From IMG/VR virus record IMGVR_UViG_3300045988_162176, positions 64,001-128,000 of that record: 64,000 nt of DNA, one strand, 5' to 3'. Source of the stretch: a virus. Numbering within the stretch: position 1 is the stretch's first letter; every line of letters begins with the position of its first letter. Both the position numbers and the translations under genes were made by a program. The notes under the pieces are model-generated. The model saw only the letters and a program-made list of their open reading frames with translations, had not been told where the DNA came from and searched no databases. Below are positions 1 to 64,000 of the stretch, piece after piece.

Positions 1-30
1 TCCAAAGATTTTCCATATTACACCTCTATT

Positions 31-76
31 ATAAAAATAAAAGTCTCATAATCAATATTAAATTAATTATGAGACC
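31..76 (-). terminator. Rho-independent terminator
   Basis: 10-bp stem gtctcataat/attatgagac (43-52 / 66-75) followed on the minus strand by a T-run. Confidence 0.6.
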
Positions 77-99
77 TTTTATTAAATTAGCTAATTCAA

Positions 100-890
100 T
101 AAATTGTGAAGACTTGGAAGTTATTCCCCGTTACATTACTTCCTACACTCATTGAAACTTTCCCGTTTGCGGCTATCCATTTCGACGGACAAGTGATTAC
201 AAATCTACAAGTCTTCTGTAAAACTGTGAACAACCTACCCGTAGGTTATTCAAATACGATAATAAGCGCTCCGACCCCCATCGGATTCTTATTAAAGGTG
301 AGGAATAGACGACGTTCACCTCACTATGAGCCTCTGGTCCTAGCATCTGGACTCACCACGAGCCTTTGGTCCTATACTATAGTACTCTGGACAATGCGAC
401 GCTCTTTGGCTGATACTCTTTGCCAGCAAGTCATTTGTAGGGAATAGGTGTATTCACCCTACTATAAGCCTCTAACCATTACTTAAAAAATATCTCGCTC
501 TTTGTCCAACATCTTTAGTTGGCAATCAACCTACACCATCGAGCAAGAATTCGATAGGTAGGATTTAATAATTCTTGCAAGAATTTCCCTCGTTAGCTTT
601 CAGAGGGAGAGCTTGTCGCTCTAGCATCTTTATAGTTCCTATTCCTATAAAGGGTGCTTCCGACAGTATAAACTTTATACATGTCTAAGAAGTCATTGCA
701 TCTCAGCTATTATTGAATATTCAATTATGTGTCTTACAGTCAAGAACGTGATTTGTCTATCAGGCCCGAGTAGTGCAAACCAAGAAGATTTTTTCTGCGC
801 TCTATCGGGAAGAGTTTTTTCTCTTTCGGATAGCGGATAGAATCTTTTCTCCTTTTTTTCATCCTTTCCCTTGGGACAATCTTAATATAC
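100..890 (-). ncRNA. Candidate large structured ncRNA (~0.8 kb, class unknown)
   Basis: No minus-strand ORF between the CDS ending at 898 and the terminator at 31-76. Visibly more GC-rich than flanks, with many local helices. The only ORF (106-447, +) opposes all other genes. Confidence 0.3.
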
Positions 891-897
891 CATAAGA

Positions 898-1170
898 TTA
901 GTTTCCTGTCAAGGGTTTATTATTTTTTTCTTGAAGAGTTTTTACCAACTCTTCATAAGATTCAATAAGCTCTTTTTGTGCTTCTGCTTTTCCTTCTAAA
1001 GATTTAATAAGTCCCTCTTTAGCTTCATCTAAGTTTTTATAGGTTTCTTCTGCTTCTGCAAAAGCTTTAGCATAAGCATGAATTCCTCCAATAATAGTTC
1101 CAGCTAAAAAGAAAATCGCTAAAACACCTATGGCAAGAATAATACATAAAGCAACTTGAGTAGTGTTCAT
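898..1170 (-). CDS. Hypothetical protein (N-terminal TM helix + coiled coil)
   Basis: ORF track; hydrophobic N-terminus then K/E-rich helix; TAA stop. Confidence 0.6.
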   Translation of the reverse strand: MNTTQVALCIILAIGVLAIFFLAGTIIGGIHAYAKAFAEAEETYKNLDEAKEGLIKSLEGKAEAQKELIESYEELVKTLQEKNNKPLTGN

Positions 1171-1394
1171 TTTCTTTTACTAACCTCCATTAATTTATTT
1201 TCAGGTTCAATTCTAAATTGTCCCATTTCCCAATCAAAACCAAGACCAACAGATTGAACTTTTTCATAGGGTCTGCCACCCCAATTAGCTTCAAAATTTT
1301 CAATTGTAATTACTACTTGAGATTCTTTGTATTGCTTCCAGTATGGACTTTCAGCTATCTCATTAAGAATTTCTCTTAATCTTTCAACTGTCAT
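1167..1394 (-). CDS. Hypothetical protein
   Basis: ORF track; ATGA overlap coupling with neighbours. Confidence 0.6.
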   Translation of the reverse strand: MTVERLREILNEIAESPYWKQYKESQVVITIENFEANWGGRPYEKVQSVGLGFDWEMGQFRIEPENKLMEVSKRK

Positions 1395-1600
1395 TTTTCT
1401 ATGTCCTTTAAATAAAGTTTAAAAAAATGGATAGCGGTCATAAATAGACAACCACTTATAAATAAACAAAAAGATGTTAATATTTCTCCTGTCGAGCTAT
1501 CTAATCCTGTTATCCCAATGGCAATAAGAAAATACAAACAGAATAACGCATCAGCCAAATTTGGATTTACTAAATGTCGATTTGATTTCATACAATCCAA
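1391..1600 (-). CDS. Hypothetical membrane protein
   Basis: ORF track; two hydrophobic segments. Confidence 0.55.
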   Translation of the reverse strand: MDCMKSNRHLVNPNLADALFCLYFLIAIGITGLDSSTGEILTSFCLFISGCLFMTAIHFFKLYLKDIEK

Positions 1601-1953
1601 AAATGAACAATGTCTTTATAAGGAGAAGTCCAACTATCTTCTGTAAAATTAGTCCAATCTAAAATACATCGAGTAAAGAAATTTTTACAACCGCTAATTG
1701 TACCCCAACCGTTAGGAGATTCATACTGTTTATATTTATCTGGAAATCTTTCAAGCTCTTCTAAGCCATGAATGATAAATGGAATAACATCTTTTACAAG
1801 ACCATTATCTTCTTCATTCTTCCACTCTAAGTCTGTAGATTTCTGAATCATTTCCCTTAAATTATAGGTAATGTTTGCTTCACAATTTCCAACGTCAGCC
1901 CAAAGTTTAGGGTCATCTTTACATTGAACTCGATAGCTAATATCATAACTCAT
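1588..1953 (-). CDS. Hypothetical protein
   Basis: ORF track. Confidence 0.6.
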   Translation of the reverse strand: MSYDISYRVQCKDDPKLWADVGNCEANITYNLREMIQKSTDLEWKNEEDNGLVKDVIPFIIHGLEELERFPDKYKQYESPNGWGTISGCKNFFTRCILDWTNFTEDSWTSPYKDIVHFWIV

Positions 1954-2139
1954 TTAATTAACCTCTAAATCAATGTGACCTACATACACAAAGCCAACAA
2001 CATCGTTAACACCAGTAGTATATGTGTCATTGATTTTGCGTATCTCGGTGTTATTTTGAATTATCCACAAATCCCCAAAGAAAGGATTGTAATAGATATC
2101 TCCATTTTCATATAATAATTTGATTTTATTGTTTTCCAT
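1954..2139 (-). CDS. Hypothetical protein
   Basis: ORF track. Confidence 0.55.
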   Translation of the reverse strand: MENNKIKLLYENGDIYYNPFFGDLWIIQNNTEIRKINDTYTTGVNDVVGFVYVGHIDLEVN

Positions 2140-2305
2140 GATTCACCTCAGATAAATAATTGTTAATAGTCATAAGATAAGGACAGTCTTCTAATCTTGA
2201 TAATGGGCAATCCCTTTTACTAATGTTACACACATCATAATAAAAATCAGAACAAAAAACGCAATCTCCGCAATAAGCGGGTAATTCAGTTACAATAAAT
2301 TTCAT
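2126..2305 (-). CDS. Small Cys-rich protein (59 aa, below ORF-track cutoff)
   Basis: Hand translation MKFIVTELPAYCGDCVFCSD...; ATG overlaps the methyltransferase stop (ATGA). Confidence 0.4.
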   Translation of the reverse strand: MKFIVTELPAYCGDCVFCSDFYYDVCNISKRDCPLSRLEDCPYLMTINNYLSEVNHGKQ

Positions 2306-3243
2306 GTGTCTACCTCTGGAATCTTATATTCATCTGGAAGAAAACTAAAGATATGAGCAATTACGTCTACTGTCCATCCATTACCTAATGCCTTTCTTGC
2401 TGCACTATCTGGAATCATATTAAGAAAATCATCAGGAACAGTCTGTAAACGACACATTTCTTTAGTAGTATAATATCTAAAAGGTAAATTATTTTTAAAA
2501 GCATCTGGATGTCTACCAATAGAAAGTGGCGTAAGGACATTATCTTTGTCTACAGTAGTGAGACAATTTGATTTGTCTGTATTTGTAGCGCGGACTTCAA
2601 GACATTGTGTAATAGGAATCGTTTTATCAGTATCTTTTCTATGCCCATTTTTATCTAATCTGCGACCAACAATAGTGGCTTTATTTAATCTTCTTCCCCT
2701 AATTGCCGCAGGATTAGGAAATTCAACATCTTCAAGAATATCTTCTAATGTAATATTTTTATTTTCTGGAAGTGTTACATTAGGAATATTAGTCCAATAA
2801 AGTCTACGTCTGTTCTGTGCTGAAACAAGAGAAGAGTTAATTTCAATGGGTTCTACTCCAAGAATATTTGTAATAATATCTTCCCATTCTTTTTTCATAA
2901 TTACATTTTCAAGTAAAAAATATTTTGGTTGGGCTTCTTTTATTGCACGAGCATATTCATAAAACAATTTACTTTGAGAACCTTTTAATCCTTGACCATT
3001 ACCAGCCATACTCAAATTTGTACAAGGAGAACCCCCAATAAGTAAATCAATTTTACCTTTGTATTTGGTAAAATCTTCTATGGTCACATCTCCATGTTCA
3101 ACTACATCAGGAAAATTTGTTTCTGTGGCTTTAATTGCGTTCTTCTCAATCTCGTAAGCATCATAAGAATCAATTTTAATTCCTGCTCTTTCAAGTGCAA
3201 GATGACCGCAACAAATACCATCAAACAAAGATAAAACTCTCAT
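2302..3243 (-). CDS. DNA (cytosine-5)-methyltransferase
   Basis: Motif I FDGICCG, motif IV GGSPCTNLS, motif VI LLENV, motif VIII QNRRR, motif X GNGW. Confidence 0.9.
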   Translation of the reverse strand: MRVLSLFDGICCGHLALERAGIKIDSYDAYEIEKNAIKATETNFPDVVEHGDVTIEDFTKYKGKIDLLIGGSPCTNLSMAGNGQGLKGSQSKLFYEYARAIKEAQPKYFLLENVIMKKEWEDIITNILGVEPIEINSSLVSAQNRRRLYWTNIPNVTLPENKNITLEDILEDVEFPNPAAIRGRRLNKATIVGRRLDKNGHRKDTDKTIPITQCLEVRATNTDKSNCLTTVDKDNVLTPLSIGRHPDAFKNNLPFRYYTTKEMCRLQTVPDDFLNMIPDSAARKALGNGWTVDVIAHIFSFLPDEYKIPEVDT

Positions 3244-3680
3244 TATCCGTAAAAACCTCCATCGGGCGGGTCTCTTCTATAATTAGGACAAGGTATATCA
3301 TTTACATGGTCTCTAAAACAATCTACACCCCAAGTATGAATACAGTTACCACATAAATAAAAAGGTTGTGTCTAAAAATTATAATATGATGGCTTCTTAG
3401 GTGGCTTTTCTGGTGCAATGGGAATTTTCTTAGGAACTGGAATAGTATCAGGGTCAGGTTGAACATTCATATCTTTCATAAGTTCTTCCTTTTCAACTTT
3501 CTCCCAAATATCCATAGCTGAATTAAGAAAGTCAAGAGTATGTTCATCATACCCCAAAATCTTAAGCTCTTTGATTAAATCTTCATTGCCAATTTTCTTT
3601 AAAACATTTGGAAAAGCATAAAGTAAAACTTGAACATGACCAAATTCTTTACGCCATTCATTATACTCTTTTACAGTCAT
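3243..3680 (-). CDS. Hypothetical protein with Cys-rich C-terminal tail reached by reading TAG 3372-3374 as sense
   Basis: The ORF-track 3372-3719 ORF continues in frame past TAG for 42 codons (..CGNCIHTWGVDC..) and ends in a TAATG overlap with the next start. Start taken at ATG 3680. Confidence 0.5.
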
Positions 3681-3903
3681 TAATAATACCTCGTCTTTCG
3701 ACCTCAAATTTAAGTTCACTTACTGCTACGGTAACTGGCATAGATACAAAATGGTCATAATAATCTACAGCCTTAGAAAAATAACTACCGTGCTTAATAG
3801 GCCAATTCTCTTTGTTTTTTGGAGGATTCTTTTTTTCGATTTCCTTAAGCTCTGAACAAGCTGACCAAAGTTCTGCATTAGTTAAATTACGGAAATAGCC
3901 CAT
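3661..3903 (-). CDS. Hypothetical protein
   Basis: ORF track. Confidence 0.55.
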   Translation of the reverse strand: MGYFRNLTNAELWSACSELKEIEKKNPPKNKENWPIKHGSYFSKAVDYYDHFVSMPVTVAVSELKFEVERRGIINDCKRV

Positions 3904-3983
3904 AATAATACACCTTTCACTTAATATAATTGTGATTGTATATAAAGAATAACATAGTTTTTCTTATTTGTCAATAGGAAACA

Positions 3984-4013
3984 ATAAAAAAAGAGAGGGA
4001 ATTACCCCTCTCT
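3984..4013 (-). terminator. Rho-independent terminator
   Basis: Stem agagaggg/ccctctct (3992-3999 / 4006-4013) then a T-run on the minus strand, just downstream of the vWA gene stop. Confidence 0.65.
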
Positions 4014-4029
4014 TAATTTATTTTTTAAC

Positions 4030-5748
4030 TTAGGCAAAAGCCTTAGTCTCAACAGCGTCATAACGCTTAGTCAGAAGAACATCCATAAGTGCATCCCAAG
4101 GATTAGTCTTGCCCGAGAGAACCATTTTCAAAGTTTGGACACTAAACCCGCTGACCATGATACCATAGTCATTCTTAGTCATGGGAAGACCATTTCCGGT
4201 ATTACCCGCTCCTGCGACATTCCAGAAAATGATTTTGCTCATTTCATACCCAGCGTTCTTGTACTTCTGCTCAATAGACTTAAGGAAAGCAGGAGCTTCC
4301 TGAGCAGTAGCACGAGTGCTGTTATAACCCCAATAACCATAACCACTGCCAGTGCTAACATTACGGATATTTACCATAGAATCCCAACCACCATCACTGA
4401 TAATCAGAATATTCTTAGGCAAATCACTCTGAGGAGAATGATTCTTAATTGCAGTATCAAGAATCAGGTCAAATACTGCTTCAAGGTTGGTATTAGCAAC
4501 CTCACTATGACGAGCAGCTTCCCTAAGATTTGCACGCAAAGAGTCATGATTAACATTAACCATCTGAGGACGTGCAGAGAAAGTAATGTAACGACCCTTA
4601 TATGCACCCTTAGCACGCTCTGCAAAGTAAATTGCAAGGGAGTTAGCAACCTCAAGAGCAGTCATACGAGTACGACCCACAGTAGCACACATAGAACCAG
4701 AGCCATCGGCAACAACAATAGTGGAACTATCATCGGTTACAAGATTGGGAAGAGCCTTCCACATGCCTTCAAGGGCGGCATCATAAGAACGAGGAGAAGT
4801 ACCCCAATCATTCTCACAATACTTGTGAACAATGTCACAAGGATTAGAGACAGAAGAATTAATCTTCGCCTCACCCTTAGTAAGAGCGTTCAGATATGCA
4901 CGGCGGCGCTCTTCATCATTACGAAGGAAAGCCTTATTGTAATTAAGGTTTGCCTTAGAAGGAACAGTCTCGTAATCAATGCTCTGCCAGTTCTGAGAAG
5001 ACATCTTACGCTCAACAACGTCAAGATACTTACGGAGAGCAGACAGACCCTTACGATACTCACGCTCAGTCAGACCGAGCATATCCATAGTCTTAAGACC
5101 ACGCTTACGAGTATCATGGCTGTGAGAAGAAGCACTATCAAGCCACTTCGCCATAAGGCTAATGGACTTACCCTTCTTCATGTTAGCCATATCTTCCTTC
5201 CACTGCTTGCGAATCAGTTCACGAACAACAGGCTTAGTGGTAGGATTATCCATGACAGTATAGATATAATCCCAACGAGAATACTCAGGAATCATAGGAA
5301 TCAGGTTCGCCACAATCTGAGCACCACCATTGTTCATCATATCCTTAAGACAAATCTGGAAGAGACGGCGCTCACCCTGACCCTCACGGATATCGCCAGC
5401 ATAGAACAGCCAACGAATAGCGAGACGAGGATTCTCAGAATAAGCGGCACGGAACTTCTTCACAATATCGCCATCGGGAAGACTACGAAGAGCAGAGATG
5501 GAAGTGTTGATGTCAAGAAGAGCAGAACCAGAGGACTTATAGGCAATAGCACCATTAGAAGTGTACTGCTTATCAGCAGGAAGAGAAGGAACTGCAACCT
5601 TAGTGTAGTAGCCCTTGGCAGTATTCTCAACCTTGTCCATGAAAGAAGCCTTACGGCTAACTCGGTTGGACTTAGTAACAGGCTTTTCAGGCTTAGGAGC
5701 CCAAACCTTAGTGTTATTCTTCTTGTTAGGATTGTTGTAGTTATACAT
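4030..5748 (-). CDS. vWA-domain protein with large N-terminal DUF2828/TROVE-like region
   Basis: MIDAS motif VVADGSGSM and vWA-like C-terminal half. Start placed at ATG 5748 behind AAGGAGAA; the longer ORF-track N-terminus would overlap repeat E0. Confidence 0.7.
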   Translation of the reverse strand: MYNYNNPNKKNNTKVWAPKPEKPVTKSNRVSRKASFMDKVENTAKGYYTKVAVPSLPADKQYTSNGAIAYKSSGSALLDINTSISALRSLPDGDIVKKFRAAYSENPRLAIRWLFYAGDIREGQGERRLFQICLKDMMNNGGAQIVANLIPMIPEYSRWDYIYTVMDNPTTKPVVRELIRKQWKEDMANMKKGKSISLMAKWLDSASSHSHDTRKRGLKTMDMLGLTEREYRKGLSALRKYLDVVERKMSSQNWQSIDYETVPSKANLNYNKAFLRNDEERRRAYLNALTKGEAKINSSVSNPCDIVHKYCENDWGTSPRSYDAALEGMWKALPNLVTDDSSTIVVADGSGSMCATVGRTRMTALEVANSLAIYFAERAKGAYKGRYITFSARPQMVNVNHDSLRANLREAARHSEVANTNLEAVFDLILDTAIKNHSPQSDLPKNILIISDGGWDSMVNIRNVSTGSGYGYWGYNSTRATAQEAPAFLKSIEQKYKNAGYEMSKIIFWNVAGAGNTGNGLPMTKNDYGIMVSGFSVQTLKMVLSGKTNPWDALMDVLLTKRYDAVETKAFA

Positions 5749-5770
5749 AATTTTCTCCTTTTCTAAAGGA

Positions 5771-5836
5771 CTAGACTCTTTTTGTCCTTTTTTCAAAATA
5801 AAAGTTTTTTGTAGTTTGCTGTGAGAGTCTAACTAC
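5771..5836 (-). repeat. E-repeat copy E0 (in the 5' leader of the vWA gene)
   Basis: Arms ctagactct (5771-5779) / agagtctaa (5824-5832), the latter preceded by tttgctgtg. Confidence 0.7.
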
Positions 5837-5850
5837 TTATGACAATAGAT

Positions 5851-5879
5851 ACTATAACAGATGCGTCTTAATTTGTCAA
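5851..5879 (-). promoter_or_regulatory. Sigma70-type promoter
   Basis: Minus strand TTGACA (5874-5879) - 17 nt - TATAGT (5851-5856). Confidence 0.65.
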
Positions 5880-6338
5880 GAGGTTATTAGAATTATTTTC
5901 GTCTTTTCCTAAGTTTTTTTCAAAGTTGTTTATAAAAAGCTGTTTAGCATTTTGAGCTTTATAGCAAATATCATTAGTAATAGCATCTTCTATTCCCTAA
6001 AACAATGAAACAAGGGGACATAAAAGTTCTCTTTCATTTTCATTATCTGCTAAAGCATCTCTACTTTTTGCAATAGAAGTAAGTTCTCTTATAATGATAT
6101 CTTTTGTTTTAAATTCTAATTTGGTAGTAATTTCACCATCAGATTTATCTGCAAGTTTTTCAAATTGCTCTTTAGATAGATATTTTTTATTTATTGTTAC
6201 CCAAACCTAAATTTCACCGTTGGTGTCTACTAAAATAGGAATATCTGTTCTATCTTCTGCTCGATTTGCTAATTTTCTTATCCAAGTCTAATAGGCTTTC
6301 TATCCCTCTTGGGTCTAAAGCCAGTTAATATCAACCAT
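5868..6338 (-). CDS. Hypothetical protein (five in-frame TAG codons)
   Basis: Hand translation MVDINWL*TQEG*KAY*TWIRKLANRAED... is open from ATG 6338 to TAA 5868 only if TAG is sense. Absent from the ORF track. Confidence 0.55.
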
Positions 6339-6368
6339 AATTATACCCTCTTATACTCAATTATACCC

Positions 6369-6740
6369 CTATTCAGATTTCAAAACAGAAATTTTAATTC
6401 CACCTTCCTCGAATTCATACTTGGCACGAGGAATTTTTACTCTTAAAGTACCAGTTTCTTCATTAGAATCCTGATTTACAATAGGTAGAGTAAAATTTAA
6501 ATTAACTGTATCATCGAAATTTTTCTCCATGTTAAATTCTTTTGGTTCAAATTTAACAAACATCTTAGATTTTTCAGAGCGAGAAAAATTTAAACTAAAA
6601 TCAGATGTGTTATTCAATTGAACAGAATTGTGTTTCAAACATGCAGTTAAACCACAATATCCTCTAATATTGGCGTATTCACAAGAAATGCCCTTTGCGT
6701 TACAATACCCTTTAGTGGGATAATAATCTCCTGTATTCAT
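6369..6740 (-). CDS. Hypothetical protein
   Basis: ORF track. Ends at a TAG; read-through would add only 4 codons before TGA. Confidence 0.55.
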   Translation of the reverse strand: MNTGDYYPTKGYCNAKGISCEYANIRGYCGLTACLKHNSVQLNNTSDFSLNFSRSEKSKMFVKFEPKEFNMEKNFDDTVNLNFTLPIVNQDSNEETGTLRVKIPRAKYEFEEGGIKISVLKSE

Positions 6741-6742
6741 TG

Positions 6743-7342
6743 TTAATTCCCCTTAAAGTAATACTCATAATGTTCTCCATCCCAAAGAGGATGTTTAACC
6801 ATCTTGTCAGTATTCCAATCAGAATATTCACCATTTTCGTTCACATCAGCAACATAACAATTATCATCAGGGTCGCAACCATTATCATTGCCAGTGTAAA
6901 TACAACTTTTTGGGTCAAAAAGAAAACGTTTTAACTTGTCATCGTCTTCAAGAATTTCATTAATGAAGGGAACAAGTTCTCCTGCATGGTCTACAGAACC
7001 GCCATTATCCCAAAATTCCCAACCACCATATTTGCTTGTTTCTCTTTTATAGGTTGGAACGAAAATTTTAATCTTAAAATCTTCTTCAAGTTTACGCTTA
7101 AAATCTTTCGCTTGAGCAAACATATCACAGTTAAGCATGGCAGTGTAAAGATAAGAAGCCTTATCTTCTGTGGAAGAGTAGCAACGTGTGTCCCAACCAT
7201 AATCTTCATCTGCATTAAAATTTAGATAAGCTGGAATATGTTTTGGACCATAATTGTCCTTTGAAATAACAAGAGAATGACAAGAACTTGAATTTGTCTC
7301 AAATACGTTCTTACGAATCTGTTTCATTATTTGTCTCCTCAT
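6743..7342 (-). CDS. Paralog family 'MKQIRKNVFETNSSS' member 1
   Basis: N-terminus MKQIRKNVFETNSSSCHSL shared with the ORFs at 10046, 10897 and 12778. Confidence 0.65.
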   Translation of the reverse strand: MRRQIMKQIRKNVFETNSSSCHSLVISKDNYGPKHIPAYLNFNADEDYGWDTRCYSSTEDKASYLYTAMLNCDMFAQAKDFKRKLEEDFKIKIFVPTYKRETSKYGGWEFWDNGGSVDHAGELVPFINEILEDDDKLKRFLFDPKSCIYTGNDNGCDPDDNCYVADVNENGEYSDWNTDKMVKHPLWDGEHYEYYFKGN

Positions 7343-8276
7343 TCAAATCTCTCAAGAACTGATACATTTCAGTAACAGTCTTATCGCCAACATCATAACG
7401 ATTATTTACATCACAAGAATTTCTTGCAAACTGCATTTCTACTGCGTCAATGTACATAGAAGCACTGGTCTGTTCACCGTCTTGGCCATCATCGCCCATG
7501 TACATAGTATTCCAGTCTTCCTCAGACATAAGACGCTGAGGTTCGAGCTGTTTAATAGCAAGGTTGTCAAAACTAATAACAGAGAACCACTTCTCGTCAA
7601 TCATATGACCAAGATTGTCATAGATTGCTTTCTGTTTATTCGCTACAAGCTTCTTAGCCCAATCTTCCTTAACATATTCCTCACCACGACGAACAGTCTT
7701 ATAACCAAGAATGAGAATCTTAAGGTTACGATTCTTAAGAGCACGAAGAGTATCCATTGTTACAATACCATTAATGACATGGAGAACAAGATTAGGATAC
7801 TTAGAAATAGTCTTAAGGAACTGTGGCTGAAGAGGGTCAACAAGAGAGACCCCAATGCCATAGATGAACTTCTCATTAACAAGCTGTTCAATAAGCTCTT
7901 GATTCTTCATGAATTCAAACTGATGAACAGTAATATTGGGAATGAGTTTGAGTTCCTTGCACTTGCGGAGAAATGGAATCAAATCAGGGTGAGAAGTTAC
8001 TGCGCCACCGCCAACTGCAATTTCAGTGTATTCGTGAAAACTTTTAAGGAGATTTTGGAACTTTTCTCCCATAATATCGCCGCTTTTACCCTCTAAAGTG
8101 GCATTTTCATGACAAAATTTACAACCAATAGGGCAAAATCTGGTAATGCAAATGTCGGCGCTTTCTGGAAAATCAGCCTTGAAAAAGCTCAAATCATTTT
8201 CACGAGTTTTGGTTCCGTTGTCCAGATTCAGCTCCACTGTATAATTTCCGTTCTGATAGGTAACAATATTATCCAT
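7311..8276 (-). CDS. Radical SAM enzyme
   Basis: CxxxCxxC cluster motif FCPIGCKFCHEN near the N-terminus. Confidence 0.75.
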   Translation of the reverse strand: MDNIVTYQNGNYTVELNLDNGTKTRENDLSFFKADFPESADICITRFCPIGCKFCHENATLEGKSGDIMGEKFQNLLKSFHEYTEIAVGGGAVTSHPDLIPFLRKCKELKLIPNITVHQFEFMKNQELIEQLVNEKFIYGIGVSLVDPLQPQFLKTISKYPNLVLHVINGIVTMDTLRALKNRNLKILILGYKTVRRGEEYVKEDWAKKLVANKQKAIYDNLGHMIDEKWFSVISFDNLAIKQLEPQRLMSEEDWNTMYMGDDGQDGEQTSASMYIDAVEMQFARNSCDVNNRYDVGDKTVTEMYQFLRDLNEETNNETDS

Positions 8277-8292
8277 TTTATTTTCCCTTTCT

Positions 8293-8466
8293 TTAATGTT
8301 CGATGCGAGGATTATCCTCCATATACTTCTTTACTTTGTCACCATCATAGCGAGAGGGACAAGCATTACAAAGGTAAGAACCATAATATTCACAAGCATG
8401 AACCTCTTCCTGAGACTTGGGAGCAGACTCACAATTCAGGTGGTCATATGCGCAATAAATCTTCAT
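8293..8466 (-). CDS. Small Cys-rich protein (57 aa)
   Basis: Hand translation MKIYCAYDHLNCESAPKSQEEVHACEYYGSYLCNACPSRYDG...; sits directly upstream of the radical SAM gene. Confidence 0.4.
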   Translation of the reverse strand: MKIYCAYDHLNCESAPKSQEEVHACEYYGSYLCNACPSRYDGDKVKKYMEDNPRIEH

Positions 8467-8468
8467 TT

Positions 8469-8831
8469 TTATTCGTCTCCTTTTTCTCGAACAATGTAAA
8501 TATTATTTCCTTTATCTTCAAGAATTTCATAATTCTTTATAAAATCTAAGGAAACATTTTCTTTTAACTGTACTATATATCTCTCTTCATAAATTGGATG
8601 AAGAGCACTTTGAAACAGTTTGCCAGCAACAAAACCAAGCCCAATAGCACTTAAAGCACAGATAAGAGTTAGTATCCAACCTAGTTTTTGTTTTAAGCAT
8701 TCTCCAAATGTCCAAAGCAGCATTAAAGTAAAAGCTAAAAAAATGAATCCTACAAAAATTAAAGCATCAGAATCAGCAGATACTCTAACCATTTCAGAAG
8801 TTAAAACTTCAACACCATCAATCATCGGCAT
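8469..8831 (-). CDS. Small membrane protein, tandem paralog 4
   Basis: ORF track; TM helices then conserved tail ..Y.V.L......F...Y.I.E..GN.Y.V.E. Confidence 0.6.
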   Translation of the reverse strand: MPMIDGVEVLTSEMVRVSADSDALIFVGFIFLAFTLMLLWTFGECLKQKLGWILTLICALSAIGLGFVAGKLFQSALHPIYEERYIVQLKENVSLDFIKNYEILEDKGNNIYIVREKGDE

Positions 8832-9174
8832 CCCTCTCTTTAATTACATAGACATTATTGCCTTTTCGTTCAACAATATCATATTTATCAATAAAGTCAG
8901 AAGAAATTTTATCATCTAATTGAACAAGATATCTGTCTTCATATTTTGGATTAAAAACGCCATCGAAACCAATATAGGAAATAACACCTAAAAGTATTAT
9001 CAGTCCAAGACCACATACAAATGTTGGTATTTCTCCATCTTTAACACAAGAGACAAGCATAACAATTAAAACAATACAACCTATTACTCCAACAATAGCA
9101 AGAATTAAACTACTTAAAAAACCACAAGAGATACAAATAGTTTCAGTAGTAATTAGATTAACACCATCAATCAT
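8818..9174 (-). CDS. Small membrane protein, tandem paralog 3
   Basis: Same architecture as 8469-8831. Confidence 0.6.
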   Translation of the reverse strand: MIDGVNLITTETICISCGFLSSLILAIVGVIGCIVLIVMLVSCVKDGEIPTFVCGLGLIILLGVISYIGFDGVFNPKYEDRYLVQLDDKISSDFIDKYDIVERKGNNVYVIKERDADD

Positions 9175-9553
9175 CTTTGTCAGCCCTTTCTTTTAATGTG
9201 TAGATTTTTCCTTCTCTGGAAATAATATAGTCTTCTTCAAGTTTTTCATAATCAGTTAAAGAAAAATGGTCGGGGTCAGTAAATCTAACTTCATAAGAAA
9301 TAATTTCAACTGGATGTTTCATTGCATACAAATTAAATCCTGTAACCACACAGAAAAGAATTGTTGCTGCAACAATAAAACAAAATCCATCCATTGACCC
9401 ACATCCTTTAAACCAATCTACAATATATGCGCATATGCAAATAATTCCAATAAGCACAATAGCAATAGAAATAGCAAGAACAAACGGGTCTCCGTCTTTC
9501 GTAGTTACAACTGTATTAAGAATTTCAATAGCAGGGTTATTTTCAATCGACAT
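9167..9553 (-). CDS. Small membrane protein, tandem paralog 2
   Basis: Same architecture. Confidence 0.6.
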   Translation of the reverse strand: MSIENNPAIEILNTVVTTKDGDPFVLAISIAIVLIGIICICAYIVDWFKGCGSMDGFCFIVAATILFCVVTGFNLYAMKHPVEIISYEVRFTDPDHFSLTDYEKLEEDYIISREGKIYTLKERADKDD

Positions 9554-9947
9554 TTTCTTTCTCCCTAATTACATAAGTGTTATCTTTTTCATTGTGTCCA
9601 AGAATTTCATATTTCTTAGTAAACTCATTGTAACTAACTTCATCAGAAATCGTTACAGTATATTTTGTGGTATAAACTGGATTGAAAAAACAATCGTTAA
9701 TACCTTTGCTTACAAGAACAGAAGAAAAGAAAAGACAAAGTCCTAAAATAATAATACTTAAGCTGTTAAAAACAATTTTAAAGAGCTTGTGCGGAACAAG
9801 TTTCGTCATGTTAAAACCAGCTTTTAGAATTTGGATTGATAAAAACATCAAAACACAAGCAATCGCACAAATAAAAATAAAAAGAGGAACATCTACATTT
9901 TTAATTACTTCTGTACTAATAATATTAATTCCTTCGAGCATAATCAC
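9543..9947 (-). CDS. Small membrane protein, tandem paralog 1
   Basis: Same architecture. Confidence 0.6.
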   Translation of the reverse strand: MIMLEGINIISTEVIKNVDVPLFIFICAIACVLMFLSIQILKAGFNMTKLVPHKLFKIVFNSLSIIILGLCLFFSSVLVSKGINDCFFNPVYTTKYTVTISDEVSYNEFTKKYEILGHNEKDNTYVIREKENVD

Positions 9948-9977
9948 TTCTCCTTTCGAGTAATTAAATTATACCCT

Positions 9978-10026
9978 ATAAAAACAAATAAGTCAAGGAG
10001 TTAATAAAAATTATTCTCCTTGACTT
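9978..10026 (-). terminator. Rho-independent terminator
   Basis: 11-bp stem aagtcaaggag/ctccttgactt (9990-10000 / 10016-10026) plus a T-rich tail on the minus strand. Confidence 0.6.
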
Positions 10027-10045
10027 ATTAAAATATTTTTAATTA

Positions 10046-10489
10046 TTAGTTATAACCATAAGCACAAGTAATAACAAGCTTGTCACCACTTGGAGATGTA
10101 TAATGAGAAATTTCTGTATGAAGTCCATCACTACTACAATCCTGCATAAACTCTTGATAAGTTAAACCAGACCCTTCATAGTCGAAAAGAGAATTCTTTT
10201 CTTGTCTGCGTTGCTGTGCAATATGATTGTAAGTGTATTCTTCTCTTTCTGCGTCTGTAAGTTCAGACCAGTCTTTGTAATATTTGCCTTTACCGATGTT
10301 ATAAGCTTCTTCTGCTTCTTTTCTATCTTGCTTGGTAATTTTAATGGTATTCTTAACAAAAGTTTCATGCCATTTATTAAAAAGCAATTTACCATCTTTC
10401 CAGTCTTTGTACTCATCTTCAGTACAAATGGCAAGTGTATGAGTAGAAGAAGAATTTGTTTCAAATACATTTTTACGAATTTGCTTCAT
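10046..10489 (-). CDS. Paralog family 'MKQIRKNVFETNSSS' member 2
   Basis: N-terminus MKQIRKNVFETNSSSTHTL. Confidence 0.65.
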   Translation of the reverse strand: MKQIRKNVFETNSSSTHTLAICTEDEYKDWKDGKLLFNKWHETFVKNTIKITKQDRKEAEEAYNIGKGKYYKDWSELTDAEREEYTYNHIAQQRRQEKNSLFDYEGSGLTYQEFMQDCSSDGLHTEISHYTSPSGDKLVITCAYGYN

Positions 10490-10922
10490 TTAATTTTACC
10501 TCTTCTAAAATTTTAGATTCTACCAGTTTGTTCATTTTATTTTCATATTTCTTAATAATCATATCAAGAAAAGAAAAACTGTGTCCACTATCTTGAGCTC
10601 TGAAAAAAGCATTATATGGCTGACCAAAATCATCATCAATAACTTCAAGATTATCAAAATCATTCCAAGATTTAAGGTCATCAAGGTCAATTGCTACATC
10701 AAAGCTAAATTCATACGAAATTCTTTCTATTTTGGAGTTGAAAAGACAAAAATGATAAGTCATCCAATAATGGTCAGACTTTTTAGATTCTCTCCAAAAC
10801 CCCTCTTTAAACCCTGCATCAGTAAGAAGAATAATTTGTTCTGCTGTAGTTAAAGAAAGAAAATAGTCAGATAATTCATAACGCTTCATTTTGCGTTTAG
10901 TCTTCATGTTTGGAGTCTGCAT
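10473..10922 (-). CDS. Hypothetical protein
   Basis: ORF track. Confidence 0.55.
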   Translation of the reverse strand: MQTPNMKTKRKMKRYELSDYFLSLTTAEQIILLTDAGFKEGFWRESKKSDHYWMTYHFCLFNSKIERISYEFSFDVAIDLDDLKSWNDFDNLEVIDDDFGQPYNAFFRAQDSGHSFSFLDMIIKKYENKMNKLVESKILEEVKLNEANS

Positions 10923-11529
10923 CTTCTTTCTCCTTTTCCAATTGAGCTAAATATTGCTTGTGCCATTCTTCTTCCTCTTCAGCATAACTATCATGGATGA
11001 TTTTGGAAGTGTCTACCAAACCAGAATCCTTAATATGAGGCCAGCAATTGTACTCATCGCCATCCACAACTACAATATATCTCTTATTAGTTAAAAATTC
11101 CTCAAGAGATACATTATACTTCTTAAGCCACCCCTCAATCTGATAATCGTCAGTGCCGCCATAGGTTGGAACAGGCACATTTGCTACTACATAATCTTTA
11201 ACTTCTGAATCCCAAACATAATCTTTGGTATCGAATTCAAAATCTGTAAATCCATCAATATACTTTTTACAAATTTCTCTGCATTCATCTACAAGATTAC
11301 CATTAGACGATGCAATAGCATATCTCAGCTTATCCTTAAAAGTTACAAGCATATCAAAAGGAGAACGATAAAATTCAAGAGAAGATTCCCACAATCTTAC
11401 GATACCATCAGTCATATAAAAATTTTTATTAATTTCTTCTCTAGTATAATGCTCATTATCAGTAGTAATTACCAAAGAATGACTTGAGCTACTATTAGTT
11501 TCAAAAACATTACATCTAATCTGTTTCAT
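10897..11529 (-). CDS. Paralog family 'MKQIRKNVFETNSSS' member 3
   Basis: N-terminus MKQIRCNVFETNSSSSHSL. Confidence 0.65.
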   Translation of the reverse strand: MKQIRCNVFETNSSSSHSLVITTDNEHYTREEINKNFYMTDGIVRLWESSLEFYRSPFDMLVTFKDKLRYAIASSNGNLVDECREICKKYIDGFTDFEFDTKDYVWDSEVKDYVVANVPVPTYGGTDDYQIEGWLKKYNVSLEEFLTNKRYIVVVDGDEYNCWPHIKDSGLVDTSKIIHDSYAEEEEEWHKQYLAQLEKEKEDADSKHED

Positions 11530-11538
11530 ATTATCTCC

Positions 11539-12393
11539 TTAAAATCCAGTCTGAGCACTCTTGAAATTCAAAGTCTTGCTAACCCCCTCAACTTCTGCAA
11601 CAATATCATCATATTCTTTGCCATCATAGGTGTATTTACCATTATTCTTTTTATTGACACGAACATGTCCATCAAAGTTTTTAATAATAGTAGCACAATG
11701 CTTGGGAAGGTTAAGATTGGGGTTATATTCCAAAACTTCATCCATAAGGAAGACACCAACCTGACCAGAATCAGCACAGAACTCTCCCATCTTTTCCTTG
11801 GTCAAGCTGTTGCGGACAGTGCATGACCAATCACCGTAAATAGTGTCGCAGACGATAAAAGTATTAAGACCAAGCTTTTCCATGGCTTCTCCACAGCAGC
11901 ACTTTCCCCAATCATCTTCCTGCTCAGTTTCCCACTTTGTTACAGCTTTGTTGTAAGCTTCATTTTCAGTTTCGTAAGTGGGAGAAAGAGGAATCACGCG
12001 AATATTAGGGTCTTTTGTTCTTGTCCCTCTAATCCACGTTTCATAAGCATCAACAAGTTTCGCTTCTCTCTCAGGAGTACGATGGCTTTCAGGAAGGTCG
12101 TAGATACGAAGAGGTTTCTTCATTTCAATATAAATAACATCTTCGTACATATCAGGAGTAGGATAACCTTTATGTCCATCCCCAATAATCTTATGTTTGG
12201 AATAATAATCTTCCATCTTAGGATAAGTATTGTAATTCATCTTACGGTCTTCGCGGATAATATAACAAGGGTCAGTAATGAGAATATCACCAACAAAACG
12301 AACAAAACGATTATACTGATTGCAAAAGTTCATAAAAACACCTCTCCTTATTTTTTCTACTAAAAGAATATCATAAGGAGAGGTAAATGTCAA
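11539..12393 (-). CDS. Hypothetical protein
   Basis: ORF track; the true start may be the internal Met (MNFCNQYN). Confidence 0.55.
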   Translation of the reverse strand: MTFTSPYDILLVEKIRRGVFMNFCNQYNRFVRFVGDILITDPCYIIREDRKMNYNTYPKMEDYYSKHKIIGDGHKGYPTPDMYEDVIYIEMKKPLRIYDLPESHRTPEREAKLVDAYETWIRGTRTKDPNIRVIPLSPTYETENEAYNKAVTKWETEQEDDWGKCCCGEAMEKLGLNTFIVCDTIYGDWSCTVRNSLTKEKMGEFCADSGQVGVFLMDEVLEYNPNLNLPKHCATIIKNFDGHVRVNKKNNGKYTYDGKEYDDIVAEVEGVSKTLNFKSAQTGF

Positions 12394-12429
12394 GTGCTTA
12401 TTAAATTATTTCTTGTCGATTTTATTGTC

Positions 12430-12636
12430 TTAAAGAAGAGGAGAAACCTCATCAATAATTTCAAACTGGCTCAAATCATTAGCGTCAAACTTCTTGTCCT
12501 GCTCACAATACATAATGCCCACAAGACCAAGAGCACCAAACTGATTAGGAAGAGGCATAATCTGATATACACGATAAATCTTTCCATCAATTGAGTTCTT
12601 CTTCTTGCACTTAAACATACAACTATTATTAGCCAT
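12430..12636 (-). CDS. Hypothetical protein
   Basis: ORF track. Confidence 0.5.
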   Translation of the reverse strand: MANNSCMFKCKKKNSIDGKIYRVYQIMPLPNQFGALGLVGIMYCEQDKKFDANDLSQFEIIDEVSPLL

Positions 12637-12777
12637 TTTAATTACTCCTTAATTGTTTTTTCACCCTGTTTTTGCAACTTTTTTATTAAAAAACAAGGGA
12701 AATTATTAATTTTTTAATAAAAATTGATACGATAAAATTTCACTTTTATTCTATCTTGTTTTATTTTGTTTTAATAA

Positions 12778-13326
12778 TTAGTGATTGTCATTGTCGATAA
12801 ACAAACTATAACACTTATTAAAAATATAATCTTCTAATGTAATTCCATCTCTTGCAAAAATATAATACATTCCATCAGAAACATAATAATCAAGACTTTG
12901 ATGGTCTACATAACCATCTTCATCAGGACTAATTTCAATTCCTATAATGTGAATATCATGCTTAGAAAGAGCGTGCTTTACATCATCTTCAAATTTTTGG
13001 AAATCATCAGATTCCATAACTTCTTTAATAGCTTCTTCTTTATCTTCTCTACTGCTCCAATTAATATTATAACCTTGGAAACAAGTTATAGCAGTTAAGA
13101 TATATTCAAGTTTAGCTATTGCGCTATTTTCATCTAAATCAGAGTCCCAACCCCATCCAAAGGTTTCAAAATTTAATTTTAAATATTTACCGTAACCATT
13201 GTGACCATAATCCTCTTCAATGTAATCATCTAACTGAGTATAATCATAATTATCTTTACTACTAATACTCAATGAATGAACACTTGAAGAATTAGTCTCA
13301 AAAACATTTTTTCTAATTTGTTTCAT
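12778..13326 (-). CDS. Paralog family 'MKQIRKNVFETNSSS' member 4
   Basis: N-terminus MKQIRKNVFETNSSSVHSL. Confidence 0.65.
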   Translation of the reverse strand: MKQIRKNVFETNSSSVHSLSISSKDNYDYTQLDDYIEEDYGHNGYGKYLKLNFETFGWGWDSDLDENSAIAKLEYILTAITCFQGYNINWSSREDKEEAIKEVMESDDFQKFEDDVKHALSKHDIHIIGIEISPDEDGYVDHQSLDYYVSDGMYYIFARDGITLEDYIFNKCYSLFIDNDNH

Positions 13327-13327
13327 A

Positions 13328-13543
13328 TTAATACCTTACCCGACGTAATTGGTCAAAAATTTCAATCCGCTTGTCAAAACCTAAAGACCATAACACATCT
13401 TCCATTAAACTATCCATTGCTCTATGTCCCCAGCCATTTAAAAGAGTCGCATCACCTTGACATAAATTTACAATCTCTTGCGCTCTTTCTGCAAATTCTT
13501 CTGGCGTAAAAGGAACAACAGTTTTACTTTCCAATACTTCCAA
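13328..13543 (-). CDS. Hypothetical protein
   Basis: ORF track (TTG start). Confidence 0.45.
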   Translation of the reverse strand: MEVLESKTVVPFTPEEFAERAQEIVNLCQGDATLLNGWGHRAMDSLMEDVLWSLGFDKRIEIFDQLRRVRY

Positions 13544-13572
13544 ACATCAAAGTCTCCAATCTTGGCTAACTT

Positions 13573-13818
13573 TTAGCCAGCATCATAAATCCTCGAAGGG
13601 ATTATGCCACTATCCTTCTCAGGAACATAGCCGTCATCTCTATTAAATTGTACATCAGGTTCAAATAGAGGTCTAAAATCTCCATCACCATCACTATAGA
13701 AACCAATTAAAGTAGAATGTCCAATCTTTCCACAGGCTTCCATATAACGTAACATAGAAAGAAAAGAATCAATCCATCTTTCTTCCATGGTACACTTAAT
13801 ATTAAAAGTTTTTTTCAT
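13573..13818 (-). CDS. Hypothetical protein
   Basis: ORF track frame; start moved to ATG 13818 (MKKTF) behind AAGGAG. Confidence 0.5.
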   Translation of the reverse strand: MKKTFNIKCTMEERWIDSFLSMLRYMEACGKIGHSTLIGFYSDGDGDFRPLFEPDVQFNRDDGYVPEKDSGIIPSRIYDAG

Positions 13819-13861
13819 TTTTAAAACTCCTTGAACATTTTTATAAATAAAGTATAGCATA

Positions 13862-13907
13862 AAGAAACAAAGTTGTCAAGAAGTTCTAAAAACTTTTTCT
13901 TGACAAC
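13862..13907 (-). terminator. Terminator hairpin overlapping a TTGACA -35 box
   Basis: 11-bp stem gttgtcaagaa/ttcttgacaac (13872-13882 / 13897-13907) plus a T-rich tail. The minus strand also reads TTGACA-N17-TATACT here. Confidence 0.5.
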
Positions 13908-13930
13908 TTTGCAGCAACTTGTTAATTTAA

Positions 13931-14335
13931 TTATAAATCATGCTTCTTATAATATTTTCTTGGAAGTCTATGCGTAGGTTCAGACCTTCCACCTTTTAAC
14001 AAAGAATGAAATTCTCTCTTCTTGTATTCAGGTGTAAGATACTGGTCAATCCAAGAAAATTCAGGATGGTCTTTTTTATATTTAAGTCTATCATTCCAAA
14101 TCCTCTGAAATCTCTTTTGACAAAAAGCATACCATTCAGAATGACTAAGACCGCTGTAATCAACCACAGTAACAGAAAGTCGAGGAGCTTTATCTAAATA
14201 CTGCATAAGTTCTGTTACAGTATTAAAAGTTTTCTTGAAAGAATACTCTTGAGAAACATTGCTATTGTGTTTTTCTTTGTTATGACGAAGAAACTTAACT
14301 TCAAACATTTTCTTTCTCCCTAAACATATTCTCAA
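13931..14335 (-). CDS. Hypothetical protein
   Basis: ORF track. Confidence 0.55.
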   Translation of the reverse strand: MRICLGRKKMFEVKFLRHNKEKHNSNVSQEYSFKKTFNTVTELMQYLDKAPRLSVTVVDYSGLSHSEWYAFCQKRFQRIWNDRLKYKKDHPEFSWIDQYLTPEYKKREFHSLLKGGRSEPTHRLPRKYYKKHDL

Positions 14336-14663
14336 AATTGAACCCGTGTTTTGTATAAATTAAACCATCTTTTCCAATTACAAAATAATCTCCAAGCTCA
14401 ACAAATTCGCTATATTCATCATGAGAATTATCTTCTGGTCTATAAGCAACAAAAGCCTGTCTACCTTCATTGTCAATGTTCTTTTCAAACCAAGTCTTAT
14501 TAAGTTTCTTGAAACTTTCAAGTGCTTTTTCAGAATATTTAACGATATTCTTAATTTCAGTATTATGAGCTTCAAAGAATTCCACAACTTCTTCCCAATT
14601 GTCTTTTTCCCACTTCAAAGCTTCTACTTCATAAGGAATAATTTCGTAAATTTTAGTAGACAT
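14301..14663 (-). CDS. Hypothetical protein
   Basis: ORF track. Confidence 0.55.
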   Translation of the reverse strand: MSTKIYEIIPYEVEALKWEKDNWEEVVEFFEAHNTEIKNIVKYSEKALESFKKLNKTWFEKNIDNEGRQAFVAYRPEDNSHDEYSEFVELGDYFVIGKDGLIYTKHGFNFENMFREKENV

Positions 14664-14689
14664 TGTACTCCCCTTTCTTTTATCTGCTC

Positions 14690-14945
14690 TAAAATTTCCT
14701 ACACAATAAACGCTAACACGAATGTTGCCTTATCCATTTACCTTCTTACATAAGATATAGAAGTTCCATACACCACCATCGGAAATCTTTTAGAGGATTG
14801 CTCCCGCTACCTTTAAGCAAGTTTAGTTCGTCGTAGCAATCTGCGTTGGTGAAACGCCTTACAACCAAATCAATTATTGAATGCTTGCTACATCTTGTCT
14901 CAAGCCTTTTCTAGTTCGCTAAAGTGTTACCTTTAGCTTGATTAT
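14690..14945 (-). ncRNA. Long structured 5' leader or ncRNA candidate
   Basis: ~260 nt ORF-free, GC-enriched stretch between the promoter at 14946-14974 and the start at 14663; contains AAAGGTAGCGGGAG. Confidence 0.25.
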
Positions 14946-14974
14946 ATAATAGCACTTAACTTTCATTTTGTCAA
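14946..14974 (-). promoter_or_regulatory. Sigma70-type promoter
   Basis: TTGACA (14969-14974) - 17 nt - TATTAT (14946-14951) on the minus strand. Confidence 0.6.
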
Positions 14975-15003
14975 GTACTTATTACATACTTTTCAAAAAT
15001 TTT

Positions 15004-15366
15004 TTAAAGTCGTTGATGCGTAATTGGGTCAAACCCTTCTTGTTCAGAAATATTTAAATATTTATCATATTTTTCTGCATCTAAAGGAGTGCATTGCATA
15101 AGATAATTAATACTTTTCTCCATGCTTTCAATCTTCTTTTCCATACTTTCAATCTTTTCTTTATTGAATTGAATATGTTTAATCTCCCATTTAACACCCA
15201 AAGTATAACAATATCCAATATAAACAGAAAAGGCTATTATTAAAACAATATACCATAATATACTTGTCGTATGACAAGTAGTTAAATAATGTGCTCCAAT
15301 AAAAAAGTAAAAAGCATTAAGAATTAATCCTAAAATACCATGTAACTTTTTATTATTATTTTCCAT
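15004..15366 (-). CDS. Hypothetical membrane protein
   Basis: ORF track; hydrophobic N-terminal half and a KIESMEK tandem repeat. Confidence 0.55.
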   Translation of the reverse strand: MENNNKKLHGILGLILNAFYFFIGAHYLTTCHTTSILWYIVLIIAFSVYIGYCYTLGVKWEIKHIQFNKEKIESMEKKIESMEKSINYLMQCTPLDAEKYDKYLNISEQEGFDPITHQRL

Positions 15367-15374
15367 CTCTCGTA

Positions 15375-15656
15375 TTACAACACCCCTCTAATCTTTAGCC
15401 AATTATTAATAAACACCATCAAATTGTTTTTTGCAGATGCTAAAGAATCATTCCAATTCCACCTTGGGGGCGAAATAGAATTGTAATATTTTTTATAAAC
15501 CATTGCTTTAATTGATAGATGTAATTCTTTTTCTTCTTGGGCTATAGAAATTTCTTCATTTGGAATTAAAGTAAACACAAGTCCTAAATGACTGTATGTT
15601 GTAATGTCTTGGAGACTGCAAAGCAATTCTTTTTGCCATTTCTCCCATGAATTCAT
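15375..15656 (-). CDS. Hypothetical protein
   Basis: ORF track. Confidence 0.55.
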   Translation of the reverse strand: MNSWEKWQKELLCSLQDITTYSHLGLVFTLIPNEEISIAQEEKELHLSIKAMVYKKYYNSISPPRWNWNDSLASAKNNLMVFINNWLKIRGVL

Positions 15657-15697
15657 TTAATGTAGTCTCCTTTTTATTTATTTTAAAATATTTTAAA

Positions 15698-16153
15698 TTA
15701 ACTCATTGGAGGAAACCAATAATAACCTAAAATATCTTCTGCTTCTTCTCTATCTTGCTTATTATACTCTAAGAGAGTATTCAAGTCAATAATTTTCCCG
15801 TCACTTTTAATTTTGTTTTTAGTGTCTTTATTAGCAATTCGCTTTTGTGAAATCGCAATTACCTTTTTATAATAATCAGATTCCTCAACAAGCTTTTGAC
15901 CAATCTTTTGATAAGCCAACATGTTTTGTTCATAAGACTTTTTCAATTTTTCAATGTTTTCTAAAAGTCCCATGTAAGCATTAAATGCCTGACAAGTACA
16001 ATAATAATTGCCTGTACCAGTTGGCTTCATTTCTTGAGAGCAAAACTTACATTTAGGTGGAGTTGTATAAACTATATCTTGAGGATTTTTAGGTGTGGGG
16101 GAAGAATTTTCATCCTTTCCCCCATTAATCACTGTAAAATTAATCTTAGCCAT
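15698..16153 (-). CDS. Hypothetical protein (CxxC...CxC zinc-ribbon-like)
   Basis: ORF track; PKCKFCSQ...YYCTC. Confidence 0.55.
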   Translation of the reverse strand: MAKINFTVINGGKDENSSPTPKNPQDIVYTTPPKCKFCSQEMKPTGTGNYYCTCQAFNAYMGLLENIEKLKKSYEQNMLAYQKIGQKLVEESDYYKKVIAISQKRIANKDTKNKIKSDGKIIDLNTLLEYNKQDREEAEDILGYYWFPPMS

Positions 16154-16158
16154 ATTAA

Positions 16159-16524
16159 TTACTTGTTAGAAGTACCAAGTACTCCACGTTCTGCACGATT
16201 CTCAACACGAAGATTCATCCACAATAAGCATTCTTCCAAATGAGTAAGTGCTAGTGCATTTTCACGACAAGCAAATTCACCAGACTGAAAACCCTGAAGA
16301 CGGTCGCGAACAATCTCAAGAAGGTCTGTATCAAGAAGACCATGAATAGAATCAGTTTCCTTACGCGGACCGTTCTGGAAAGCAATCGAATAAGGAGTCT
16401 CATTGCCCTGACCATCAGTTACAATAACATTGTAAACATGGTTGGCATTACCCACACCCTTTTCATCAACTGCATAAACAGTGTTGAGATTATTGTTCTT
16501 CTGAATAGTATTAAGCTTACGCAT
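16159..16524 (-). CDS. Hypothetical protein
   Basis: ORF track. Confidence 0.6.
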   Translation of the reverse strand: MRKLNTIQKNNNLNTVYAVDEKGVGNANHVYNVIVTDGQGNETPYSIAFQNGPRKETDSIHGLLDTDLLEIVRDRLQGFQSGEFACRENALALTHLEECLLWMNLRVENRAERGVLGTSNK

Positions 16525-16538
16525 TTAATTTACCTCTT

Positions 16539-16943
16539 TTAATTATTAATTAATTTACAAACCCATTGTACAGACTCAACAGAATCGGTTTTCTTATAAA
16601 TCACACAAGCAAGAACTGCTTCATCAAAATCTACAAAATAAGTATTACAAACATGAATCTTATTTTCTTTGTCTTTATAAGTGGGAATGTAATAAATTTC
16701 CTCTTTACGATTGATTCCTGTGACAATGCACATATCTTCACCAATCATCGAGCCAAAAAATCGCCAACCCTCGGAATTCTTAGTTACTGCGTTTTCAAAC
16801 TCGGCAACTTTCTTTTCATTTTCTTGTTCACGCTGATACATTCCGTAAACATGATACTTACGAATCTTAGGAGTCTCAGGAGATAAAAGAGTAGAAAAGA
16901 ATTCTTCAACTTCTCCATATGTAACTGCATTGTTAATTGCCAT
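16539..16943 (-). CDS. Hypothetical protein
   Basis: ORF track. Confidence 0.6.
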   Translation of the reverse strand: MAINNAVTYGEVEEFFSTLLSPETPKIRKYHVYGMYQREQENEKKVAEFENAVTKNSEGWRFFGSMIGEDMCIVTGINRKEEIYYIPTYKDKENKIHVCNTYFVDFDEAVLACVIYKKTDSVESVQWVCKLINN

Positions 16944-16969
16944 ATCAACTCTCCTTTCTATTTATTTAG

Positions 16970-16998
16970 ATATTACCATATATCTTTTTTCTTGTCAA
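16970..16998 (-). promoter_or_regulatory. Sigma70-type promoter
   Basis: TTGACA (16993-16998) - 17 nt - TAATAT (16970-16975). Confidence 0.6.
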
Positions 16999-17115
16999 GT
17001 ATTTATTAAAAGTTTCTCTCAAGAACGTGTAAAAAAAGGAAGAAGCCATTCGACCTCTTCCTCTTTTTTGGAGTGAATTTATAAAAATTTTAAACGGACT
17101 ACTTTTTATTTTTAA

Positions 17116-17571
17116 TTACTTACAACCAAAGCGCTTCTTAGAAATCGCTTCAATCGAAGGAATCTTTTCAGTGTTGATGCTCTTCTTAGCACAATAATGT
17201 TCAATGGTTGCAACCAGAACTCGTGCATCAAGAAGCATTGCAAGAATCTTACGGTCAAATGCTCGATGATACTTTTCAAGAGCCTTGCCACGAGCAAACT
17301 CCTTGCCAATGTCCTCAACGAACTTATCACCGTCAGCATGGTTTACCTTAGCCTTACCACGATAGCTGTTTTCAAGAAGAGTGTTCTCCCAAATACCTTC
17401 AAGAGAAATAGTCTTCATATCAGCCTTTTCACAAAGACGAGTAATAACATGCATTGCATCAAATGCAGTATCAGTTACCTCAGCCTTGACTACGCCACCA
17501 CTCTCATAAACACCATAAGCAATGGAAGAGTTAGACGGTCGGGAAATGTCATTCTTGCAGTTGTCACACAT
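17116..17571 (-). CDS. Hypothetical protein
   Basis: ORF track. Confidence 0.6.
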   Translation of the reverse strand: MCDNCKNDISRPSNSSIAYGVYESGGVVKAEVTDTAFDAMHVITRLCEKADMKTISLEGIWENTLLENSYRGKAKVNHADGDKFVEDIGKEFARGKALEKYHRAFDRKILAMLLDARVLVATIEHYCAKKSINTEKIPSIEAISKKRFGCK

Positions 17572-17679
17572 AATTTTTTGTCTCCTTTAATTTCTTTGTT
17601 TTACTTTAGTTATTATTTTAGTTTTTTGTTTCTTCTGCTTATATGTCAAAAGGAAAAATACTTTTCCTTAGATATTTCA

Positions 17680-17749
17680 GCGGCGACTTCGAATCGAACG
17701 AGCATTTCACGGGTTAGAGCCGTGCGCATTGACCATTATACTACGCCGC
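17680..17749 (-). tRNA. Suppressor tRNA, anticodon CUA (reads UAG)
   Basis: Acceptor GCGGCG/CGCCGC, D arm GTAT-AATGGTCA-ATGC, perfect anticodon stem CACGG/CCGTG, loop CTCTAAC. T loop is TTCGATT but the T stem is weak (3 bp). No encoded CCA. Confidence 0.65.
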
Positions 17750-17778
17750 AATGTTAAATAAAGTCAAATGACCTTAAG

Positions 17779-17855
17779 TGGCACGCCTGACGAGATTCGA
17801 ACTCATAAGATACACTTTAGAAGAGTGCGGTTTTATCCAATTAGACTACAGGCGC
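17779..17855 (-). tRNA. tRNA-Arg (anticodon TCT)
   Basis: Cloverleaf by eye; loop CTTCTAA; T arm ATGAG-TTCGAAT-CTCGT; CCA encoded. Confidence 0.85.
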
Positions 17856-17857
17856 TT

Positions 17858-17940
17858 AATAAAGCTAGACTCATTTTTCAAAACATTTGTAATCCCAAAT
17901 CACAAGTCTCTAAATAATTGCTGTAAGAGTCTACTTTATT
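17858..17940 (-). repeat. E-repeat copy E1
   Basis: Arms ctagactc (17865-17872) / gagtctac (17927-17934) plus attgctgtaa. Interior hairpin TTGTGA-TTTGGGA-TTACAA has the same loop as the tRNA-Pro anticodon loop. Confidence 0.75.
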
Positions 17941-17954
17941 TTTTTATTTATAAA

Positions 17955-18090
17955 TGGTGGGAATGGAGTGACTCGAACACTCAATTTCCCGATTTGGTGT
18001 TTTAGACAAGTCTTGCACTTGCATTTGAAGTTTTACTTTTAAACTACTAAAACATAAGTCGGGCCCTCTGACCAATTGAGATACATCCCC
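17955..18090 (-). tRNA. tRNA-Ile-like (anticodon TAT) interrupted by a 59-nt insert between positions 36 and 37
   Basis: Acceptor GGGGATG/CATTCCC+ACCA, D arm TCTC/GAGG, anticodon stem CCCGA/TCGGG, T arm GAGTG-TTCGAGT-CACTC. Loop CTTAT[59 nt]AA becomes CTTATAA after excision. Confidence 0.7.
17995..18053 (-). ncRNA. tRNA-like insert lacking an anticodon arm (intron candidate)
   Basis: GTTTTAG-TA-GTTT-AAAAGTA-AAAC-TTCAAAT-GCAAG-TGCAAGA-CTTGT-CTAAAAC-A-CCA: 7-bp acceptor, D-like arm, T arm, discriminator and CCA. Confidence 0.65.
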
Positions 18091-18100
18091 ATATAAAATC

Positions 18101-18192
18101 CTAGACACCATATAAAAATCTAAAAAAGTATTTATTCCAATTAAATATATTTCCCAGTATTTTTATTTTAATTGCTGTAAGTGTCTACTTTT
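18101..18192 (-). repeat. E-repeat copy E2
   Basis: Arms ctagacac (18101-18108) / gtgtctac (18181-18188) plus attgctgtaa. Interior hairpin TATTTA-ATTGGAA-TAAATA. Confidence 0.75.
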
Positions 18193-18204
18193 AACATTAC
18201 TAAT

Positions 18205-18274
18205 CTAAACCCTATCCATAATCTTTTTTTCAAGCAAAAATTAAGTAGTTAAATTGCTGTAAGGGTTTACTTTT
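18205..18274 (-). repeat. E-repeat copy E3
   Basis: Arms ctaaaccc (18205-18212) / gggtttac (18263-18270) plus attgctgtaa. Confidence 0.7.
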
Positions 18275-18326
18275 AAATCATCAATAACTTACCATCTTGT
18301 TTGTAGTACTCCAAACAATTCAATCT

Positions 18327-18392
18327 TGCACCGTGGGGGATTCGAACCCCTCTTAAGCCCTCCGTCGAGCGACCCCAACCTTGGTACGGCAC
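18327..18392 (-). tRNA. tRNA-like gene with truncated body (isotype undetermined)
   Basis: Acceptor GTGCCGT/ACGGTGC and T arm GGGGG-TTCGAAT-CCCCC are clear, but only 35 nt lie between them (41 expected) and no anticodon arm could be folded. Confidence 0.35.
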
Positions 18393-18399
18393 TTATAAA

Positions 18400-18545
18400 C
18401 TAGACGCATAATACTAACAAAGGAGAATCATGAAAGCATCATAAACTAATTAGCAAGGAACAATACCCAAAATCTTTTTTTAAATATTAGAATTTTTTTA
18501 TAGAATTTGATTTTTATTATTGTTTGCTGTAAGCGTCTACGTTAG
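18400..18545 (-). repeat. E-repeat copy E4 (longest interior)
   Basis: Arms ctagacgc (18400-18407) / gcgtctac (18533-18540) plus tttgctgtaa. Confidence 0.7.
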
Positions 18546-18565
18546 ATAATTTGAATTGTTGCTTA

Positions 18566-18646
18566 TGGCAGGGATGGAAGGATTCGAACCTTCGAAAAAA
18601 ACTCATAGAGTCAAAGTCTACTGCCTTACCGCTTGGCTACACCCCT
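18566..18646 (-). tRNA. tRNA-Gln (anticodon TTG), unusually long variable region
   Basis: D arm GCCAAGCGGTAAGGC as in bacterial tRNA-Gln, stem GTAGA/TCTAT, loop CTTTGAC, 11-nt variable GAGTTTTTTTC, CCA encoded. Confidence 0.7.
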
Positions 18647-18781
18647 ATATATTTTCCTTAGCTGGTGGTTCCGATTCGCCCATCCAGAACTCCCTACTTG
18701 AGTGCCATTCTATACTCATTAGAGGCTTTCCGACTGAAGGGTATTTTAATTTATTTATCGTCTTTTAAACTACTAAGGAAT

Positions 18782-18856
18782 TGGAGCAGAAGACGGGAAT
18801 CGAACCCGCACCTACGACCTCGGAAGCCGTTATTCTCACCATTAAACCACTTCTGC
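18782..18856 (-). tRNA. tRNA-Arg (anticodon CCG)
   Basis: Acceptor GCAGAAG/CTTCTGC, loop TTCCGAG, T arm GCGGG-TTCGATT-CCCGT, CCA encoded. Confidence 0.85.
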
Positions 18857-18886
18857 AAGGTTGGTTTATCTCTCAACCACATCTTA

Positions 18887-18915
18887 AGTATAACATATAC
18901 TTTTCATCTTGTCAA
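18887..18915 (-). promoter_or_regulatory. Sigma70-type promoter
   Basis: TTGACA (18910-18915) - 17 nt - TATACT (18887-18892), upstream of the tRNA run. Confidence 0.55.
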
Positions 18916-19143
18916 GTACTTTTTAAAATTTCTTTTTGGAAGATTTTTTCGTTCAAATTAAGGAGGACAAAAACTTTTTGATACCAAAACAACTCAAGAC
19001 CAAGAAGTTCACAAAGAGCATCAACATCTTTCATTGTATACTTGTCTTTCTTTAAAGCTTTAATTTTTTCAACAATTTCCTCTTCTAAGAATAAAAATTC
19101 GTCCATAATAAAAATCCTCTTTTATTTGGGGAAAAATTCTAAA

Positions 19144-19216
19144 ATGAAGTGGTTGGAATCGAACCAACGACCAGCGAAGATACCCCAACGCCGCTCTACC
19201 CCTGAGCTACACTTCA
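19144..19216 (-). tRNA. tRNA, isotype undetermined (atypical anticodon arm)
   Basis: Good acceptor TGAAGTG/CACTTCA, D arm GCTC/GAGC and T arm GTTGG-TTCGATT-CCAAC. The anticodon arm is GCG-TT-GGGGTATC-TT-CGC (3 bp plus U.U pairs, 8-nt loop). Confidence 0.5.
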
Positions 19217-19217
19217 A

Positions 19218-19292
19218 TGGAGCTGGATGAGAATTTTGAAATCTCGACTTCCACTTTACAAGAGTGGCGCTCTGCCTCTGAGCTAATCCAGC
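19218..19292 (-). tRNA. tRNA-Thr (anticodon TGT)
   Basis: Acceptor GCTGGAT/ATCCAGC, stem CCACT/AGTGG, loop CTTGTAA, CCA encoded. Confidence 0.8.
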
Positions 19293-19317
19293 AAATAAAG
19301 GACTAAACAAATAGTCC

Positions 19318-19833
19318 TTATCCACGAGTACGTTTCCAATAATTTGCCATTTTATATTCAGGCTTATTAGTAACTTCCTCGATAAACACTTCAGGAAAAG
19401 GCCAAACATAACTATTAGCTTCTTCCTCAGAATCAAATTCAACTTCGGCATAATAGAAGGCATTATCAGTTCCGCCATCTACAAGATTGAATTCAATTAA
19501 ATAACCATTATTGTAAAGACCTCTATAATCTTTTACAATAGGATTATAACCAAGTTCATTAAAACAGTCAAACAAAGAATTATCTGTAAGATTTGTTTCA
19601 ATTTCAGTACGAGTTAAAGTACCACCAGACTTGAAAGTAAGAGCATCTGGACGATAACCTTTGCCACTTTCAAACCAACGTCTTATACGAATTTCCTGTG
19701 AAATTTTTCCATCAGAATTATATTTGATATTAATATAAATAGTTTTAACAATTCCGACTTCATCAAAATCGACTTTAGGAAAACCAGAGATTAAAAACTT
19801 ACGTTCGATTTCGATTGAATTATTATTACTCAT
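19318..19833 (-). CDS. CYTH-domain (triphosphate tunnel metalloenzyme) protein
   Basis: N-terminal ExExK signature IEIERKFLI; size typical of CYTH proteins. Confidence 0.6.
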   Translation of the reverse strand: MSNNNSIEIERKFLISGFPKVDFDEVGIVKTIYINIKYNSDGKISQEIRIRRWFESGKGYRPDALTFKSGGTLTRTEIETNLTDNSLFDCFNELGYNPIVKDYRGLYNNGYLIEFNLVDGGTDNAFYYAEVEFDSEEEANSYVWPFPEVFIEEVTNKPEYKMANYWKRTRG

Positions 19834-19852
19834 TTTTAATCTCCTTTTTCCA

Positions 19853-19947
19853 TGGCACTAGCGGTAAGATTCGAACTCACGAGACGGATACAAGCCGTCA
19901 CACATCATTTCAAGTGATGGCAGTTATGACCACTTCTGTACGCTAGC
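19853..19947 (-). tRNA. tRNA-Ser (anticodon TGA)
   Basis: Type II: stem CATCA/TGATG, loop CTTGAAA, long variable arm, CCA encoded. Confidence 0.85.
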
Positions 19948-19954
19948 ATTTATT

Positions 19955-20260
19955 TTATGTTTCAGAGAACAGATAGATACCTTTTTCTCCTACATCCTTT
20001 TTAATATCAGTAAATTCTTTATCACTAATTTGAGTCATTGGAGGGAATACACTTTTGAAAGAAGAACAACCATCTTTTTCAATAGTAACCATTTGTTTCT
20101 TACAAACTGGGCAAGTATAATTCCAAGATAAAAAATTAGTTTCATCCTTAGCAATTTTCATCTCTACTACTTGCATTATTCCCTTATTACAATGAGGACA
20201 TCTATAAACAAACTTTTTATTACTTGCTGTCTAATAAATGTAAGTCTTAAAATTAGTCAT
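19955..20260 (-). CDS. Zinc-ribbon protein (one in-frame TAG at 20231-20233)
   Basis: The ORF-track 19955-20176 ORF extends upstream through TAG to ATG 20260 (..YRCPHCNKG...CPVCKK..). Confidence 0.5.
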
Positions 20261-20284
20261 TAGAATTTACTTCCTTTTATTTTT

Positions 20285-20372
20285 TGGTTGCTGAAGCATG
20301 GGAGTCGAACCCACTATCGTACAGGGTATGAACCTGACATGATTTATAATTATCCGTTTCACTCGCCAGCAA
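20285..20372 (-). tRNA. tRNA-Met/Ile2-type (anticodon CAT) with enlarged D region
   Basis: Loop TTCATAC, T arm GTGGG-TTCGACT-CCCAT, ~9 extra nt between acceptor and anticodon stem, CCA encoded. The acceptor register is ambiguous. Confidence 0.55.
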
Positions 20373-20448
20373 TGGTGGACCTGACAAGACTTGAACTTGC
20401 GACTTCCTGCGTGCAAAGCAGACACTCTCCCAACTGAGTTACAGGCCC
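20373..20448 (-). tRNA. tRNA-Ala (anticodon TGC)
   Basis: G3:U70 pair present, loop TTTGCAC, T arm GCAAG-TTCAAGT-CTTGT, CCA encoded. Confidence 0.9.
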
Positions 20449-20449
20449 A

Positions 20450-20989
20450 TAATTAAACTATACTCCCAAATAGCAACAGAGTTTTTTACAAGAACTCTAT
20501 AACTTGGCTTTTGTTGTTCATCCTCAGCACCACCTGTTAGGAGCAATAAGCAGTATGCTCGGCTTATTGTGTTTTAAGGTTACATGACCCATAACCTCAA
20601 TACCTACCCCGATTTAGTTGCAGTAATCAGAGTTTTTGTTTGAACAAGTACGCAACCACTTGTCCCCGTAAACACGGCACAGACTTCTCCGTATAGCTTT
20701 TCGCTGTAGGTTTTTGATGTTACATTCGCACCCTAACATCTCTCGCCATATATCTGTGTTCTGCCCATGTGCGGCTCATAGCCTTTTTCAGCTTGTGACA
20801 GCTTACTTTGCGTTCGAGAACCATTCACTTGTTCTCTACTCCAAGACTTCGGACGGGCGTTGGGGCTTTAGCTTAACGGACTAAAGGTGAGTTCAAATAT
20901 ATGAAACACCGACGAGGCTTTAGCCATCCTTGCTGAATCGGGCAGTTTAATATAAGTTATATTCTCTGTCTGCCAATTGATATATAACT
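20450..20989 (-). ncRNA. Candidate large structured ncRNA (~540 nt) between tRNA-Leu and tRNA-Ala
   Basis: No credible ORF on the coding strand, clearly more GC-rich than flanks, embedded in the tRNA run. Confidence 0.35.
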
Positions 20990-21074
20990 TGGTGGCTAAG
21001 GTGGGACTTGAACCCACATCTCTTTCGAGGGTTGTACTTGAAGCAACTGCGTATGCCAATTTCGCCACTCAGCC
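20990..21074 (-). tRNA. tRNA-Leu (anticodon CAA)
   Basis: Type II: D arm GCG-AAATTGGCATA-CGC, loop TTCAAGT, variable arm CCTCGAAAGAGAT, T arm GTGGG-TTCAAGT-CCCAC, CCA encoded. Confidence 0.8.
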
Positions 21075-21087
21075 ATAATAATTAATA

Positions 21088-21210
21088 CTAGACACGTTTT
21101 TTTTGATATCGGTCATCCAGACATCCCCCGAAGGAGACGGAAGAATCGAACTTCCCCGTTTAATTTTCCATATTAAAGAATCAAGTAATTTTGCTGTGCG
21201 TGTCTACTTG
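21088..21210 (-). repeat. E-repeat copy E5 enclosing a permuted tRNA-like module
   Basis: Arms ctagacacg (21088-21096) / cgtgtctac (21199-21207). Interior runs hairpin TTAAT-ATGGAAA-ATTAA, T arm GGAAG-TTCGATT-CTTCC, GTCTCCT, TC, GGGGGAT (3' acceptor strand before 5'). Confidence 0.6.
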
Positions 21211-21260
21211 AAAGGAATTTATATTTGCCTATTAGAAAAATAGGAGCGTCAATCTATTAA

Positions 21261-21394
21261 CTAGACTCATTTTACAAAATCTGTTGCTCTACCAGTTGAG
21301 CTAACTCCCGATGGTCGGGAGCAGAGGATTCGAACCTCCAACACACAGGCCCATAGCATTTGTGATTGTAAAGTTGCTGTTAGAGTCTACTTGA
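21261..21394 (-). repeat. E-repeat copy E6 enclosing a circularly permuted tRNA gene
   Basis: Arms ctagactc (21261-21268) / gagtctac (21383-21390) plus gttgctgtta. A second helix pairs TTTACAA with TTGTAAA. Confidence 0.75.
21275..21349 (-). tRNA. Circularly permuted tRNA (Gln-like, UUG): 3' half precedes 5' half
   Basis: Minus strand reads CCTGT-GTGTT-GGAGG-TTCGAAT-CCTCT-GCTCCCG-A-CCA-T-CGGGAGT-TA-GCTC-AACTGGTA-GAGC-A-ACAGA-TTTTG. The acceptor strands pair 7/7 only in this permuted order. Confidence 0.65.
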
Positions 21395-21466
21395 AAGGAA
21401 TGCTTTTATGAACAATAAAAAATGAACATTAGCTTACAAATAAATTTGTATCTTTACCATGTTTTT

Positions 21467-21495
21467 ACTATAACATAAAATTTTCATTTTGTCAA
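21467..21495 (-). promoter_or_regulatory. Sigma70-type promoter
   Basis: TTGACA (21490-21495) - 17 nt - TATAGT (21467-21472), ~85 nt upstream of E6. Confidence 0.65.
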
Positions 21496-21518
21496 GAATT
21501 TTAAAACAAAAATTTTAC

Positions 21519-21602
21519 TGGTGGGTGAGGAAGGTGCCGACCCTTCTACTCCGTTAGGAAAGAGTTTTACAGACTCCCGTGTTTGCCGATTCACTACTCA
21601 CC
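21519..21602 (-). tRNA. tRNA-Tyr (anticodon GTA)
   Basis: Type II: stem GGAGT/ACTCT, loop CTGTAAA, long variable arm. T loop is non-canonical (GTCGGCA) and the acceptor register is uncertain. Confidence 0.65.
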
Positions 21603-21633
21603 TATTTAATTATTTTCCTTTTTTAGAAAGGGG

Positions 21634-21700
21634 CTAGACGCTTTTTGTGTATTCTTATTTAACAGATAAGTACATTTAAATTGCTGTAAGCGTCTACTAT
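21634..21700 (-). repeat. E-repeat copy E7
   Basis: Arms ctagacgc (21634-21641) / gcgtctac (21690-21697). Interior hairpin CTTAT-CTGTTAA-ATAAG has an Asn-type GUU loop. Confidence 0.75.
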
Positions 21701-21732
21701 TGAAGTCATTACAAAATTAGCATTTCTGCTAT

Positions 21733-21808
21733 TGGTGCTCATGGAGGGACTCGAACCCTCGACAGACGGCTTAAAAGGCCGCTACTCTACCAACTGAGTT
21801 ACATGGGC
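21733..21808 (-). tRNA. tRNA-Lys (anticodon TTT)
   Basis: Stem GCGGC/GCCGT, loop CTTTTAA, T arm GAGGG-TTCGAGT-CCCTC, CCA encoded. Confidence 0.85.
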
Positions 21809-21815
21809 ATAAATA

Positions 21816-21952
21816 CTAGAGACATTGTTGTTATGGACTCCTGCCTTAAACCACTTGGCTACATACTTCAACTGAAGACGTTCGGATTCGAACCGAAGAA
21901 TGGGAGTTTGGCTTCTAACATACTTTCAGAATTGCTGTTAGTCTCTACTTTA
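21816..21952 (-). repeat. E-repeat copy E8 enclosing tRNA-like parts (order and anticodon unresolved)
   Basis: Arms ctagagac (21816-21823) / gtctctac (21941-21948). The interior has T arm TTCGG-TTCGAAT-CCGAA, then a Gln-like D arm GCC-AAGTGGTTTAA-GGC, with split stem GGAGT/ACTCC. Confidence 0.55.
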
Positions 21953-22119
21953 TAAATATCTTATTGAAAGGAAATTATTCATATCAGATAGAGAGAAAGG
22001 AGAAATAATATCTCGTCAAATAATTAATTCTTAACCCTTCGATAGATTTAAGTTCCCCTCATTTAAATCCGATAAAACTTACTCACACTATCATAAGAAC
22101 GGATTTCTGATTTGAATAA

Positions 22120-22195
22120 TGGTACTCGGTACGGGGTTCGAACCCGTGCTACTGACGTGAAAGGCCAGTGTCTTAGCCCACTTGACTAACCGAGC
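22120..22195 (-). tRNA. tRNA-Glu (anticodon TTC)
   Basis: Stem CTGGC/GTCAG, loop CTTTCAC, T arm ACGGG-TTCGAAC-CCCGT, CCA encoded. Confidence 0.85.
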
Positions 22196-22203
22196 ATATT
22201 AAC

Positions 22204-22330
22204 CTAGACTCTTTTGCGTATTATTCACCACAGAGCGCCCTCTGACGAGAATCGAACTCGCTAATGATTGTTTTGCAGACAATTGTGTTAACCTTTTTAA
22301 GAATTTGCTGTAAGAGTCTACTTTATTATT
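22204..22330 (-). repeat. E-repeat copy E9 enclosing a permuted tRNA-Cys-like module
   Basis: Arms ctagactct (22204-22212) / agagtctac (22313-22321). Interior runs ATTGT-CTGCAAA-ACAAT (GCA), CATTA, GCGAG-TTCGATT-CTCGT, CAGAGGG, CGCTCTG. Confidence 0.6.
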
Positions 22331-22458
22331 CAGGAGGTTTTACCTATGCACTTATTATAACATATCATCTTTAAGATGTCAACCACTTATTAAAATTTTC
22401 TTTTTGCTTTTTATCTTTTTGAGAAGTTTTTATTTTGCTCTTTTCTTAAGATGTATTT

Positions 22459-22487
22459 ATCTTACCACACTTTTAGATTTCTGTCAA
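22459..22487 (-). promoter_or_regulatory. Sigma70-type promoter
   Basis: TTGACA (22482-22487) - 17 nt - TAAGAT (22459-22464). Confidence 0.55.
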
Positions 22488-22494
22488 GACTTTA

Positions 22495-22887
22495 TTAGAA
22501 ATTTTCTTTTTCGAAATGATTAGCAAAAGCTATATAATTTTGACTTTTAATAAGCTCCTCAAAAACCTCTACAGGAGGCTCAACAAAGTTTCTAATAAGG
22601 TCTACTAATTCTATCATAGAATTAGCTTCGAGGGTAAAGATTAAACCATCATATGGAATACATCTATAAACCCATTTGCCTGACGTACTTTGATAACAAT
22701 CGGCATTAGTCCAAACTTGAGTAGCATCTAAAATACGAGATTCCCAAGGATATTTAATAATTTCAGAACCTCTTTTATACCAATAATTAAATTCTTTATC
22801 TTTTAAAATATCATTGGTTTCAAGCTCGCACTCGTCGCCATTACAAATAGAATAATGACCGACAATTTTAAATGAAGAAGTATCCAT
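22495..22887 (-). CDS. Hypothetical protein
   Basis: ORF track. Confidence 0.6.
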   Translation of the reverse strand: MDTSSFKIVGHYSICNGDECELETNDILKDKEFNYWYKRGSEIIKYPWESRILDATQVWTNADCYQSTSGKWVYRCIPYDGLIFTLEANSMIELVDLIRNFVEPPVEVFEELIKSQNYIAFANHFEKENF

Positions 22888-23159
22888 TACTCAGTAACCT
22901 CAGCGTAAGTTAATTCCATAATATCAGGCTTAACGGGATAAAATTCACCCTTAATTCCCTTAACAATGTAATCTCCTACAGAAGCACAGTGATAACCTTC
23001 AAGAGTATAAATAATAAGATTCTTTTTAATTCCCTTCATTGTATGTTCAGTAGTAACACAACAATGAGCGCCAACGAAACTTGTAATTTCTTCTTCGTTA
23101 TCGCCAGTCCAGATAATTGCTTGAATAGCAATAGGTTTCTTAATATATGTCTTAATCAT
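22887..23159 (-). CDS. Hypothetical protein
   Basis: ORF track. Confidence 0.6.
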   Translation of the reverse strand: MIKTYIKKPIAIQAIIWTGDNEEEITSFVGAHCCVTTEHTMKGIKKNLIIYTLEGYHCASVGDYIVKGIKGEFYPVKPDIMELTYAEVTE

Positions 23160-23175
23160 ATCTCTTCACCTTGAC

Positions 23176-23472
23176 TCATCTATATTTATACTTAAGTTGA
23201 CAAGACTTCAACCAAATCCAAAACAAAAGAGAAGCGTCAATTCCATCTACTTCATTCATAATGCGATAATTATCAGAATCTTTTTCAGGATAGCCATAAA
23301 CTACTTGTGCATCATAGCACTAAACAAGATACTTACAATTTGTCTTAGATATAATAGCAAGCTCACTTATATAATTAAATTTATCAACTTTCTTTTCGTA
23401 ATAAGTCCCGAATTTATCTGAAGAGATAAGTTTATATCCATGTTTAGCAAACTGTTTGTCAATATAATCCAT
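23176..23472 (-). CDS. Hypothetical protein (one in-frame TAG at 23330-23332)
   Basis: Hand translation MDYIDKQFAKHGYKLISSDKF...KYLV*CYDAQVVYGYPEK... is open to TGA 23176 if TAG is sense. Confidence 0.45.
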
Positions 23473-23479
23473 AAAAATA

Positions 23480-24505
23480 CCCTTTTATTTTATTAAATAT
23501 ATAAGGAACAAAAACTGATAACTACTGACAGACCAGCTTTTCACTTATCTGTCCTCGGTTTGGCTGAGGAGGGGCTATTCCTTATAAGGGGCTTACACTC
23601 AACTATCTTGGTCATTTTCATTATCAGTTTTGCTCATTGCATAAGGGTTTAACGTACCCAGTTAAGCAAAGCAACGGTCTTTCTATTGTTACCAGTCCAT
23701 CAGACTTGGAGGGCGGTTCAGTGTCGAATACATTGTAACCAGCTAAACTGTATTCCAAGATAAGTTTCGTACTATATCTTACGGATTTCTTGTTTTTTTA
23801 AAAAGACATCAAGAAATATCTAACCATTCTGTCTTTTGGAGCGGCATCGAAGAATCGAACTCCAAACATAATAAAAGTATTGTCCATGGCTACTTTTATT
23901 ATTACACCAGTTGCCGCATATTTGCTGTCTCTCCAAGCTGTCACCGCTAATATGGTTGTAGGTTCTGGACGGTCTGAACTTAGGTGCGCCATACACACAT
24001 CCTAACATTAAGCGATACTCCATCTGTTAGGCGAACTTCCATCTTTATAAGACGGTATCGTAGTTACTGGACCTCATAATTGGATTCGAACCAACTTCCT
24101 CTCCCGATGTGGCTGTTATCGCTAAGGAGCTACCTTAGTGTTTATTCAACATCAGTTATCGAGAATGCACCATTACACTAATGGGGATATAAATGTTATA
24201 GACCTTTTAACTATAACTCACAGGCTTTCCCTTATTCAAACAAGGTGGCGGGACGTGTGCTGTGTTTTTAAAAGAAAGTCCTTGTTATACTTTTTCTTTC
24301 AAGGATTTAGTGGTAAGAACTTTTCTTGACCATAGGCGTTCTCAAACCTACTCCTTTACCTATATGCTCAACATAAATTAGGTTAAGCATCTCAACCTTG
24401 AGGTCAACTGGGGTATCTTACAGCCGTTCGGTTTATTTTTAGTTTGAGTAAACCTTCCTCAAACACTCCTTCATCCACTTTTTTACAAGGATACGGAATC
24501 CACGA
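23480..24505 (-). ncRNA. ~1 kb ORF-free structured region with embedded tRNA-like modules
   Basis: GC-enriched. Two T-arm plus 3'-acceptor-CCA ends (CCA at 23837-23839 and 24068-70). ACAGCAA/ACAGCCA motifs as in the E repeats. ORF-track ORFs here are short and overlapping. Confidence 0.35.
23837..23917 (-). ncRNA. tRNA-like RNA: acceptor + T arm + 12-bp hairpin replacing the D and anticodon arms
   Basis: GCGGCAA...ATGCCGC-T-CCA, T arm TGGAG-TTCGATT-CTTCG, hairpin ATAATAAAAGTA/TACTTTTATTAT. The 5' leader GGAGAGACAGCAAATAT pairs TTGGAG with CTCCAA at the 3' end. Confidence 0.45.
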
Positions 24506-24509
24506 GTTT

Positions 24510-24597
24510 TGGCGCAGATAACAGGATTCGAACCTGTATTACCTTACGGTAAGCGGCTGTAGCAGAGCCGTGAGATAGCCAATTACTCCATATCTGC
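24510..24597 (-). tRNA. tRNA-Ser (anticodon GCT)
   Basis: Type II: acceptor GCAGATA/TATCTGC, stem CGGCT/AGCCG, loop CTGCTAC, long variable arm, CCA encoded. Confidence 0.85.
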
Positions 24598-24609
24598 ATA
24601 ATGAGCAAT

Positions 24610-24740
24610 CTTGACACTTTTTTCTAGCCAACCACGGTTAACCATTCCTTGCTCAAGGGATACGTTAATAAGGAGTCGAACCTTACACGACGTTATTCCA
24701 AAAACATAAAATAAATTTGCTGTGAGTGTCAACTTTTGTT
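24610..24740 (-). repeat. E-repeat copy E10 (variant arms) enclosing tRNA-like parts
   Basis: Arms cttgacac (24610-24617) / gtgtcaac (24726-24733) plus tttgctgtga. Interior T arm TAAGG-TTCGACT-CCTTA then TTAACGT. The fold is not resolved. Confidence 0.55.
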
Positions 24741-24755
24741 TAAATTTAAGTCTGA

Positions 24756-24833
24756 TGGTGGGAATAACAGGACTCGAACCTGTAAGCCTCCGCCGTGTAA
24801 AGGCGGCATTCTAACCAGTTGAACTATACTCCC
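24756..24833 (-). tRNA. tRNA-Val (anticodon TAC)
   Basis: Acceptor GGGAGTA/TATTCCC, stem CCGCC/GGCGG, loop TTTACAC, CCA encoded. Confidence 0.85.
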
Positions 24834-24972
24834 ATATAATATTGGTTTTTACGTTAAATACCAGAGGACTTTCGTATTTTACCAACAAACCTCACGTTAC
24901 TTGACTTATTTATAGACGTTGAGTAATTACGTCTCAACAATACATTTATTAAGATAAGAAAGGAAAATTATC

Positions 24973-25419
24973 TTAGCCTACTGCTTCTTCAGTTACAGTA
25001 TCTTCATCAGGGATAACATTACCAGTGTTATCAATCTTGTCATTCGAAGGAACAGGATTGGTGTTTTGAAGCTGGCTCTCCTTCAATTTTTCATCATGAA
25101 GTTCACGATTCACCTCATAAACAGCGGCTTCAATAGCCTTACGAACTTCATCTGCATCAAGAGTGATACCAAGAGCTTCCATCTGCTGATTAAAATACTT
25201 TGTTGCTTCCTGCAAGCGCTTTTCAATTTCCCGTGGGAACATCTGCTCAACAGCCTTAACTGCAATCAAAGCATACTTATGAATAAGTTCTGCTTGAGTA
25301 AGAGCATGATTAACATCGTCCAACTTACCCTTCTTCTTAAGATAAGGAATAAGGACAACTGTAAAAATCAAAGAGCACAAACCAATTACAGCAACTACGA
25401 TAGGGGTAATATCAGTCAT
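24973..25419 (-). CDS. Putative holin-like membrane protein
   Basis: Single N-terminal TM helix then a charged helical tail; resembles LL-H-type holins by recollection only. Confidence 0.4.
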   Translation of the reverse strand: MTDITPIVVAVIGLCSLIFTVVLIPYLKKKGKLDDVNHALTQAELIHKYALIAVKAVEQMFPREIEKRLQEATKYFNQQMEALGITLDADEVRKAIEAAVYEVNRELHDEKLKESQLQNTNPVPSNDKIDNTGNVIPDEDTVTEEAVG

Positions 25420-25446
25420 TTTTCGTACTTCCTTTTTACATTTTGA

Positions 25447-25475
25447 ATTATAGCATCTAACAAACGCTTTGTCAA
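25447..25475 (-). promoter_or_regulatory. Sigma70-type promoter
   Basis: TTGACA (25470-25475) - 17 nt - TATAAT (25447-25452). Confidence 0.7.
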
Positions 25476-25497
25476 GTGTTTATTAAATAAAATTTGA

Positions 25498-25631
25498 TGG
25501 AGCAAGATACGAGATTCGAACTCGCCCTTACGGTTTTGGTCCTTTAAGTAAGACTTGAACTTACATCAATGGTTTTTCATTAAACTATTAAAGGGGAAGA
25601 CCGTCGTGCTAACCACTAACACTAATCCTGC
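25498..25631 (-). tRNA. tRNA-Gly-like (anticodon TCC) interrupted by a 58-nt insert between positions 36 and 37
   Basis: Acceptor GCAGGAT/ATCTTGC+T+CCA, D arm GTGT/GCAC, perfect stem ACGGT/ACCGT, T arm GCGAG-TTCGAAT-CTCGT. Loop CTTCC[58 nt]AA becomes CTTCCAA after excision. Confidence 0.7.
25537..25594 (-). ncRNA. tRNA-like insert lacking an anticodon arm (homolog of 17995-18053)
   Basis: CCTTTAA-TA-GTTT-AATGAA-AAAC-CATTGAT-GTAAG-TTCAAGT-CTTAC-TTAAAGG-A-CCA. Confidence 0.65.
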
Positions 25632-25781
25632 ATATATGATGCCACTCACGCATGAATGGCATCAAACCCCACGCTCCGTAGAGACCTCATGCTAGCCTGA
25701 TAGGTTTCCTACTAAGATACCAGTAAAGTAATGAGCTTAACCAGACAAACGTAGACTTAACCAGTGGAGTATCTAGCTTAA

Positions 25782-26252
25782 TTAATATTCAAGAACATCC
25801 CATTCACAATAATAAATATTATGACTCATAAGATAAGAATTAAGAATGTCTTCTTCAGATTGATTTCTAAGTTTCTCAATTTTTTGTTCTAAGTCCTTGA
25901 TATAAAAACTTTTTCTTTCAATCTCTTTTGTATATTTGCGCAACTTTGCCTTTACATCTTTAAGTAAAACATAAAGACGCTTTTGCTGGTCATCAGAAAG
26001 AGTTGCTAACGAATCCAAAGATTCCATTAAATCATTCTTTCTCTGACAATATTCTTTATGCTGTTCAATATAAGGTTGTCGTTCTTTTTTAGCAATTTCT
26101 ACCTTGTCTGTAAGATATTTAATATCTTCACAAAGTTTAACACTTGCTTCAAGAAAATAACTCTGCTTATCTTTAAGCATAGCTTCTTCAGTCATCACTG
26201 CATCGACAGAAGATTCTTCATACCAACCTGTATACTTAAGCCAAACTTTCAT
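25782..26252 (-). CDS. Hypothetical coiled-coil protein
   Basis: ORF track. Confidence 0.6.
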   Translation of the reverse strand: MKVWLKYTGWYEESSVDAVMTEEAMLKDKQSYFLEASVKLCEDIKYLTDKVEIAKKERQPYIEQHKEYCQRKNDLMESLDSLATLSDDQQKRLYVLLKDVKAKLRKYTKEIERKSFYIKDLEQKIEKLRNQSEEDILNSYLMSHNIYYCEWDVLEY

Positions 26253-26254
26253 AA

Positions 26255-26728
26255 TTACTTTTTCACCGAAGTCACGCCATTAAAATCATACAAACGTACA
26301 ATATGGCTTAGTCCTAAAGTGTCAGAAATATCAGCACTAATGATAGACCAATCTCCACCAGCAAGACCACACCCAATCATATAAGGCATAGCAATCTCTT
26401 CTCCAATAGGAATCATTTCACGAATCTTAAGAAGACATTCATGAAAATATTCATAGTTGGTGTTTACATTTGGTCCACCAATGCCAATCTGAGAAAACAT
26501 ATTAAGAAAAACTTTATCTTTGTTTTCCTCAATTCGAAGAACTTTACCATAAAGCTCTTCAGGAGTATGATAACTACAAAACTTATTATACTCCAAATAA
26601 ACATGAGGATAATTCTTCTTAATTTGAAGAGCAACACCAGCGCCCATTACACCAAAGGTATTAGCCTGATGACAAATATACTTTGCCGAAGTCTTAAGGA
26701 CATCGCCTTGAATAATAGACACTGACAT
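26255..26728 (-). CDS. Macro-domain protein (ADP-ribose binding/hydrolase)
   Basis: IIQGDVL...ICHQANTFGVMGAGVALQI...GCGLAGG, the typical macro-domain pattern. Confidence 0.75.
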   Translation of the reverse strand: MSVSIIQGDVLKTSAKYICHQANTFGVMGAGVALQIKKNYPHVYLEYNKFCSYHTPEELYGKVLRIEENKDKVFLNMFSQIGIGGPNVNTNYEYFHECLLKIREMIPIGEEIAMPYMIGCGLAGGDWSIISADISDTLGLSHIVRLYDFNGVTSVKK

Positions 26729-26739
26729 AACCTTCTCCT

Positions 26740-27060
26740 TTATTCTTTATCTGTTTCTTGCAAATTTTCTTGCAACTTCTTATAATACATATGATAAGAA
26801 TCAAAGTATTTAAGAAGAAATTCTTTATAAACTTTAGCGACATAATTAGCAGAACCCACAGGAAAATCAAGACCCAAATCTTCTGCAATAATATCTACAG
26901 CTTTTCTCAAAGGCTCAGGAGGGATATTATTCAGTTTAAACTTTTTAGTTTCTGAATCATTATCACACCAAGCTTTGCCATTTACAACCGTTAAAAACCT
27001 AATTGAAGGATTCTTAGAGAGTTCCAACTTGTGTTCCTCACTTCTCTTATAGGGTAACAC
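26740..27060 (-). CDS. Hypothetical protein
   Basis: ORF track (non-ATG start). Confidence 0.45.
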   Translation of the reverse strand: MLPYKRSEEHKLELSKNPSIRFLTVVNGKAWCDNDSETKKFKLNNIPPEPLRKAVDIIAEDLGLDFPVGSANYVAKVYKEFLLKYFDSYHMYYKKLQENLQETDKE

Positions 27061-27109
27061 AGATGTTTAAATCTGTCAAGTATTTAATAAAAGAAATTTT
27101 TTATTTCTC

Positions 27110-27346
27110 CTACTTTTTATTATCATCAAATTTGCCAGAATGGATAGCTTTTCTACTGACAAACTTTGCCGCAGAAAATATAAATACAAACAAGGGAAAG
27201 AAAAATACACCTAAAGATTCAAATGACTCAGAAAAATCCCAATAGTCTTCATCTTCTTCTGCAATGCACTTCATTACACGAGCAAAGAAAATCCACAGAA
27301 TATGATTAAGAATTATAAGAATTGTAATAATCAACCACTTAGGCAT
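27110..27346 (-). CDS. Hypothetical membrane protein
   Basis: ORF track. Ends at a TAG; read-through adds 3 codons before TAA. Confidence 0.5.
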   Translation of the reverse strand: MPKWLIITILIILNHILWIFFARVMKCIAEEDEDYWDFSESFESLGVFFFPLFVFIFSAAKFVSRKAIHSGKFDDNKK

Positions 27347-27359
27347 ATTAATTCCTTTC

Positions 27360-27435
27360 TGGCACGCCTACCGAGACTCGAACTCAGAACTAATCTTTAG
27401 GAGAGATTTGTTTTATCCAGTTAGACTATAGACGT
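27360..27435 (-). tRNA. tRNA-Arg (anticodon CCT)
   Basis: Stem AATCT/AGATT, loop CTCCTAA, T arm CTGAG-TTCGAGT-CTCGG, CCA encoded. Confidence 0.85.
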
Positions 27436-27440
27436 ATACC

Positions 27441-27875
27441 TTATTTTTTCTTTTTGGGTACAGCTTCAGCTACAAAAAGAACAGGATTCTCATTTTCATC
27501 ATATGTAACTATGGCTTCCATTTCAGCCTTTACATTAAAAGAAGCTGTTTTTAAATATCTACCACAAAAACTTCCATGAAGATTAGAAAGATTCTCATAG
27601 TTATAATCCAAATTGTTTTGAACACTAATCCCCATTGTTGCTAATGTGATAAATACATCATATTTTTCTTTAGGTTTTTCTATAAAACCAGTATACCCAT
27701 CACATTTATACCTAACATAAATAGGCAAATTATCTTTCATATTTAAGTCAACAAAACTTAAATCATAAAATTTTGTGTGGCAATATGGACATTCATAATT
27801 AGAATTAGCTGAATACTTTTGATGACAACAAGGACAAGTAACCTAATTACGATATCTAAAACTCTTCTTAGACAT
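27441..27875 (-). CDS. Hypothetical protein with N-terminal zinc ribbon (TAG at 27843-27845)
   Basis: The ORF-track 27441-27740 ORF extends through TAG to ATG 27875 (..TCPCCHQ...CPYCHT..). Confidence 0.5.
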
Positions 27876-27883
27876 AATTTACC

Positions 27884-28246
27884 TCATACTGTAAAACAAG
27901 ACACGGGAATTTTTGTAGAATTCTTTTCTTCCATAACATAAAAAGAAACATTTGAAAGCTTAATATTATTCCACTCTTCTTTAGTTTTAGAAGAATACTT
28001 GGGCCAAAAAAGCCCTTCAAATGTTACAAAATTGTTTTCAGGGTCAACATAAAGAGTCCTTACAAACCCAACAACCCTATCTGCAACAGTTTTCTCTTCA
28101 TAAACTACTTCTTCACAAATAGGAGTCCTAAAGCAATCTTTAAGACCTTCCCACATTGCATCTGTAAGCCAATCCCCCAACTCATCTCTCTTTAGAGTAA
28201 ACTCTTGAGTTAGAAACTTTTCATCAGGAGAGTAATTTTCAGCCAT
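27884..28246 (-). CDS. Hypothetical protein
   Basis: ORF track. Confidence 0.6.
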   Translation of the reverse strand: MAENYSPDEKFLTQEFTLKRDELGDWLTDAMWEGLKDCFRTPICEEVVYEEKTVADRVVGFVRTLYVDPENNFVTFEGLFWPKYSSKTKEEWNNIKLSNVSFYVMEEKNSTKIPVSCFTV

Positions 28247-28550
28247 TGTTCATTTCCTCAAAAGGAGTAGTATCCTTAGTGGGAGTACCAATAACACTGA
28301 GAACAGGAGTAAGATTGCCTTCAACATCAGAACAATAATAAAGCCAACCATTCATATCAGAAACGATATGATAAACACGATTCTGCTCATTCTTCACCAT
28401 GTAGCCAGTATCAGTAAAACCAACAGGAACACTATCCACATCAGCCCCGATACTATTCTTGCTATTGTTACAACCAGACAGTGCCAAAATTGCAACAAAA
28501 GCCACAATAACAAGAAGACCAGCAACAAACTTATTCCAACTCTTCTGCAT
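28239..28550 (-). CDS. Putative lipoprotein
   Basis: Signal peptide ending in the lipobox-like ALSGC. Confidence 0.6.
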   Translation of the reverse strand: MQKSWNKFVAGLLVIVAFVAILALSGCNNSKNSIGADVDSVPVGFTDTGYMVKNEQNRVYHIVSDMNGWLYYCSDVEGNLTPVLSVIGTPTKDTTPFEEMNNG

Positions 28551-28586
28551 AATTAATTCCTCACTTTTAAATAGATTTTTATTCTT

Positions 28587-28662
28587 TGGTCTGAGTGGCG
28601 AGGCTCAAACTCACGACCTCATGGTCCCAAACCACGCGCTCTATCAACTGAGCTACACCCAG
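28587..28662 (-). tRNA. tRNA-Pro (anticodon TGG)
   Basis: Acceptor CTGGGTG/CACTCAG, stem CGTGG/CCATG, loop TTTGGGA, CCA encoded. Confidence 0.8.
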
Positions 28663-28796
28663 AAATGTGTGGGCGAGTTATAAATCAATTCATAGTACAG
28701 GTACTACTATTTTCTAACTTCCCTCGCCTCAAGTTTGTTCAAACAATCTATTTTCTAAAAAATTAAAAAATTTTTTGTTTGCTAATAATATAAAAA

Positions 28797-29561
28797 TTAT
28801 CTTTTGATTTTGTTTACAATTTCATTTAGGAATTTTGCTGGGGAAGAATTTTCTTCAAGATAATTGCTTCCATTAATAAAACTATCAAAAGACTCGTCAA
28901 AAGCTACTTCTATCGACTTTTTTTTATTGTCAATTAAATCATCAAATTTTTGATATGCCAAACCAAAATTATATCCCCAATTATAAGACCTTATGCGATT
29001 ATTGTTTAAACTCGTTGATGCTAAAGCTCCAAATTCACAAGCTAATCCAAAAAGCACGGCAGTTTTCCTACTATTTACTTCTGCTATATCAAAAGTCTTA
29101 AAAGTTTCTAGATACTGACCAGAAGCCATTAATTGAATAGTATTAGAAAGTGTTTGTACAGCCTCAATTTTATTGCCTAAAGGAAGATAACATTCAGTTA
29201 AATTTTTAAAAGCGGCAGCAATTAAACCCCCTCCAGCCAAAATTGCCGCAGCCTCACCAAATTTTTTGTGAGTTGTTTCTCTATCACGACGATAATTATC
29301 ATTATCCATACAAGGTAAATCATCATAAATCAAGCTCATATTGTGAATATATTCTATAGCCATTGCATAAGAAATTGCATCCTGTGCATTTCCTCCATAA
29401 AATTCACACCATGCAAGCGTCATATATGGTCTAAGACGTTTACCTTCTTGTAACGCATAATTCTCTACAGGCCCAAGATAATCTTCAAATTTATTTTCTT
29501 GTAAATAGTCTTCAATTATTTTCTCGTATTTTTTTTGCAAATCCATGTTATTTTCTCTCAA
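28797..29561 (-). CDS. Polyprenyl (isoprenyl) diphosphate synthase-like protein
   Basis: First Asp-rich motif LIYDDLPCMDNDNYRR and second KFDDLID. Confidence 0.7.
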   Translation of the reverse strand: MRENNMDLQKKYEKIIEDYLQENKFEDYLGPVENYALQEGKRLRPYMTLAWCEFYGGNAQDAISYAMAIEYIHNMSLIYDDLPCMDNDNYRRDRETTHKKFGEAAAILAGGGLIAAAFKNLTECYLPLGNKIEAVQTLSNTIQLMASGQYLETFKTFDIAEVNSRKTAVLFGLACEFGALASTSLNNNRIRSYNWGYNFGLAYQKFDDLIDNKKKSIEVAFDESFDSFINGSNYLEENSSPAKFLNEIVNKIKR

Positions 29562-29601
29562 TTCAATTTGTTTAATTCAAAGTCTATTTTGTAAAAATGA
29601 A

Positions 29602-29688
29602 TGGTACTGGTGAAGGGAATCGAACCCTCACGATATAAATATCAACAGATTTTAAGTCTGCACTGTCTACCAGTTCCAGCACACCAGC
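29602..29688 (-). tRNA. tRNA-Leu (anticodon TAA)
   Basis: Type II: stem GCAGA/TCTGT, loop CTTAAAA, variable arm TGATATTTATATCG, CCA encoded. Confidence 0.85.
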
Positions 29689-29716
29689 ATATTTTCTTTT
29701 CCCTTTCGATATGATA

Positions 29717-29745
29717 ATCATAACATACAATCATCAAATTGTCAA
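29717..29745 (-). promoter_or_regulatory. Sigma70-type promoter
   Basis: TTGACA (29740-29745) - 17 nt - TATGAT (29717-29722), ~30 nt upstream of tRNA-Leu. Confidence 0.65.
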
Positions 29746-29965
29746 GGCTTTAATAAAACTTTCTTTTTATTTTCTTTAGAGTGTTTATCTTAGATGTGTA
29801 CCCAAAACCGTTAAAATGGTACACTCGCTACCTTTTAATTTTATAGTTGGGAAGGTGTCTTTTGGCAACATATTACGCACCCTGAGTAAGCAAGGCCGTT
29901 GAACCACATTTCTCTATGAGTTATCTTACTTTTCTCACAGCTACCGATTAACCAACTGTATATTT

Positions 29966-29994
29966 ATATTACCACACAAACACTATTTTGTCAA
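29966..29994 (-). promoter_or_regulatory. Sigma70-type promoter
   Basis: TTGACA (29989-29994) - 17 nt - TAATAT (29966-29971); would drive a ~200-nt ORF-free transcript at 29750-29960. Confidence 0.6.
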
Positions 29995-30004
29995 TAGTTT
30001 AATA

Positions 30005-30304
30005 CTAAAATTCTGACTTTTTCAATGTAGGAGTAATATCTAAATTAGAATTTGCACTTGTACGAGTATAAGTAGAACCAGCCCAATCTGACCCCCAGAT
30101 GTCAGCCTTGGTAGTAACATACTTCTTATATTTGCAAGAAAGTTTTACAGAAAGACACTCAGGATAATCTTTAATACTTTTTTTGAGCTCATTAAAAGAT
30201 TCTTCTGCTTTGACCACATCCTCTGTGTATTTACAAATTGCTTCGTTTTCACATCCTGAACAAACACTTGGAATATATTCTCGACCTGTATTAAGTACCA
30301 TCAT
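30005..30304 (-). CDS. Hypothetical Cys-rich protein
   Basis: ORF track. Ends at a TAG; read-through adds 2 codons. Confidence 0.55.
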   Translation of the reverse strand: MMVLNTGREYIPSVCSGCENEAICKYTEDVVKAEESFNELKKSIKDYPECLSVKLSCKYKKYVTTKADIWGSDWAGSTYTRTSANSNLDITPTLKKSEF

Positions 30305-30818
30305 TGTTTTCTTCTCCTTCCTTATAATATTCTTGTAAAATCAAATTATAACATAGCGTATTAGGATGATAATATGGATTATCATAAATCTGACTATCAT
30401 CCCCAGTAAAACATTTCATAATACCAGCACAAACACCAGAAGAACGACTAATGCCAGCATTACAATGAACAATAATTACATCAACCTTATCCCACCACTT
30501 ATTGACAAAATCAATAACTTTTTTAGCATCTTCTTTTGTCATCAGTTGATAAATACGAGACTCATAAACAAAACCATCTGAATTAGTATAGTTTTCTACA
30601 ATTAGACCTTCATCCTTCTTCCAGTACTGCATACCCTTATAGGGCTGAATATCATCAAAGAAAAGAGATAATTGAGCCTTAATATTATTAAATTTATTAG
30701 GAAGTTGACGCACGCCAATCTCGATAGAATCATTAATGCTAATTACAACAGAATTCTCTTCATGAGAACCATAGCTATATTTAACACAATCTCTACGACT
30801 CATAACCTTAAACTGCAT
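30291..30818 (-). CDS. Cys-based (dual-specificity/tyrosine) phosphatase
   Basis: Active-site signature VHCNAGISRSSG (HCx5R[S/T]). Confidence 0.75.
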   Translation of the reverse strand: MQFKVMSRRDCVKYSYGSHEENSVVISINDSIEIGVRQLPNKFNNIKAQLSLFFDDIQPYKGMQYWKKDEGLIVENYTNSDGFVYESRIYQLMTKEDAKKVIDFVNKWWDKVDVIIVHCNAGISRSSGVCAGIMKCFTGDDSQIYDNPYYHPNTLCYNLILQEYYKEGEENNDGT

Positions 30819-30848
30819 CGGAAAAATCTCCTTTCTTATTTATATAAT

Positions 30849-31289
30849 TTAATCTAAACTTATTTTACGTCTATATCTACATTCTCTGACAAACCAATCT
30901 TGCAATTCTTTTACAGTCATTGGTTTTGGGGGTGGTTCTAATTTATATTCTCCATTTTCATCCAAAGGTTGACCAGTATAACAATAAGCTCTAACATAAC
31001 ATTCTGCCGCAGGAACCATATCTTCTGGATTTTTTACATAATGGTCAGCTATAAATCCAACCGCAAATTTTCCAGCAGTAGTATAAGTTTTTACGTGCCT
31101 TGACAGGCAAAGATATTGTCCTCTATCAACTGGCTTATTATTATATTTGTATTCTCCTAAAGCACAACCAACATCCCACAGTTCCATATAATAATCTGTA
31201 TCTGTAGGATAAATCTTTGTGCCTTTTACATTTAGATTGCTAAAATCAATTAACTACTTTGCTCTTGCAATATTTTTAAACAGACTCAT
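30849..31289 (-). CDS. Hypothetical protein (TAG at 31254-31256)
   Basis: The ORF-track 30849-31187 ORF extends through TAG to ATG 31289, which overlaps the end of the Thg1-like gene. Confidence 0.5.
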
Positions 31290-32100
31290 TGGTAAATACC
31301 TTCTGACTAATAAAGTCTTTACCTTCTTCACTTGTTAAAATTGGCATTTCATAATCAAGAATCCACTTATAACGAATAGCCTCCTGACCATCTTTGCCAA
31401 TAACAGTAGTAGGAACACGATATGCACAAGTACCACGTTTCTCTACTGTTGTATAATCGTTCCAGTTTACACCCTTTTCAGTAAACATCTTATCCTGTAA
31501 TTTGGTAGTATTAATACCATGAAGTTCTTTTTGAGAATACAAAGATTGAGCAACTGCCTGAATAGAATTTCGAGTACAATCCTGCTGTCTCCAAACAAAA
31601 TAATTATGCACTTCAAAGGCAGGGACAACAAATACTCTACTATCAAAGGTGGGCATTTCTTTTCCCTTACGAACCATTTTCCAATCGTAAGAATCTTGAT
31701 TCATATTAAAGATATCTAAGGTTGTATCAATAATAGTATTCTCGGCAAAATAATTATTAAACCAAAGAGTACAAAGAGCCGCAGATGTACTAACAATTTT
31801 TTGAATATTATTGTCAAACCATGGCTGAGAATTTCTTTCGCTCTGAATCATGACAAGAGAAATTTCATCTGACTCAACATAACCAAACTTAACATTTGGA
31901 ATAATTTCACAGAGCTTAAGCATAGTCTGTTGCATGGTTTTAACAAAAATAGGGTCAAAAGGTTTCTTCATACCACGGCAGAATGAATGAAAATGAGCTC
32001 CATCCAAACGGATAATTACAGGAAAATTCTCAGGAAGATAATTACGATATCTATTCTCGTAAGCACCCTTCATTCTATCGCTTAAAGTTTTATACTCCAT
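31276..32100 (-). CDS. Thg1-like protein (tRNA-His guanylyltransferase / 3'-5' polymerase family)
   Basis: RLDGAHFHSF, YVESDEISLV, FDSRVFVVP, YFVWRQQDCTRN match the Thg1 family signatures. Confidence 0.8.
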   Translation of the reverse strand: MEYKTLSDRMKGAYENRYRNYLPENFPVIIRLDGAHFHSFCRGMKKPFDPIFVKTMQQTMLKLCEIIPNVKFGYVESDEISLVMIQSERNSQPWFDNNIQKIVSTSAALCTLWFNNYFAENTIIDTTLDIFNMNQDSYDWKMVRKGKEMPTFDSRVFVVPAFEVHNYFVWRQQDCTRNSIQAVAQSLYSQKELHGINTTKLQDKMFTEKGVNWNDYTTVEKRGTCAYRVPTTVIGKDGQEAIRYKWILDYEMPILTSEEGKDFISQKVFTNESV

Positions 32101-32578
32101 TTTCTTTTTCCTTCCTCATTCTAGTAAGGTCTTCAATATATACTGGATAACCATCCTCATCAAAATATGCAAGCTTCTTATAACTCTTTACCCTTTTTTC
32201 ATTCTTTTCTTGATAATCAGCATCAATTGTAATATCGGTCTTGTTATTTTTAGGGCAAAAAATTAATGCTACAGGAAGATTTTCCATTTCTACCTGAATA
32301 TTTTCTACCTTATTCTCATCGACTGTTTCTGCAAAATAAAAAGTACAAGGAATAAGTTCAATATATTCAATCTTGTAGTCTTCATCTAACTGTTTACGAT
32401 AAGCAAAACTTACATTTGCTTCATGGCATTTCTCAATAATTTCTTTTAATTGCTTGTTTGTAAAACAATAATCTCTATATCCCTTTTTAAGAGAACCCAC
32501 AACAGAGTCTACAAGAGAAGGAAAATCAGAAGGAATACCAAAAGTTACACTAGAAACAGTCTGCATTTCACCAATCAT
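32090..32578 (-). CDS. Hypothetical protein
   Basis: ORF track. Confidence 0.6.
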   Translation of the reverse strand: MIGEMQTVSSVTFGIPSDFPSLVDSVVGSLKKGYRDYCFTNKQLKEIIEKCHEANVSFAYRKQLDEDYKIEYIELIPCTFYFAETVDENKVENIQVEMENLPVALIFCPKNNKTDITIDADYQEKNEKRVKSYKKLAYFDEDGYPVYIEDLTRMRKEKENGV

Positions 32579-32583
32579 TTTAC

Positions 32584-33336
32584 TTATCCTCTATTATACA
32601 AATCTTCATCAGGATTGTATCTAAATCCTTGTTGATATTTTTCTTCTGCGTCTTGACGTGCTTTTACAGCTTCTTCAAAAGTATCAAAACGTTTGCTTAA
32701 TTTAGTTTCTTTATTTACAACTAAAGAAGCTTTCCATTTATTTCGCACTTTATCATAACTTACGCCTTTAACACCAGAAGTATTATTGGTATAAATTTTA
32801 CAATGACCAATATTTTGGTAATGTTCTAAAGGTCTTAGGTTTTCTTTTCTGCAATCATAAGGAACGTGGTTTTTATGGTCTACATCTATTTTAGAGTCAG
32901 TAATATCTAAAACAAATCTTTTTAAATGTAAACAATGAGGTTGATTATTTTTATAAACAGTTGCAATAGGATATTTTTCTTTATTATACACCCAAACATA
33001 TTCTTTTATTTTATCATAATCTTCTAAATCAAAATAAAAAGGTTCATTTTTAGAAGTATATCCTATCCCATATTCTCCACTTAAATCATATTTGTTTAAT
33101 TTTCTTCTTTTCTTTCCACTTTCAATAGCAGCTTCTTTTTGTAAACAACCACAAGACCTTGTATTACCAGAAGTTAAACTATGTGTTAAAACATCAAATT
33201 CTGTTTTATTTTCACATTGGCATTGTACATGCCATAAATTAGCACGTTTCCGATTTGGACCATGATACTAATAATCACATTTATACAAAACCTTTAAACG
33301 GCCAAAAACATCTCCAACTTTTACTGGCTCTTTCAT
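32584..33336 (-). CDS. HNH homing endonuclease with AP2 DNA-binding domain (TAG at 33268-33270)
   Basis: VDHKNHVPYDCRKENLR (HNH) and GVKGVSYDKVRNKWKASL (AP2). The N-terminal GRLKVL...WHVQCQCEN part is joined only if TAG is sense. Confidence 0.75.
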
Positions 33337-34584
33337 TCATCTAATCTCCACTAAATATCGAATAGTTACTTGGTCAGGACGATAGAAAATAATTTCTGGA
33401 TTGCGAAGCATTCCCTTTTCAGGAGAAGCGTAAACACAATGGCAAGGAGGATTCTTTTTCTGAAGCACATCAAAATTAAAATGATAACACTCGGAAGTAT
33501 GTTCATAAACAGTATAAGGATTTCCATAAGCCACTTCAAAAATAGCCATGAATCCAGTATTATTACTTCCTCTTGCCCAGTAAGAACCACTTACACTTGT
33601 ATAACCAATACTCTTTCGAGCTAAAGTGCTAAAATACAATCCATCGCTAAACATCGAACCTGTATAGATAGCATTTGCGGGACGAATCTTCAAACCCATT
33701 TTAAGGATATTAAAGAAATTTTGAGACCTGCTACCATGCCACATAAGTTTAGTGTTTGTAATATTATAATCTTTAATAAAAGAATTAAATGCTTTATTAG
33801 TCTCTAAATTATTAACACTCCATGCTTTTACGAATCTATCAGAATCTCGCCCAAGCATATTTTTAATTCTGGCAACTTCATCCTGAGTGACATCTTCCAT
33901 GGTAATACCCATCTTCTGCAAAATGCTTTCAGAAGCTTTAATTTCAGAATCGGTGTCGGCAATTTTTACCTTGGGCTTATAAACTTGACCAGCCATAGTA
34001 TCAAGCAAGCTTTGTTCCTCAGAAAGCTTTTTGTCGTATTCGGAAGAATCAGAAACAAGACAGTCAGAAACGCGCTTCATCTTACGAGGAACAATAATAA
34101 ACAATTCATTCAAATTCTTGTTAAATTCCTCAACAGACCAGTTTTTGTAGTTCGCTGCAATATAGTCAATCTTTTCCTGAGCAGCATCAATCATAGCCTG
34201 AGTAACAGCTTCAGCACGAACTGAATAAGCAGATTGAATAGTCTTATTAGCATAATCCCAAAGACGTTTAACAATCTCTCTAACAGATAAATTTTGAACC
34301 AAACCAAATTCATCTACCCCGTTAGACTTGTCTTCAACTTTAGAATCAGCAATAACTTCCTGCATCAAATCAGAACGGTCAACATACCCCTTCTTCAATT
34401 TAGAAGAAAGAGTAGAATTCCATTTGGACATAGGATAAGTTTTAGTCTGAGGAGCAGCACCAACACGACCATATTCAGCCGTAAAAGTATCATCTCCATT
34501 TGGACTAATTTTGTAATATTTATTATGTCCAAGGTCTCCAAAATTAGGGTCTACAAAGATTAAATATTTGGGAGTATAATCCAT
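33337..34584 (-). CDS. WGR-domain poly(ADP-ribose) polymerase-like ADP-ribosyltransferase
   Basis: N-terminal WGR-like NKYYKI...AEYGRVGA. C-terminal H-Y-E pattern LMWHGSR ... GLYFS ... NPEIIFY. Confidence 0.75.
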   Translation of the reverse strand: MDYTPKYLIFVDPNFGDLGHNKYYKISPNGDDTFTAEYGRVGAAPQTKTYPMSKWNSTLSSKLKKGYVDRSDLMQEVIADSKVEDKSNGVDEFGLVQNLSVREIVKRLWDYANKTIQSAYSVRAEAVTQAMIDAAQEKIDYIAANYKNWSVEEFNKNLNELFIIVPRKMKRVSDCLVSDSSEYDKKLSEEQSLLDTMAGQVYKPKVKIADTDSEIKASESILQKMGITMEDVTQDEVARIKNMLGRDSDRFVKAWSVNNLETNKAFNSFIKDYNITNTKLMWHGSRSQNFFNILKMGLKIRPANAIYTGSMFSDGLYFSTLARKSIGYTSVSGSYWARGSNNTGFMAIFEVAYGNPYTVYEHTSECYHFNFDVLQKKNPPCHCVYASPEKGMLRNPEIIFYRPDQVTIRYLVEIR

Positions 34585-34617
34585 AATTCCATCTCCTATA
34601 AGTAAATCTCTATGATT

Positions 34618-34646
34618 AGATTACCATAGAGATTTACTTTTGTCAA
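34618..34646 (-). promoter_or_regulatory. Sigma70-type promoter
   Basis: TTGACA (34641-34646) - 17 nt - TAATCT (34618-34623). Confidence 0.5.
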
Positions 34647-34686
34647 GGGTTTATTCAGTTATTTTTTACTAATCCAATCAGTTAAA

Positions 34687-35406
34687 TTACTGGTAGCAGA
34701 AAGTAAGATGAATCTTATAATTCTTGCTTACCTCGTCAAACTTTTTAGCATCTTCAATCGTTTCAGTAAAAACACGAAGAATCATTTCACGAACATCTTC
34801 CCAATCAAGATTACCCTTGCCACACCCAATAAAAGGCATAGCAAGATAAGAAATCTCTTCATTAATACAATACTGAGCAAGGTCTTCAATACAATGTTCA
34901 AGATTAGTCATAGTAATTGGTTCATACTTTTTATTAGCAATCATAAGTAAAAATAAATTCCGAATCCAAATAGCTTCACCAGCACAACGCTCATCAAACT
35001 TATCAGGAATCTTATCAACAATATGATAATAATTGTCAAGTCTACGAGCAGTATCACTACCCAAAGAGAGGTCAGCGGGGATACCATAACAGATATTGTA
35101 ATAAGGAGGAAGGTCGAACATATCCTTATTTACTTCTTCATACTCAACAGGATTTTCATAACTGGTATCATCGACTTCATCATCTTCATCTGCAAATTCA
35201 AGCTCACCATCATGCACCACAAGAGGACAACCACAGTTAGGACAATGCATTACCTTGGGCTTCAAAACAGAAACATAACCAGAAGTAGAAACAATCTTAC
35301 CATCTTCATCAGTAGAAGCAACTGCGGTAGTAAAATAATCCTTATCCTGAGTAGAAGTTACCTTTGGCTCATCGAACTTGTAATTGCGACTAAAAATATT
35401 AGCCAT
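34687..35406 (-). CDS. Zinc-ribbon + macro-like domain protein
   Basis: CPNCGC in the N-terminal half. The C-terminal YLAMPFIGCGKGNLDWEDV resembles a macro-domain C-terminus. Confidence 0.5.
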   Translation of the reverse strand: MANIFSRNYKFDEPKVTSTQDKDYFTTAVASTDEDGKIVSTSGYVSVLKPKVMHCPNCGCPLVVHDGELEFADEDDEVDDTSYENPVEYEEVNKDMFDLPPYYNICYGIPADLSLGSDTARRLDNYYHIVDKIPDKFDERCAGEAIWIRNLFLLMIANKKYEPITMTNLEHCIEDLAQYCINEEISYLAMPFIGCGKGNLDWEDVREMILRVFTETIEDAKKFDEVSKNYKIHLTFCYQ

Positions 35407-35426
35407 TTTAAATACTCCTTTTATAA

Positions 35427-35663
35427 TTAATTAATTTTTTCACTAAGTATTCTATCTAATTCTTTTGGACACGCATCAGTCCAATTTGTAATTTGATGAC
35501 CGTCATAAGAACAAACAAAAATCTTTTTCTTCTTTCTGACTTTCAATCCTTCCTCATTATATTCCCAATCAACTGTTCCATCCATATATGGAAAATAAGG
35601 ACAATTAGGAGTACAACCTTTACATTCAATCTTAGCCATCAAATTATCCTTTCTTAAAAACAA
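35427..35663 (-). CDS. Small Cys-rich protein
   Basis: ORF track. Confidence 0.55.
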   Translation of the reverse strand: MFLRKDNLMAKIECKGCTPNCPYFPYMDGTVDWEYNEEGLKVRKKKKIFVCSYDGHQITNWTDACPKELDRILSEKIN

Positions 35664-37426
35664 CCCATAGTTTCTCGTACAATAGCTTTCTTAAAATCCT
35701 GTTCCCTTTTCTTTAAGACATCGTTATCTGGAAGAAGATAACAATCCGTATTTCTGGTAGTTACTGTCTTAGAAGGTTCCTTAACAAGATAGAGACCTTC
35801 TTTTGCACGAGTAGTTGCAATATAACTTAAATTCTTTTCCTGAATATTTTGTTCTTTACTGTTCCTAAAATCGTAATTAATTTTAGCTTCATTTAAAACA
35901 AAAACATTCGTAGCTTCAAGACCTTTAGCTTTATGGATGCTACAAAGTCTAACACAATTAGGAGAAGGAGTAGTATTTAACAGTTTATCAATAAAATTAG
36001 AGAATTTAGAAACACTATCAGAAGAGGCATGATTTTCAAGATATCCTTCCAAAATCTCCAACAAAAAGCTCGTATTATCTATCTTAGAATTTGTCTCCGC
36101 TACGGCTTCCAAACGCTCCTCCTCGTGTCCCCCCTCACGGACATTTTTTGAAACGATTTCAAAGAGTTTTTTATTATAATTACTTATTACTTTCTGGAGG
36201 AATTTTTCGAGTGTGCCAACCGAGGTGCATTTGGATGATAAAATCTGTCTTTTAATTGCTCCTACCATATCTTTATCTTCAATAAAAATAGGAGTTCCAT
36301 TTCGAGCTAAATCAAGCACTACCTCGGCAATCCATTTATTCTTTCTTGAAATTACCATGTCTCCTGCTTTAGCATACTCTGAAATTTTATTTTTGTCAAT
36401 AGTTTTAACAAATCCCATTGGAGCATCATCACGAGGAAGAATGGGAATCCCATATTCTCTATTTACTCTACTAAGATGAGATTTAGCACAACGATAACAA
36501 ACAGGTAAATCAAAAGTTTCTACAGGAGCAAACATTTTAGGAATTTGATTAAAAGCTTGAGCATTAGCCCCAGCAAAATTATAGATGGCCTGATGAAAAT
36601 CTCCAATAAAAACATATCTACCTTTGGCTCTTTTAATAAACTTTAAAAAATTTAATTGAATATTAGAAAAATCTTGAACTTCATCACAATAAATATTAGT
36701 ATACAAAGCCCAATAAGGAACTTCCCAATTATCATATTTCAGTTTATTAAAAGTAATCCAAAGCATATCAGTAAAATCAATTATACCTTGAGTTTCAAAC
36801 TGCTGTCTACTTTTAGTATCAAGAATTTTCAAAGTAGAAGTAATTTCACTGATATCAGGTGCAGAATAACCTTCATCCCCATAATATAAAAATAATACAT
36901 GGTCATCAATTAAACGAGACACATCCTTGTTTGAAGACATATCTGTAAGAGTTAATCTACACAAATTATAAAGATTTACATAATTATCTTTTAAGAAAAC
37001 TCGTTTGGCAAATTCAATATATCTACCATAACGCTTTGTAATTTCCTCATCAAGAATCTTATGTGGTTTAAAATTATCCAAATTTACAGTTCTCTTAGAA
37101 CGCTGAGAACCAAAACCTTTTGGTTTTTCTCCTGAATCCTTAGATTCTTGTTCTACATTATAAAGCATAATAGAATATGCTAAAGAATGCATCGTCATAA
37201 CCTTAGTTTTGGGATTCTTAATCTTCTTCTTAAACTCTTCAACTACACTTGCATTAAATGCAATATATAAATCAGAAGTCTTTGAATGCTCAGAAAGCAT
37301 ACAGGCAGTTGTTGACTTACCACTTCCAGCCAAAGCATTTACAAGCATATTACTTTGAGGATTATTAAGAAAAAAATCTAAAATATCTTGCTGATATGTG
37401 CTTGGCTTAAAGCCCATTATAATCAA
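35654..37426 (-). CDS. UvrD/Rep/PcrA-family SF1 DNA helicase
   Basis: Walker A ALAGSGKSTT, motif II YCDEVQDF, C-terminal IHKAKGLE and ATTRAKEGLYLV. Confidence 0.8.
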   Translation of the reverse strand: MIIMGFKPSTYQQDILDFFLNNPQSNMLVNALAGSGKSTTACMLSEHSKTSDLYIAFNASVVEEFKKKIKNPKTKVMTMHSLAYSIMLYNVEQESKDSGEKPKGFGSQRSKRTVNLDNFKPHKILDEEITKRYGRYIEFAKRVFLKDNYVNLYNLCRLTLTDMSSNKDVSRLIDDHVLFLYYGDEGYSAPDISEITSTLKILDTKSRQQFETQGIIDFTDMLWITFNKLKYDNWEVPYWALYTNIYCDEVQDFSNIQLNFLKFIKRAKGRYVFIGDFHQAIYNFAGANAQAFNQIPKMFAPVETFDLPVCYRCAKSHLSRVNREYGIPILPRDDAPMGFVKTIDKNKISEYAKAGDMVISRKNKWIAEVVLDLARNGTPIFIEDKDMVGAIKRQILSSKCTSVGTLEKFLQKVISNYNKKLFEIVSKNVREGGHEEERLEAVAETNSKIDNTSFLLEILEGYLENHASSDSVSKFSNFIDKLLNTTPSPNCVRLCSIHKAKGLEATNVFVLNEAKINYDFRNSKEQNIQEKNLSYIATTRAKEGLYLVKEPSKTVTTRNTDCYLLPDNDVLKKREQDFKKAIVRETMGCF

Positions 37427-38541
37427 CTCCTAACCATTTCATAACATTCATGTAATACTCTTGCAGTCTCAATTACATCTTCAACTGTATTCTGAGTTTC
37501 ATTCATAGAAATTCTAATTTCTCCACGAATATAATCTTCTGGAATCTTCATAGCTTCTAACACAGCAGATGCTTTCATATCTCCTGTATTACACGCACTT
37601 CCTGTCCCTACATAAATTTCCTTTTCATCTAACATAGATTGAAGAATTTCTCCCTCTACATTGTGGAAGCAAACACACACTGTAGAATTAATACTATTTG
37701 CAGGAGAAACAATCATATAATCATTTGGTTCAAATAATTTACCAAGCTCTTCAAGGAAAGCTCTCTTCATTTTCTTACAAGCTAAATCTTTTTCCTTTTG
37801 ATGTGCAACAGCTTTATCAACAGTTAAAGCTAAAGCATGAATATAAGGAATATTTTCAGTACCAGCTCTACGATTACTTTCTTGGTCTCCACCATAAATT
37901 AAAGGCTTAATCTTCTCAACAGGAAAAGTGTCTTTTGAAAAATAAATAAAGCCAACACCTTTAGGAGAATGCACCTTATGTCCACTAAAAGTAGCAATGT
38001 CAGCCATGGGTCTAATATCAATAGGAACATTACCTAAAGCCTGTGTCATATCACAATGATAATACATATTAAGTCTATGAGCTAAATCCATATGTTCACG
38101 AGGATTAAAAATTTCTCCTGTCTCATTATTTACATACATCCAAGACAAAAGAAATCCACTATAATCTCCCCACAGAAAACCCAACTCTTCACTTTTCTCT
38201 GTAACTTTAACAGCATCAATAAGATAATTCTTATCAATAATTATTGACTTGGGATTTTCTGTGATATTATGATGCTCATAAGGACTACATAAACATTTGC
38301 TTTTTTGAGCTAAAGCCCACGCATTACCTTCGCTACTACCAGAAGTAAAATAAATTTCTTCTGGAAAAGCACCTATAACATGTGCAATTTTTGCACGACT
38401 TTCCTCAATTAAATTTTTACTCTTGCGCCCTAAACCATAGGTCGTGCTTGCATTACCCCAATATTCAGCTAAATCATCTTTAATAATATCAATGATTTCA
38501 GGCGATACAAAAGTTGTAGCCGCATGGTCTAAATAAATCAT
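37423..38541 (-). CDS. Class V aminotransferase / cysteine desulfurase (NifS/IscS-like)
   Basis: PLP-lysine motif FSGHKVHSPKGVG and active-site region GTGSACNTG. Confidence 0.75.
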   Translation of the reverse strand: MIYLDHAATTFVSPEIIDIIKDDLAEYWGNASTTYGLGRKSKNLIEESRAKIAHVIGAFPEEIYFTSGSSEGNAWALAQKSKCLCSPYEHHNITENPKSIIIDKNYLIDAVKVTEKSEELGFLWGDYSGFLLSWMYVNNETGEIFNPREHMDLAHRLNMYYHCDMTQALGNVPIDIRPMADIATFSGHKVHSPKGVGFIYFSKDTFPVEKIKPLIYGGDQESNRRAGTENIPYIHALALTVDKAVAHQKEKDLACKKMKRAFLEELGKLFEPNDYMIVSPANSINSTVCVCFHNVEGEILQSMLDEKEIYVGTGSACNTGDMKASAVLEAMKIPEDYIRGEIRISMNETQNTVEDVIETARVLHECYEMVRS

Positions 38542-38735
38542 TTATCTACCTCATATTTAATAAAAGCTGTATATCTTTCCCTGCCCAACACTTCATCATA
38601 TCTTGTAGTAAATTGAATATCTATAATATTCTTTTTAGAACTACTAAGCCACATATTTAAACGAGATTCAAAAATTAATGAATCATATGTTAAAATTTTA
38701 ACTCTTTTTTTACTCATATTAATCCCACAAATCAA
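38538..38735 (-). CDS. Hypothetical protein
   Basis: ORF track. Confidence 0.5.
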   Translation of the reverse strand: MICGINMSKKRVKILTYDSLIFESRLNMWLSSSKKNIIDIQFTTRYDEVLGRERYTAFIKYEVDK

Positions 38736-39315
38736 AGAAAATTGGCTTCATCATATCTAAAGCTTTTTCAATTTCAGATTGCCTATACTTGTCAATTTCA
38801 GCATCTTCTTGATAGTACTGTTCTTTTTCTTCTTCGGGAATCTTATTTGCCCATCCATCATACTTTTCAAGGACGGAGTTTTTCTTAGGACAAGTCTCTT
38901 CAGTAGAATTACGAATATGAGTTGCAATTTCTTTCAAGTAATCTTCCCATGCCTTACATTGAGCCTCTTCTGCGATTTTATATTCTTCGTCAGAATTAAA
39001 CTTTTCTCTTGTAAGCTCTCTCCAATCACGATATTCTCGTTTACCCGTTTGACGAGTTTTATCAAAATCAATCATTGGGTAGCCAACGTGAGTCTTAGCT
39101 AATTCTTCTAACATTTCAGGAATTACCTGTTGAAACCAACCATCAAAATTCCAAATATCCCTATTACACCAACTCTTAAAAGCTCTATCTTTTCTCTGCT
39201 TGTGTACAGGATAAAGGTCTTTTAAATTTTTTGGATGCAAAAAAGGTAATCCTTTATAAGATTTATTTAAATAACTTAAATTAAGCCAACTATAATTCTT
39301 TTTACTCATCATCAT
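38719..39315 (-). CDS. Hypothetical protein
   Basis: ORF track. Confidence 0.6.
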   Translation of the reverse strand: MMMSKKNYSWLNLSYLNKSYKGLPFLHPKNLKDLYPVHKQRKDRAFKSWCNRDIWNFDGWFQQVIPEMLEELAKTHVGYPMIDFDKTRQTGKREYRDWRELTREKFNSDEEYKIAEEAQCKAWEDYLKEIATHIRNSTEETCPKKNSVLEKYDGWANKIPEEEKEQYYQEDAEIDKYRQSEIEKALDMMKPIFFDLWD

Positions 39316-39565
39316 TCACCTTATAGAATTCACAAAAATCCGAGTAACTACCATAATCTACATTATAAACTCCTTCTGGAGTAACATGACAATTATAATA
39401 ATAACTCTTAAACCCTTTGTTGTCAATATATTTTTTAATAAGCTTAAAACATTCTGGATATTGAGCATTAAGAATAATATCAGTTCCCTTTTCTTCTACA
39501 CGACCAAGAGGAATAACAACCTTATTACCCTTTTCATAATGGTAAGCATTAACTTGACAAATCAT
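39302..39565 (-). CDS. Hypothetical protein
   Basis: ORF track. Confidence 0.55.
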   Translation of the reverse strand: MICQVNAYHYEKGNKVVIPLGRVEEKGTDIILNAQYPECFKLIKKYIDNKGFKSYYYNCHVTPEGVYNVDYGSYSDFCEFYKVNDDE

Positions 39566-39834
39566 TTTACATACACCTCAAATTCTCCATCTAAACATTT
39601 TCCGTTTAACCCATACACGAATCTAAACTCTTCATTGGTTAATTCAATAGATTCTACAAATTCAACAATTTTCTTTTTTTGATTCTTAAAAGGATTAATA
39701 GTCCTAACAACATTAACTTTCACAAGACATTCTTGGTCATAACAATCATTTGCTAAATCATGAACCCATACTGTATGACCATCCATGTTTTGTAAAGCAA
39801 TGAAACTTAATTTTCTCTTCATAATATGCTCCAT
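39562..39834 (-). CDS. Hypothetical protein
   Basis: ORF track. Confidence 0.55.
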   Translation of the reverse strand: MEHIMKRKLSFIALQNMDGHTVWVHDLANDCYDQECLVKVNVVRTINPFKNQKKKIVEFVESIELTNEEFRFVYGLNGKCLDGEFEVYVK

Positions 39835-39899
39835 ATTAAAAATATGATTCTACCTATGAATAAGTATATCATAAGTAGAACCATATTGTCAATACTTTT

Positions 39900-40451
39900 T
39901 TAAATTATTTTTTGAACAAATTCAAGGTAATCATGCGCCCATTGCTTAAGATTATCTAAATCAGAACTGTTGCTTATAACAGTGTCATAATGAAATTGTC
40001 CAACATCTCTATCAGCAGGATTGGAAATAATTGGTCTTACATTTGCATTAACTACAAGTATTGTAGCACAAGGTAATCCAGTAGCTTTTTTATTTTGCTC
40101 AATAAAAGTTTTAATATTTTCAGGTTCACGAATGTTTACAAAAAATAACCAATTTTTTTTATCCAACATCTTATTATCAATAACAGTATTAATTTGGTCA
40201 AATACTTTTTGATTAGGAGAATTGTTCCATTTTTGCAAAGCCATTTTTAAATCGTAAAGAAATTCTCTGTCCTTTTCTTCTTTACGACCATTCCATCCCG
40301 CAAATTGAGCTACAGCTTTTACCCAATCAACCGTAGATAATTCTAAAACATCCCAATCAGGGACATCTTCTAAAATTTCTTGACAAAGTTTTACAAAAGT
40401 AGACTTTCCACTTCCACCAGAACCATTAATTATAATTATTCTTGAGTCCAT
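39900..40451 (-). CDS. P-loop nucleoside/nucleotide kinase-like protein
   Basis: Walker A IINGSGGSGKST at the N-terminus; size fits (d)NMP/dN kinases. Confidence 0.55.
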   Translation of the reverse strand: MDSRIIIINGSGGSGKSTFVKLCQEILEDVPDWDVLELSTVDWVKAVAQFAGWNGRKEEKDREFLYDLKMALQKWNNSPNQKVFDQINTVIDNKMLDKKNWLFFVNIREPENIKTFIEQNKKATGLPCATILVVNANVRPIISNPADRDVGQFHYDTVISNSSDLDNLKQWAHDYLEFVQKII

Positions 40452-41212
40452 AATTTATCCCTTAATTCTTCACGAGTAGGATATCTACCACAACACTTGT
40501 CACCCTCTGGACACCAAAGAAGATACTGACAATGAGGAACAAGTTCTTTAGCAAATACAGGATTAATCCCTGCAATTTGTCTCTTCATTTCAACAGCAAT
40601 CTTGCGGATGGGCTCTTGAGCGCGAGAGCATAAACGCTTGTGCATAAATGTAATCAAAGCTTCGGGAGTAAAGCCAATCGCTAAAGTAGTATTAGTAGCT
40701 CTGGGCAAAACAAAGTTTGCATCTTCTACTGCGGAATGAACATCAATGCCATTTTCAGTAAGAATATCACGAATAAGTCTACGAGTAGTATCAATATTAC
40801 TCATAAGATTTTGATACAAAGCCTTTGCCTTTTCATTATTCTCAATATTCTTAGGAATAATATAAGTAAAATTATTCTTATCAATATATCTGAATGAAGC
40901 AAGATTCTTAACAATCTCATCAGGACTTACACGAGGAATTGCTTCAATCAAATCCATATAAGCATACTTATCCTGATTGTCATAACGCACTCCAATTTCA
41001 GAACGCATCATTTGTTCCAAAGTACCTCTATCAGCTTCAATTTCAAACTTAATATATTCACAACGAGAACCGCTCATGTGACCTGAATTTTCACAATTTT
41101 TACCTACTCGTTCAGCATACTTCTTATCTGTGCCATAACATTCACAAGCAAATTCGCCATGGTTTTTGTATAAATCCTCTAATACAGTAGGATTCAAAAG
41201 GGTTACTTTCAT
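40436..41212 (-). CDS. thyX: FAD-dependent thymidylate synthase ThyX-like (divergent)
   Basis: GHMSGSRCEYIKFEIE...RGTLEQMMR and FMHKRLCSRAQEPIRKIA resemble ThyX blocks; sits among nucleotide-metabolism genes. Confidence 0.5.
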   Translation of the reverse strand: MKVTLLNPTVLEDLYKNHGEFACECYGTDKKYAERVGKNCENSGHMSGSRCEYIKFEIEADRGTLEQMMRSEIGVRYDNQDKYAYMDLIEAIPRVSPDEIVKNLASFRYIDKNNFTYIIPKNIENNEKAKALYQNLMSNIDTTRRLIRDILTENGIDVHSAVEDANFVLPRATNTTLAIGFTPEALITFMHKRLCSRAQEPIRKIAVEMKRQIAGINPVFAKELVPHCQYLLWCPEGDKCCGRYPTREELRDKLWTQE

Positions 41213-41831
41213 TACGCCTTTATTTCTCCCTTCTTATATTTCATCAAAAGATATTCAAAAGTTTGTGGAGTATAATTCATATAAGGCATCATACATCCAA
41301 CATTAATCATCTGTGCTCTATTTAAATATTCATTCCCATTGGAATTTTCTAATTTTTCTTTTGCCATTTTAGCAAAATCTTCTACTAAATCTTGTTCTTT
41401 GGTTATATGAGTATGCCCATGTAAATGGAAACAATTATCATAGCAAGACCCATAATAAGAAAGAATTGCAAAATGAGAAAGAATTACCCTATAAGGTTTA
41501 CCATCAACCGTCTCAGTTACTTCTTTGTAATGACAAATTTCAGCTAATTTTTTCTTGACTCCTGTAGAATATTGTTTACAGTCATGATTGCCTTGAATTA
41601 AATGAATATTGCCATGTAATTTATTTAAAATACGAATCCACTCATCTGACCCTGCTTTCCACAGAAAATCTCCAAGTACATATACATGGTCTGCATTTGA
41701 AACTTGTTTATTCCAACGGGAGATTAAATCAAGCTCCATTTCTTCTGTCGTATCATATGGGCGGTGGTCAAAATTAATGATGTTCGTTAAGTATGTCCAA
41801 AGTGTAAATCACTTATATAAAAATTGGACAT
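41212..41831 (-). pseudogene. Calcineurin-like metallophosphoesterase with interrupted frame
   Basis: MSNFYISDLHFGH (DxH motif) ends at TAA 41787-41789. The rest (LTNIINFDHRPY...GDF...GNHD...GHTH) continues in the -1 frame. Confidence 0.55.
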
Positions 41832-42119
41832 TTAAACATCACTCTCCCTTCCGTTTAAACACTCCAAACTATGACCAATAGAAGATTCTTGAAACCATCT
41901 TGTATCAACAACAGAAGGGTCTCCCAAAAACTCTACATAATTTTCTGTGACTTTAGTAATTACGCCAGCTAAAACATAGTCTTTATGAACAGGATTATAA
42001 CTAAGAATTGTCCAGTTTAACAAATTAGTCTGAGCATCTTCAATATTATCTTCTTTTCTATTAAATTTATATTTTAACCATTTAGTAGATTCTAAAGGTT
42101 GCCTCTTTGGAAGATTCAT
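41832..42119 (-). CDS. Hypothetical protein
   Basis: ORF track. Confidence 0.55.
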   Translation of the reverse strand: MNLPKRQPLESTKWLKYKFNRKEDNIEDAQTNLLNWTILSYNPVHKDYVLAGVITKVTENYVEFLGDPSVVDTRWFQESSIGHSLECLNGRESDV

Positions 42120-42385
42120 TTCTTTTCCTCTTCTTTCCAGAAAGGATAATTGTCTCTCTTATTACAAGACTTTTCATACTTGCAAGAAAGTTCACATCCA
42201 TAAACCATATAATGATTATTACAATGTTTACAAACAACTTGCCCATAAGGGTTGCTTAATTCTTCAAGCATTAATACAGCTTTCTTGCCATCTATCCCAT
42301 CAACACATTTTCTTTCATGTAAATAGCATTCATCTAAAGACTAAAATTCTTTGCCACACTTTTCACAACAATATTTAATTGTCAT
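42116..42385 (-). CDS. Cys-rich zinc-finger protein (TAG at 42341-42343)
   Basis: Hand translation MTIKYCCEKCGKEF*SLDECYLHERKC...; ATGA overlaps at both ends. Confidence 0.5.
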
Positions 42386-42819
42386 TTTCCATAAACCTCT
42401 TTCTTTTTATTTTCATAAAATTTATTCAATCCTACGAGGTCAGGAGCATTTGGACAAGTCTTTTCTCCCATAAATGTAGTAATCATATTAATAATTCTCT
42501 TATTTCTATGATTAAGAGGAGGAATAGAAGTGTCCTTAAAAGCAGAACAAATAAAACGAGAACAAATTTCAGGTCGTACTTCATAAATTTGGCACTTATT
42601 TTCCTTGTTCAAAAAAGGACAAATATCTTTAAAATCTTTATCTAAAGCAGTATTACGATTAATCATTTTTACTTCTGGATGCTGACCAAGATACTTTTTA
42701 ATCTTCTTTACTTCTGCATCACTTACACAAAGAATTGCAGAACAACAAGCTCCACATCCAGAACATTTACCATCAATAGTATGGTCTACTTTGTTAGCCA
42801 TCTGACTATTCATTCCCAA
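42382..42819 (-). CDS. YkgJ/UPF0153-type CxxCxxCC metal-cluster protein
   Basis: DGKCSGCGACCSA motif. Confidence 0.6.
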   Translation of the reverse strand: MGMNSQMANKVDHTIDGKCSGCGACCSAILCVSDAEVKKIKKYLGQHPEVKMINRNTALDKDFKDICPFLNKENKCQIYEVRPEICSRFICSAFKDTSIPPLNHRNKRIINMITTFMGEKTCPNAPDLVGLNKFYENKKKEVYGK

Positions 42820-43256
42820 ATTCCTCCATCAAGTTCTTCTCTTACGCGCATAAGAATCTTTCCCAACTTATTTTCTCCAACACCATTACAAACTCCCCAT
42901 GTAGTATCATGCCACCAATTTCCCTCTTCAAGATAAGCGTCACCAGTATCAAGAAGAAGTTTGGCGAGATTTTTGTTCTGAGTAAACTTTGCACTAACAA
43001 TTTCATACATTGTTTGCTCTTTAATATCTTCCCAATCTTTACGCAACTTACAATTCCTACCAGCAAGTTTTGCTTGAGCTGGATTCATGGAAATATATTT
43101 TTTACGGTCTTCATCTCTAATTTCTTTTTGTGCTTGAAACGCTGCTTCTGAATTTTGATAGGTTAAACCATTATAACTTACAGGTGCATTATAAAAATTA
43201 GAGAGAAAAGCATAAGCATCAAAAAAATCTTTAATTGCTTCCATATTATTTTCCAA
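42810..43256 (-). CDS. NADAR (DUF1768) domain protein
   Basis: FLSNFYNAPVSYNGLTYQNSEAAFQAQK and the C-terminal WGVCNGVGENKLGKILM are typical of the NADAR family. Confidence 0.75.
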   Translation of the reverse strand: MENNMEAIKDFFDAYAFLSNFYNAPVSYNGLTYQNSEAAFQAQKEIRDEDRKKYISMNPAQAKLAGRNCKLRKDWEDIKEQTMYEIVSAKFTQNKNLAKLLLDTGDAYLEEGNWWHDTTWGVCNGVGENKLGKILMRVREELDGGIWE

Positions 43257-45234
43257 TCCTTTTCAAAAATTCTTCTTCGTTCATAATAGGAGTCCCTAAT
43301 TCAGCAGCTTTCTTAGCTTTAGATGAACCACTATTAGCTTCATTAGTCAAAAGATAATCAGTCTTTTTAGAAACAGAACCAGTTAACTTTCCACAATTAT
43401 CGGTAATAATCTTTTCAATCTCAGAACGTTTCATAGTATTAAAAGCACCTGTAACACAGAAAGTCTTACCATTGATAAACTCATTTGTTGCAATCTGTGC
43501 TGGCTTATCCCAAACCAAATTTAATTCAAAAATAAGATTTGCAAATAAAGCATCTTCACTATTCCACCAATTATGCAAAGCCTGAGACATTGTTTCACCA
43601 AAACCATCTAAAGTGGAGAAATCGAAATTGTCAAAATCAAGAGCTTCCTCAAAAGCCATCCAATCTCCGCTAAAATGCTTGCTGATTTCTTTTGCTGCTG
43701 TCTTTCCAATATTAGGGATACTTAAAGAAACAAGAAGATTCTCCAACTTAACATGGCGAGATTTCTCAATAGATTCAATCAGCTTATTATAAGATTTTTC
43801 GCCAAAACCATCCATCTCAACAATTTCGTCTTTATGTTTATCAAGATGATAAAGGTCCGCATACTTCTTAACATACCCAGCATCAATAAATCTCTTAAGA
43901 GTAGCTTCACTTAATCCATCAATATTCATAGCGGGTTTAGATACAAACTGGACAAACTTAGCCAAATTCTTCTCAGGACAATCAGGATTTTCACACCAAA
44001 GAGTCTCTGCACCAGATTCAGAAATTTTAGTTGTAGTAGGCTTTCCACAGCACGGACAAGTCTTTGGAATTTCAAAATCTGCATCCCCATCTTTGTTACA
44101 AAAAACAATCTGTGGAATAATCATGTTCATTTTTGCAACTTTGACAGTGCAATTCTTTCTTAAGCCAAGAGATTTAATAATACTAATATTATGAACAGAT
44201 GCACGGCTTACTTCTGTATTATCAAGAATAACAGATTCAAACACAGCCGTAGGAGTAATTACACCAGTCTTACCAACTGCCCATTCGATATCTCTAAGAA
44301 TAGTTCCAGCAGTTTCATCTTCATACTTAAAAGCCAAGCTCTTACGAAAGTGATGACCTGTATTACCAAGGCTTAAACCATAAGCAATATCATCATAAGT
44401 AATAACACAGCCATCAACAGGAATACCCTTTTTATCGGCGACTTGCTTTAACTTAACAGTTAAGTCTTCAATTCCATAAAGGTCAACATTATCGCCATTG
44501 AAGTAATCACAAGGGACAATAGTAAAACCCAAAGACTGAAGCTTATTCATATCTTTTCTAAAACTACCCGTAGTTCCCTCAATCAAACTCCAAACCCAAA
44601 ATTGAAGACCTCTTTGAGACGTAATTTTATTGTCCAAAAGAGAAAGACTACCACTTGCAAGGTTGCGCTGAGTAGCATATTGCTCTCCATCAGGAAGTTC
44701 TGCATTAATTCGTTCAAAATCGTCTCTAAGAATAATACATTCACCATCAATAACAAGGGTTTCTTTGCTATCAATAGTTAAAGGAAGATTCTTCATAACC
44801 TTGGCATTATTAAGAACATCTGTTCCTTCAACACCATTACCACGAGTCTCAGCAGAAACCAACTTACCATTTTCATATCTGACAGACATAGTAAGGCCAT
44901 CTAACTTCATAGATAAAGCTACTTCTTTATTTTCTGCAAAATTAAGCAAATCTTGACAACTTTTTGTTTTGTCAAGCGAAAGCATTAAATGGTCATGTTT
45001 AACTTTCTTAAGTGAATCAACAGTTTCATAACCAACTGTCTGAGTAGGAGAGTTTGAAAGAACAAAATTTTCTTCTGTCTCTAACTCTCGCAATTCATCA
45101 AATAGCTTATCATATTCTGCATCAGAAACAAGAGATTCACTATAATTATAATACTTGTCTCGATACTTATTTAACAGACTTGTTAATTCTTTGATACGTG
45201 CAATATTTTCGTAATTATTCATATTAATCTCCAT
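43246..45234 (-). CDS. ligA: NAD-dependent DNA ligase
   Basis: N-terminal SDAEYDKLFDEL, adenylation site MKLDGL, Zn finger CPCCG...CENPDCP, C-terminal BRCT-like GKTFCVTG. Confidence 0.9.
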   Translation of the reverse strand: MEINMNNYENIARIKELTSLLNKYRDKYYNYSESLVSDAEYDKLFDELRELETEENFVLSNSPTQTVGYETVDSLKKVKHDHLMLSLDKTKSCQDLLNFAENKEVALSMKLDGLTMSVRYENGKLVSAETRGNGVEGTDVLNNAKVMKNLPLTIDSKETLVIDGECIILRDDFERINAELPDGEQYATQRNLASGSLSLLDNKITSQRGLQFWVWSLIEGTTGSFRKDMNKLQSLGFTIVPCDYFNGDNVDLYGIEDLTVKLKQVADKKGIPVDGCVITYDDIAYGLSLGNTGHHFRKSLAFKYEDETAGTILRDIEWAVGKTGVITPTAVFESVILDNTEVSRASVHNISIIKSLGLRKNCTVKVAKMNMIIPQIVFCNKDGDADFEIPKTCPCCGKPTTTKISESGAETLWCENPDCPEKNLAKFVQFVSKPAMNIDGLSEATLKRFIDAGYVKKYADLYHLDKHKDEIVEMDGFGEKSYNKLIESIEKSRHVKLENLLVSLSIPNIGKTAAKEISKHFSGDWMAFEEALDFDNFDFSTLDGFGETMSQALHNWWNSEDALFANLIFELNLVWDKPAQIATNEFINGKTFCVTGAFNTMKRSEIEKIITDNCGKLTGSVSKKTDYLLTNEANSGSSKAKKAAELGTPIMNEEEFLKRIGK

Positions 45235-45307
45235 TACTTATCAATTGTGCTCATAATAAGCAAAGACAAAACAACCCAAACAACTAAAATACCAATTACT
45301 GCATAAC

Positions 45308-46126
45308 TCATAATTTAGTCTCACTTTCTAAAAGTTCTTTCTTTAAAGAATGTGCAATCATTGTTCTTTGTACGTTTCTTAAAACTTCTGCAACAGTTTC
45401 ATCTGTTTCAAAGTGCTTATCCATTACATATTCATCTACCAAAACTTCTGCTTCTGTAATTAAAGATTCAGCCACCCTTTTAGCATCTTCAATAGGAAGT
45501 GGAGTAGTTTTGTAGCTAATTAACAACTCAGGGTCTTTAGGAATTAAAATCTTTTCATAAGGTTCGTCTTCTGCTACATATCTTTTGATAAAATCTGATA
45601 GCCTTGCAATATGATGGAAATCTTTCAATCCATATCCATAATTGTCAATGTCAAACTCATTATGAGGGGCTCTATGAAACATCTGTTTATACTTAGTCTT
45701 CATATTACCATACATTGTCAGCACAGCTTTGTGAGGACAATAATGGGCAATAGCCTCTCTGTTTTTAATAATAGCTCCAAGCCACATGCCAGCGTATTCT
45801 GGATTTAGCTCAAAATATTTAGTAAACAATGTTTCTGTGAAATTAATATTTTGTTTTAAATAACTGTTGAACATTAAACGAATATCTTTGACTTCAAGCT
45901 TTCCTCCATCTTCATCTCGATGATATTCTTTACTAACCCAATCTTTAGAATCAACGATGTCATCAAAATGAGGAAGTACAATTGCTTTTGTATCAACGTC
46001 AGAATGTTCGGTAGCCATACCATAATTATTACTACCGTAAACAAACACTCCAACAATATTATATCCAAGTTCTTTCAAAAATTCATAATCAGAATGAACT
46101 CTATTATTAACCTTTTCCAAATTCAT
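45308..46126 (-). CDS. Pol-beta superfamily nucleotidyltransferase (possibly RlaP-like)
   Basis: VFVYGSNNYGMATEHSDVDTKAIV (GS...D.D pattern). Confidence 0.5.
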   Translation of the reverse strand: MNLEKVNNRVHSDYEFLKELGYNIVGVFVYGSNNYGMATEHSDVDTKAIVLPHFDDIVDSKDWVSKEYHRDEDGGKLEVKDIRLMFNSYLKQNINFTETLFTKYFELNPEYAGMWLGAIIKNREAIAHYCPHKAVLTMYGNMKTKYKQMFHRAPHNEFDIDNYGYGLKDFHHIARLSDFIKRYVAEDEPYEKILIPKDPELLISYKTTPLPIEDAKRVAESLITEAEVLVDEYVMDKHFETDETVAEVLRNVQRTMIAHSLKKELLESETKL

Positions 46127-46193
46127 AGTTTACCTTTCTTAATGTAAATAAGTAACAATATACAAATATATTTATCTATTCTTACTTAATGAC

Positions 46194-46222
46194 ATTATAA
46201 CAGACTGATTCTATCTTGTCAA
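46194..46222 (-). promoter_or_regulatory. Sigma70-type promoter
   Basis: TTGACA (46217-46222) - 17 nt - TATAAT (46194-46199). Confidence 0.7.
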
Positions 46223-46261
46223 GAAGTTATAATGAAAAAGTTGAAAGGGGTATAATACCCC

Positions 46262-46471
46262 TTAATCAACTTCTATCTTTTTGTACTTCCCACAATTACA
46301 TTCCCCAGCATAATTTTGCTCTCTAAAAGATTTACAAATACAAACCATATCGTCAGTTTGAGTCAGCCCACATGGACAATATTGTTTTCCATATTTCTCT
46401 TTCATTTCTGCAAGTTGGCGATTTGTTTCATCTACTAAGTCTTTATCATCGTTTAATACAATTTTTAACAT
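46262..46471 (-). CDS. Small Cys-rich redox-like protein
   Basis: CPCG...CICKSF...CNCG pattern next to the nrd genes; function not assigned. Confidence 0.45.
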   Translation of the reverse strand: MLKIVLNDDKDLVDETNRQLAEMKEKYGKQYCPCGLTQTDDMVCICKSFREQNYAGECNCGKYKKIEVD

Positions 46472-46965
46472 TAAGATATCCTCTCTGCATATTGATTATC
46501 AGAAGCCAAAATAATTTTAAGAGTTTCATCAAAATGACTGATAGAATTTGGTTTATATCTACCATATTTTAAAATTACATTGGGATACTTTTTTAATTTC
46601 TTAATTTCTTTTTCTATTTCTTCTTTATAATACCCCGTATAAATTATAAAGTCATCATTACAATTTTGTTTTCTAAAATAATCCAGCAAAGACAAAACTT
46701 CTTCAAATTGCAACATAGGTTCTAAGCCTCCTATTACAACTGCCTTTGTAATTTCATTATCTATATAAGCTTTGTAAATAGAAGAAATTAAAAATTCTTT
46801 CGTTGCTTGTCTTACCACAGGTTCATTTTGGCATACTGTAATTGGAATATTAGCTTCATGACAACATTTCCAATCACATTTACAAGTGATAAGGAAGAGA
46901 GAGGGCTTTGCATAATTAACAAAGTCCTCCATGACAACACCTTTGAGATGAATCTTCTCTTCCAT
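46471..46965 (-). CDS. nrdG: Anaerobic ribonucleotide reductase activating protein-like
   Basis: Size, Cys cluster CKCDWKCCHE and position immediately downstream of nrdD. Confidence 0.55.
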   Translation of the reverse strand: MEEKIHLKGVVMEDFVNYAKPSLFLITCKCDWKCCHEANIPITVCQNEPVVRQATKEFLISSIYKAYIDNEITKAVVIGGLEPMLQFEEVLSLLDYFRKQNCNDDFIIYTGYYKEEIEKEIKKLKKYPNVILKYGRYKPNSISHFDETLKIILASDNQYAERIS

Positions 46966-46969
46966 AAAT

Positions 46970-48898
46970 TTATCCTTTCATAATAGAATCTGCATCTAAA
47001 ACATTATACCAACGTCTTAAATTAAATTCCTTTTTCCTAATTTTTTGATAACTACTTACAGGAGTATAAAAACCTACTACTCTTGCATATTGGTCAGCCA
47101 CAGGTTTTCCACAAATAGGACAGGTTTGAGTTCCAATAAAAGAATGTTTATCTTCACAAACATTAATCTTAGTCGTAAAAGCGAAATAAATTACACCTTT
47201 AGAAGCAACATAATTAAGCATGTCCCATGCACTTTCTTTGGTAGCAAAACGATTTTCAATGTCAATATGAGCAATACATCCGCCGCCGCATTTTTCATCA
47301 AGTACACTACCTAAACGACACTTCTCTTTAATAGTGCATTGTTCAGTTAATGGAATCCATTGATTTGAGTAAATAAAATATTTATCTTGCTCAAACAAAA
47401 GATTATCTGCGGTACAAATTACACCAGCGCAATTTTCCCGTGGAATAGATTCAACATTAAAAGAAAAATCACATTCAAAACTATCTTTTACCTCATTGAT
47501 AGTATCAAGAATCTGGCAAGCAAATTCTAATCCTTCTTCTGTATAATATTTATTACCAAACTCATCAGTATTAATTAAACCAAAAGAATCAATAACCTCA
47601 TACATTCCAAGAATACCAATAGTACAATATTGCTTGTCAAGTTCAACCGCCCCTTCTTGATAATTAGGAAGCAGACCTTTTTCTATATTGCGCTCTAAAA
47701 TATGACGCATACTAGTTAATGCCTTGCAATCCAAAAGAACACGGTCTTTAAGAAGTTCAATATATTTCTTTTTATTAAATTTGGTCTCATATGCAATACG
47801 CATAAGATTAATTGTACTTACACGACAAGAACCAACAGACAATGCTGTACCACCAATAGAATTAACAAAAGCATCAAGCTTTTGAGTATCTGAAAGCAAA
47901 CGACAGCAGTTTGAAAGAACCCCAACATTATCAGACACGAAAAAATTAGAATCAGACCATTTAATATTATGATAACAAGCCCATCGAGCAGTTTCTTCAT
48001 CTTCAAATTTACCATCTTTATAGAGAAGAGAATAAGTTAAAACGGGGAAAGTAAACATATTTTCACTGCGAATATCACTTACCACATCCATAAACAAACG
48101 CTGGCACTTCATAATTTCTTCAATTTGGTCGATAGCGAAAGACCCGTCTGGAAATTCCAATCCACCAAACAAAGATTCAAGATAAGGACGGTCAAAAATA
48201 CTTACATTTGTAAAAGCACACTGGTCAATTCTAAGGAATGGCTGATTTAATCTGTAAACGAATTTCTGAAAATATTGTCTTAAATAAGTCTCTGGGTCTT
48301 TAAAGTAATGCCCATTCTTTATATCCATTTTCCAGAAATAATAAGCCCAAATAATTACATTTGGGAGGCCAACGGCCCGAGACTAACGGTTACTGAGGAA
48401 TGAAACAAACTCAATAACATCATCAAAATATGTATCCAAGTGCTTAGGAGGCTGGTTGTTATACCCTCCAAGGAAAAACAATCCTTCTCTTGCCAAACGA
48501 GTTAAATCATTCGCCCAGCAATAAGGAAAATAACTTGCAGTGGCAGAATCGTTAAGATAAAATCCTTTGCTAAACTCCTATTCTAACCAAGCCTTAGCGG
48601 TACGAAGCCCCCATTTTTTCTTAATTTCAAGGAAAATTTTATTTAAACCAAAAAGCTTATCTTCGCTTTTCCCTTTTTCAGTCATAAAAGAACGAATATC
48701 TCTATGACTAGCATTTGCATTAGGGTCGATGGTAGCATCTGCCATTGTGCTTTGATTTACGAATTTATCTAAGAATTCTGAAAAATCTAACTAGCTAGAA
48801 TGAACCCCATTAATATATTCAAAATCTTCACCATATTTCTTTTTTAAGTCTTCAAGACATCTTTCAAAATCTTTTGTTAAACGAAGTGAAATGTCCAT
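46970..48898 (-). CDS. nrdD: Anaerobic ribonucleoside-triphosphate reductase (three in-frame TAGs)
   Basis: C-terminal Zn ribbon CEDKH...CPICG and glycyl-radical motif ARVVGFYTPV. The N-terminal 190 codons join via TAGs at 48383, 48578 and 48791. RBS GGGAGG lies before ATG 48898. Confidence 0.85.
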
Positions 48899-48916
48899 AT
48901 AAAATTTTCCTCCCTT

Positions 48917-49120
48917 TTAATTATTATTAATCCATTGATTTGCTTCATTGAAAGCCATAATTTCTCCATCAACTTCAAGTAATGGAGCAGAAGCAAAACC
49001 CTTTTTAATCATTTCCTTTACATCGAAATCAGTTCTGGCTTCAAATTCAATTCCCTTTTGCTTAAGTTTCTTTTCCAAAACAATACAGCGAGGGCAATTA
49101 GTGGTATACAAAACAACCAT
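48917..49120 (-). CDS. nrdH: Glutaredoxin-like protein NrdH
   Basis: CPRC redox motif in a 67-aa thioredoxin-fold protein adjacent to nrdD. Confidence 0.65.
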   Translation of the reverse strand: MVVLYTTNCPRCIVLEKKLKQKGIEFEARTDFDVKEMIKKGFASAPLLEVDGEIMAFNEANQWINNN

Positions 49121-49143
49121 AACATCAATCTCCTTTTGTCCTT

Positions 49144-49686
49144 TTATGTAACATCTAAATTACCATCAGATAATTTAACTAACTAATTATATAATTTCAT
49201 ACATCCCCAAGTATCTGCATCTGCACTATGAGCATTTTCTAAAGTATAACCAAAATGTTCAAGCAAAGTTCCTAATTTATAATTAGCTACTTCTGTTTTT
49301 GGAATTAAACGTTTTGCATTTTCCAAAGTGCAACAAACAGCATGATTTGGAATTGGAATGTGATATCTTTTTAGTTCTGGATAGATTACTTTATTAGCAT
49401 CATATTTGGCATTATGAAAAATCCAAACACTGTCTGTCATATAATCTTTTATTTCTTCCCATACTTCATCAAAGGTGGGGCAATTTTTTATAGTATCATA
49501 GGTAATACCATTGACTTTAGATGCTCCACTTTCAATCTATGCCTATGGATTTACTAATATATATTTATCAGCAATTTTCTTGCCATTTTCATATACTAAA
49601 ATTGCAATACTAACAATTCTATTCTCTTTAAATCCAGTTGTTTCAGTATCACCTATAACGAGCTTATTATAATTAGGGAGAGCCAT
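49144..49686 (-). CDS. DnaQ-like 3'-5' exonuclease (three in-frame TAGs)
   Basis: ExoI GDTETTG, ExoII FHNAKYD, ExoIII HSADADT. TAGs at 49537, 49543 and 49183. Ends at TAA 49144. Confidence 0.75.
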
Positions 49687-49688
49687 AA

Positions 49689-50108
49689 TTACTCTCCCTC
49701 TACAGCTTTATCAGATTTCAGAGCATTTGCTCTCGCTGCTTCAATAGTGTTATTTTCATCCTTAATAGACAAAATTTTCTTCATCTTATTAAAAGCTTCT
49801 AAAATATATTTCAAAGAACCAGATAAACATACTCCCAAAGTTGCCACTGTTGAAATAACAGTGCTATATTCAGCAGGAATAGGAAGATTGTTTTTATTTG
49901 CCCAAGGAATAATTAAAGAGGTAGAAAGTACAAGTAGCATTGTACCACCAGCAAAAGCTAAAATTTTATAAAGGCTATTTATTAATCTTTGTTTTTCAAA
50001 AGTTTCTCCTGCGATTTTAATATTATAATATAAAGAGAAACTAACATTAGAAAGATATGCCATGCCAAAAATAGAAAATCCCACTAAAGCCGCTAAAAGA
50101 TTTTCCAA
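49689..50108 (-). CDS. Hypothetical multi-pass membrane protein
   Basis: ORF track; 3-4 hydrophobic helices. Confidence 0.55.
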   Translation of the reverse strand: MENLLAALVGFSIFGMAYLSNVSFSLYYNIKIAGETFEKQRLINSLYKILAFAGGTMLLVLSTSLIIPWANKNNLPIPAEYSTVISTVATLGVCLSGSLKYILEAFNKMKKILSIKDENNTIEAARANALKSDKAVEGE

Positions 50109-50150
50109 GGCTAATTTCCAAAAATCCTACATAACTTTCTCCTTTAAGTT

Positions 50151-50633
50151 TTAATTACCAGAACTTCCAAATCCACCAGCACCACGCTCAGTATCAGGAA
50201 GTTCTTCTACTTGTTCAAAAGTAGTGGGAAGCACAGGAAGAATCATAGCTTGAGCAATCCTATCCCCGTGTCTAATAATTTGTGTTTCAGTGCTATCATT
50301 ATGCAAAGCAACAATCCATTCACCACGATAGTCTGCATCAATCACGCCTACGCAATTTGCAGGACGAAGCCCCTGTTTAGTAGCCAAACCACTACGAGCA
50401 AAAACTGCACCCCAATATCCGACAGGAATTGCAGTTGCGATACCAGTCTTTACCTTTACAGTCTCATGAGGACGAATCTTGATTCCTGCAACATCTTTCT
50501 GAACATCCCAGCTATAATAAGTGTCATCTGGACAATCCGCATAAAGGTCAAAACAAGCATCAGTTTCATGCGCTTTAACAGGCATCTTAGCTGTCTTAGA
50601 CAGCAACTTAATCTTTACATCCATATTTGTCAA
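50151..50633 (-). CDS. dut: dUTP diphosphatase
   Basis: Motifs DACFDLYA, ARSGLA, GVIDADYRGE, RIAQ, ERGAGGFGSSG. Confidence 0.9.
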   Translation of the reverse strand: MTNMDVKIKLLSKTAKMPVKAHETDACFDLYADCPDDTYYSWDVQKDVAGIKIRPHETVKVKTGIATAIPVGYWGAVFARSGLATKQGLRPANCVGVIDADYRGEWIVALHNDSTETQIIRHGDRIAQAMILPVLPTTFEQVEELPDTERGAGGFGSSGN

Positions 50634-50650
50634 TCCTTTTTTGTCTAATT

Positions 50651-50914
50651 TTAATTTGTTTCTGTTTCGTCTTCTACTTCTTCTACTAATTTATCAATGT
50701 TTTCTTTGAGATATTTAGTTACATTTGCATAGCCTTTGTCATTACAATCTTCACTAAAGCCTCTAAACTTTGTTCTTGCTGGAAATGCTTCTTTTACATT
50801 GCCTTCATTATCAAAATCAACACAAATACACCAACCAAATAAATGAAGAATACTATTAATAAACCAGAGTAAACCAGATTCACGAAACTCTTTCCATGTT
50901 TTTCTTTCAATCAT
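50651..50914 (-). CDS. Hypothetical protein
   Basis: ORF track. Confidence 0.55.
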   Translation of the reverse strand: MIERKTWKEFRESGLLWFINSILHLFGWCICVDFDNEGNVKEAFPARTKFRGFSEDCNDKGYANVTKYLKENIDKLVEEVEDETETN

Positions 50915-50949
50915 ATTCTTATTTCCTTGTATATAAAAATGGTGGAAAG

Positions 50950-52308
50950 TTACCCTTCCACCATAGAGTTTTTAAAACGCTTTAAATTGTGTAGGGCTTT
51001 TGTAATTTCAGAATATTTGTAGCAAAACTGTTTCTTCAGCAAGAAATCGTTTTCTTGCCCAAGATATTTGGTCTTTGTTCTGCCCTTTAATACTTTAGGA
51101 AGTTTATCCATCCAAAGCATTGCTTCTTTTTTATCATTCCAAAAGTCTACACATTCCGCATTTCCTTTAACTAAAATTTTATCAATAAGCTCTTTATAGA
51201 GATTAAGATATTCATGAACAGTATTATAATATTCCATAATTAAATCTCTATATGCTTCAGGACATTTTGCCAAAAAGTCATCAAATCTATCTTCGTGAAT
51301 AGCATTAATAACAGCGTTAGGAGAAATATTTTTAGATAATGCTTTATGCATTAAAACATAATCCGATGTTTTGACTTTGCATCTAAAATGATTTTTATGT
51401 CTATCAACCATATCAACTACCCAACCTTCTTTTTCAGAAGAAAGATAATTATCAGTATCAGCTAAAATGCTAAATAAAGTAGCATTATAATACCATTGAG
51501 TCATTTTAGAATCATATTCCTCAGCCATATCACTAAGGATATCAAAAGAAACTTCCTTACCATCCTTAACATCTCTTGCCGCAAGTAAATATAATCCTTC
51601 TTGAGATTCATTATATTTAACAACAATAGGATTTTTTGGAGAAATATATTCAAAAATAAAAGTATAATCAGGATAATCCTTAATTAATTCTTTCTGCCCA
51701 TCAGATAAGAGCTTATAACCCTCAGCAAGTCTCCAAGATTCAACAGGGTCTAATGCCTGAGAACCAGAACCTAAAATTCTGTCTTCCTCTGCAATATATC
51801 TGTATTGCTGATAAGAACCATCAAGCTTATTAGTAATAAAAACTGAATGAGCAAAATTATATTTAGACCTAATATTTTTAGGAGACCAATCACCATCATC
51901 CTCACCATAGTTCTTAAACTTTGCCAAAGATGCAAGAGCAATTTCATCGTTCTTTAAATCAAAGACACAAGAACGACATTCTCTATAAAGACCATCATAT
52001 AATTCAAAGAAAGAGCCTAAATCATAATCATCAGATAATTCAATAAAACCCTTGTACTTAAAAAGCACATAATGGTCATAACAAGTAATCTGAAGAGGGT
52101 CAAAAATCTTATTTAACTTTTCATTAAGTTTAGGAGTAATATTCCCCCATACTTCAAGAACTCTGTCAAGCCAATCATTAAAATTATAATTCTCAGGACA
52201 AGGTTCATTGTTAAGGAGAGTATAAGACTGGATATACTTTCTTTTAACAGTCATAACATATTCATAAAGAGGATGCCAAAGAAACTCTTTTTGAAAACGA
52301 AAATTCAT
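50950..52308 (-). CDS. RNA ligase (T4 Rnl1-like)
   Basis: Nucleotidyltransferase motif I TNKLDGS; length and adjacency to a polynucleotide-kinase-like gene. Confidence 0.6.
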   Translation of the reverse strand: MNFRFQKEFLWHPLYEYVMTVKRKYIQSYTLLNNEPCPENYNFNDWLDRVLEVWGNITPKLNEKLNKIFDPLQITCYDHYVLFKYKGFIELSDDYDLGSFFELYDGLYRECRSCVFDLKNDEIALASLAKFKNYGEDDGDWSPKNIRSKYNFAHSVFITNKLDGSYQQYRYIAEEDRILGSGSQALDPVESWRLAEGYKLLSDGQKELIKDYPDYTFIFEYISPKNPIVVKYNESQEGLYLLAARDVKDGKEVSFDILSDMAEEYDSKMTQWYYNATLFSILADTDNYLSSEKEGWVVDMVDRHKNHFRCKVKTSDYVLMHKALSKNISPNAVINAIHEDRFDDFLAKCPEAYRDLIMEYYNTVHEYLNLYKELIDKILVKGNAECVDFWNDKKEAMLWMDKLPKVLKGRTKTKYLGQENDFLLKKQFCYKYSEITKALHNLKRFKNSMVEG

Positions 52309-52344
52309 CTTAAACTCTCCTTTACTAATTATTTATCTTCTAAA

Positions 52345-53325
52345 TTATTCTTCAGAAATTCCACTTGCAATTTTATCACATTCATTAAACAAGAAAAGCT
52401 TATCAAGATTTTCTTTTCCCATAACCTTTTCCCATTTAGCTTTAGACTTTTCAGTTTCAAGAAAGAATGGGAGCATATGGAAATTAACATAAAACAGACA
52501 TTTTAAAATATCATTCATATTAGTAAATCCAATGCAATCCAGATTCGCTAAGAGGTCATATGTCCCTACATTATGATGACTATAATATCTATAATCACCA
52601 GAACCATCTTCTTTGGGCTGTCCAGTAGTTAACTTGCCTAAATCATGAATCTGTGCGGCTCTATAAAGAACCTTATCGTCAGTTCTCTTAGCAACTTCCT
52701 CAGCACAAATCCTGCAATGCTCATCTAAAGTATACTTATGATGATGAGTCTTTTGGTCAAAACCTTTCATCAAGCTCATAATATAGTCATCATCAGTAGT
52801 CCAATTAGACTGAGGCACAATTACTTCAAACTGATTAAAATTCCAACCAATTAAATTAATTGTATCAAAACCTTCCTCATAAAAAGGAATTTCAAACTTA
52901 CCAATCTGTCTATCAATAACTTCTTCGGGAACTGTACGAGCCCTTGCTCTATTCTGTCTTTTGCAAACAGCAATAGGAGTAGTCATAACATAAGCAACTT
53001 TAGTGACATTTTCCTTATTGCGAACAATATCCAACAAGCTCTTACGAGATTTAACATTAATATTAGTTGCATCGACAATGATATTCATTTTATCAACGCA
53101 ATTATTAATACGGCGACGAACTTCTTTAAAGACCTCATCATTATGAGTTTGGTCATTTACATCTCCAAAAACAGTTTCACGAATTTCATCCGACGAAACA
53201 ATCATTGTGGGCTGACCCATTTTAGTCAACATATCTTTAAGATTCTGAGCAAGAGTAGATTTGCCACTTGCAACAACTCCAATCATCATCATAAAATTCG
53301 TATGTTCCATTTTTGTTCTCCTCAC
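52345..53325 (-). CDS. P-loop polynucleotide kinase-like domain fused to an HD phosphohydrolase domain
   Basis: Walker A GVVASGKST in the N-terminal half and HD signature AAQIHDLGK in the C-terminal half. Confidence 0.6.
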   Translation of the reverse strand: MRRTKMEHTNFMMMIGVVASGKSTLAQNLKDMLTKMGQPTMIVSSDEIRETVFGDVNDQTHNDEVFKEVRRRINNCVDKMNIIVDATNINVKSRKSLLDIVRNKENVTKVAYVMTTPIAVCKRQNRARARTVPEEVIDRQIGKFEIPFYEEGFDTINLIGWNFNQFEVIVPQSNWTTDDDYIMSLMKGFDQKTHHHKYTLDEHCRICAEEVAKRTDDKVLYRAAQIHDLGKLTTGQPKEDGSGDYRYYSHHNVGTYDLLANLDCIGFTNMNDILKCLFYVNFHMLPFFLETEKSKAKWEKVMGKENLDKLFLFNECDKIASGISEE

Positions 53326-53768
53326 TTCATTTTAGCAAGAATATTATCAACTTTTTCGTTGAATTCTTTTACCAGCTTTTCTTTATCAGTATCAGGTCTT
53401 GTTTGTCCCTCAACAGGAATTAAATCTCCTGCCCAGAACAGCCACTTAGGATTAGTTTCATCTTCTGCAAATTGAACAAGACTATTATAATCAGCAGTCT
53501 GTCTTTCCTTCTTCAAAGGGTCAAACTCAACTGTAAAAATATCATTTTTGTGTTCAGTAACCCAATTCCTATAATCTTCTCTCATTTGTTTCCAATCTGG
53601 ATACGAAATAATTCGATTGTAATCTAAAGTTACTTTTTCACCCTCCCATGAAGTAATGGGATTAGTAGTGATAGCATTCATTCTTTTAACAAAAGTAATA
53701 GCACTTTCTTTTGTTAAACCTTTTTTAGTGAGCTTCTTTACAGCCGCTCTACGTTCTTCTCGATTCAT
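53322..53768 (-). CDS. Hypothetical protein
   Basis: ORF track. Confidence 0.6.
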   Translation of the reverse strand: MNREERRAAVKKLTKKGLTKESAITFVKRMNAITTNPITSWEGEKVTLDYNRIISYPDWKQMREDYRNWVTEHKNDIFTVEFDPLKKERQTADYNSLVQFAEDETNPKWLFWAGDLIPVEGQTRPDTDKEKLVKEFNEKVDNILAKMK

Positions 53769-53791
53769 AGTTACTCCTTTGAATCATCTAT

Positions 53792-53820
53792 ATAATAACA
53801 GAAATAAACGAAGTTGTCAA
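53792..53820 (-). promoter_or_regulatory. Sigma70-type promoter
   Basis: TTGACA (53815-53820) - 17 nt - TATTAT (53792-53797). Confidence 0.6.
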
Positions 53821-53834
53821 GAGGATAATAAAAA

Positions 53835-56303
53835 TTATTCCTCTTGCACTTCATCTTTTTCTTTCCAATCTTTTAGTTGCCTAATTAAAGCTCTACGCTC
53901 TTCGTCTTCTTTCCTATGAAGAATATTATACTATTCTCTAAGCTACCTATATTCCTATTTCAAGAATTCAGGTAAAAATGTTCTTTTAGTTGAAACGAAA
54001 TTTGTATCAATAGAACGTCTTAAAGCCTTAGTTTGAGCTACAAGTACACACAGCTTTTTAGCTCTGGTTAACAAAGTATAAATCTGTTGCTGACAAAGCA
54101 TCATTGGAGGAGTGCTATAATCTATTACCCCAATAATTACAGGACAACCAGAACCTTGATATTTATGCGTGGTACAAGCGTATCCTAAAATCAAATGCTC
54201 TTTAACTTCTTTGTGCTTTAAAATAATTGGAGCATCGCCCAAATCAAAATCAACAATTGCATTTTCATAATCAATACTTGTAACTACGCCAGTCCATCCA
54301 TTATACATAGCTGTTTGTGCTCCACTTGTATCAAAAACTTTATAATTGTTTTTAATACACATTACTTTATCGCCTTCTTGAATCCAAAAAGACCTGTCAT
54401 TTCCAGAAGCATCTTTCATCTTTTGGACATAAATTCTTGGACGAGATTCATTTAAATCAACAGGGTTAATTAATTTCTGAATGTCAAGATTTAAATTGTG
54501 AACACAAGCATCTCCACGTTCTTTGACAGGAGAAATAATTTGAATCTTTTCAATATCTCCGTTTACAAGAGGACTATTAAAATATTTCTCAAAGTAAGCA
54601 ATGGTATCTTTTCTATCATCATCTTTTTCATTTCGAATATCAAGTACCATATCTTGAAGGTCTCCACGAGTTTCAATGCCCTCATAATCAGTGTCTTGAT
54701 ATAATTGAATACCATTTCTTACATTGTAAGCTGTAGTTAAAATACCTGAAGCCTTTGCTTGTCTATGAACTTCTTTTAATTCAACAGTAGGAATCTCCTT
54801 GCTGTTAATCATATCCGCTGCTAAATTGAGGGAACCAATAGATTCAAGCTGTCCCATATCGCCAAGCATTAAAAGCTTACTACCTGTAGGAATTGCTCTA
54901 ATTAAGTCAAGAAAAATCTCTCCCCCCACCATACTAACTTCATCTAAAATAATGATATCGTAAGGTAATGGATTATCTTCTCCATAAGAAAAACCACAAC
55001 CACCAGTATATCCAAGAAGCCTGTGAATGGTAAATCCCTCTTTACCAGTAACCTCTTGTAATCTTGCCGCCGCTTTACCACTTAAAGCACATTGAGCAAA
55101 AGTATATTCATCAAGGACAGACAAAATACCTGTAACTAACGAACTTTTACCAGAACCCGCTAAACCAGAAATTACGCAAACTTGTTTTTCAATTCCCAAT
55201 TTAATACCATCAATCTGCTCTTGAGTGAATTGAAAGCCTTGTTTTGTTTCAGCCTTTTTAATCTTTTCTTCAAAATCATTAGCAACAAAATAATTGTTGC
55301 CTTGAAGCAATCTTTTAAGATGATAAGCAATATCTTTTTCAAGATTCCAAAAGCTCATTAAATAAACTCTTCGACCTGATTTGGTATCACCTTCTTCAAC
55401 ACGAATTAATTCTTCATCTTGAAGCTCTTTTATAGCTTTACCAACATTATTTACAAGATTGCCATCTTCATCTTCTACTGTTAAACTTTGTTTTCCACCA
55501 AGGTCTTCATACAAAGAGCCCATAAGTTCACCAGCAGACACCCAAGAATGACCTTCTTCACCCTGAGCATCAAGATACCATAAAATATAAGATTTAATTC
55601 TTTTCGTATCATAAGTCTTATATCCACTTCTCAAGGCTACTTTATCAGCGGTAAAAAATCCTACTCCCTTAATATCTTTTACTAACTGATAAGGATTGTT
55701 TTTTACGACATCAATTACTTTTTGTGGAGCTTTATATTTTTCAATTAGTTTAGAAATAAAGTTCGGGGAAAAACCAACCTTATCAAGCTCTAAATATACA
55801 GTAGACATATCTTTACTGGCTTCAAAACGCTCAATAATACAGTTGGAAATATAATCTCCAATACCTTTTGCTTTCTTCAAAGTTTCTATATCATGGTCAG
55901 CAATAGCTTGTAATGGGTCCTCACACACAGCAAATAATTCATCCATCTGACCTTCTGACAAAAAGGTTCTTAAGAAAGCCCTTTGATTCTTCTGATTAGA
56001 AAAATCAATATCTTTATTATAATAAACCAATTGATACTGAACACCGTATTTAGGATGCTCAACTTCTTTGCCTAATAATACATAGGCGGAATTGGGGTCA
56101 ATTCCATCGGTATACTCTCCTGTAAAAGTAACCTCACCATAAACACTCATAGTAGGTGAACCTTGTTCTACCTCAAGAATATTCCAAGAAACTATTCCCC
56201 AATTTTTGCCATCTGACCCAATTCCAGTACTCGGATAGAGGGTCTTAGAATGAGACGCTTTTATCTTTATAAATTTTTCTTCGGTATCAACATTCATCGT
56301 CAA
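53835..56303 (-). CDS. RecD-like SF1B helicase (C-terminal extension through three TAGs)
   Basis: Walker A GLAGSGKSS, Walker B IIILDEVSM, TTHKYQGSG, YTLLTRAKK. After TAG 53955 the frame stays open for 40 more codons (TAGs 53943 and 53931) to TAA 53835. Confidence 0.75.
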
Positions 56304-57711
56304 CCCTCTCTACATCTATTCTGTCAGAAATCATTTCAAGGTCTCCATTATCATCAATACCTTTAATCAACTGAACAGAATGTTTATACAAACTATCTTT
56401 ATACTGTCTTGGGACGAAGTTTTCTCCTCTCCTAAAACCAGTAACAAGAAGTTTAGTTCCACGCTGGAACCAAGATTTCTCAAGTACAGTTTTTGTTCCA
56501 TCATCATTCATTTGAGAAATCTGTCTATTATAAAAGTTAAATTGACCTTTATAAAACTTTATATCACAAACTCCATCAGGAGTCAATAGTGTAACTGTAT
56601 TTCTATTAGTGTCTTTATCAAGAACCGTACCACAAATTCTTTTAAGAACAAAACGAGCCTTCTCTTGGTCATGCCAATAATATTTGTAGGCCACTTCTGG
56701 CTCTTCTGGTAAATTCTCAAAAGGTACTATATTGTATTTCTCCTTGTTTACATGAGCAAGTTCATGTTCATGATAATACATACAAAGAGAATCCATTTCC
56801 CACTTAGAAAGACTTCCAGATGCTTTTTCATCCCACACAGCTTTAAACTTTCCTTCATTCACAGCTTCAAGCATCTTAGGGTCACTTAAGACATTATCTT
56901 TAAAATCTACCATAAGTTTATTAAAAACTCGGTCTAAGCTACCTCTTTTAACAACTCTTTGACCATCATCTCCCCAATCATAATCTTTTTTATCAACCAT
57001 ATCGTTGAGGAAATATTTTTCAAAATAAGGCCATGCAAATTTGTTTTCAAGTACATAATAAGCAGTACTTGCACTTTTACCTATTTGTTTATAAAAGAAT
57101 TTCTTCTGGAAAACGTAATTTCTAAATCTATATAATCTTAATTCGAACTTCTTTTGATTTTCAGTTAACAAATCAAGATTGACTAAATCTTCGATATTAG
57201 AGATGTTAAGAGACTTAACAGGACTTGAGATAAATCTAATAAAGTCTTCCATAATAGCTCTTCTATCTTTTTTCTCAAGATTATCAAAACACCGCGCCTT
57301 GATAAGAGAAATCATAGCCGTATCACCAAACTTATTTTCTTTAGATTCAGATTTGTATTTCTGCATCTTCTCGTAAAAATCCCACATCGAAGAATAAGTT
57401 TGATTATCAATAATAGCTTTTGCAATAGAAGTTCCAATACCTTGAATTGGTTTTAAACCATAAACAATTTCATTTTTCTCAACGTCAGGGTGGAAACCAA
57501 ATCTAACACGGTTTACGTCAGGTAATGCTACTGTAACACCTTCTTTTTTGATATTACCAATAGCTTTACTAATTTTACCATAGTTGGTATTTCCATCTTC
57601 ACCGCCAGAATCAGAAATCAAATTAGCAGTATTCCAATAAATAACAGGATAATGATAAGCAAGATTGGCTTCTTGCAAACCAACGATTGAATAGGCTAAT
57701 GTATGTGCTTT
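56287..57711 (-). CDS. dnaE: DNA polymerase III alpha (DnaE-type), exon 3
   Basis: Begins ..KAHTLAYSIVGLQEANLAYHYP (the DnaE ..NKSHAAAY..AY.KAHYP block). The 5' boundary is approximate. Confidence 0.7.
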   Translation of the reverse strand, partial: KAHTLAYSIVGLQEANLAYHYPVIYWNTANLISDSGGEDGNTNYGKISKAIGNIKKEGVTVALPDVNRVRFGFHPDVEKNEIVYGLKPIQGIGTSIAKAIIDNQTYSSMWDFYEKMQKYKSESKENKFGDTAMISLIKARCFDNLEKKDRRAIMEDFIRFISSPVKSLNISNIEDLVNLDLLTENQKKFELRLYRFRNYVFQKKFFYKQIGKSASTAYYVLENKFAWPYFEKYFLNDMVDKKDYDWGDDGQRVVKRGSLDRVFNKLMVDFKDNVLSDPKMLEAVNEGKFKAVWDEKASGSLSKWEMDSLCMYYHEHELAHVNKEKYNIVPFENLPEEPEVAYKYYWHDQEKARFVLKRICGTVLDKDTNRNTVTLLTPDGVCDIKFYKGQFNFYNRQISQMNDDGTKTVLEKSWFQRGTKLLVTGFRRGENFVPRQYKDSLYKHSVQLIKGIDDNGDLEMISDRIDVERVDDEC

Positions 57712-58920
57712 TATTAAAATTAAAACTGACTATTTTTTACGGATTTTCTGTGTCTAAGTTTTGGCCTACTTAGCATCCGCAAGCTGTTTCCAAGAGCGTA
57801 TCAATAGCTCCCGTACTCTTGGTCTAACCCAAGATAGTCGATACATCATTTTCAAAACAAATTAAAACTTTTTTCTATTAGTTGTTAAAGGATATTTATA
57901 ATCCTTATTATAATAAGATGCTCCGCTATTAATTTTTTTAATGGTACTATAACTTTTTTGATATTTTTCGGCAATCTCGGTAGTCTTCAAATTGCTATTC
58001 ATTAAATCTTCTTGAACAGGTTTTACCCATGAGTTGAAATTATGCAATCTTGAATTTCCTCTAATAGACAAAGGATATTGTAACTCATCATTCTTCCAAA
58101 TTTTACCATTATTAATCATTGAAAGCATCCGAACAGATTTAATATTCCATTTCTTTGCTAATTCTGTATATGTTAATTTCCCTTCTTGTAATTCTCTTTG
58201 AATTTCTTTTTGCTCTTGACGAGTGAACATATCAGAATGCCCATCATGTATATAATCATGTAATGGATAAGTTAAATCTCCTCTCTTAAAATTTAATCCC
58301 ACGTTAATATTAGTAAGAAGACTATCAGATAATTTAGGAGAATATTTTTCTCTTATTTCTTTCATTGGAATAGCTTCAATTAACATTTGCTGAATATCTT
58401 TAATTTCTTCCATCGTGAAAATTTTACTTAAAGCTACTTTTTGCTCAAATGTTAACTTTTCTTTTTTTGCTCCATTTTGCCGACCAAAATCGGTATTGTA
58501 GCCTTTGCTCCTATTAGTAGAATCATAGAAAGAAATATAAAATCGCTCTCTTTCGTCTACATATTCTTGACTTTCTTCTTCTGGAATTTCTTCTATAATT
58601 TCTTTTGAGAAATTATCCCAACCATATTTTCGAATGGCGTAATACAAATGTAAAATATATTCATGAGCTTTGGGATTAAAAGCACAAGATTTATGATTTC
58701 TCATACGAGCTTCAAAATTATTTGTTTGCCCAATATAAACTTTTTGATTCTTTAAATTAGTAATTTTATATATAACCATGGATTCCTCCTTTCGGTAGTA
58801 ATTTGTTTTGATTTGACACGAGATTTTACCCTCGTTAGCTAATTTCTAAGATTGCCAATCCTTAAAAGAAATTAACCCCGTTGATGAAACGGTTAAGCTT
58901 GTGAGCGCCACAACAACGCA
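57712..58920 (-). mobile_element. Intron 2 of dnaE (self-splicing, group I suspected) carrying a GIY-YIG gene
   Basis: Separates ..NRGYGFN from KAHTLAY... GC-richer structured flanks at 57712-57861 and 58780-58920. Boundaries are approximate. Confidence 0.6.
57862..58779 (-). CDS. GIY-YIG homing endonuclease
   Basis: VIYKITNLKNQKVYIGQTNNFEARMRNH; own RBS GAAAGGAGGAATCC before the ATG. Confidence 0.85.
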   Translation of the reverse strand: MVIYKITNLKNQKVYIGQTNNFEARMRNHKSCAFNPKAHEYILHLYYAIRKYGWDNFSKEIIEEIPEEESQEYVDERERFYISFYDSTNRSKGYNTDFGRQNGAKKEKLTFEQKVALSKIFTMEEIKDIQQMLIEAIPMKEIREKYSPKLSDSLLTNINVGLNFKRGDLTYPLHDYIHDGHSDMFTRQEQKEIQRELQEGKLTYTELAKKWNIKSVRMLSMINNGKIWKNDELQYPLSIRGNSRLHNFNSWVKPVQEDLMNSNLKTTEIAEKYQKSYSTIKKINSGASYYNKDYKYPLTTNRKKF

Positions 58921-59090
58921 TTAAAACCATAGCCTCTATTCATCGAAATTAATATATCCCATACATAATGGCACAATTTAGAAGAAAGATGTTTTTCTTC
59001 TATATTTTTGTAAAATTCTTGTTGCAGTTCAACATAAGCTTTAGGATTCTTTTTCAGTTTTGTTATCACAGAGCTTTTTATCTCTGCTTC
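58921..59090 (-). CDS. dnaE: DNA polymerase III alpha (DnaE-type), exon 2
   Basis: Hand translation ..KLKKNPKAYVELQQEFYKNIEEKHLSSKLCHYVWDILISMNRGYGFN. An in-frame TAA at 59091-59093 limits the 5' end. Confidence 0.6.
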
Positions 59091-59296
59091 TTACAATTTC
59101 TTGTAAGCTCGGCGTACATTATTAACTCTAATGAGTTAAAGGACACTCTTGGATGGATTATATTTATTCACCATCTACGCTCTACGATACTTAACAACCT
59201 TTCGCAATTTGTTAAGTTATCTCGGTATTTCCATTTTAAAGGGTCCACCGATTTTGCCCTTTTCATTTTACTTGTCACCAAGTAAACGGCCCAAAA
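59091..59296 (-). mobile_element. Intron 1 of dnaE (ORF-less, ~200 nt)
   Basis: Lies between ..WADKLRKSIA(TAA) and exon 2. The DnaE block ADxLRRAMGKKK..GYGFNKSH is only restored by removing it. Boundaries are approximate. Confidence 0.5.
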
Positions 59297-61711
59297 TTAA
59301 GCGATACTTTTCCTAAGCTTATCAGCCCACAGCAAATCAAAACCACCAATTTCAGGGTCTTGAACTGCCATCATAAAGTCTTCTTGGTTAGGTAACAAAC
59401 CATAACTCTTCTTAGCATATTTACAAACGACTTCTTGTTCATGTTTAGTCAAACCATAATCATCCATCTCTTTATACCAAAGAGTAATATCTTTCTTATA
59501 ACGGCCAAAACGTTCAAGAGGTGTTTCTGCCCGTGGAGAAGGAGCCATAAGTCTCATTACTGAGTTCAAAGCAGATAAATCCACTAAACTTTCAGGTTTA
59601 CCTATTGCAACAGCTTGATATCCTGTTTGTTTTTCCATTTGGAAGAATGACATAACTTTATGTTCATTTAGCATTTTCCAAATTTCGGGATTATTTCTTT
59701 CTATTTTATAAACACCCAAATATTTTTCATAAGTAGACTTTAAATCACCTTGCCATTCAAGCCTACCATCTTCCATAAGAAGATTCATACAAACGTGTTC
59801 TTTTTGAAGAGCGTCAATAGAAAGCAAATCCCATTTAATAAGAGATACTTTTTCGTCAGCGTGTAAGTCAAATTGAGTAATAATATCTCCACTTGTTGTC
59901 TTCATTAAAGCAGCATGGTCTACAACATCTGTCGCTGAAAGAACTACACCACCAGCATGAGAACCGACACCACTTACTAACCCTTCAATATTTTGAGCAA
60001 CTTCCCAAACATCAGGATACTCATTAGTCATTAAGTTAACAAACTCTTTATCAGGACGTAGGTTGTTTTCTTCATCACCATAAAAGCATTGCTTTAAAGT
60101 AAATTGAATACCACGCTCCTGACCAATATGCGAACTTAACATCTGTCCAATTTCAGGTGGATAGCTTAAGCCACGACAAGCAGTTTGAATTGCAACTTTG
60201 GCTTTCATCGTAGAAAGGGTTTGAACTTTCATAACACGACGATTTCCTGCTCTCTGGTCATCTCCACAATACTTGCGTTGCAAATAATGAATAACATCAT
60301 CACGGTAAGCATTCTCGAAATCTACGTCGATATCTAACGGGCTAACACGTTGAGGATTAAGAAAGCGCCAATGTTTCGTTGGGACTTCTTCTCTTAAAGG
60401 ATTAACCTGAGTAATACCCAAAATATACAGAAGAATAAATCCCAAACCAGAACCACGAGAAGGACCAACTAAAGAACCACAAGCCCAACACGCATTTACT
60501 AAGTCACGAGTCTGTAGCAAATAAGCAGACCAATGAGCATGGTTAGCTTCTGAACTTGCTTTAATGGATTCAAGGCAAGTTTGAATTGCATCATAAGTTT
60601 CTTTATTTGCTAATTCATCAGAATCTTTTTCAAGACGCTTTACAATCTCTCTAACAAGATGTCTATCAGCGTTGTAGTCTGAATTAAAGAACCATTCCAA
60701 CATAGGAATATCTTTGAAGTATTTTTTAGACAATTCCGAATCAGGCTCAGTCAAATCGTCTGGCTCATAAGGAATTTCCAAATTAGCAAACAAAGTATAT
60801 TCTTGAACCATGTCATAAATTAACATGGTATTATCTAAACCTTTTTGCACGACTTCTGGCGTCAAAAATTCATCCATATAAGAATGAATTTCTTCTTCTG
60901 ACATCATATAAGTTGTGGCATAAAATTCTCCAACCTCACGTTCTTTACCACTATCTTCATTAGATTTAAGAAAAGCTTCATGTACTTTTCTATCTTCTCT
61001 TTTGGGATAGTGACTGTCAGTGGTAATAATATATGGAATATCAAGTTCAGAAGACAATTCTACTAAAGCTTGATTTACAATAATTTGTTCTTCGCTCTTT
61101 GATGGTTGTAATTCCAAAAAGAAATTACCATGTCCAAAACATTTATCAAGTCTTTTTAACCACTTTTTAACACCCGTGTAATCAGGCTGTAAAGGATTTT
61201 GTCTATAAGAATCCAAAATTAATTTTGGACAACGACCACCAAGACAAGCAGTTGAACCAATAATATGACCTCTATCAGATTCAACAACTTCAAACAAATC
61301 TTCATAATAAGTTGGAGTACGAATATTAACATAAGTAAAGGAATTATCAATCCATGCTCTTGTACTTAATTCTCTTATTTGCTTATGTCCAATAGCATCT
61401 TTAGCCAACAAAATGAAGTGATAAAAAATATATTCTTTATCTTCTTCAATGCTTTTTCGATTGCAAAGATAAATTTCATTACCTAAAATAAGTTTATAAT
61501 CTTTCCACTTATCAGGATTTTTCTTTCGCAAATCGTCTATTTGAGTTAATGCTTCAACGTGTGCGGCAATACAGTCATGGTCTGTAATAGCAACACCTTT
61601 ATGACCAAGCTCCTAAGTATATGTGAGAAGACCCTTGACAGTGTTAGTGCTGTCAAGGAAACCTCTCGTATTGGAGCCTATGTCTGTGTGATTATGTACA
61701 CCTACAAACAC
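59297..61711 (-). CDS. dnaE: DNA polymerase III alpha (DnaE-type), exon 1 (PHP + polymerase core)
   Basis: GTG 61711 behind AAGGAGAG. PHP motif VFVGVHNHTD...AITDHD joined through TAG 61613-61615 to the ORF-track ORF. Confidence 0.8.
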
Positions 61712-61740
61712 GGCATTACTCTCCTTTATATTTTTGTCTT

Positions 61741-61769
61741 ATTATATCATGTTACTTTTAATTTGTCAA
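61741..61769 (-). promoter_or_regulatory. Sigma70-type promoter
   Basis: TTGACA (61764-61769) - 17 nt - TATAAT (61741-61746). Confidence 0.7.
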
Positions 61770-61771
61770 CC

Positions 61772-63811
61772 TTAAAAATCCAAATCTTCTAAATCCTTAT
61801 CTAACATTACTCTTTTCTTCTTAGGCTTTTCAATTTCACCCCAATCAAAATCTGTAGTAGATTTTGCATTTAAGGATGTCGTTTTGGAATTAAGAATAGC
61901 GTCAGATTTGGTCTTACTTTTTAAATCAGGAGTCTCATTTGTTTTATCCTCCATAACATCATAATATAGAATTTTAACTTCTGGATAAATCTTATCTTCC
62001 CAAGACTCTAACTAGAACTGGCAAATTAAATTCATTACCAAATTCTTTTTGTTAGCGCCAAAGGTATGTCTATCCTTAAGAGTCATCATATCAAATTCTG
62101 TAGCAGGACAATACTTTTTAATATAAGTAATACCGTTATGCTGGAATCTAATAAAACTCTTAGTTTCGCCATAGCCATTAATTTGACTAGCATTTATATG
62201 AAGATTTGTAATTGCAAAAGTAGGAGTAGGAACAGTATTACCCCACACTTCATAATTTTCAGCCACTTCTTTTACAAATCTTACTTGCATTTCATTAGCA
62301 GGAATTTCCCAATCAACTGGATAAATAGTTTTAAGTTGGTCAAGAGGAAGCATTTCATTACACTTTTCAATTACCTCATCAACATTTTTCTTTTTAAGAA
62401 ATACACCAGCAGCATTTTCATGTCCAGCACAACTTATAAGTCCAGTTTGCTCTAAAAACTCCTTCAAGTTTTTAATATTTCCTTTATCATATCCGCGACA
62501 GGAGCCACCGAATTCTGAGGTACTCCTTTCCTTAAGAAGCACCACTGGGCGCAAATATTTCGAAGCAATCTTATTAGCTACTAATCCTGTAACAGATTTT
62601 TTATCAACTATGTCAGTACAATCGACAAATAAAATAGTATTTTTATCTAGCCCTTGTTTGTCAATTTTGTCAATAATTTGCTCCATAAATTTACGAACTG
62701 CTGTATCTTGACGAGCCTTTACATTATTAGCTACTCTCGCCATCTCCCACTGAAGAGTATGTTCCTCTGGAAGAGGTTTAGGGTCAGTAGCTCTTTTTCG
62801 TCTCGGCTGATAAATAACAGTTTCTTGTTCTCCAACCATAGCTCGGAATAAATCTCTTTGCTCTTTCTCAGTACCATAACGTACTACACCATTAATTCTT
62901 GGAGCAAGTACCCAACCAACATTTGTAATAGTTCTACCGAAGTGAATTTCATCAGCCATTCTTTCTTGAAGCTCATTGAGAAAATCATTCTTTTGATTTT
63001 CAATCTTTAAGCCCTCAAGTACATACCATCTTGTTTCTAAATCTCTTAAATCCATACTATCTGCAATAATACCAAGAGAAACCAAATCAAGATAATCATC
63101 AAGCCAACTATCACTACAGTGATACTTTTCACAACAAGCTTCACCAAATTTACGAACTACACCAACCCCAGATAAAGTAAAATTAGGATACTGACCATCA
63201 GTATCATTTACAGCTATACAATAATTAACATAACTGTCTTCTTTAATTCTATCTGGTTCTTTTTCTTTAATTTCATCAGCTTCGTTCTTAGGAATCCATT
63301 TGCCAGTGTTAGTATCTAAATACTCGATTTCAACTAAGTGATGGTCTAACACAAGAATAGGACAATCGTAATTTTTAATAATTTGAATTGCATCTTTACA
63401 AAGCATTGAAGCATCAGGAATAATAATTAAACCAACATCATCTTTGGAATAATCACTTAAATCTTTATAAGTTAATCCATGCTCTTTGTTAAAACTGAAA
63501 ATATACTCAATTTTTGCTTCTGGATTAAAATGACTAATAATTTTACTTATTAAAACAGCGCTTGTCGCGCCATCGGCATCTGGGTCCACCTTAATTATAA
63601 TTTTCTTGTCTGTACCAATATTGTCATGAAAAACCTAAACAGCCTTATCCATATTCTTCATCTGAAATGGGTCATTAACAACCTTATTTTTTACAGGATG
63701 AAGAAAACTTTTTACATCCTAAATATCATAGCTTCTTAAAATAGTTTCAAGAAAATCATATTCATCATCAAAGTTATTCTAAAACTTTGTCTCCCATAGT
63801 AATTTTTCCAT
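61772..63811 (-). CDS. RecJ-like DHH-family phosphoesterase/exonuclease (four in-frame TAGs)
   Basis: DHH motif VDPDADGATSA. N-terminus MEKLLWETKF*NNF... uses TAGs 63779, 63719 and 63635. TAG 62012 fuses the 60-aa ORF 61772-61954 in frame. Total 680 codons. Confidence 0.7.
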
Positions 63812-64000
63812 TAATTGCCTCTTAAAAATATACTCGTAGAACTTTGCCTTTCCCCGTAAGAATAAACAGGTTTTGCCATTTTTATTAATTGATTGTAAAC
63901 ATCTTTACCTTTATCAAGAGGAGAATCTTTGATATCTAACAATCCTTTTGTGTCCTTAATAAGAAAGACATTAAAGCTTAAAGCAAGTCTCTGAGCTAAA
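63811..64000 (-). CDS. Hypothetical protein (3' end only, truncated by the window edge)
   Basis: Open minus-strand frame ..KDSPLDKGKDVYNQLIKMAKPVYSYGERQ.. ending in a TAATG overlap with the RecJ-like start. Confidence 0.45.
   Translation of the reverse strand, partial: LAQRLALSFNVFLIKDTKGLLDIKDSPLDKGKDVYNQLIKMAKPVYSYGERQSSTSIFLRGN

What the first reader, a model, noticed from the sequence alone, without database searches (positions are those of the whole stretch)
17858..24740. Eleven-copy bipartite inverted-repeat family ('E repeats') with compensatory stem changes, interleaved with tRNA genes
The plus-strand pattern is CTAGAC-NN(N) ... 50-130 nt ... TTGCTGT-NN-N'N'-GTCTAC.

The variable dinucleotides always stay complementary within a copy but differ between copies: actc/gagt (E1, E6, E9, E0), acac/gtgt (E2, E5), acgc/gcgt (E4, E7), agac/gtct (E8), aaccc/gggtt (E3), ttgacac/gtgtcaa (E10).

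In RNA sense (minus strand) each copy forms:
- stem 1;
- an asymmetric 5' bulge with invariant ACAGCAA;
- usually a second helix (e.g. E6 TTTACAA/TTGTAAA, E2 ATAAAAAT/ATTTTTAT);
- a variable insert.

Compensatory changes point to selection on a folded RNA (or ssDNA) rather than on the sequence. I cannot place the motif in any ribozyme or processing-signal class I know.
Basis: seen in the sequence. Interest (0 to 1): 0.85.

Follow-up and report, generated by a model that had tools for sequence, protein, structure and literature searches.

The report
Phage Y-RNA-like partners of Ro60-like protein
The "E repeats" are about a dozen small structured RNAs, several with tRNA-like bodies, that share a conserved stem-plus-ACAGCAA handle found next to a Ro60-like protein gene in very many phages, so they are most likely an undescribed class of Y-RNA-like partners of that protein.

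Summary
There are eleven copies of GUAGAC-NN..ACAGCAA…N'N'-GUCUAG in RNA sense on the minus strand: ten in the tRNA cluster and one at 5771-5832. The expectation by chance is about one. A twelfth, divergent copy probably lies at 23836-23936.

The two arms form a basal helix that covaries. In 86 distinct modules from many phages, 93% of cells pair, against 78% when shuffled.

Five inserts (E5, E6, E8, E9, E10) carry tRNA-like T arms. E6 matches Rfam YrlA (Y RNA-like) over the full model, but below the gathering score.

Copy E0 sits in the 5' UTR of a 572-aa DUF2828+vWA protein. The only full-length structural matches of its predicted fold are Ro60.

The same stem-(A)CAGCAA element lies beside homologues of this gene on the same strand. 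I found it in FelixO1-like, Listeria, Bacillus, Campylobacter, Synechococcus and mycobacterial phages. In 55 protein-anchored loci from bacterial genomes and MAGs, 49 hits fall in the 500 nt just upstream of the gene, against 0-3 per bin on the opposite strand.

Best reading: these are Y-RNA-like RNAs whose basal stem and ACAGCAA bulge bind the Ro60-like protein, while the variable modules recruit other partners. Binding is inferred, not shown. No Rfam family or paper I found defines this motif.

The parts
4030..5748 (-). Gene for a 572-aa Ro60-like protein (Pfam DUF2828 + DUF7788/vWA; PHROG 850 'RNA-binding protein'). It starts at ATG 5748, preceded by an AAGGAG ribosome-binding site.
   Evidence: Pfam hits and PHROG hit. 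AF2 model with pLDDT 69. The Foldseek PDB top hits are Ro60 only: 1yvr at E 3.5e-6 and 9nep_A at E 6.8e-6. The MIDAS residues D348, S350, S352, T420 and D452 are invariant in 30 homologues.
5851..5879 (-). Sigma-70-type promoter (TTGACA, 17 nt, TATAGT) that drives E0 and the Ro60-like gene.
   Evidence: Read directly from the sequence. It is conserved in relatives L001 and L013, and has equivalents in L135 and L137.
5771..5832 (-). E0: a 62-nt copy in the 5' UTR of the Ro60-like gene (UUAGACUCU-C-ACAGCAA ... AGAGUCUAG).
   Evidence: Equivalent 5'-UTR elements have entirely different stems but keep CAGCAA in homologues of 55-57% identity: L135 ATGCCT/AGGCAT and L137 CGACCG/CGGTCG.
17865..17934 (-). 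E1: 70 nt with a simple hairpin insert. It lies 9 nt upstream of tRNA-Arg(UCU).
18101..18188 (-). E2: 88 nt with a long A/U-rich second helix. The basal stem contains a U-G pair. It lies 10 nt upstream of an intron-containing tRNA.
18205..18270 (-). E3: 66 nt. Its basal stem is the variant GUAAACCC/GGGUUUAG, a compensated G-C to A-U change.
18400..18540 (-). E4: 141 nt with an A/U-rich insert and no T arm.
21088..21207 (-). E5: 120 nt with a tRNA-like module. It has a variable-arm hairpin, a T arm (GGAAG UUCGAUU CUUCC), an acceptor-like hairpin closed by UUCG and a short D-like arm.
21261..21390 (-). E6: 130 nt, YrlA-like. In order it has the basal stem, a second helix, a T arm, a 7-bp acceptor stem with encoded ACCA and a 1-nt linker, then a D arm.
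   Evidence: Rfam RF02553 YrlA at 39.8 bits, E 5.6e-6, model positions 1-114, below the gathering score of 69. T arm.
21634..21697 (-). E7: 64 nt with a hairpin insert, between tRNA-Lys and tRNA-Tyr.
21816..21948 (-). E8: 133 nt with a tRNA-like module (T arm UUCGG UUCGAAU CCGAA; D arm GCC AAGUGGUUUAA GGC). It lies 7 nt upstream of tRNA-Lys.
22204..22321 (-). E9: 118 nt with a tRNA-like module (an anticodon-arm-like hairpin, T arm GCGAG UUCGAUU CUCGU and a capped acceptor-like hairpin). It starts about 33 nt after a consensus promoter and ends 8 nt upstream of tRNA-Glu.
   Evidence: (weak tRNA hit at 19.7 bits).
24610..24733 (-). E10: 124 nt. Its basal stem is the variant GUUGACAC/GUGUCAAG. 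It has a T arm (UAAGG UUCGACU CCUUA) plus hairpins, and lies between tRNA-Val and tRNA-Ser.
23836..23936 (-). Probable 12th, divergent member: UUGGAG-AGA-CAGCAA-AUAU-[GCGGCA ... T arm ... UGCCGC]UCCAA. It lacks the UAGAC stem.
   Evidence: It is conserved in relatives L032, L035 and L130. Moderate confidence.
22354..22382 (-). Consensus promoter (TTGACA, 17 nt, TG-TATAAT) upstream of E9. Similar promoters lie at 21467-21495 (upstream of E6), 18887-18915 and 25447-25475.

Best explanation
The E repeats are genes for small non-coding RNAs of 62-141 nt, transcribed from the minus strand.

**Transcription and processing.** They are made together with the phage tRNAs from strong sigma-70-type promoters. 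They are probably released from the polycistronic precursors by the tRNA-processing enzymes; RNase P cutting the tRNA just downstream would set their 3' ends.

**Architecture.** Each RNA has two modules.
- A conserved handle. The 5' and 3' ends pair into a 7-9 bp basal helix (consensus U-A-G-R-C-N-C / G-N'-G-Y-C-U-A). This is followed on the 5' strand by an unpaired (N)N-ACAGCAA.
- A variable body. It is either a simple hairpin (E0-E4, E7; YrlB-like) or a tRNA-like domain with a T arm, a capped or CCA-bearing acceptor stem and a D arm (E5, E6, E8-E10; YrlA-like).

**Proposed mechanism.** The handle is the binding site of the phage's Ro60-like ring protein (DUF2828 + vWA, gene 4030-5748). Its own mRNA leader carries one copy (E0). 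The RNAs would therefore act like Y RNAs. They would load or gate the Ro60-like ring. Through their different bodies they would tether it to other factors, such as exoribonucleases, tRNA-processing, modification or repair enzymes, and possibly host defence nucleases.

**What is shown and what is inferred.**
- Shown: the family, its covarying helix, its strand, the tRNA-like modules, the Ro60-like fold of the neighbouring protein, and the tight genomic linkage of RNA motif and protein gene across very diverse phages.
- Inferred: physical binding, processing, and the downstream function.
For: **Family and helix**
- 11 copies against about 1 expected.
- On 86 distinct modules from the window and unrelated viral contigs, 93.3% of cells pair against 77.8% in shuffles. 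The covariation score is 0.423 against 0.130, reached by 0 of 500 shuffles. All slid controls pair at 46% or less.
- Two pairs were not used to pick the 3' arm, and both covary: UA 54 / AU 19 / GC 4, and AU 67 / GC 16 / GU 3.

**Y-RNA architecture**
- E6 matches the whole Rfam YrlA model.
- Canonical T arms occur in E5, E6, E8, E9 and E10.
- The order V-T-acceptor hairpin-D is the order described for YrlA (PMC4201824).

**Partner protein**
- E0 lies between a promoter and the start codon of the DUF2828/vWA gene.
- The best Foldseek PDB hits of its model are Ro60 (1yvr, 9nep_A), and these are the only full-length hits.
- The MIDAS motif is invariant. PHROG names the family 'RNA-binding protein'.
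- Homologues in mycobacteriophages are annotated 'Ro-like RNA binding protein'.
- Others report HHpred or structural similarity to Rsr/Ro60 for the Listeria phage CKA15_055 and Bas63 gp130 homologues (PMC12282133, PMC11482910).

**Linkage from the RNA side**
- A DNA-pattern scan of viral contigs for the RNA handle returned 119 loci. 22 of them encode a DUF2828 homologue inside the fetched stretch. 16 of these are only distantly related, with hits of 31-46% identity.

**Linkage from the protein side**
- Protein-anchored loci carry the element on the gene strand next to the gene in FelixO1-like, mycobacterial, Bacillus, Listeria, Campylobacter and Synechococcus phages.
- In that set there are 17 same-strand hits near the gene against 3 on the opposite strand.
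- In 80 loci from bacterial genomes and MAGs there are 136 same-strand hits against 34 opposite.
- In the 55 of these with a full flank, 49 hits fall in the 500 nt directly upstream of the gene.
- The stems differ completely between lineages, while (A)CAGCAA stays.

**Context**
- The window also encodes an Rnl1-like RNA ligase, a polynucleotide kinase, a Thg1-like enzyme and a nucleotidyltransferase.
- In Listeria phage CKA15, the unannotated regions within 2 kb upstream of the homologous gene are among the most abundant phage transcripts.
Against: - No binding, expression or processing data exist for this phage.
- The conserved handle sequence (ACAGCAA) differs from the Ro60-binding motifs of known Y RNAs (GGUCCGA; GNCGAAN0-1G/CGAA).
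- The protein has no Pfam TROVE hit.
- It has no sequence-level hit to Ro60 chains in the PDB, either as a single sequence or as a profile.
- The structural match rests on a medium-quality model: pLDDT 69, TM 0.41-0.44.
- E6 scores below the YrlA gathering threshold, and the other copies do not hit YrlA at all.
- Ten of the eleven copies lie 12-19 kb from the protein gene in this genome.
- One homologue locus (Aeromonas phage Aeh1) has no element within 4 kb. L139 lacks one in its 5' UTR.
Confidence: 0.75

Rival explanations
1. The elements are processing or punctuation signals of the polycistronic tRNA transcripts. On this view they are stem-loops recognised by an RNase, or by the DUF2828 protein acting as a processing factor. 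They would be discarded after cleavage and would not be functional RNAs in their own right.
For: They sit between tRNAs, often 7-13 nt from a tRNA 5' end. They are co-transcribed with tRNAs from shared promoters. In other phages they are also embedded in tRNA clusters.
Against: - The inserts are large and elaborately structured, and five carry complete T arms and acceptor or D mimics. A mere spacer would not need these.
- Copies occur with no adjacent tRNA, in the 5' UTR of the protein gene, in this and many other genomes.
- A conserved single-stranded heptamer next to a sequence-conserved helix looks like a specific protein-binding site.
Confidence: 0.12
2. The tRNA-containing copies (E5, E6, E8-E10) are circularly permuted tRNA genes. 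The E arms would bring the ends together for cleavage and ligation into a circular intermediate, which is then opened at the acceptor end to give functional tRNAs. The phage RNA ligase and polynucleotide kinase would do the joining.
For: In E6 the 3' half (T arm, acceptor 3' strand, ACCA) precedes the 5' half (acceptor 5' strand, D arm), with a 1-nt linker. An RNA ligase and a polynucleotide kinase are encoded in the window.
Against: - Six of eleven copies have no tRNA parts.
- In E5, E8 and E9 the acceptor stem is closed by a tetraloop and has no CCA.
- No bulge-helix-bulge motif is present.
- Joining the ends would not give a 7-nt anticodon loop with U33.
- The arrangement is exactly that of YrlA RNAs, which E6 matches. 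In YrlA the anticodon arm is replaced by the Ro-binding stem.
- The same handle flanks plain hairpins next to the protein gene in dozens of genomes.
Confidence: 0.04
3. The elements are a DNA-level repeat: miniature inverted-repeat mobile elements, or recombination or packaging sites with terminal inverted repeats.
For: They are multi-copy and intergenic, with inverted terminal repeats of 8-10 nt and variable internal content.
Against: - All copies in this window, and in every other genome examined, are in one orientation relative to transcription and to the protein gene: 136 same-strand hits against 34 background hits on the opposite strand.
- The two ends are asymmetric; ACAGCAA is on one arm only.
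- Some pairs are G-U only on the transcribed strand (E2; L130).
- Stem sequences covary across phyla-spanning phages while keeping their position next to one gene.
- No transposase and no target-site duplications were seen.
Confidence: 0.03
4. The elements are self-cleaving or self-circularising small ribozymes, as the first reader suggested testing.
For: A conserved unpaired heptamer lies next to a helix, and the family is multi-copy.
Against: No Rfam ribozyme family matches, even at E up to 10. The conserved core, one helix plus 7 nt, is too small and too simple for any known self-cleaving fold. The rest of each copy is not conserved between copies.
Confidence: 0.02

Closest known systems
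Bacterial and phage Y RNAs of the YrlA/YrlB type bound by Rsr (Ro60), Rfam RF02553 (Chen et al. 2014, PMC4201824)
   Same: - They are 60-140-nt RNAs whose 5' and 3' ends form a stem carrying a conserved, mostly 5'-strand, protein-binding motif.
- The rest is either a tRNA-like domain in the order V-T-acceptor hairpin-D or a simple hairpin.
- Several different RNAs occur per genome, encoded on the same strand as, and often just upstream of, the ring-protein gene. They can be co-transcribed with tRNAs.
- One member (E6) has a 7-bp acceptor stem suited to RNase P cleavage, with an encoded CCA where M. smegmatis YrlA has CCA added after cleavage.
   Different: - The conserved handle is UAGRC..ACAGCAA, not GNCGAAN0-1G or GGUCCGA.
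- The partner protein is Pfam DUF2828, not TROVE.
- The copy number is much higher: at least 11 in 20 kb.
- Most copies are dispersed through a tRNA cluster 12-19 kb from the gene.
- Only E6 is detectable with the YrlA model, and it scores below threshold.
Thermus phage phiLo phiRo60 with Yrl1/Yrl2 (PMC12135203)
   Same: A phage-encoded Ro60-type ring protein has small stem-bulge-stem RNAs encoded immediately upstream of its gene.
   Different: phiRo60 is a recognisable TROVE Ro60. Its two RNAs carry the CGAA motif. There is no expansion and no interleaving with tRNAs.
Circularly permuted tRNA genes (Cyanidioschyzon merolae and other algae; Thermofilum). Cited from my own knowledge.
   Same: In E6 the 3' half of a tRNA-like sequence precedes the 5' half, and the flanking leader and trailer pair with each other.
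   Different: There is no bulge-helix-bulge motif, no rebuildable anticodon loop and no splicing endonuclease context. Most copies contain no tRNA parts.
ROOL/GOLLD large ornate RNAs of phages, typically next to tRNA genes (Rfam RF03087 etc.)
   Same: They are phage non-coding RNAs embedded in tRNA clusters. A ROOL-like hit lies about 650 nt upstream of the three E-type elements, which sit directly before the DUF2828 gene, in a Listeria phage.
   Different: The E RNAs are small and have a different, simple conserved core. No ROOL or GOLLD hit occurs in this window.

Membership tests
Y RNA (YrlA/YrlB type) | A long stem formed by pairing of the 5' and 3' termini | tested here: met
   All 11 copies have one. 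The helix covaries across 86 modules.
Y RNA (YrlA/YrlB type) | A conserved Ro60-binding sequence on the 5' strand (GGUCCGA in animals and Deinococcus; GNCGAAN0-1G / CGAA in YrlA and phage Yrls) | tested here: not met
   The invariant motif is ACAGCAA, preceded by UAGRC-NC. No copy carries GNCGAA at that place.
Y RNA (YrlA/YrlB type) | Encoded near the Ro60-type gene and on the same strand | tested here: met
   E0 is in the gene's 5' UTR, and all copies are on the same strand. In other genomes the elements pile up within 500 nt upstream of the gene. In this window E1-E10 are 12-19 kb away.
Y RNA (YrlA/YrlB type) | At least one RNA per genome with a tRNA-like domain (T arm, acceptor-like stem-loop, D arm) | tested here: met
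   E6 aligns to the full YrlA model. T arms are present in E5, E6, E8, E9 and E10.
Y RNA (YrlA/YrlB type) | Score at or above the Rfam RF02553 gathering threshold (69 bits) | tested here: not met
   E6 scores 39.8 bits. The other copies give no hit at E up to 10.
Y RNA (YrlA/YrlB type) | Physically bound by the Ro60 orthologue | not testable with these tools
   This needs co-immunoprecipitation or gel-shift experiments.
Ro60/Rsr (TROVE) protein family, for the partner protein | Pfam TROVE domain (PF05731) or sequence similarity to solved Ro60 chains | tested here: not met
   Only DUF2828, DUF7788 and a weak VWA_2 hit. phmmer and a profile search against the PDB find no Ro60.
Ro60/Rsr (TROVE) protein family, for the partner protein | An alpha-helical repeat ring followed by a vWA domain, with a fold similar to Ro60 | tested here: met
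   Foldseek top hits are 1yvr and 9nep_A (Ro60): E about 1e-6, probability 1.0, about 590 aligned columns, TM 0.38-0.44. All other hits cover the vWA or armadillo part only. The model is of medium quality.
Ro60/Rsr (TROVE) protein family, for the partner protein | An intact MIDAS motif in the vWA domain (DxSxS ... T ... D) | tested here: met
   D348, S350, S352, T420 and D452 are invariant in 30 homologues.
Circularly permuted tRNA gene | The 3' half lies upstream of the 5' half of one tRNA, and the two halves form an acceptor stem | tested here: inconclusive
   This is true of E6, and loosely of E5, E8 and E9. It is equally the YrlA arrangement.
Circularly permuted tRNA gene | A bulge-helix-bulge motif at the leader/trailer junction and an anticodon loop that can be rebuilt | tested here: not met
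   The junction is a 7-9 bp helix with a one-sided bulge of 9 nt or more. No U33-NNN-R37 loop can be formed. Read from the sequences.
MITE / terminal-inverted-repeat mobile element | Insertion in either orientation, target-site duplications and symmetric ends | tested here: not met
   There is one orientation only, here and in more than 90 other loci. The ends are asymmetric.
Known small self-cleaving ribozymes (Rfam) | A match to a ribozyme covariance model | tested here: not met
   No such hit at E up to 1-10.

The most novel reading that the evidence does not exclude
The dozen E RNAs form a modular adaptor library for one Ro60-like ring protein. Each body, whether a tRNA mimic of a different design or a hairpin, would dock the ring onto a different target or enzyme. 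Alternatively, each would act as a decoy for host tRNA-directed defence nucleases.

The RNP would then be a phage counter-defence or RNA-surveillance hub. It might even be delivered with the virion, since the Listeria phage homologue was detected in purified particles. E6-type members would be cut by RNase P to expose their encoded CCA end, and so become two-piece, possibly chargeable, tRNA mimics held on the ring.

The same handle would give a general key for finding the RNA partners of thousands of DUF2828 proteins, a family that also occurs in bacteria and plants.
Probability: 0.2. Interest if true: 0.85.

Novelty: new variant of a known kind. Interest (0 to 1): 0.7.

Why it matters
**How widespread the protein is.** DUF2828/vWA 'Ro-like' proteins are very common.
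- They occur in 695 records of the cultured-phage collection.
- More than 5,500 clusters at 50% identity contain them.
- Carriers include model and biocontrol phages such as FelixO1-like, Listeria P100-like, Campylobacter and mycobacterial phages.

**What was missing.** No RNA partner had been defined for these proteins. Two recent papers only speculated that nearby 'tRNAs' or abundant unannotated transcripts might be Y RNAs.

**What this finding adds.**
- A concrete, searchable RNA signature: a covarying basal stem plus (A)CAGCAA.
- A demonstration that it travels with the gene across phyla.
- Evidence that a single phage can carry a dozen such RNAs with different tRNA-like bodies.

**What becomes testable.**
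- What phage Ro60-like proteins bind.
- How Y-RNA-type handles diversify with their proteins.
- Whether tRNA mimicry serves counter-defence; a Bas63 homologue was reported to counter the ppl system.

**Annotation.** Many pseudo-tRNAs or undetermined tRNAs, and many empty gaps in phage tRNA clusters, may be these RNAs.

Tried and rejected
- **Close relatives.** Megablast of the 7.5-kb region against cultured phages gave no match, so no annotated close relative exists.
- **Permuted tRNAs.** This was my first reading of E5 and E6. I dropped it because six copies lack tRNA parts, there is no BHB motif or rebuildable anticodon loop, and E6 matches YrlA. A literature search for permuted tRNA in phages found nothing relevant.
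- **Sequence link to Ro60.** phmmer and a 30-sequence profile against PDB sequences found no Ro60. Pfam shows no TROVE hit even at E 10. Only the fold comparison made the link.
- **Rfam.** The window was scanned at gathering threshold, sub-regions at E up to 1-10, and five cultured-phage loci. No family covers the handle.
- **Exact 17-nt pattern.** A search of the first 15 protein-anchored loci found nothing, because E0 starts with UUAGAC rather than GUAGAC.
- **My stem scanner.** It missed E0 in the window scans. It also has a background of roughly 0.06-0.08 hits per kb, so isolated hits inside ORFs were treated as chance (54698-54815, 50555-50790, 25864-25999, 9315-9382, 2199-2409).
- **General TAG recoding,** suggested by the suppressor tRNA. 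Reading TAG as sense lengthens ORFs less than reading TGA or TAA as sense, so this is not a recoded genome. A few ORFs may still depend on suppression.
- **Papers not held.** I could not read Burroughs & Aravind 2016 or the 2020 Annual Review on bacterial Ro60. I therefore cannot exclude that DUF2828 was already linked to TROVE there.
- **Covariance model.** I did not build one for the handle. The variable 20-120-nt insert makes a single model awkward. Strand and position controls were used instead.

Full report
**Setting.** The window is part of a low-GC (about 33%) phage genome. Essentially all of its genes are on the minus strand. Close relatives are 110-220-kb viral contigs. One of them was binned as 'uncultured Clostridium sp.', and more distant relatives of the key protein are mostly in gut Clostridia and Lachnospiraceae assemblies. 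Positions 17.6-29.7 kb hold a tRNA cluster on the minus strand, with 17 ARAGORN calls and 17 Rfam tRNA hits.

**Check of the observation.**
- The right-arm pattern TTGCTGTNNNNGTCTAC occurs 11 times with up to 2 mismatches, all on the plus strand. Shuffles give 1.0 +/- 1.0.
- Each hit has a complementary CTAGAC-type left arm 45-125 nt upstream.
- Read on the minus strand, each copy is 5'-GUAGAC-NN-(N)N-ACAGCAA-[insert]-N'N'-GUCUAG-3'.
- Ten copies lie between 17865 and 24733. The eleventh (E0) is at 5771-5832.
- The nucleotides next to the conserved arms differ between copies but stay complementary. E3 and E10 have compensated changes even inside the conserved part.
- A probable twelfth, divergent copy lies at 23836-23936.

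**What the inserts are.**
- Five inserts contain a canonical T arm, meaning a 5-bp stem with a UUCRANN loop: E5, E6, E8, E9 and E10. On this strand such arms otherwise occur only in tRNAs and in four unannotated tRNA-like stretches.
- In E6 the order is T arm, acceptor 3' strand, ACCA, one linker base, acceptor 5' strand, D arm.
- I first read this as a circularly permuted tRNA. An Rfam scan then matched E6 to YrlA, the bacterial 'Y RNA-like' family, over the full model at 39.8 bits and E 5.6e-6. This is below the gathering score of 69.
- The YrlA paper describes exactly this layout. A stem formed by the RNA's two ends carries the binding site for the Ro60 orthologue Rsr. The body mimics a tRNA in the order variable arm, T arm, acceptor stem-loop, D arm. 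Each genome also has simpler hairpin-type partners (YrlB). One member is cut by RNase P and receives CCA.
- E5, E8 and E9 have the acceptor mimic closed by a tetraloop.
- E0-E4 and E7 have plain hairpins or A/U-rich bodies.

**The partner protein.**
- E0 lies between a TTGACA-17-TATAGT promoter and the AAGGAG/ATG start of a 572-aa ORF at 4030-5748.
- Pfam finds DUF2828 and DUF7788 plus a weak VWA_2 hit, and no TROVE. PHROGs calls the family 'RNA-binding protein'.
- Sequence searches of the PDB do not reach Ro60.
- An AlphaFold2 model (30-sequence alignment, pLDDT 69, pTM 0.61) has Ro60 as its two best Foldseek matches: 1yvr at E 3.5e-6 and 9nep_A at E 6.8e-6, with about 590 aligned columns and TM 0.38-0.44. 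These are the only full-length matches. All further hits cover only the vWA or a helical-repeat part.
- The MIDAS residues DxSxS, T and D are invariant in the family.
- Homologues of 28-38% identity occur in 695 cultured-phage records. They are annotated 'Ro-like RNA binding protein' in mycobacteriophages.
- Published work notes HHpred or structural similarity to Rsr/Ro60 for the Listeria phage CKA15_055 and Bas63 gp130 homologues.
- The protein is thus a divergent Ro60-like ring-plus-vWA protein by fold. It is not a Pfam TROVE member.

**Linkage of RNA motif and protein gene.** I tested this in both directions.
- From the RNA side. A pattern scan of viral contigs for TAGACNCTNACAGCAA returned 119 loci.
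  - Many unrelated contigs carry clusters of 4-8 elements with the consensus (U)UAGRC-NC-NN-ACAGCAA ... GYCUA(G).
  - 22 of the 119 stretches encode a DUF2828 homologue. 16 of these are only distantly related, with hits of 31-46% identity, and the gene is often directly next to the motif.
- From the protein side, in divergent relatives. Homologues of 55-57% identity have, in the 5' UTR, a hairpin with a completely different stem but the same CAGCAA.
- From the protein side, in cultured phages. Elements lie on the gene strand beside the gene in these phages:

| Phage | Elements found |
|---|---|
| Salmonella phage SP116 (FelixO1-like) | three copies among the tRNAs just downstream |
| Second FelixO1-like record (deposited as Staphylococcus phage SA1) | at least one clear copy just downstream |
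| Mycobacterium phage Gardann | two copies flanking tRNA-Asn |
| Bacillus phage PK-3 | five copies, one with a tRNA-like body |
| Listeria phage VEfB7 | three copies directly upstream |
| Campylobacter phage F357 | two copies |
| Synechococcus phage B23 | two copies |
| Aeromonas phage Aeh1 | none |

- Near these genes there are 17 same-strand hits against 3 opposite-strand hits.
- From the protein side, in bacterial genomes and MAGs. In 80 loci chosen only for encoding a homologue, there are 136 same-strand hits against 34 opposite. In the 55 loci with a full flank, 49 hits fall in the 500 nt immediately upstream of the start codon, against 0-3 per bin on the opposite strand.
- Stem sequences differ completely among lineages, for example AAGACNN, AAGGCNN, AAAGCUC, UGGACGC and GGGCACA. 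The (A)CAGCAA is retained.

**Covariation.**
- I used 86 distinct basal-stem modules from the window and many contigs.
- 93.3% of cells form pairs, against 77.8% after shuffling.
- There are 113 cells with double changes, against 39 expected.
- The covariation score is 0.423 against 0.130, reached by 0 of 500 shuffles.
- Every slid register pairs at 46% or less.
- Two of the pairs were used to choose the 3' arm and are therefore biased.
- The two pairs not used for that choice covary cleanly: UA 54 / AU 19 / GC 4, and AU 67 / GC 16 / GU 3.

**Transcription context.**
- Consensus extended -10 promoters on the minus strand sit upstream of E9 (22382-22354), E6 (21495-21467) and the E4-E1 block (18915-18887).
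- Six elements end 7-13 nt before a tRNA 5' end, so RNase P would define their 3' ends.
- In D. radiodurans, Y RNAs are likewise made in one precursor with a tRNA.
- In Listeria phage CKA15, unannotated regions within 2 kb upstream of the homologous gene are among the most abundant phage transcripts. The authors speculated they might be Y RNAs without defining them.
- The window also encodes an Rnl1-like RNA ligase, a polynucleotide kinase, a Thg1-like enzyme and a nucleotidyltransferase. This fits the RNA-repair company that Ro60 keeps in bacteria.

**Interpretation.** The best-supported explanation is that the E repeats are an undescribed class of Y-RNA-like RNAs. Their conserved basal stem and ACAGCAA bulge would form the binding site for the DUF2828 Ro60-like protein. 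Their variable bodies, tRNA mimics or hairpins, would provide different second interfaces. E0 in the mRNA leader could in addition give autoregulation.
- Shown: the family, the helix, the strand, the tRNA-like bodies, the Ro60-like fold and the genomic linkage.
- Inferred: binding, processing and function.

Rivals are set out separately and are each much less likely: mere tRNA-cluster punctuation, permuted tRNA genes, MITEs and ribozymes.

**Comparison with what is known.**
- The system works like Ro60/Y RNA. As a member of the defined families it fails on two counts: the Ro-binding sequence motif and the TROVE/YrlA model thresholds.
- No Rfam family covers the handle.
- The searches I could run found no paper that describes it.
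- I therefore rate it a new variant of a known kind, of considerable interest to RNA and phage biologists.

Noticed in passing
window 17679-17749 (-); ORFs 19955-20266, 23176-23484, 5868-6350 (-): A suppressor-type tRNA has anticodon CUA (ARAGORN calls it tRNA-Pyl). A few minus-strand reading frames become continuous only if in-frame TAG is read through; 5868-6350 has five TAGs. Genome-wide TAG recoding is not supported.
   Followed up: partly
window 17958-18090 (-): A tRNA of 133 nt (Rfam 51.8 bits) was missed by ARAGORN. It evidently carries an insertion or intron of about 60 nt.
   Followed up: no
window 20449-20989 and 23490-24509 (-): Two long, GC-richer non-coding stretches lie in the tRNA cluster with no Rfam match. 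The first folds with a z-score of -1.8 and contains a possible handle: CUGCCCG-AUU-CAGCAA ... UGGGCAG at 20761-20945. The second contains orphan T arms at 23848-23864 and 24079-24095. They may be large structured RNAs, or tRNAs with big introns.
   Followed up: partly
L144 (Listeria phage vB_Lino_VEfB7) 2415-2966: A ROOL RNA-like hit (87.4 bits, E 2.9e-16, just below the gathering score of 99.1) lies in the tRNA region about 650 nt upstream of the three E-type elements, which themselves sit directly before the DUF2828 gene. ROOL may be part of the same neighbourhood.
   Followed up: no
window 20270-20372, 18320-18395, 25440-25600 (-): These are unannotated tRNA-like sequences with good T arms. 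20270-20372 has an acceptor stem UUGCUGG/UCAGCAA followed by CCA. 25440-25600 looks like a tRNA interrupted by a second mini tRNA-like hairpin, with an Rfam tRNA hit at 25540-25594 and a T arm at 25509-25525.
   Followed up: partly
window 50950-52308, 52345-53325, 31276-32100, 45308-46126 (-): An RNA-repair and tRNA-maturation toolkit is encoded here: an Rnl1-like RNA ligase, a polynucleotide kinase, a Thg1-like tRNA-His guanylyltransferase and a nucleotidyltransferase.
   Followed up: no
window 56287-57678, 57862-58779, 59297-61531 (-): The DNA polymerase is encoded as two ORFs separated by a GIY-YIG homing-endonuclease ORF. This suggests an intron, an intein or a split gene.
   Followed up: no
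window 46970-48328 (-): The ORF matches only the C-terminal part of the anaerobic ribonucleotide reductase NrdD (profile positions 683-974 of 978). The stop-to-stop frame upstream has in-frame TAGs at codons 41, 112 and 177. It may be another interrupted or suppression-dependent gene.
   Followed up: no
L148 (USDL01000001.1) and L149-L227: A 123,382-bp contig, 94% identical in the Ro60-like protein, is deposited as part of 'uncultured Clostridium sp. UMGS1616'. It has the same length as an IMG/VR viral contig, so it is a phage contig binned into a MAG. Most DUF2828 homologues in genome collections are in gut Clostridia and Lachnospiraceae. This fits the consensus TTGACA/TATAAT promoters and strong Shine-Dalgarno sites seen here.
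   Followed up: partly
literature (PMC12282133, PMC11482910): The Listeria phage homologue CKA15_055 was detected in purified virions. The Bas63 homologue gp130 was reported to counter the 'ppl' defence system. Both hint at an early-infection, counter-defence role for the RNP.
   Followed up: no

What the first reader, a model, noticed from the sequence alone, without database searches (positions are those of the whole stretch)
17955..18090. tRNA gene carrying a 59-nt tRNA-like insert exactly between anticodon-loop positions 36 and 37
The outer gene has all four tRNA helices, but its anticodon stem (CCCGA/TCGGG) is closed by 66 nt instead of 7.

The extra 59 nt (17995-18053) fold as a miniature tRNA without an anticodon arm: a 7-bp acceptor stem GTTTTAG/CTAAAAC, a D-like arm GTTT/AAAC, a T arm GCAAG-TGCAAGA-CTTGT, then A-CCA.

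Removing precisely +1 through CCA leaves the canonical 7-nt loop CTTATAA (U33, anticodon UAU, A37).

This suggests an intron recognised as a tRNA. 5' and 3' tRNA processing could excise it, leaving a 3'-OH and a 5'-P in the anticodon loop. That is the substrate type sealed by T4 Rnl1-type ligases, and one is encoded at 50950-52308. I know of no described bacterial or phage tRNA intron of this kind.
Basis: partly seen in the sequence, partly recalled or inferred. Interest (0 to 1): 0.92.

Follow-up and report, generated by a model that had tools for sequence, protein, structure and literature searches.

The report
Mini-tRNA introns nested inside phage tRNAs
Two tRNA genes of this phage (and dozens in its relatives) carry, inside the anticodon loop, a complete miniature tRNA that lacks only the anticodon arm. 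It runs exactly from its first base to its CCA end, which points to an undescribed way of splicing tRNAs using ordinary tRNA end-processing enzymes plus a phage RNA ligase.

Summary
The outer gene (17955-18090, minus strand) is a bona fide tRNA (Rfam 51.8 bits). The 59-nt insert (17995-18053) alone passes Rfam's tRNA threshold (35.9 bits) with only the anticodon arm missing. A second nested gene, tRNA-Gly(UCC) with a 58-nt insert, lies at 25498-25631.

In related contigs I found 35 distinct inserts (93 instances) in nine tRNA species. Each starts at base 1 of a 7-bp stem and ends 4 nt after it (CCA in 30/35), at loop positions 34/35, 35/36 or 36/37. Insert-free alleles are identical to the rule-spliced hosts (Gly 76/76, Gln 75/75). 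Insert stems and host cloverleaves both show compensatory evolution, and nested and plain copies never coexist in a locus. These are therefore live genes whose insert must be removed.

Devoto et al. 2019 reported 'enigmatic' tRNA introns in Lak megaphages, one 'possibly encoding a tRNA', with different architecture and no mechanism.

The parts
17955..18090 (-). Nested gene 1: tRNA-Ile(UAU) precursor gene, 136 nt. It comprises 5' exon + mini-tRNA insert + 3' exon with encoded CCA.
   Evidence: Rfam tRNA 51.8 bits with a 62-nt insertion. ARAGORN intron mode. Called tRNA-Ile(tat) after rule-based splicing. Present with the insert in all 20 related loci that hold this gene, with no insert-free copy there.
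18054..18090 (-). 5' exon of tRNA-Ile(UAU): acceptor 5' strand, D arm, anticodon stem 5' strand CCCGA, loop bases C32 U33 U34 A35 U36.
   Evidence: Sequence and Rfam alignment.
17995..18053 (-). Insert 1, a 59-nt mini-tRNA. Acceptor stem 18053-18047 / 18005-17999. U8-A9 at 18046-18045. D stem 18044-18041 / 18033-18030. 7-nt linker 18029-18023 in place of the anticodon arm. T stem 18022-18018 / 18010-18006. T loop UGCAAGA 18017-18011. Discriminator A 17998. CCA 17997-17995.
   Evidence: MFE fold. Rfam tRNA 35.9 bits on its own. Family model R1 68 bits. Variants in relatives keep pairing, e.g. A to G giving U.G in L003/L007.
17955..17994 (-). 3' exon of tRNA-Ile(UAU): A37 A38, anticodon stem 3' strand UCGGG, variable loop, T arm, acceptor 3' strand, A73, CCA.
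25498..25631 (-). 5' exon 25595-25631, insert 25537-25594, 3' exon 25498-25536.
   Evidence: ARAGORN intron mode. Spliced body matches annotated phage tRNA-Gly genes, with U73, G1-C72, C2-G71. Insert-free alleles in L050/L056 differ from the window's spliced host at 1 of 76 positions and are identical to other nested hosts.
25537..25594 (-). Insert 2, a 58-nt mini-tRNA: CCUUUAA-UA-GUUU-AAUGAA-AAAC-CAUUGAU-GUAAG-UUCAAGU-CUUAC-UUAAAGG-A-CCA.
   Evidence: Rfam tRNA 41.6 bits (gathering 29), anticodon arm deleted. Model R1 73 bits. 69-nt variants with an added GAAA-capped hairpin occur in relatives.
50950..52308 (-). Rnl1-type RNA ligase (452 aa), the candidate sealing enzyme.
   Evidence: Pfam RNA_lig_T4_1 PF09511 E = 7e-13. 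PHROG 562 'RNA ligase and tail fiber attachment catalyst' (T4 gp63) E = 5e-33. No PDB sequence hit at E <= 0.01.
52345..53325 (-). Polynucleotide 5'-kinase-like protein (326 aa) adjacent to the ligase. It is a possible end-healing partner. The C-terminal half is unassigned.
   Evidence: Pfam AAA_33 E = 1e-20. PDB: kinase domain of C. thermocellum Pnkp 4gp6 E = 4e-11, Pnkp1 4xrp. PHROG 505 polynucleotide kinase.
18566..18646 (-). tRNA-Gln(UUG), empty site in the window (loop CUUUGAC). In relatives the same gene carries 64-, 85- or 120/122-nt mini-tRNA inserts at 35/36.
   Evidence: insert-free allele 75/75 identical to the spliced 85-nt host.
22120..22195 (-). tRNA-Glu(UUC), empty site in the window (loop CUUUCAC). 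It is filled with a 66-nt insert at 36/37 in L006, L024, L048 and L058.
21733..21808 (-). tRNA-Lys(UUU), empty site in the window (loop CUUUUAA). Relatives carry 61/67-nt inserts at 34/35, or 49/50-nt inserts at 35/36 in a different Lys body.

Best explanation
The insert is a tRNA intron of a third kind, neither self-splicing (group I) nor bulge-helix-bulge. It is a miniature tRNA with acceptor stem, D arm, T arm, discriminator and CCA but no anticodon arm, nested in the anticodon loop of a functional phage tRNA gene.

Proposed pathway:
1. The precursor folds as two independent tRNA-shaped domains (predicted).
2. RNase P recognises the inner acceptor/T-arm stack and its 3' NCCA. It cuts immediately 5' of inner base +1, leaving a 3'-OH on the 5' exon.
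3. A tRNA 3'-end endonuclease (RNase Z/BN-like, or an unidentified phage enzyme) cuts immediately after inner position 76, leaving a 5'-phosphate on the 3' exon.
4. The two exon halves stay together through the outer tRNA fold as a tRNA nicked in its anticodon loop. The phage Rnl1-type ligase seals the nick, restoring a 7-nt loop (UAU for Ile, UCC for Gly).
5. A free mini-tRNA ending in CCA is released as a by-product or as a second product.

Shown here: the anatomy, the exact boundaries, the variable loop position, selection on both insert and host, presence/absence polymorphism, and the presence of the ligase and kinase genes.

Inferred: every enzymatic step, and that splicing occurs at all.
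For: Anatomy:
- Both window inserts pass Rfam's tRNA gathering score on their own with only the anticodon arm deleted (35.9 and 41.6 bits).

Boundaries:
- 35 distinct inserts (93 instances) in nine tRNA species all start at base 1 of a 7-bp stem that abuts a T arm, and all end 4 nt after it.
- Insert-free alleles are identical to the rule-spliced hosts: Gly 76/76, Gln 75/75, Glu 73/75.
- The loop position varies (34/35 x8, 35/36 x9, 36/37 x18) while the insert-defined boundaries do not. The insert, not the host, therefore sets the cut sites.

RNase P-type signals:
- N-1 is always a pyrimidine (U 26, C 9) and N+1 is always G or C.
- The last three bases are CCA in 30/35 although the collection rule did not ask for it, while the adjacent discriminator varies freely (A 20, T 7, C 6, G 2).
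- Free-standing mini-tRNA genes in other phages end in CCA in only 1 of 11 distinct sequences, against 15 of 17 for nested ones.

Selection on the insert fold:
- 99.6% of cells paired, against 72% shuffled and 40-53% slid. 10 of 12 pairs have double changes.
- Within one orthologous lineage (Glu66 in L006 versus L024), all four stem substitutions preserve pairing, including A-U to U-A.

Selection on the host:
- Spliced Ile hosts fold as a cloverleaf with 12/21 compensatory pairs and none broken.
- Nested and insert-free copies of an isoacceptor never co-occur in a locus. Ile is 20 nested / 0 free.

End chemistry:
- From established knowledge, RNase P and RNase Z both leave 3'-OH and 5'-P, which is the substrate of Rnl1-type ligases.
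- An Rnl1 homologue and an adjacent polynucleotide kinase are encoded.
Against: - There are no RNA data, so splicing itself is an inference from conservation.
- The thermodynamic signal of insert 1 alone is weak (z = -1.36).
- Precise cleavage after CCA is not the normal bacterial route. CCA is an anti-determinant for most RNase Z enzymes, and CCA-encoding precursors are usually trimmed by exonucleases. The precedents (Thermotoga maritima RNase Z, E. coli RNase BN) are recalled from memory and were not tested here.
- Five of 35 inserts have CAA, CCG or TCA instead of CCA.
- Two further nested-looking copies (L121, L155) do not regenerate a 7-nt loop under the rule. Some copies may therefore be decaying, or the 3' cut is measured differently.
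- No RNase Z-like enzyme, splicing endonuclease or other obvious candidate nuclease is encoded in the 64-kb window.
- The D loops of most inserts lack the G18-G19 that normally forms the tRNA elbow (sequence).
- The Pnk-Rnl1 pair is common in phages without such introns and is sufficiently explained by repair of anticodon-nuclease damage.
- In the Lak phage introns the tRNA-like domain is preceded by a roughly 25-30-nt hairpin and linker, so RNase P alone cannot define their 5' splice site.
- My covariation set was collected with a rule that required pairing (caveat).
Confidence: 0.5

Rival explanations
1. The insert is a genuine intron, but it is excised by a dedicated, still unidentified endonuclease (phage- or host-encoded) that recognises the inner mini-tRNA or the two-helix junction. 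That enzyme would leave 2',3'-cyclic phosphate and 5'-OH ends. The adjacent polynucleotide kinase and a phosphoesterase would heal them, and Rnl1 would seal them, as in T4 repair of PrrC-cleaved tRNA-Lys.
For: - A polynucleotide kinase gene sits directly next to the ligase, and a metallophosphoesterase lies at 41212-41739. A kinase is unnecessary if the ends come from RNase P and RNase Z.
- The tail after the stem is always 4 nt even when it is not CCA (CAA, CCG, TCA). This fits a structure-measuring enzyme better than a CCA-reading one.
- Lak introns cannot use RNase P for their 5' site.
Against: - No candidate nuclease in the window.
- The strong retention of CCA in nested copies (30/35), but not in free-standing ones, is unexplained by this reading.
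- Pnk-Rnl1 cassettes are common in phages as a counter-defence, so their presence is not specific evidence.
Confidence: 0.22
2. The insert is not spliced. It is a selfish or accidental insertion of a mini-tRNA into the anticodon loop. One possible origin is Rnl1 ligating a mature mini-tRNA into a nuclease-cut loop, followed by copying back into DNA. The result would either inactivate the tRNA or turn it into a scaffold whose only product is the mini-tRNA or the composite RNA.
For: - Presence/absence polymorphism with 100% identical exons indicates recent gain or loss.
- Boundaries equal the mature ends of a tRNA (+1 and CCA), which is what ligation of a mature RNA would give.
- Closely similar mini-tRNAs exist as free-standing genes in other phages.
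- A few copies look decayed (L121, L155; non-CCA tails).
- Phage tRNA genes are individually dispensable.
Against: - Host tRNAs carrying inserts have diverged extensively while keeping a perfect cloverleaf (12/21 compensatory pairs, 0 broken).
- They keep a loop that becomes a canonical 7 nt after excision in 35/35 collected cases.
- Nested genes replace rather than duplicate the plain gene (0 loci with both forms), and Ile(UAU) is nested in 20/20. A dead gene would not be maintained like this.
- No reverse transcriptase in the window.
Confidence: 0.15
3. A known intron type: an archaeal/eukaryal bulge-helix-bulge intron cut by a splicing endonuclease, or a degenerate group I self-splicing intron.
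For: The location in the anticodon loop is shared with both classes. tRNA-Ile(UAU) carries an intron in eukaryotes (from memory).
Against: - No 3-nt bulge / 4-bp helix / 3-nt bulge can be drawn. The junction is a 5-bp helix, a 3-5 nt by 6-8 nt internal loop, then a 7-bp helix.
- Positions are 34/35 to 36/37, not 37/38.
- Lengths of 49-122 nt are far below those of group I introns.
- Rfam finds no intron or ribozyme family in or around the insert even at E <= 10.
- The gene context is a tailed phage with a Holin_LLH-type holin.
Confidence: 0.02

Closest known systems
Lak megaphage tRNA introns (Devoto et al. 2019, Nat Microbiol, PMC6784885; Table S6)
   Same: - Introns in the anticodon loop of phage tRNAs, including tRNA-Gly(UCC).
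- Highly conserved, and polymorphic between related genomes.
- The intron contains a tRNA-like domain (terminal stem + GGTTCGAWTCC T arm) whose 3' end lies 1-2 nt from the 3' exon.
- The authors' comparison of alleles with and without the intron shifts the predicted boundary by one nucleotide, which I read as 36/37.
- One intron gave an Rfam tRNA hit.
   Different: - Lak introns are 79-114 nt. They begin with a hairpin plus an A-rich linker (about 25-30 nt) before the tRNA-like domain, so the 5' exon boundary is not the +1 of the tRNA-like domain.
- They end after the discriminator region with no CCA.
- No boundary rule, covariation analysis, variable loop position or mechanism was reported. 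They were called 'enigmatic'.
- The host phages are unrelated in size and composition (540 kb, 26% GC, against 150-220 kb contigs at about 33% GC here).
T4 Pnkp/Rnl1 repair of anticodon-loop breaks (PrrC-cleaved tRNA-Lys); established knowledge
   Same: A phage Rnl1-type ligase with a polynucleotide kinase next to it. The proposed final step, sealing a nick in the anticodon loop of an otherwise folded tRNA, is the reaction Rnl1 is known for.
   Different: In T4 the break is inflicted by a host defence nuclease at 33/34 and nothing is removed. Here the break would be programmed by an encoded insert, and two cuts would release a 49-122-nt RNA.
Protein-spliced tRNA introns of archaea and eukaryotes (BHB motif, EndA/Sen endonuclease, RtcB or Trl1 ligase)
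   Same: Intron in the anticodon loop. Two endonucleolytic cuts followed by ligation of exon halves held together by the tRNA body.
   Different: No BHB motif. Non-canonical and variable position. A bacterial-virus context. Boundaries are defined by a tRNA-shaped intron rather than by the host tRNA or a BHB. The predicted end chemistry is 3'-OH/5'-P rather than 2',3'-cyclic phosphate/5'-OH.
tRNA-like small RNAs released by tRNA processing enzymes (mascRNA from MALAT1; mitochondrial 'tRNA punctuation'); recalled knowledge
   Same: A tRNA-shaped element embedded in a longer transcript is cut out by RNase P at its 5' end and RNase Z at its 3' end.
   Different: Those flanks are not religated into a functional RNA, the elements are eukaryotic, and CCA is added afterwards rather than encoded.
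Group I introns in bacterial tRNA genes (e.g. cyanobacterial tRNA-Leu(UAA))
   Same: The only well-characterised introns in bacterial-type tRNA genes. Located in the anticodon loop.
   Different: More than 200 nt, with a ribozyme core and self-splicing. None of that is present here.

Membership tests
tRNA (Rfam RF00005): outer gene | Covariance-model score at or above the gathering threshold (29 bits) with all four arms | tested here: met
   51.8 bits for 17958-18090(-), full model 1-71, with the insertion in the anticodon loop.
tRNA (Rfam RF00005): outer gene | 7-nt anticodon loop with U33 and a purine at 37 in the mature RNA | tested here: inconclusive
   Only after removal of 17995-18053 does the loop become CUUAUAA. 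An insert-free homologue has this loop. The mature RNA was not observed.
tRNA (Rfam RF00005): insert | Score at or above the gathering threshold | tested here: met
   Insert 1 alone scores 35.9 bits. Insert 2 scores 41.6 bits.
tRNA (Rfam RF00005): insert | Anticodon arm and anticodon, i.e. the ability to decode | tested here: not met
   The 18 model positions of the anticodon arm are replaced by 3 nt in the alignment. The insert is tRNA-like, not a tRNA.
Archaeal/eukaryal protein-spliced tRNA intron | Bulge-helix-bulge motif at the exon-intron junctions | tested here: not met
   The predicted precursor fold is a 5-bp helix, an asymmetric internal loop, then a 7-bp helix. The same geometry holds in all 35 inserts.
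Archaeal/eukaryal protein-spliced tRNA intron | Canonical position 37/38 | tested here: not met
   Sites are 34/35, 35/36 and 36/37, fixed by insert-free alleles.
Archaeal/eukaryal protein-spliced tRNA intron | EndA/Sen-type splicing endonuclease available | tested here: inconclusive
   None among the roughly 80 window ORFs scanned. The rest of the genome and the host are unknown.
Group I intron | Conserved P3-P9 catalytic core, usually more than 200 nt | tested here: not met
   Length 49-122 nt. No Rfam Intron_gpI hit at E <= 10.
Lak-type phage tRNA intron (Devoto 2019) | Conserved insert in the anticodon loop of a phage tRNA with a 3'-terminal tRNA-like domain | tested here: met
   (Lak sequences).
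Lak-type phage tRNA intron (Devoto 2019) | 5' hairpin plus A-rich linker preceding the tRNA-like domain; 3' end at the discriminator region without CCA | tested here: not met
   Window inserts start at +1 of the stem and end in NCCA. Comparison with Table S6 was by eye.
T4 Rnl1 RNA ligase family | Nucleotidyltransferase domain of the Rnl1 type | tested here: met
   PF09511 E = 7e-13, full profile 1-227. PHROG 562 E = 5e-33.
T4 Rnl1 RNA ligase family | tRNA-specific C-terminal domain and activity on nicked anticodon loops | not testable with these tools
   No PDB sequence hit at E <= 0.01. No structure was predicted. Activity needs biochemistry.

The most novel reading that the evidence does not exclude
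A third, previously uncharacterised tRNA splicing pathway exists in bacteriophages. Introns shaped as anticodon-armless mini-tRNAs would be cut out of the anticodon loop by the cell's ordinary tRNA end-maturation enzymes (RNase P at +1, an endonuclease at the CCA end), and the exons would be rejoined by phage Rnl1. This would give Rnl1 a housekeeping role beyond damage repair.

The same logic run backwards suggests how these introns could spread. Rnl1 would ligate a mature mini-tRNA (5'-P ... CCA-3'-OH) into an anticodon loop opened by a nuclease. That would explain the boundaries at +1 and CCA, the restriction to loop positions 34-37, and the CCA that free-standing mini-tRNA genes lack.
Probability: 0.4. 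Interest if true: 0.92.

Novelty: new variant of a known kind. Interest (0 to 1): 0.82.

Why it matters
Bacterial-type tRNA genes are thought to carry only self-splicing group I introns, and protein-dependent tRNA splicing is regarded as an archaeal and eukaryotic trait. This family shows tRNA genes of bacterial viruses that are interrupted by short, non-ribozyme inserts yet are clearly maintained as functional genes. That requires an excision-ligation pathway in a bacterial cell.

The anatomy makes a specific and cheap prediction: RNase P + an end-of-CCA cut + Rnl1. It would also:
- give a physiological substrate to phage RNA ligase 1 and polynucleotide kinase other than damage repair
- explain the 'enigmatic' Lak phage introns at least in part
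- reveal a widespread class of phage mini-tRNAs of unknown function
- offer a natural precedent for expressing RNAs from tRNA anticodon loops

On the practical side, default bacterial tRNA finders miss these genes or mis-assign them. ARAGORN calls both window genes tRNA-SeC(UCA) in intron mode, so phage tRNA repertoires and codon-usage inferences are biased.

Tried and rejected
1. **Chance hairpin.** Energy alone is not significant (z = -1.36), so I relied on covariance models and comparative data instead.
2. **ARAGORN's junction (anticodon UCA, 'tRNA-SeC') and the CCA(Trp) alternative.** Rejected by the Gly identity of gene 2 and by insert-free alleles.
3. **The insert as a copy of the intergenic motif AAAGTAGACNCTTACAGCAA.** It shares TTTAAAAGTAAA with it, but the motif search finds 10 copies, none in the insert. 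The shared stretch is the D arm that ordinary AT-rich phage tRNAs also have.
4. **Small self-cleaving ribozymes, C/D-box RNA, group I intron.** No Rfam hit.
5. **BHB intron.** The geometry does not fit.
6. **Close relatives in INPHARED.** None.
7. **Distant relatives reached through the Thg1-like protein (55 loci, 1.08 Mb).** No mini-tRNA at E <= 1e-5. All ARAGORN 'introns' there are two adjacent tRNAs merged.
8. **Bacterial genomes.** Only 3 pattern hits in 596 Gb, so no host clue.
9. **Search for a nuclease, CCA-adding enzyme or reverse transcriptase in the window.** Only HNH/AP2/GIY-YIG homing-type endonucleases, a DnaQ-like exonuclease and a weak nucleotidyltransferase.
10. **PDB sequence search for the ligase.** Nothing at E <= 0.01.
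11. **Literature after 2019 for a mechanism of phage tRNA introns.** None found in the held library.
12. **Not done.** I did not predict protein structures or use the large protein searches, because they would not decide the RNA question.
Full report
**1. The observation**

All recognisable genes of the window lie on the minus strand (GC about 33%). On that strand 17955-18090 reads GGGGAUG-UA-UCUC…GAGG-G-CCCGA-CUUAU-[59 nt]-AA-UCGGG-AAAUU-GAGUG-UUCGAGU-CACUC-CAUUCCC-A-CCA.
- Rfam's tRNA model scores it 51.8 bits (gathering 29) with a local insertion in the anticodon loop.
- Default ARAGORN misses it. With introns allowed it reports a 59-nt intron, but places the junction so that the anticodon reads UCA.
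- The folding energy of the insert is not exceptional (z = -1.36). However, the insert alone passes Rfam's tRNA threshold (35.9 bits). Acceptor stem, U8-A9, D arm, T arm and discriminator align, and the anticodon arm is deleted.

**2. A second case in the window, and a family**

ARAGORN in intron mode found a second gene of the same build at 25498-25631. Its loop reads CUUCC-[58 nt]-AA, and the insert is CCUUUAA-UA-GUUU-AAUGAA-AAAC-CAUUGAU-GUAAG-UUCAAGU-CUUAC-UUAAAGG-A-CCA.
- The 'short tRNA' that Rfam had reported at 25540-25594 (41.6 bits) is this insert.
- The two inserts share architecture but have different stem sequences.

Exon and insert patterns retrieved relatives from IMG/VR and from metagenomes. 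I collected nested cases with a structure rule: a T arm abutting the 3' strand of a 7-bp stem, any 4-nt tail, a flanking 5-bp stem, and 7 loop nucleotides in total. The host had to be called a tRNA by ARAGORN after splicing. This gave 35 distinct inserts in 93 instances.

| Property | Result |
|---|---|
| Host tRNAs | Ile-UAU, Gly-UCC, Lys-UUU, Gln-UUG, Thr-UGU, Glu-UUC, Pro-UGG, Asn-GUU, Leu-UAA |
| Insert length | 49-122 nt |
| Loop site | 36/37 (18 inserts), 35/36 (9), 34/35 (8) |

A stricter version of the rule gave 21 raw hits where shuffled sequence gave 0-6. ARAGORN's intron mode does not look at insert structure, yet it found the same genes.

**3. The boundaries are proven by empty sites**

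Several of these tRNA genes occur both with and without the insert in closely related contigs.

| Isoacceptor | Insert-free allele | Identity to the rule-spliced nested host |
|---|---|---|
| Gly(UCC) | L050, L056 | 76/76 (75/76 to the window's host) |
| Gln(UUG) | L005, L148 | 75/75 (host of the 85-nt insert) |
| Glu(UUC) | six loci | 73/75 |
| Ile(UAU) | L068, a more distant phage | 93.6% to one nested Ile host, with the same CCCGA-CUUAUAA-UCGGG arm |

Because the bases flanking each junction differ, the boundaries cannot be slid. The inserted unit is therefore exactly 'base 1 of the stem through the fourth base after the stem'.
- The window itself holds empty sites for Gln (18566-18646), Glu (22120-22195) and Lys (21733-21808) that are filled in relatives.
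- The site in the loop differs between tRNAs while the insert-defined ends do not. The information for excision must therefore lie in the insert.

**4. Both partners are under selection**

Insert:
- On an ungapped alignment of the core (both stem strands, T arm, tail) of 19 sequences, 99.6% of cells pair. Shuffles give 72% and slid partners 40-53%.
- 10 of 12 pairs show changes on both sides.
- My collection rule demanded pairing, so the percentage is partly built in. The diversity of stem sequences and the within-lineage changes are not.
- Between the orthologous Glu inserts of L006 and L024, all four stem substitutions keep pairing, including A-U to U-A.
- Ile inserts of L136 and L140 have the same D arm as the window's insert but three double substitutions in the terminal stem.

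Host:
- Six diverged Ile(UAU) hosts, all insert-bearing, fold into a cloverleaf with 12 of 21 pairs compensatory and none broken.
- In 62 loci with at least one nested gene, no locus holds both the nested and the plain form of an isoacceptor. Ile(UAU) is nested 20 times and plain never; Gly(UCC) is 35 to 5.

These are not decaying pseudogenes, so the insert must be removed or tolerated. A 59-nt tRNA-shaped domain between U36 and A37 is incompatible with decoding, so removal at the RNA level is the reasonable inference.

**5. Clues to the mechanism**
- The base before the insert is always a pyrimidine (U 26, C 9), and the first insert base is always G or C.
- The last three bases are CCA in 30 of 35 although the rule did not ask for it, while the neighbouring discriminator varies freely (A 20, T 7, C 6, G 2).
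- Very similar mini-tRNAs exist as free-standing genes just downstream of ordinary tRNAs in unrelated phage contigs. Among strong covariance-model hits, these end in CCA in 1 of 11 distinct sequences, against 15 of 17 for nested ones.
- From established knowledge, a 7-bp acceptor stem stacked on a T arm with a 3' NCCA is the recognition unit of bacterial RNase P, which cuts at +1 and leaves a 3'-OH on the leader.
- From memory, RNase Z-type enzymes leave a 5'-phosphate on the trailer, and at least Thermotoga RNase Z and E. coli RNase BN can cut after CCA.
- The product would be a tRNA nicked in the anticodon loop with 3'-OH/5'-P, the classical substrate of T4 RNA ligase 1.
- The window encodes an Rnl1 homologue (50950-52308) next to a polynucleotide kinase (52345-53325), and a Thg1-like protein at 31276-32100.

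**6. What speaks against it**
- No RNA data.
- No nuclease candidate in the window.
- Cutting after CCA is unusual.
- Five tails are CAA, CCG or TCA.
- Two nested-looking copies (L121, L155) do not restore a 7-nt loop under the rule, and a Glu-like host in five contigs has C33.
- The kinase next to the ligase is unnecessary for RNase P/Z ends. It fits a rival in which an unknown nuclease leaves cyclic-phosphate and 5'-OH ends.
- The Pnk-Rnl1 pair is in any case explained by anti-defence repair.

**7. Comparison with what is known**

It is not a group I intron: it is far too short, and there is no Rfam hit. It is not a bulge-helix-bulge intron: the geometry and the positions are wrong.

The closest precedent is in Lak megaphages. 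Devoto et al. 2019 reported 'enigmatic', highly conserved introns in tRNA-Tyr, Phe, Thr and Gly(UCC). They noted that the Thr intron 'itself may encode a tRNA' and that the true boundary is offset by one base from the tRNAscan prediction.
- Their Table S6 shows that all four introns end in a tRNA-like domain.
- That domain is preceded by a hairpin and an A-rich linker, and it lacks CCA.
- No rule or mechanism was given, and later Lak papers only mention the introns.

New here are the minimal form (the mini-tRNA is the whole intron), the boundary rule from +1 to CCA proven by empty sites, the variable loop position, the covariation, the link to free-standing mini-tRNAs, and a testable pathway.

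**8. Verdict**

This is a real, conserved and unusual feature, and a new variant of a phenomenon seen once before and never explained. The structural and evolutionary claims are solid. The enzymology is inferred and readily testable.

Noticed in passing
window 17679-17749 (-): A tRNA with anticodon CUA (ARAGORN calls it 'tRNA-Pyl'; Rfam tRNA 36.8 bits). This is an amber-suppressor tRNA, also present in relatives L002, L005 and L008. It suggests TAG may be read as an amino acid in part of this phage's genes.
   Followed up: no
window 17918-24736 (-), ten sites: A 20-nt motif AAAGTAGACNCTTACAGCAA(TT) occurs 10 times, always on the minus strand between tRNA genes (0.07 expected by chance). It looks like a phage-specific promoter or processing signal for the tRNA array.
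   Followed up: partly
window 24068-24186 (-); also L010, L012, L019, L022, L027, L036 and others: A conserved odd tRNA-like gene. It has a C1-starting acceptor stem CCCCAU/AUGRGG, a D arm, a T arm GUUGG-UUCGAAU-CCAAU and an N-CCA end. In place of a 7-nt anticodon loop there is a roughly 50-nt loop holding a long hairpin (CUAAGG-UAGCU-CCUUAG at its tip). It is not a mini-tRNA insert, and ARAGORN gives inconsistent anticodons.
   Followed up: partly
window 21130-21309 (-); L006 6930-7108, L012 6664-6845, L057 18901-19092: A tRNA 5' half (acceptor, D arm, start of an anticodon arm) and a T arm/3' end are separated by 85-112 nt that contain one copy of the promoter-like motif. The arrangement is conserved in relatives with length variation. 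It may be a disrupted or split tRNA-Thr-like gene.
   Followed up: no
window 18320-18405 (-): A perfect T arm (GGGG-UUCGAAU-CCCC) flanked by a possible 7-bp terminal stem (GUGCCGU/ACGGUGC). Neither ARAGORN, Rfam nor model R1 calls anything here. This is an unexplained tRNA-like remnant or RNA.
   Followed up: no
L020 3992-4056, L025 6066-6131, L030 3882-3947, L044 683-748, L045 3930-3997, L119, L126, L128, L157, L163, L168 (three copies in 2 kb), L172, L175: Free-standing anticodon-armless mini-tRNA genes, often 3 nt downstream of an ordinary tRNA and mostly without an encoded CCA. They occur in unrelated phage and metagenome contigs, including human gut and oral samples. Their function is unknown, and I could not find them described.
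   Followed up: partly
L120 4208-4264, L133 6849-6905, L137, L139, L149: A nested mini-tRNA (CACUGUG…CAUAGUG-A-CCA) sits in a Glu-like host whose loop after excision would be CCUUCAA, i.e. C33 instead of the near-universal U33. It is seen in five independent contigs.
   Followed up: no
window 56287-61531 (-): The DNA polymerase III alpha-type gene is in two ORFs (59297-61531 and 56287-57678), separated by a GIY-YIG endonuclease ORF (57862-58779). This is probably a homing-endonuclease or intron insertion. Several HNH/AP2 endonuclease ORFs are scattered among the small genes.
   Followed up: no
window 4030-5796 (-): A 588-aa protein with DUF2828, DUF7788 and a weak vWA match, assigned to PHROG 850 'RNA-binding protein' (E = 1e-117). 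It could be a Ro60-like RNA chaperone. If so, one of the odd tRNA-like RNAs nearby might be its partner.
   Followed up: no
window 26255-35406 (-): A cluster of ADP-ribose-related genes: PARP catalytic domain + WGR (33337-34584), two macro-domain proteins (26255-26728, 34687-35406) and a NADAR-domain small ORF somewhere in the window. These lie beside a Thg1-like tRNA 5'-end enzyme (31276-32100). The phage appears to invest heavily in RNA/tRNA repair and counter-defence.
   Followed up: no
inserts of Ile in window, L136 2163-2221 and L140 6551-6610: The D-arm region of these orthologous inserts is identical (UAGUUUAAAAGUAAAAC), while the 7-bp terminal stem differs at three pairs, all compensated. 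The terminal stem seems to evolve much faster than the rest of the insert.
   Followed up: partly

What the first reader, a model, noticed from the sequence alone, without database searches (positions are those of the whole stretch)
21088..22330. Further E repeats (E5, E9; possibly E8, E10) enclose tRNA modules in 3'-acceptor-before-5'-acceptor order, with breakpoints in the D region
E9 (22204-22330) contains an intact Cys-type anticodon arm ATTGT-CTGCAAA-ACAAT and T arm GCGAG-TTCGATT-CTCGT. Next comes CAGAGGG directly abutting CGCTCTG, so the acceptor stem is closed as a hairpin. Then follows a partial D stem whose partner (..GGTTAACAC) lies in the leader.

E5 (21088-21210) contains TTAAT-ATGGAAA-ATTAA and T arm GGAAG-TTCGATT-CTTCC, then GTCTCCT-TC-GGGGGAT.

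E8 and E10 contain clean T arms, but I could only pair their acceptors with a single bulge, and I could not define an anticodon for E8.

If real, the repeat stems bracket permuted pre-tRNAs with different breakpoints.
Basis: partly seen in the sequence, partly recalled or inferred. Interest (0 to 1): 0.7.

Follow-up and report, generated by a model that had tools for sequence, protein, structure and literature searches.

The report
Phage Y-RNA-like tRNA mimics, Ro-like partner
The "permuted tRNAs" are real tRNA-shaped modules, but they most likely are not tRNA precursors: they look like phage small RNAs of the Y-RNA kind, each closed by a conserved helix-plus-CAGCAA tag that travels with a Ro60-like protein gene in hundreds of phages.

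Summary
E5 and E9 each carry an anticodon arm, a T arm and a loop-capped acceptor hairpin, bracketed by the repeat helix. After un-permuting, ARAGORN calls E9 tRNA-Cys at default settings and E5 only at relaxed settings. Relatives keep the stems through compensatory changes.

"Pre-tRNA" is not supported. The acceptors are 5-6 bp, capped by tetraloops, with no discriminator or CCA. The E9 anticodon differs (GCA, UGA, GAA) among near-identical relatives.

All 11 E units share the form GUAGACnnnn-ACAGCAA-[cargo]-nnnnGUCUAG. One unit (E0) sits between a promoter and the start codon of ORF 4030-5748, a DUF2828/vWA protein. Its model matches Ro60 best in the PDB, and homologues in mycobacteriophages are annotated "Ro-like RNA binding protein".

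The same helix+CAGCAA unit flanks this gene in Mycobacterium, Felix O1-like, Listeria, Campylobacter, Bacillus, cyanobacterial and gut jumbo phages. Stems covary fully. The cargo is often a tRNA-like module in YrlA order (T arm, acceptor, D arm). E6 hits Rfam YrlA below threshold.

Best reading: an array of Y-RNA-like tRNA mimics for a phage Ro-like protein. This is a new variant of a known kind, with a CAGCAA motif, retained anticodon arms, D-region entry and a variable anticodon. Protein binding and function are inferred.

The parts
21088..21207 (-). E5 unit. Helix GTAGACACG/CGTGTCTAG; ACAGCAA at 21197-21191; second helix TTGAT (21184-21180)/ATCAA (21107-21103); anticodon arm 21176-21160 (loop AUGGAAA, GGA); T arm 21155-21139; acceptor hairpin GTCTCC-UUCG-GGGGAT 21138-21123; D-like segment with a conserved UGG 21122-21108.
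   Evidence: (4 pairs changed on both sides, 100% paired)
22204..22321 (-). E9 unit. Helix GTAGACTCTT/AAGAGTCTAG; ACAGCAA at 22311-22305; 3' part of the D loop and stem (GGTTAA-CAC) 22290-22285; anticodon arm 22283-22267 (loop CUGCAAA); T arm 22261-22245; acceptor hairpin CAGAG-GGCG-CTCTG 22244-22231; 5' D-stem strand GTG 22228-22226.
   Evidence: (tRNA model positions 10-63, 19.7 bits)
21816..21948 (-). E8 unit. Helix; ACAGCAA; extra hairpin; stem ACTCC/GGAGT; T arm 21897-21881; bulged acceptor hairpin; class-II-like D arm GCC-AAGTGGTTTAA-GGC. Same topology as E6 and YrlA.
   Evidence: the MFE structure reproduces the cloverleaf-like fold
21261..21390 (-). E6 unit. Helix; ACAGCAA; T arm 21339-21323; 7-bp acceptor closed by A-CCA-U; full D arm. 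Matches Rfam YrlA at 21268-21366 with 39.8 bits (gathering score 69).
24610..24733 (-). E10 unit. Helix GTTGACAC/GTGTCAAG; ACAGCAA; T arm 24685-24669; long interrupted hairpin TTAAC..CCTT-GAGC-AAGG..GTTAA.
21634..21697 (-). E7 unit with a short cargo that is not tRNA-like.
17865..18540 (-). E1 (17865-17934), E2 (18101-18188), E3 (18205-18270) and E4 (18400-18540). Same helix+ACAGCAA frame; the cargo has no T arm.
5771..5833 (-). E0 unit in the 5' leader of the Ro-like gene: TTAGACTC-TC-ACAGCAA-37 nt-GAGTCTAG. It lies between the promoter TTGACA (5879-5874)-17 nt-TATAGT (5856-5851) and the RBS and ATG (5748).
4030..5748 (-). Ro60-like protein gene. Pfam DUF2828 + DUF7788/vWA; PHROG 850 'RNA-binding protein'.
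   Evidence: top five PDB fold matches are all Ro60; the Pfam Ro60 vWA domain family, vWA_Ro60, hit in 15 of 38 homologues
22354..22382 (-). Consensus promoter TTGACA-17-TATAAT about 30 nt upstream of E9. A second one at 21495-21467 lies upstream of E6.

Best explanation
[quoted passage not shown] They are probably released by the tRNA-processing enzymes, since each unit ends 7-30 nt before the next tRNA.

Each RNA has two parts. The first is a constant module: a terminal helix of 7-10 bp (GUAGACnnnn/nnnnGUCUAG, with the inner base pairs covarying) and an adjoining single-stranded A-CAGCAA. I infer that this module is the binding site of the phage's Ro60-like protein (ORF 4030-5748). The second is a variable cargo.

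In E5, E6, E8, E9 and E10 the cargo is a tRNA mimic with a T arm and a loop-capped acceptor. E6 and E8 also have a D arm, which is the YrlA architecture. E5 and E9 instead have a complete anticodon arm, with the constant module entering through the D region.

The 'permuted' gene order follows from this layout: the RNA ends lie in the protein-binding helix and the acceptor is closed.

Shown here: the anatomy, the covariation, the genomic association with the Ro-like gene across distant phages, and the fold similarity to Ro60.

Inferred: that the protein binds the module, and that the tRNA-like heads act as tethers or decoys for tRNA-directed enzymes. Candidates are host anticodon nucleases and the phage's own tRNA-repair set (Rnl1-like ligase, a P-loop kinase that may be a polynucleotide kinase, Thg1-like enzyme). 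The copy in the gene's own leader (E0) suggests co-expression or autoregulation.
For: 1. Eleven units share the frame; the inner helix pairs covary between units and ACAGCAA is invariant.

2. E0 lies between a consensus promoter and the RBS of the DUF2828/vWA gene, and this is conserved in relatives.

3. The protein is Ro60-like. The MSA-based AlphaFold model (pLDDT 70.8) has Ro60 as its five best PDB matches over the full length (E 4e-6 to 3e-4). Of 38 homologues, 15 hit Pfam vWA_Ro60. Homologues at about 32% identity in mycobacteriophages are annotated 'Ro-like RNA binding protein'.

4. In 80 viral loci with homologues at 44-97% identity, 132 helix+CAGCAA units lie in the 600 nt upstream of the gene, against 73 in the remaining roughly 6.9 kb per locus. 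Counts are 231 on the gene strand and 59 on the opposite strand; 124 distinct units were found, 28 of them with a T-loop motif.

5. The same unit lies beside the gene in Mycobacterium phage Gardann, E. coli phage wV8, Bacillus PK-3, Listeria VEfB7, Campylobacter F357, Synechococcus B23 and Sinorhizobium phiM7. The stems are entirely different in each.

6. Reverse test: 119 loci were fetched by the DNA pattern alone. Seven carry a Ro-like gene, and all seven are among the 30 loci in which the pattern has a partner arm; none is among the other 89.

7. E6 hits Rfam YrlA with E 5.6e-6 over the full model. wV8 and PK-3 units have the same order of T arm, acceptor hairpin and D arm.

8. Compensatory changes are seen in the E5 T and acceptor stems, the E8 stems and the E9 T stem.

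9. Published precedent exists. YrlA RNAs are tRNA mimics encoded next to Ro60 in bacteria and in 22 phages (PMC4201824). Thermus phage phiLo Ro60 binds two Y-like RNAs encoded just upstream of its gene (PMC12135203).

10. The window also encodes tRNA-repair-type enzymes.
Against: There is no direct evidence of transcription, processing or protein binding.

Foldseek TM-scores to Ro60 are modest (0.35-0.41), and profile searches against PDB sequences found no Ro60 match.

The conserved motif is CAGCAA, not the GNCGAA/CGAA motif of known Ro60-binding Y RNAs.

E5, E8, E9 and E10 do not hit the Rfam YrlA model, and E6 is below its gathering score.

E5 and E9 lie 15-17 kb from the Ro-like gene, beyond the 4-kb rule used for YrlA.

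The relatives used for covariation of E5 and E9 are close, so only a few independent events are observed.

MFE z-scores are not significant.
Confidence: 0.65

Rival explanations
1. Permuted tRNA genes. The repeat helix brings the ends together, the transcript is cut and ligated (circularised) at the helix, and it is then opened at the acceptor to give working tRNAs such as tRNA-Cys(GCA) and tRNA-Ser(GGA).
For: Un-permuted E9 is called tRNA-Cys by ARAGORN, and doubled E6 is called as a tRNA with an intron. E6 encodes A-CCA between a 7-bp pair of acceptor strands. The window has no ordinary tRNA-Cys or tRNA-Ser(GGA). An Rnl1-like ligase and a P-loop kinase are encoded. M. smegmatis YrlA is cut by RNase P and receives CCA (PMC4201824).
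Against: The E5 and E9 acceptors are 5-6 bp hairpins capped by UUCG or GGCG, with no discriminator, CCA or spacer, and E9 would have a G2-G71 mismatch. The E9 anticodon is GCA, UGA or GAA, and the E5 anticodon GGA or GAA, in relatives with otherwise identical bodies. The same bracket holds non-tRNA cargo and sits in an mRNA leader. No bulge-helix-bulge motif is present. E5 is called a tRNA only at a relaxed threshold.
Confidence: 0.08
2. The repeats are RNA-processing or punctuation hairpins (for example RNase III sites), or a selfish miniature repeat spread through the tRNA cluster. The enclosed tRNA pieces would then be decaying remnants of duplicated tRNA genes with no function of their own.
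For: The units are interspersed with tRNAs. The cargo is very variable, and half of the units have none that is tRNA-like. Chen et al. warn that tRNA dimers can mimic YrlA (PMC4201824). MFE z-scores are weak.
Against: The acceptor strands within one unit pair with each other, so they are not halves of two different tRNAs. The T, acceptor and anticodon-like stems are kept by compensatory changes. The E9 body is invariant apart from the anticodon. The motif and its link to the Ro-like gene are conserved across phages of at least five host phyla, with fully diverged stems. Drift or recent spread of a repeat cannot produce that.
Confidence: 0.12
3. The helix+CAGCAA module is primarily a cis-regulatory operator of the Ro-like gene, that is, a translational autoregulation site. 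The copies in the tRNA cluster merely titrate the protein, and the tRNA-like cargo is incidental.
For: E0 and its counterparts lie directly between the promoter and the RBS in many phages. An alternative hairpin AAGGAC/GTCCTT overlaps the 3' strand of E0.
Against: In mycobacteriophage Gardann and in wV8 the units lie downstream of the gene. Up to 11 copies occur per genome. The tRNA-like cargo recurs and is conserved in distant phages.
Confidence: 0.1

Closest known systems
YrlA / bacterial Y RNAs bound by Ro60 (Rsr) (Rfam RF02553; Chen et al. 2014, PMC4201824)
   Same: The 5' and 3' ends pair into a stem next to a short conserved single-stranded motif. The internal tRNA-like domain runs T arm, loop-closed acceptor stem, D arm. 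The RNAs are encoded on the same strand as a Ro60-type (HEAT + vWA) protein, often in several copies, some without a tRNA-like domain (compare YrlB). E6 gives a full-length sub-threshold hit.
   Different: The conserved motif is A-CAGCAA, not GNCGAA(N)G. The partner protein belongs to Pfam DUF2828/DUF7788 rather than TROVE. There are 11 copies, spread through a tRNA cluster up to 17 kb from the gene. E5 and E9 keep a full anticodon arm and are entered through the D region, and the anticodon varies between strains.
Thermus phage phiLo Ro60 with Yrl1 and Yrl2 (PMC12135203, 2025)
   Same: A phage-encoded Ro60 homologue with Y-like hairpin RNAs encoded immediately upstream of its gene. Each RNA is a 5'-3' stem flanking a loop that carries a short conserved motif.
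   Different: phiLo uses the CGAA motif, has two RNAs, and no tRNA-like domain is described. Binding was shown experimentally there and not here.
Circularly permuted tRNA genes of Cyanidioschyzon merolae and other algae and archaea (from general knowledge)
   Same: The 3' half is encoded before the 5' half, and the terminal sequences pair.
   Different: Those genes mature through a bulge-helix-bulge motif, a splicing endonuclease and a circular intermediate into ordinary aminoacylatable tRNAs. Here there is no BHB, the acceptors are capped and shortened, and the anticodon is unstable.
tRNA (Rfam RF00005)
   Same: T arm with a UUCGAnU loop, a 5-bp anticodon stem with a 7-nt loop carrying U33 and a purine at 37, GG in the D region, and a 4-5 nt variable region.
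   Different: No free acceptor end. The E9 hit covers model positions 10-63 only, at 19.7 bits (gathering score 29).

Membership tests
YrlA / Y RNA-like (RF02553) | Scores at or above the Rfam gathering score (69 bits) | tested here: not met
   E6 scores 39.8 bits (E 5.6e-6 in 13 kb). E5, E8, E9 and E10 give no hit at E<=10.
YrlA / Y RNA-like (RF02553) | tRNA-like domain in the order T arm, loop-closed acceptor stem, D arm | tested here: met
   Fully met for E6 and E8. E5 and E9 have the T arm and the closed acceptor, but the D arm is split or degenerate and there is an extra anticodon arm.
YrlA / Y RNA-like (RF02553) | GNCGAA(N0-1)G motif near the 5' end, next to the terminal stem | tested here: not met
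   The invariant motif is A-CAGCAA in all 11 units and in 124 distinct units from other phages.
YrlA / Y RNA-like (RF02553) | Encoded within about 4 kb of a Ro60 orthologue on the same strand | tested here: inconclusive
   The strand is the same. E0 abuts the Ro-like gene, but E5 and E9 lie 15-17 kb away. The partner is a fold-level relative of Ro60 with a related vWA domain, not a Pfam TROVE protein.
YrlA / Y RNA-like (RF02553) | Bound by the Ro60 orthologue in vivo | not testable with these tools
   Needs immunoprecipitation or EMSA.
Circularly permuted tRNA genes | The 3' half precedes the 5' half, and the re-joined sequence folds as a cloverleaf | tested here: met
   ARAGORN calls re-joined E9 as tRNA-Cys (33 of 168 variants; 0 in shuffles). 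E5 is called only at -ps90. Doubled E6 is called with an intron.
Circularly permuted tRNA genes | A 7-bp acceptor with a discriminator, and a spacer that allows 5' and 3' end maturation | tested here: not met
   E5 has 6 bp plus a UUCG loop. E9 has 5 bp plus a GGCG loop. Only E6 has 7 bp plus A-CCA-U.
Circularly permuted tRNA genes | Bulge-helix-bulge processing motif at the junction of the termini | tested here: not met
   The termini form a continuous 7-10 bp helix followed by ACAGCAA, with no 3-nt bulges flanking a 4-bp helix.
Circularly permuted tRNA genes | A stable anticodon consistent with one amino-acid identity | tested here: not met
   E9 is GCA (6 sequences), UGA (8) or GAA (1). E5 is GGA (13) or GAA (2). 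The sequences are otherwise near-identical.
Ro60 / TROVE protein family (for ORF 4030-5748) | HEAT-repeat ring plus C-terminal vWA domain | tested here: met
   The model is helical at residues 75-335 and has a vWA-type alpha/beta domain at residues 343-570. The five best PDB matches are Ro60 over 528-611 aligned columns. vWA_Ro60 is hit in 15 of 38 homologues.
Ro60 / TROVE protein family (for ORF 4030-5748) | Significant sequence match to the Pfam TROVE domain or to Ro60 sequences | tested here: not met
   There is no TROVE hit at E<=5 in 38 homologues. No Ro60 was found in phmmer or hmmsearch against PDB sequences.

The most novel reading that the evidence does not exclude
Helix+CAGCAA RNAs would be a large, so far unnamed class of phage ribonucleoprotein partners of DUF2828-type Ro-like proteins. 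They occur in Felix O1-like, A511-like, Campylobacter, cyanobacterial, mycobacterial and gut jumbo phages.

In this reading the module is a portable handle that can be attached to a tRNA body at several points:
- the anticodon loop of otherwise normal-ended tRNAs in related phages;
- the anticodon stem, as in E6 and E8;
- the D region, as in E5 and E9.

Units that display an intact anticodon stem-loop with a fast-changing anticodon would then be decoys or sensors aimed at host anticodon nucleases, working together with the phage's ligase, kinase and Thg1 repair enzymes.
Probability: 0.3. Interest if true: 0.85.

Novelty: new variant of a known kind. Interest (0 to 1): 0.66.

Why it matters
Ro60-Y RNA particles are known from animals, some bacteria and a few phages, but their role in phage infection is barely explored.

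This locus suggests that a second, much more widespread branch of Ro-like proteins has its own recognisable RNA partner. That branch (Pfam DUF2828, PHROG 850) is found in about 700 GenBank phages, including model phages of E. coli, Salmonella, Listeria and Campylobacter.

The partner RNA appears with a simple signature, a terminal helix plus CAGCAA. That would make these RNAs easy to annotate. Several are currently mis-called as tRNA or 'tRNA-OTHER'.

It also gives direct experimental handles in tractable phages. Finally, it links tRNA mimicry, with anticodon loops that differ between strains, to the phage-host conflict over tRNA cleavage and repair.

Tried and rejected
- Megablast of the 8-kb tRNA/E region against GenBank phages found no match.
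- Rfam at gathering thresholds over the whole window gave only tRNAs. With E-value thresholds it gave nothing for E5, E8, E9 or E10 except a partial tRNA hit in E9. No ribozyme, CRISPR-like, group I intron or other family was found.
- A single-sequence AlphaFold model was too poor to use (pLDDT 42).
- phmmer and hmmsearch of the protein against PDB sequences gave no Ro60 match.
- The exact-pattern scan for AGTAGACnnnnACAGCAA in viral contigs mostly returned chance singletons. It became informative only after filtering for a partner arm.
- My first strict scan for partner arms missed most units, because the base next to ACAGCAA is unpaired.
- ARAGORN on native or doubled E5, E8, E9 and E10 gave only unreliable calls at relaxed thresholds.
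- MFE z-scores are not significant.
- A D-like hairpin in E5 (GTC-TGGAT-GAC) is not supported by the relatives; only UGG is conserved.
- Aeromonas phage Aeh1 has the gene but no CAGCAA unit in the 7.4 kb examined.
- Literature searches for DUF2828, Ro-like with phage and tRNA, and Y RNA with phage found no description of the CAGCAA module. Two reviews could not be read.
Full report
**Setting**

The window looks like part of a large phage genome. All ORFs of any length, 17 ARAGORN tRNAs and two further Rfam tRNA hits lie on the minus strand. The 'E repeats' are ten copies of TTGCTGTnnnnGTCTAC on the plus strand between 17.9 and 24.7 kb.

Read on the minus strand, each unit has the form 5'-GUAGAC-nnnn-ACAGCAA-[cargo of 37-116 nt]-n'n'n'n'-GUCUAG-3'. 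The variable inner base pairs covary between units: TCTT/AAGA, ACG/CGT, GCTT/AAGC. E3 (GTAAACCCT/AGGGTTTAG) and E10 (TTGACAC/GTGTCAA) covary even in the 'constant' part.

Most units end 7-30 nt before the next tRNA or tRNA-like gene; E6 and E3 are followed instead by another E unit. Consensus promoters TTGACA-17-TATAAT precede E9 and E6.

**Check of the observation**

On the minus strand E9 (22321->22204) reads as follows:
- repeat helix;
- ACAGCAA;
- an AU-rich linker ending GGUUAA-CAC;
- A;
- anticodon arm AUUGU/CUGCAAA/ACAAU;
- CAUUA;
- T arm GCGAG/UUCGAUU/CUCGU;
- hairpin CAGAG-GGCG-CUCUG;
- UG;
- GUG;
- linker;
- repeat helix.

E5 (21207->21088) has these parts:
- helix;
- ACAGCAA;
- a second helix UUGAU/AUCAA;
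- anticodon arm UUAAU/AUGGAAA/AUUAA;
- T arm GGAAG/UUCGAUU/CUUCC;
- hairpin GUCUCC-UUCG-GGGGAU;
- a D-like segment.

E8 has a T arm, an acceptor with one bulge, a complete class-II-like D arm and a stem GGAGU/ACUCC from which the repeat helix continues. Its break is therefore at the anticodon loop, not in the D region. RNAfold's MFE structure reproduces this fold. E10 has a T arm and a long interrupted hairpin.

T-arm motifs (5-bp stem, UUCRAnY loop) occur 24 times on the minus strand and never on the plus strand. Shuffles give 0.1. Ten lie outside called tRNAs, five of them in E5, E6, E8, E9 and E10.

I cut E9 at the acceptor loop and re-joined it across the D loop after removing the repeat helix. 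ARAGORN at default settings calls tRNA-Cys(GCA) in 33 of 168 join variants and in none of 20 shuffled sets. E5 is called tRNA-Ser(GGA) only at a relaxed threshold. A doubled E6 is called as a tRNA with an intron.

The tRNA-like fold in permuted order is therefore real. Thermodynamics alone would not have shown it, since z-scores are -1.2 to -1.5.

**Conservation**

Fourteen related viral contigs carry the same units.

- E5 in the window differs from all relatives by whole-stem replacements that keep pairing. The T stem changes GGAAG/CUUCC to UAAGG/CCUUA, and the acceptor GUCUCC/GGGGAU to AUCUUC/GAAGAU. Four pairs are changed on both sides and 100% of cells are paired.
- The E8 stems show U-A/C-G, A-U/G-U and C-G/U-A exchanges, and the bulge is kept.
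- In E9 the tRNA-like body (61 nt) is invariant in 15 sequences except for one compensated T-stem pair and anticodon positions 34-35. These read GCA in 6 sequences, UGA in 8 and GAA in 1. The window and L027 differ at these two bases only.
- The E5 anticodon is GGA in 13 sequences and GAA in 2.

A decoding tRNA cannot change its anticodon while its identity elements stay fixed. So these are structured, selected RNAs, but not ordinary tRNAs.

**What the repeat frame belongs to**

E6 matches the Rfam Y-RNA-like family YrlA over the whole model, at 39.8 bits and E 5.6e-6, below the gathering score of 69. YrlA RNAs are known tRNA mimics in which the RNA ends form a stem and the domain runs T arm, closed acceptor, D arm. 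They are encoded beside the Ro60 orthologue (PMC4201824).

I therefore looked for a Ro60-like gene. ORF 4030-5748 (minus strand) has Pfam DUF2828 + DUF7788 + a weak VWA_2 hit and belongs to PHROG 850 'RNA-binding protein'. An eleventh E unit, E0 (5833->5771), lies exactly between a promoter (TTGACA-17-TATAGT) and the RBS and ATG of this gene. It is conserved in relatives.

An AlphaFold model built on 38 homologues has pLDDT 70.8. Its five best PDB matches are human and Xenopus Ro60 over the full length, with E 4e-6 to 3e-4 and TM 0.35-0.41. Isolated vWA domains follow. Of 38 homologues, 15 also hit Pfam 'Ro60 vWA domain'.

tblastn finds homologues in 695 GenBank phages. In mycobacteriophages they are annotated 'Ro-like RNA binding protein'. 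Sequence profiles do not reach Ro60 itself. The protein is therefore a distant, fold-level relative.

**Association of the RNA module with the gene**

In homologue loci at 55-57% identity the gene is preceded by a promoter and a hairpin with a different stem but the same motif: AUGCCU-ACA-CAGCAA...AGGCAU and CGACCG-AUU-CAGCAA...CGGUCG.

Across 80 viral loci (44-97% identity), 132 helix+CAGCAA units lie in the 600 nt upstream of the gene. Typically one to four tandem copies are present. The remaining roughly 6.9 kb per locus hold 73 units.

The unit also occurs in these GenBank phages:

| Phage | Position of units |
|---|---|
| Mycobacterium phage Gardann | three tandem units just downstream of the gene; the middle one has a T arm, closed acceptor and D arm and is mis-annotated tRNA-Asn |
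| E. coli phage wV8 (Felix O1-like) | four units in the adjacent tRNA cluster; one has the T arm, acceptor hairpin, D arm order |
| Bacillus phage PK-3 | units present |
| Listeria phage VEfB7 | three units directly 5' of the gene |
| Campylobacter phage F357 | units present |
| Synechococcus phage B23 | units present |
| Sinorhizobium phage phiM7 | units present |
| Aeromonas phage Aeh1 | none found |

From 124 distinct units the consensus is W-A-G-R-C...C-n-n-A-CAGCAA-(U-rich)...G-Y-C-U-W-G. Counts are 231 on the gene strand and 59 on the opposite strand, and 28 units carry a T-loop motif.

As a reverse test I used the 119 loci that were fetched only by the DNA pattern AGTAGACnnnnACAGCAA. 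Seven encode a Ro-like protein at 32-47% identity. All seven belong to the 30 loci where the pattern has a partner arm of at least 7 bp, and none to the other 89. By my own hand calculation this corresponds to a hypergeometric p of about 4e-5.

Rfam 15 has no family at these places.

**A further twist in related phages**

In relatives, tRNAs of 115-130 nt carry an insertion in the anticodon loop. The insertion is a capped hairpin followed by nnA-CAGCAA, for example L174:2468-2590 with GUGUCU-GGAU-AGACAC-CUA-CAGCAA.

Geometrically this is the same helix+CAGCAA attached to a tRNA body. Here the helix is capped and the acceptor is open. In the E units the helix is open and the acceptor is capped.

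The same RNA design therefore exists in several circular permutations or attachment points: the anticodon loop, the anticodon stem (E6, E8, YrlA type) and the D region (E5, E9).

**Interpretation**

I conclude that the E units are Y-RNA-like RNAs. The helix+CAGCAA is the constant module and the inferred binding site of the Ro-like protein. The cargo is a variable effector module, in five units a tRNA mimic.

The published parallels are YrlA and YrlB with Rsr (PMC4201824) and Thermus phage phiLo Ro60 with Yrl1 and Yrl2 encoded just upstream of its gene (PMC12135203).

The differences from those systems are:
- the motif (CAGCAA rather than GNCGAA/CGAA);
- the protein family;
- the copy number and dispersal in a tRNA cluster;
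- for E5 and E9, a retained anticodon arm with strain-variable anticodon and entry through the D region.

The window also encodes a Thg1-like enzyme (31276-32100), an Rnl1-like RNA ligase with an adjacent P-loop kinase (50950-53325), a PARP-like/WGR protein and a macro-domain protein. That fits a tRNA damage and repair context, in which tRNA mimics could serve as tethers or decoys. This functional step is inference.

**Rivals**

Functional permuted tRNAs are unlikely. The reasons are the capped short acceptors, the unstable anticodons and the shared frame with non-tRNA cargo and an mRNA leader.

Decaying tRNA fragments or mere processing hairpins are unlikely. The reasons are the compensatory changes and the conservation of the motif and its gene linkage across phages of distant hosts.

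A purely cis-regulatory role fits E0, but it does not fit the downstream or dispersed copies or the conserved cargo.

**Limits**

- There are no expression or binding data.
- The fold similarity is modest in TM-score.
- Covariation for E5 and E9 rests on few independent events among close relatives.
- My motif scans are regex-based with simple controls.
- I could not read two reviews on bacterial Y RNAs, so I cannot exclude that the CAGCAA module has been described somewhere. Searches of the held library found nothing.

Noticed in passing
window 17958-18090 (-) and 25505-25640 (-): Two tRNAs carry 56-65-nt insertions in the anticodon loop. Removing the insertion leaves CU-UAU-AA (Ile-like) and CU-UCC-AA (Gly-like). 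Both insertions share one architecture: a 7-bp closing stem (GTTTTAG/CTAAAAC and CCTTTAA/TTAAAGG), then TAGTTTAA, then a 5-bp hairpin with a 7-nt loop, then ACC before the final AA. They have no CAGCAA. This is a possible small intron class. ARAGORN misses both, and Rfam finds only part of the second.
   Followed up: partly
L174:2468-2718, L195:2067-2720, L175:2236-2505, L217:2236-2672; also GenBank L234:4824-4933 (Synechococcus phage B23 'tRNA-OTHER') and L232:7151-7272 (Aeh1 122-nt 'tRNA-Val'): Related phages have tRNAs of 110-130 nt whose anticodon loop is replaced by a capped hairpin followed by nnA-CAGCAA (CUGCAA in B23). Homologous copies show no conserved anticodon. These are tRNA bodies with normal ends that carry the Ro-like-associated module.
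   Followed up: partly
window 20285-20372 (-): A tRNA-like sequence with a good T arm (GTGGG-TTCGACT-CCCAT) lies directly upstream of tRNA-Ala. Its 5' end is TTGCTGG and its 3' end is CTTCAGCAA-CCA, so the CAGCAA motif sits in the 3' acceptor strand. Neither ARAGORN nor Rfam calls it.
   Followed up: no
window 18320-18396 (-): An odd tRNA-like element lies right after E4: GTGCCGT...GAGGGG-TTCGAAT-CCCCC-ACGGTGCA. It has an acceptor and a T arm but no normal D or anticodon arms, and it is not called by the tools.
   Followed up: no
window 20460-20985 and 23500-24500 (-): Two non-coding stretches of about 0.5-1 kb look richer in G+C than their surroundings by eye. They contain many hairpins, and further T-arm motifs occur in the second stretch (23864-23848, 24095-24079). 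There is no ORF of 80 aa or more and no Rfam match. They may be further structured RNAs.
   Followed up: no
window 17679-17749 (-): A tRNA with anticodon CUA, which ARAGORN labels 'Pyl', is an amber suppressor. It hints at reassignment or read-through of TAG late in infection.
   Followed up: no
window 31276-32100, 33337-35406, 41212-41739, 50950-53325 (-): The window holds a set of RNA end-healing or repair-type genes: a Thg1-like 3'-5' nucleotidyltransferase, a PARP-like/WGR protein next to a macro-domain protein, a metallophosphoesterase, and an Rnl1-like RNA ligase next to a P-loop (AAA_33/KTI12-like) kinase.
   Followed up: partly
L220:3986-4056 (Mycobacterium phage Gardann, KX507361): The annotated 'tRNA-Asn' is the inside of a helix+CAGUAA unit (TGGACTCC...GGAGTCCA) with a closed acceptor. 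Some GenBank phage tRNA and 'tRNA-OTHER' features next to Ro-like genes are probably Y-like RNAs.
   Followed up: partly
window 5771-5795 (-): The 3' strand of E0 lies in the loop of an alternative hairpin AAGGAC/GTCCTT just upstream of the RBS. A similar AAGGA...TCCTT pair is seen in L162. This may be a switch between two folds in the leader of the Ro-like gene.
   Followed up: no
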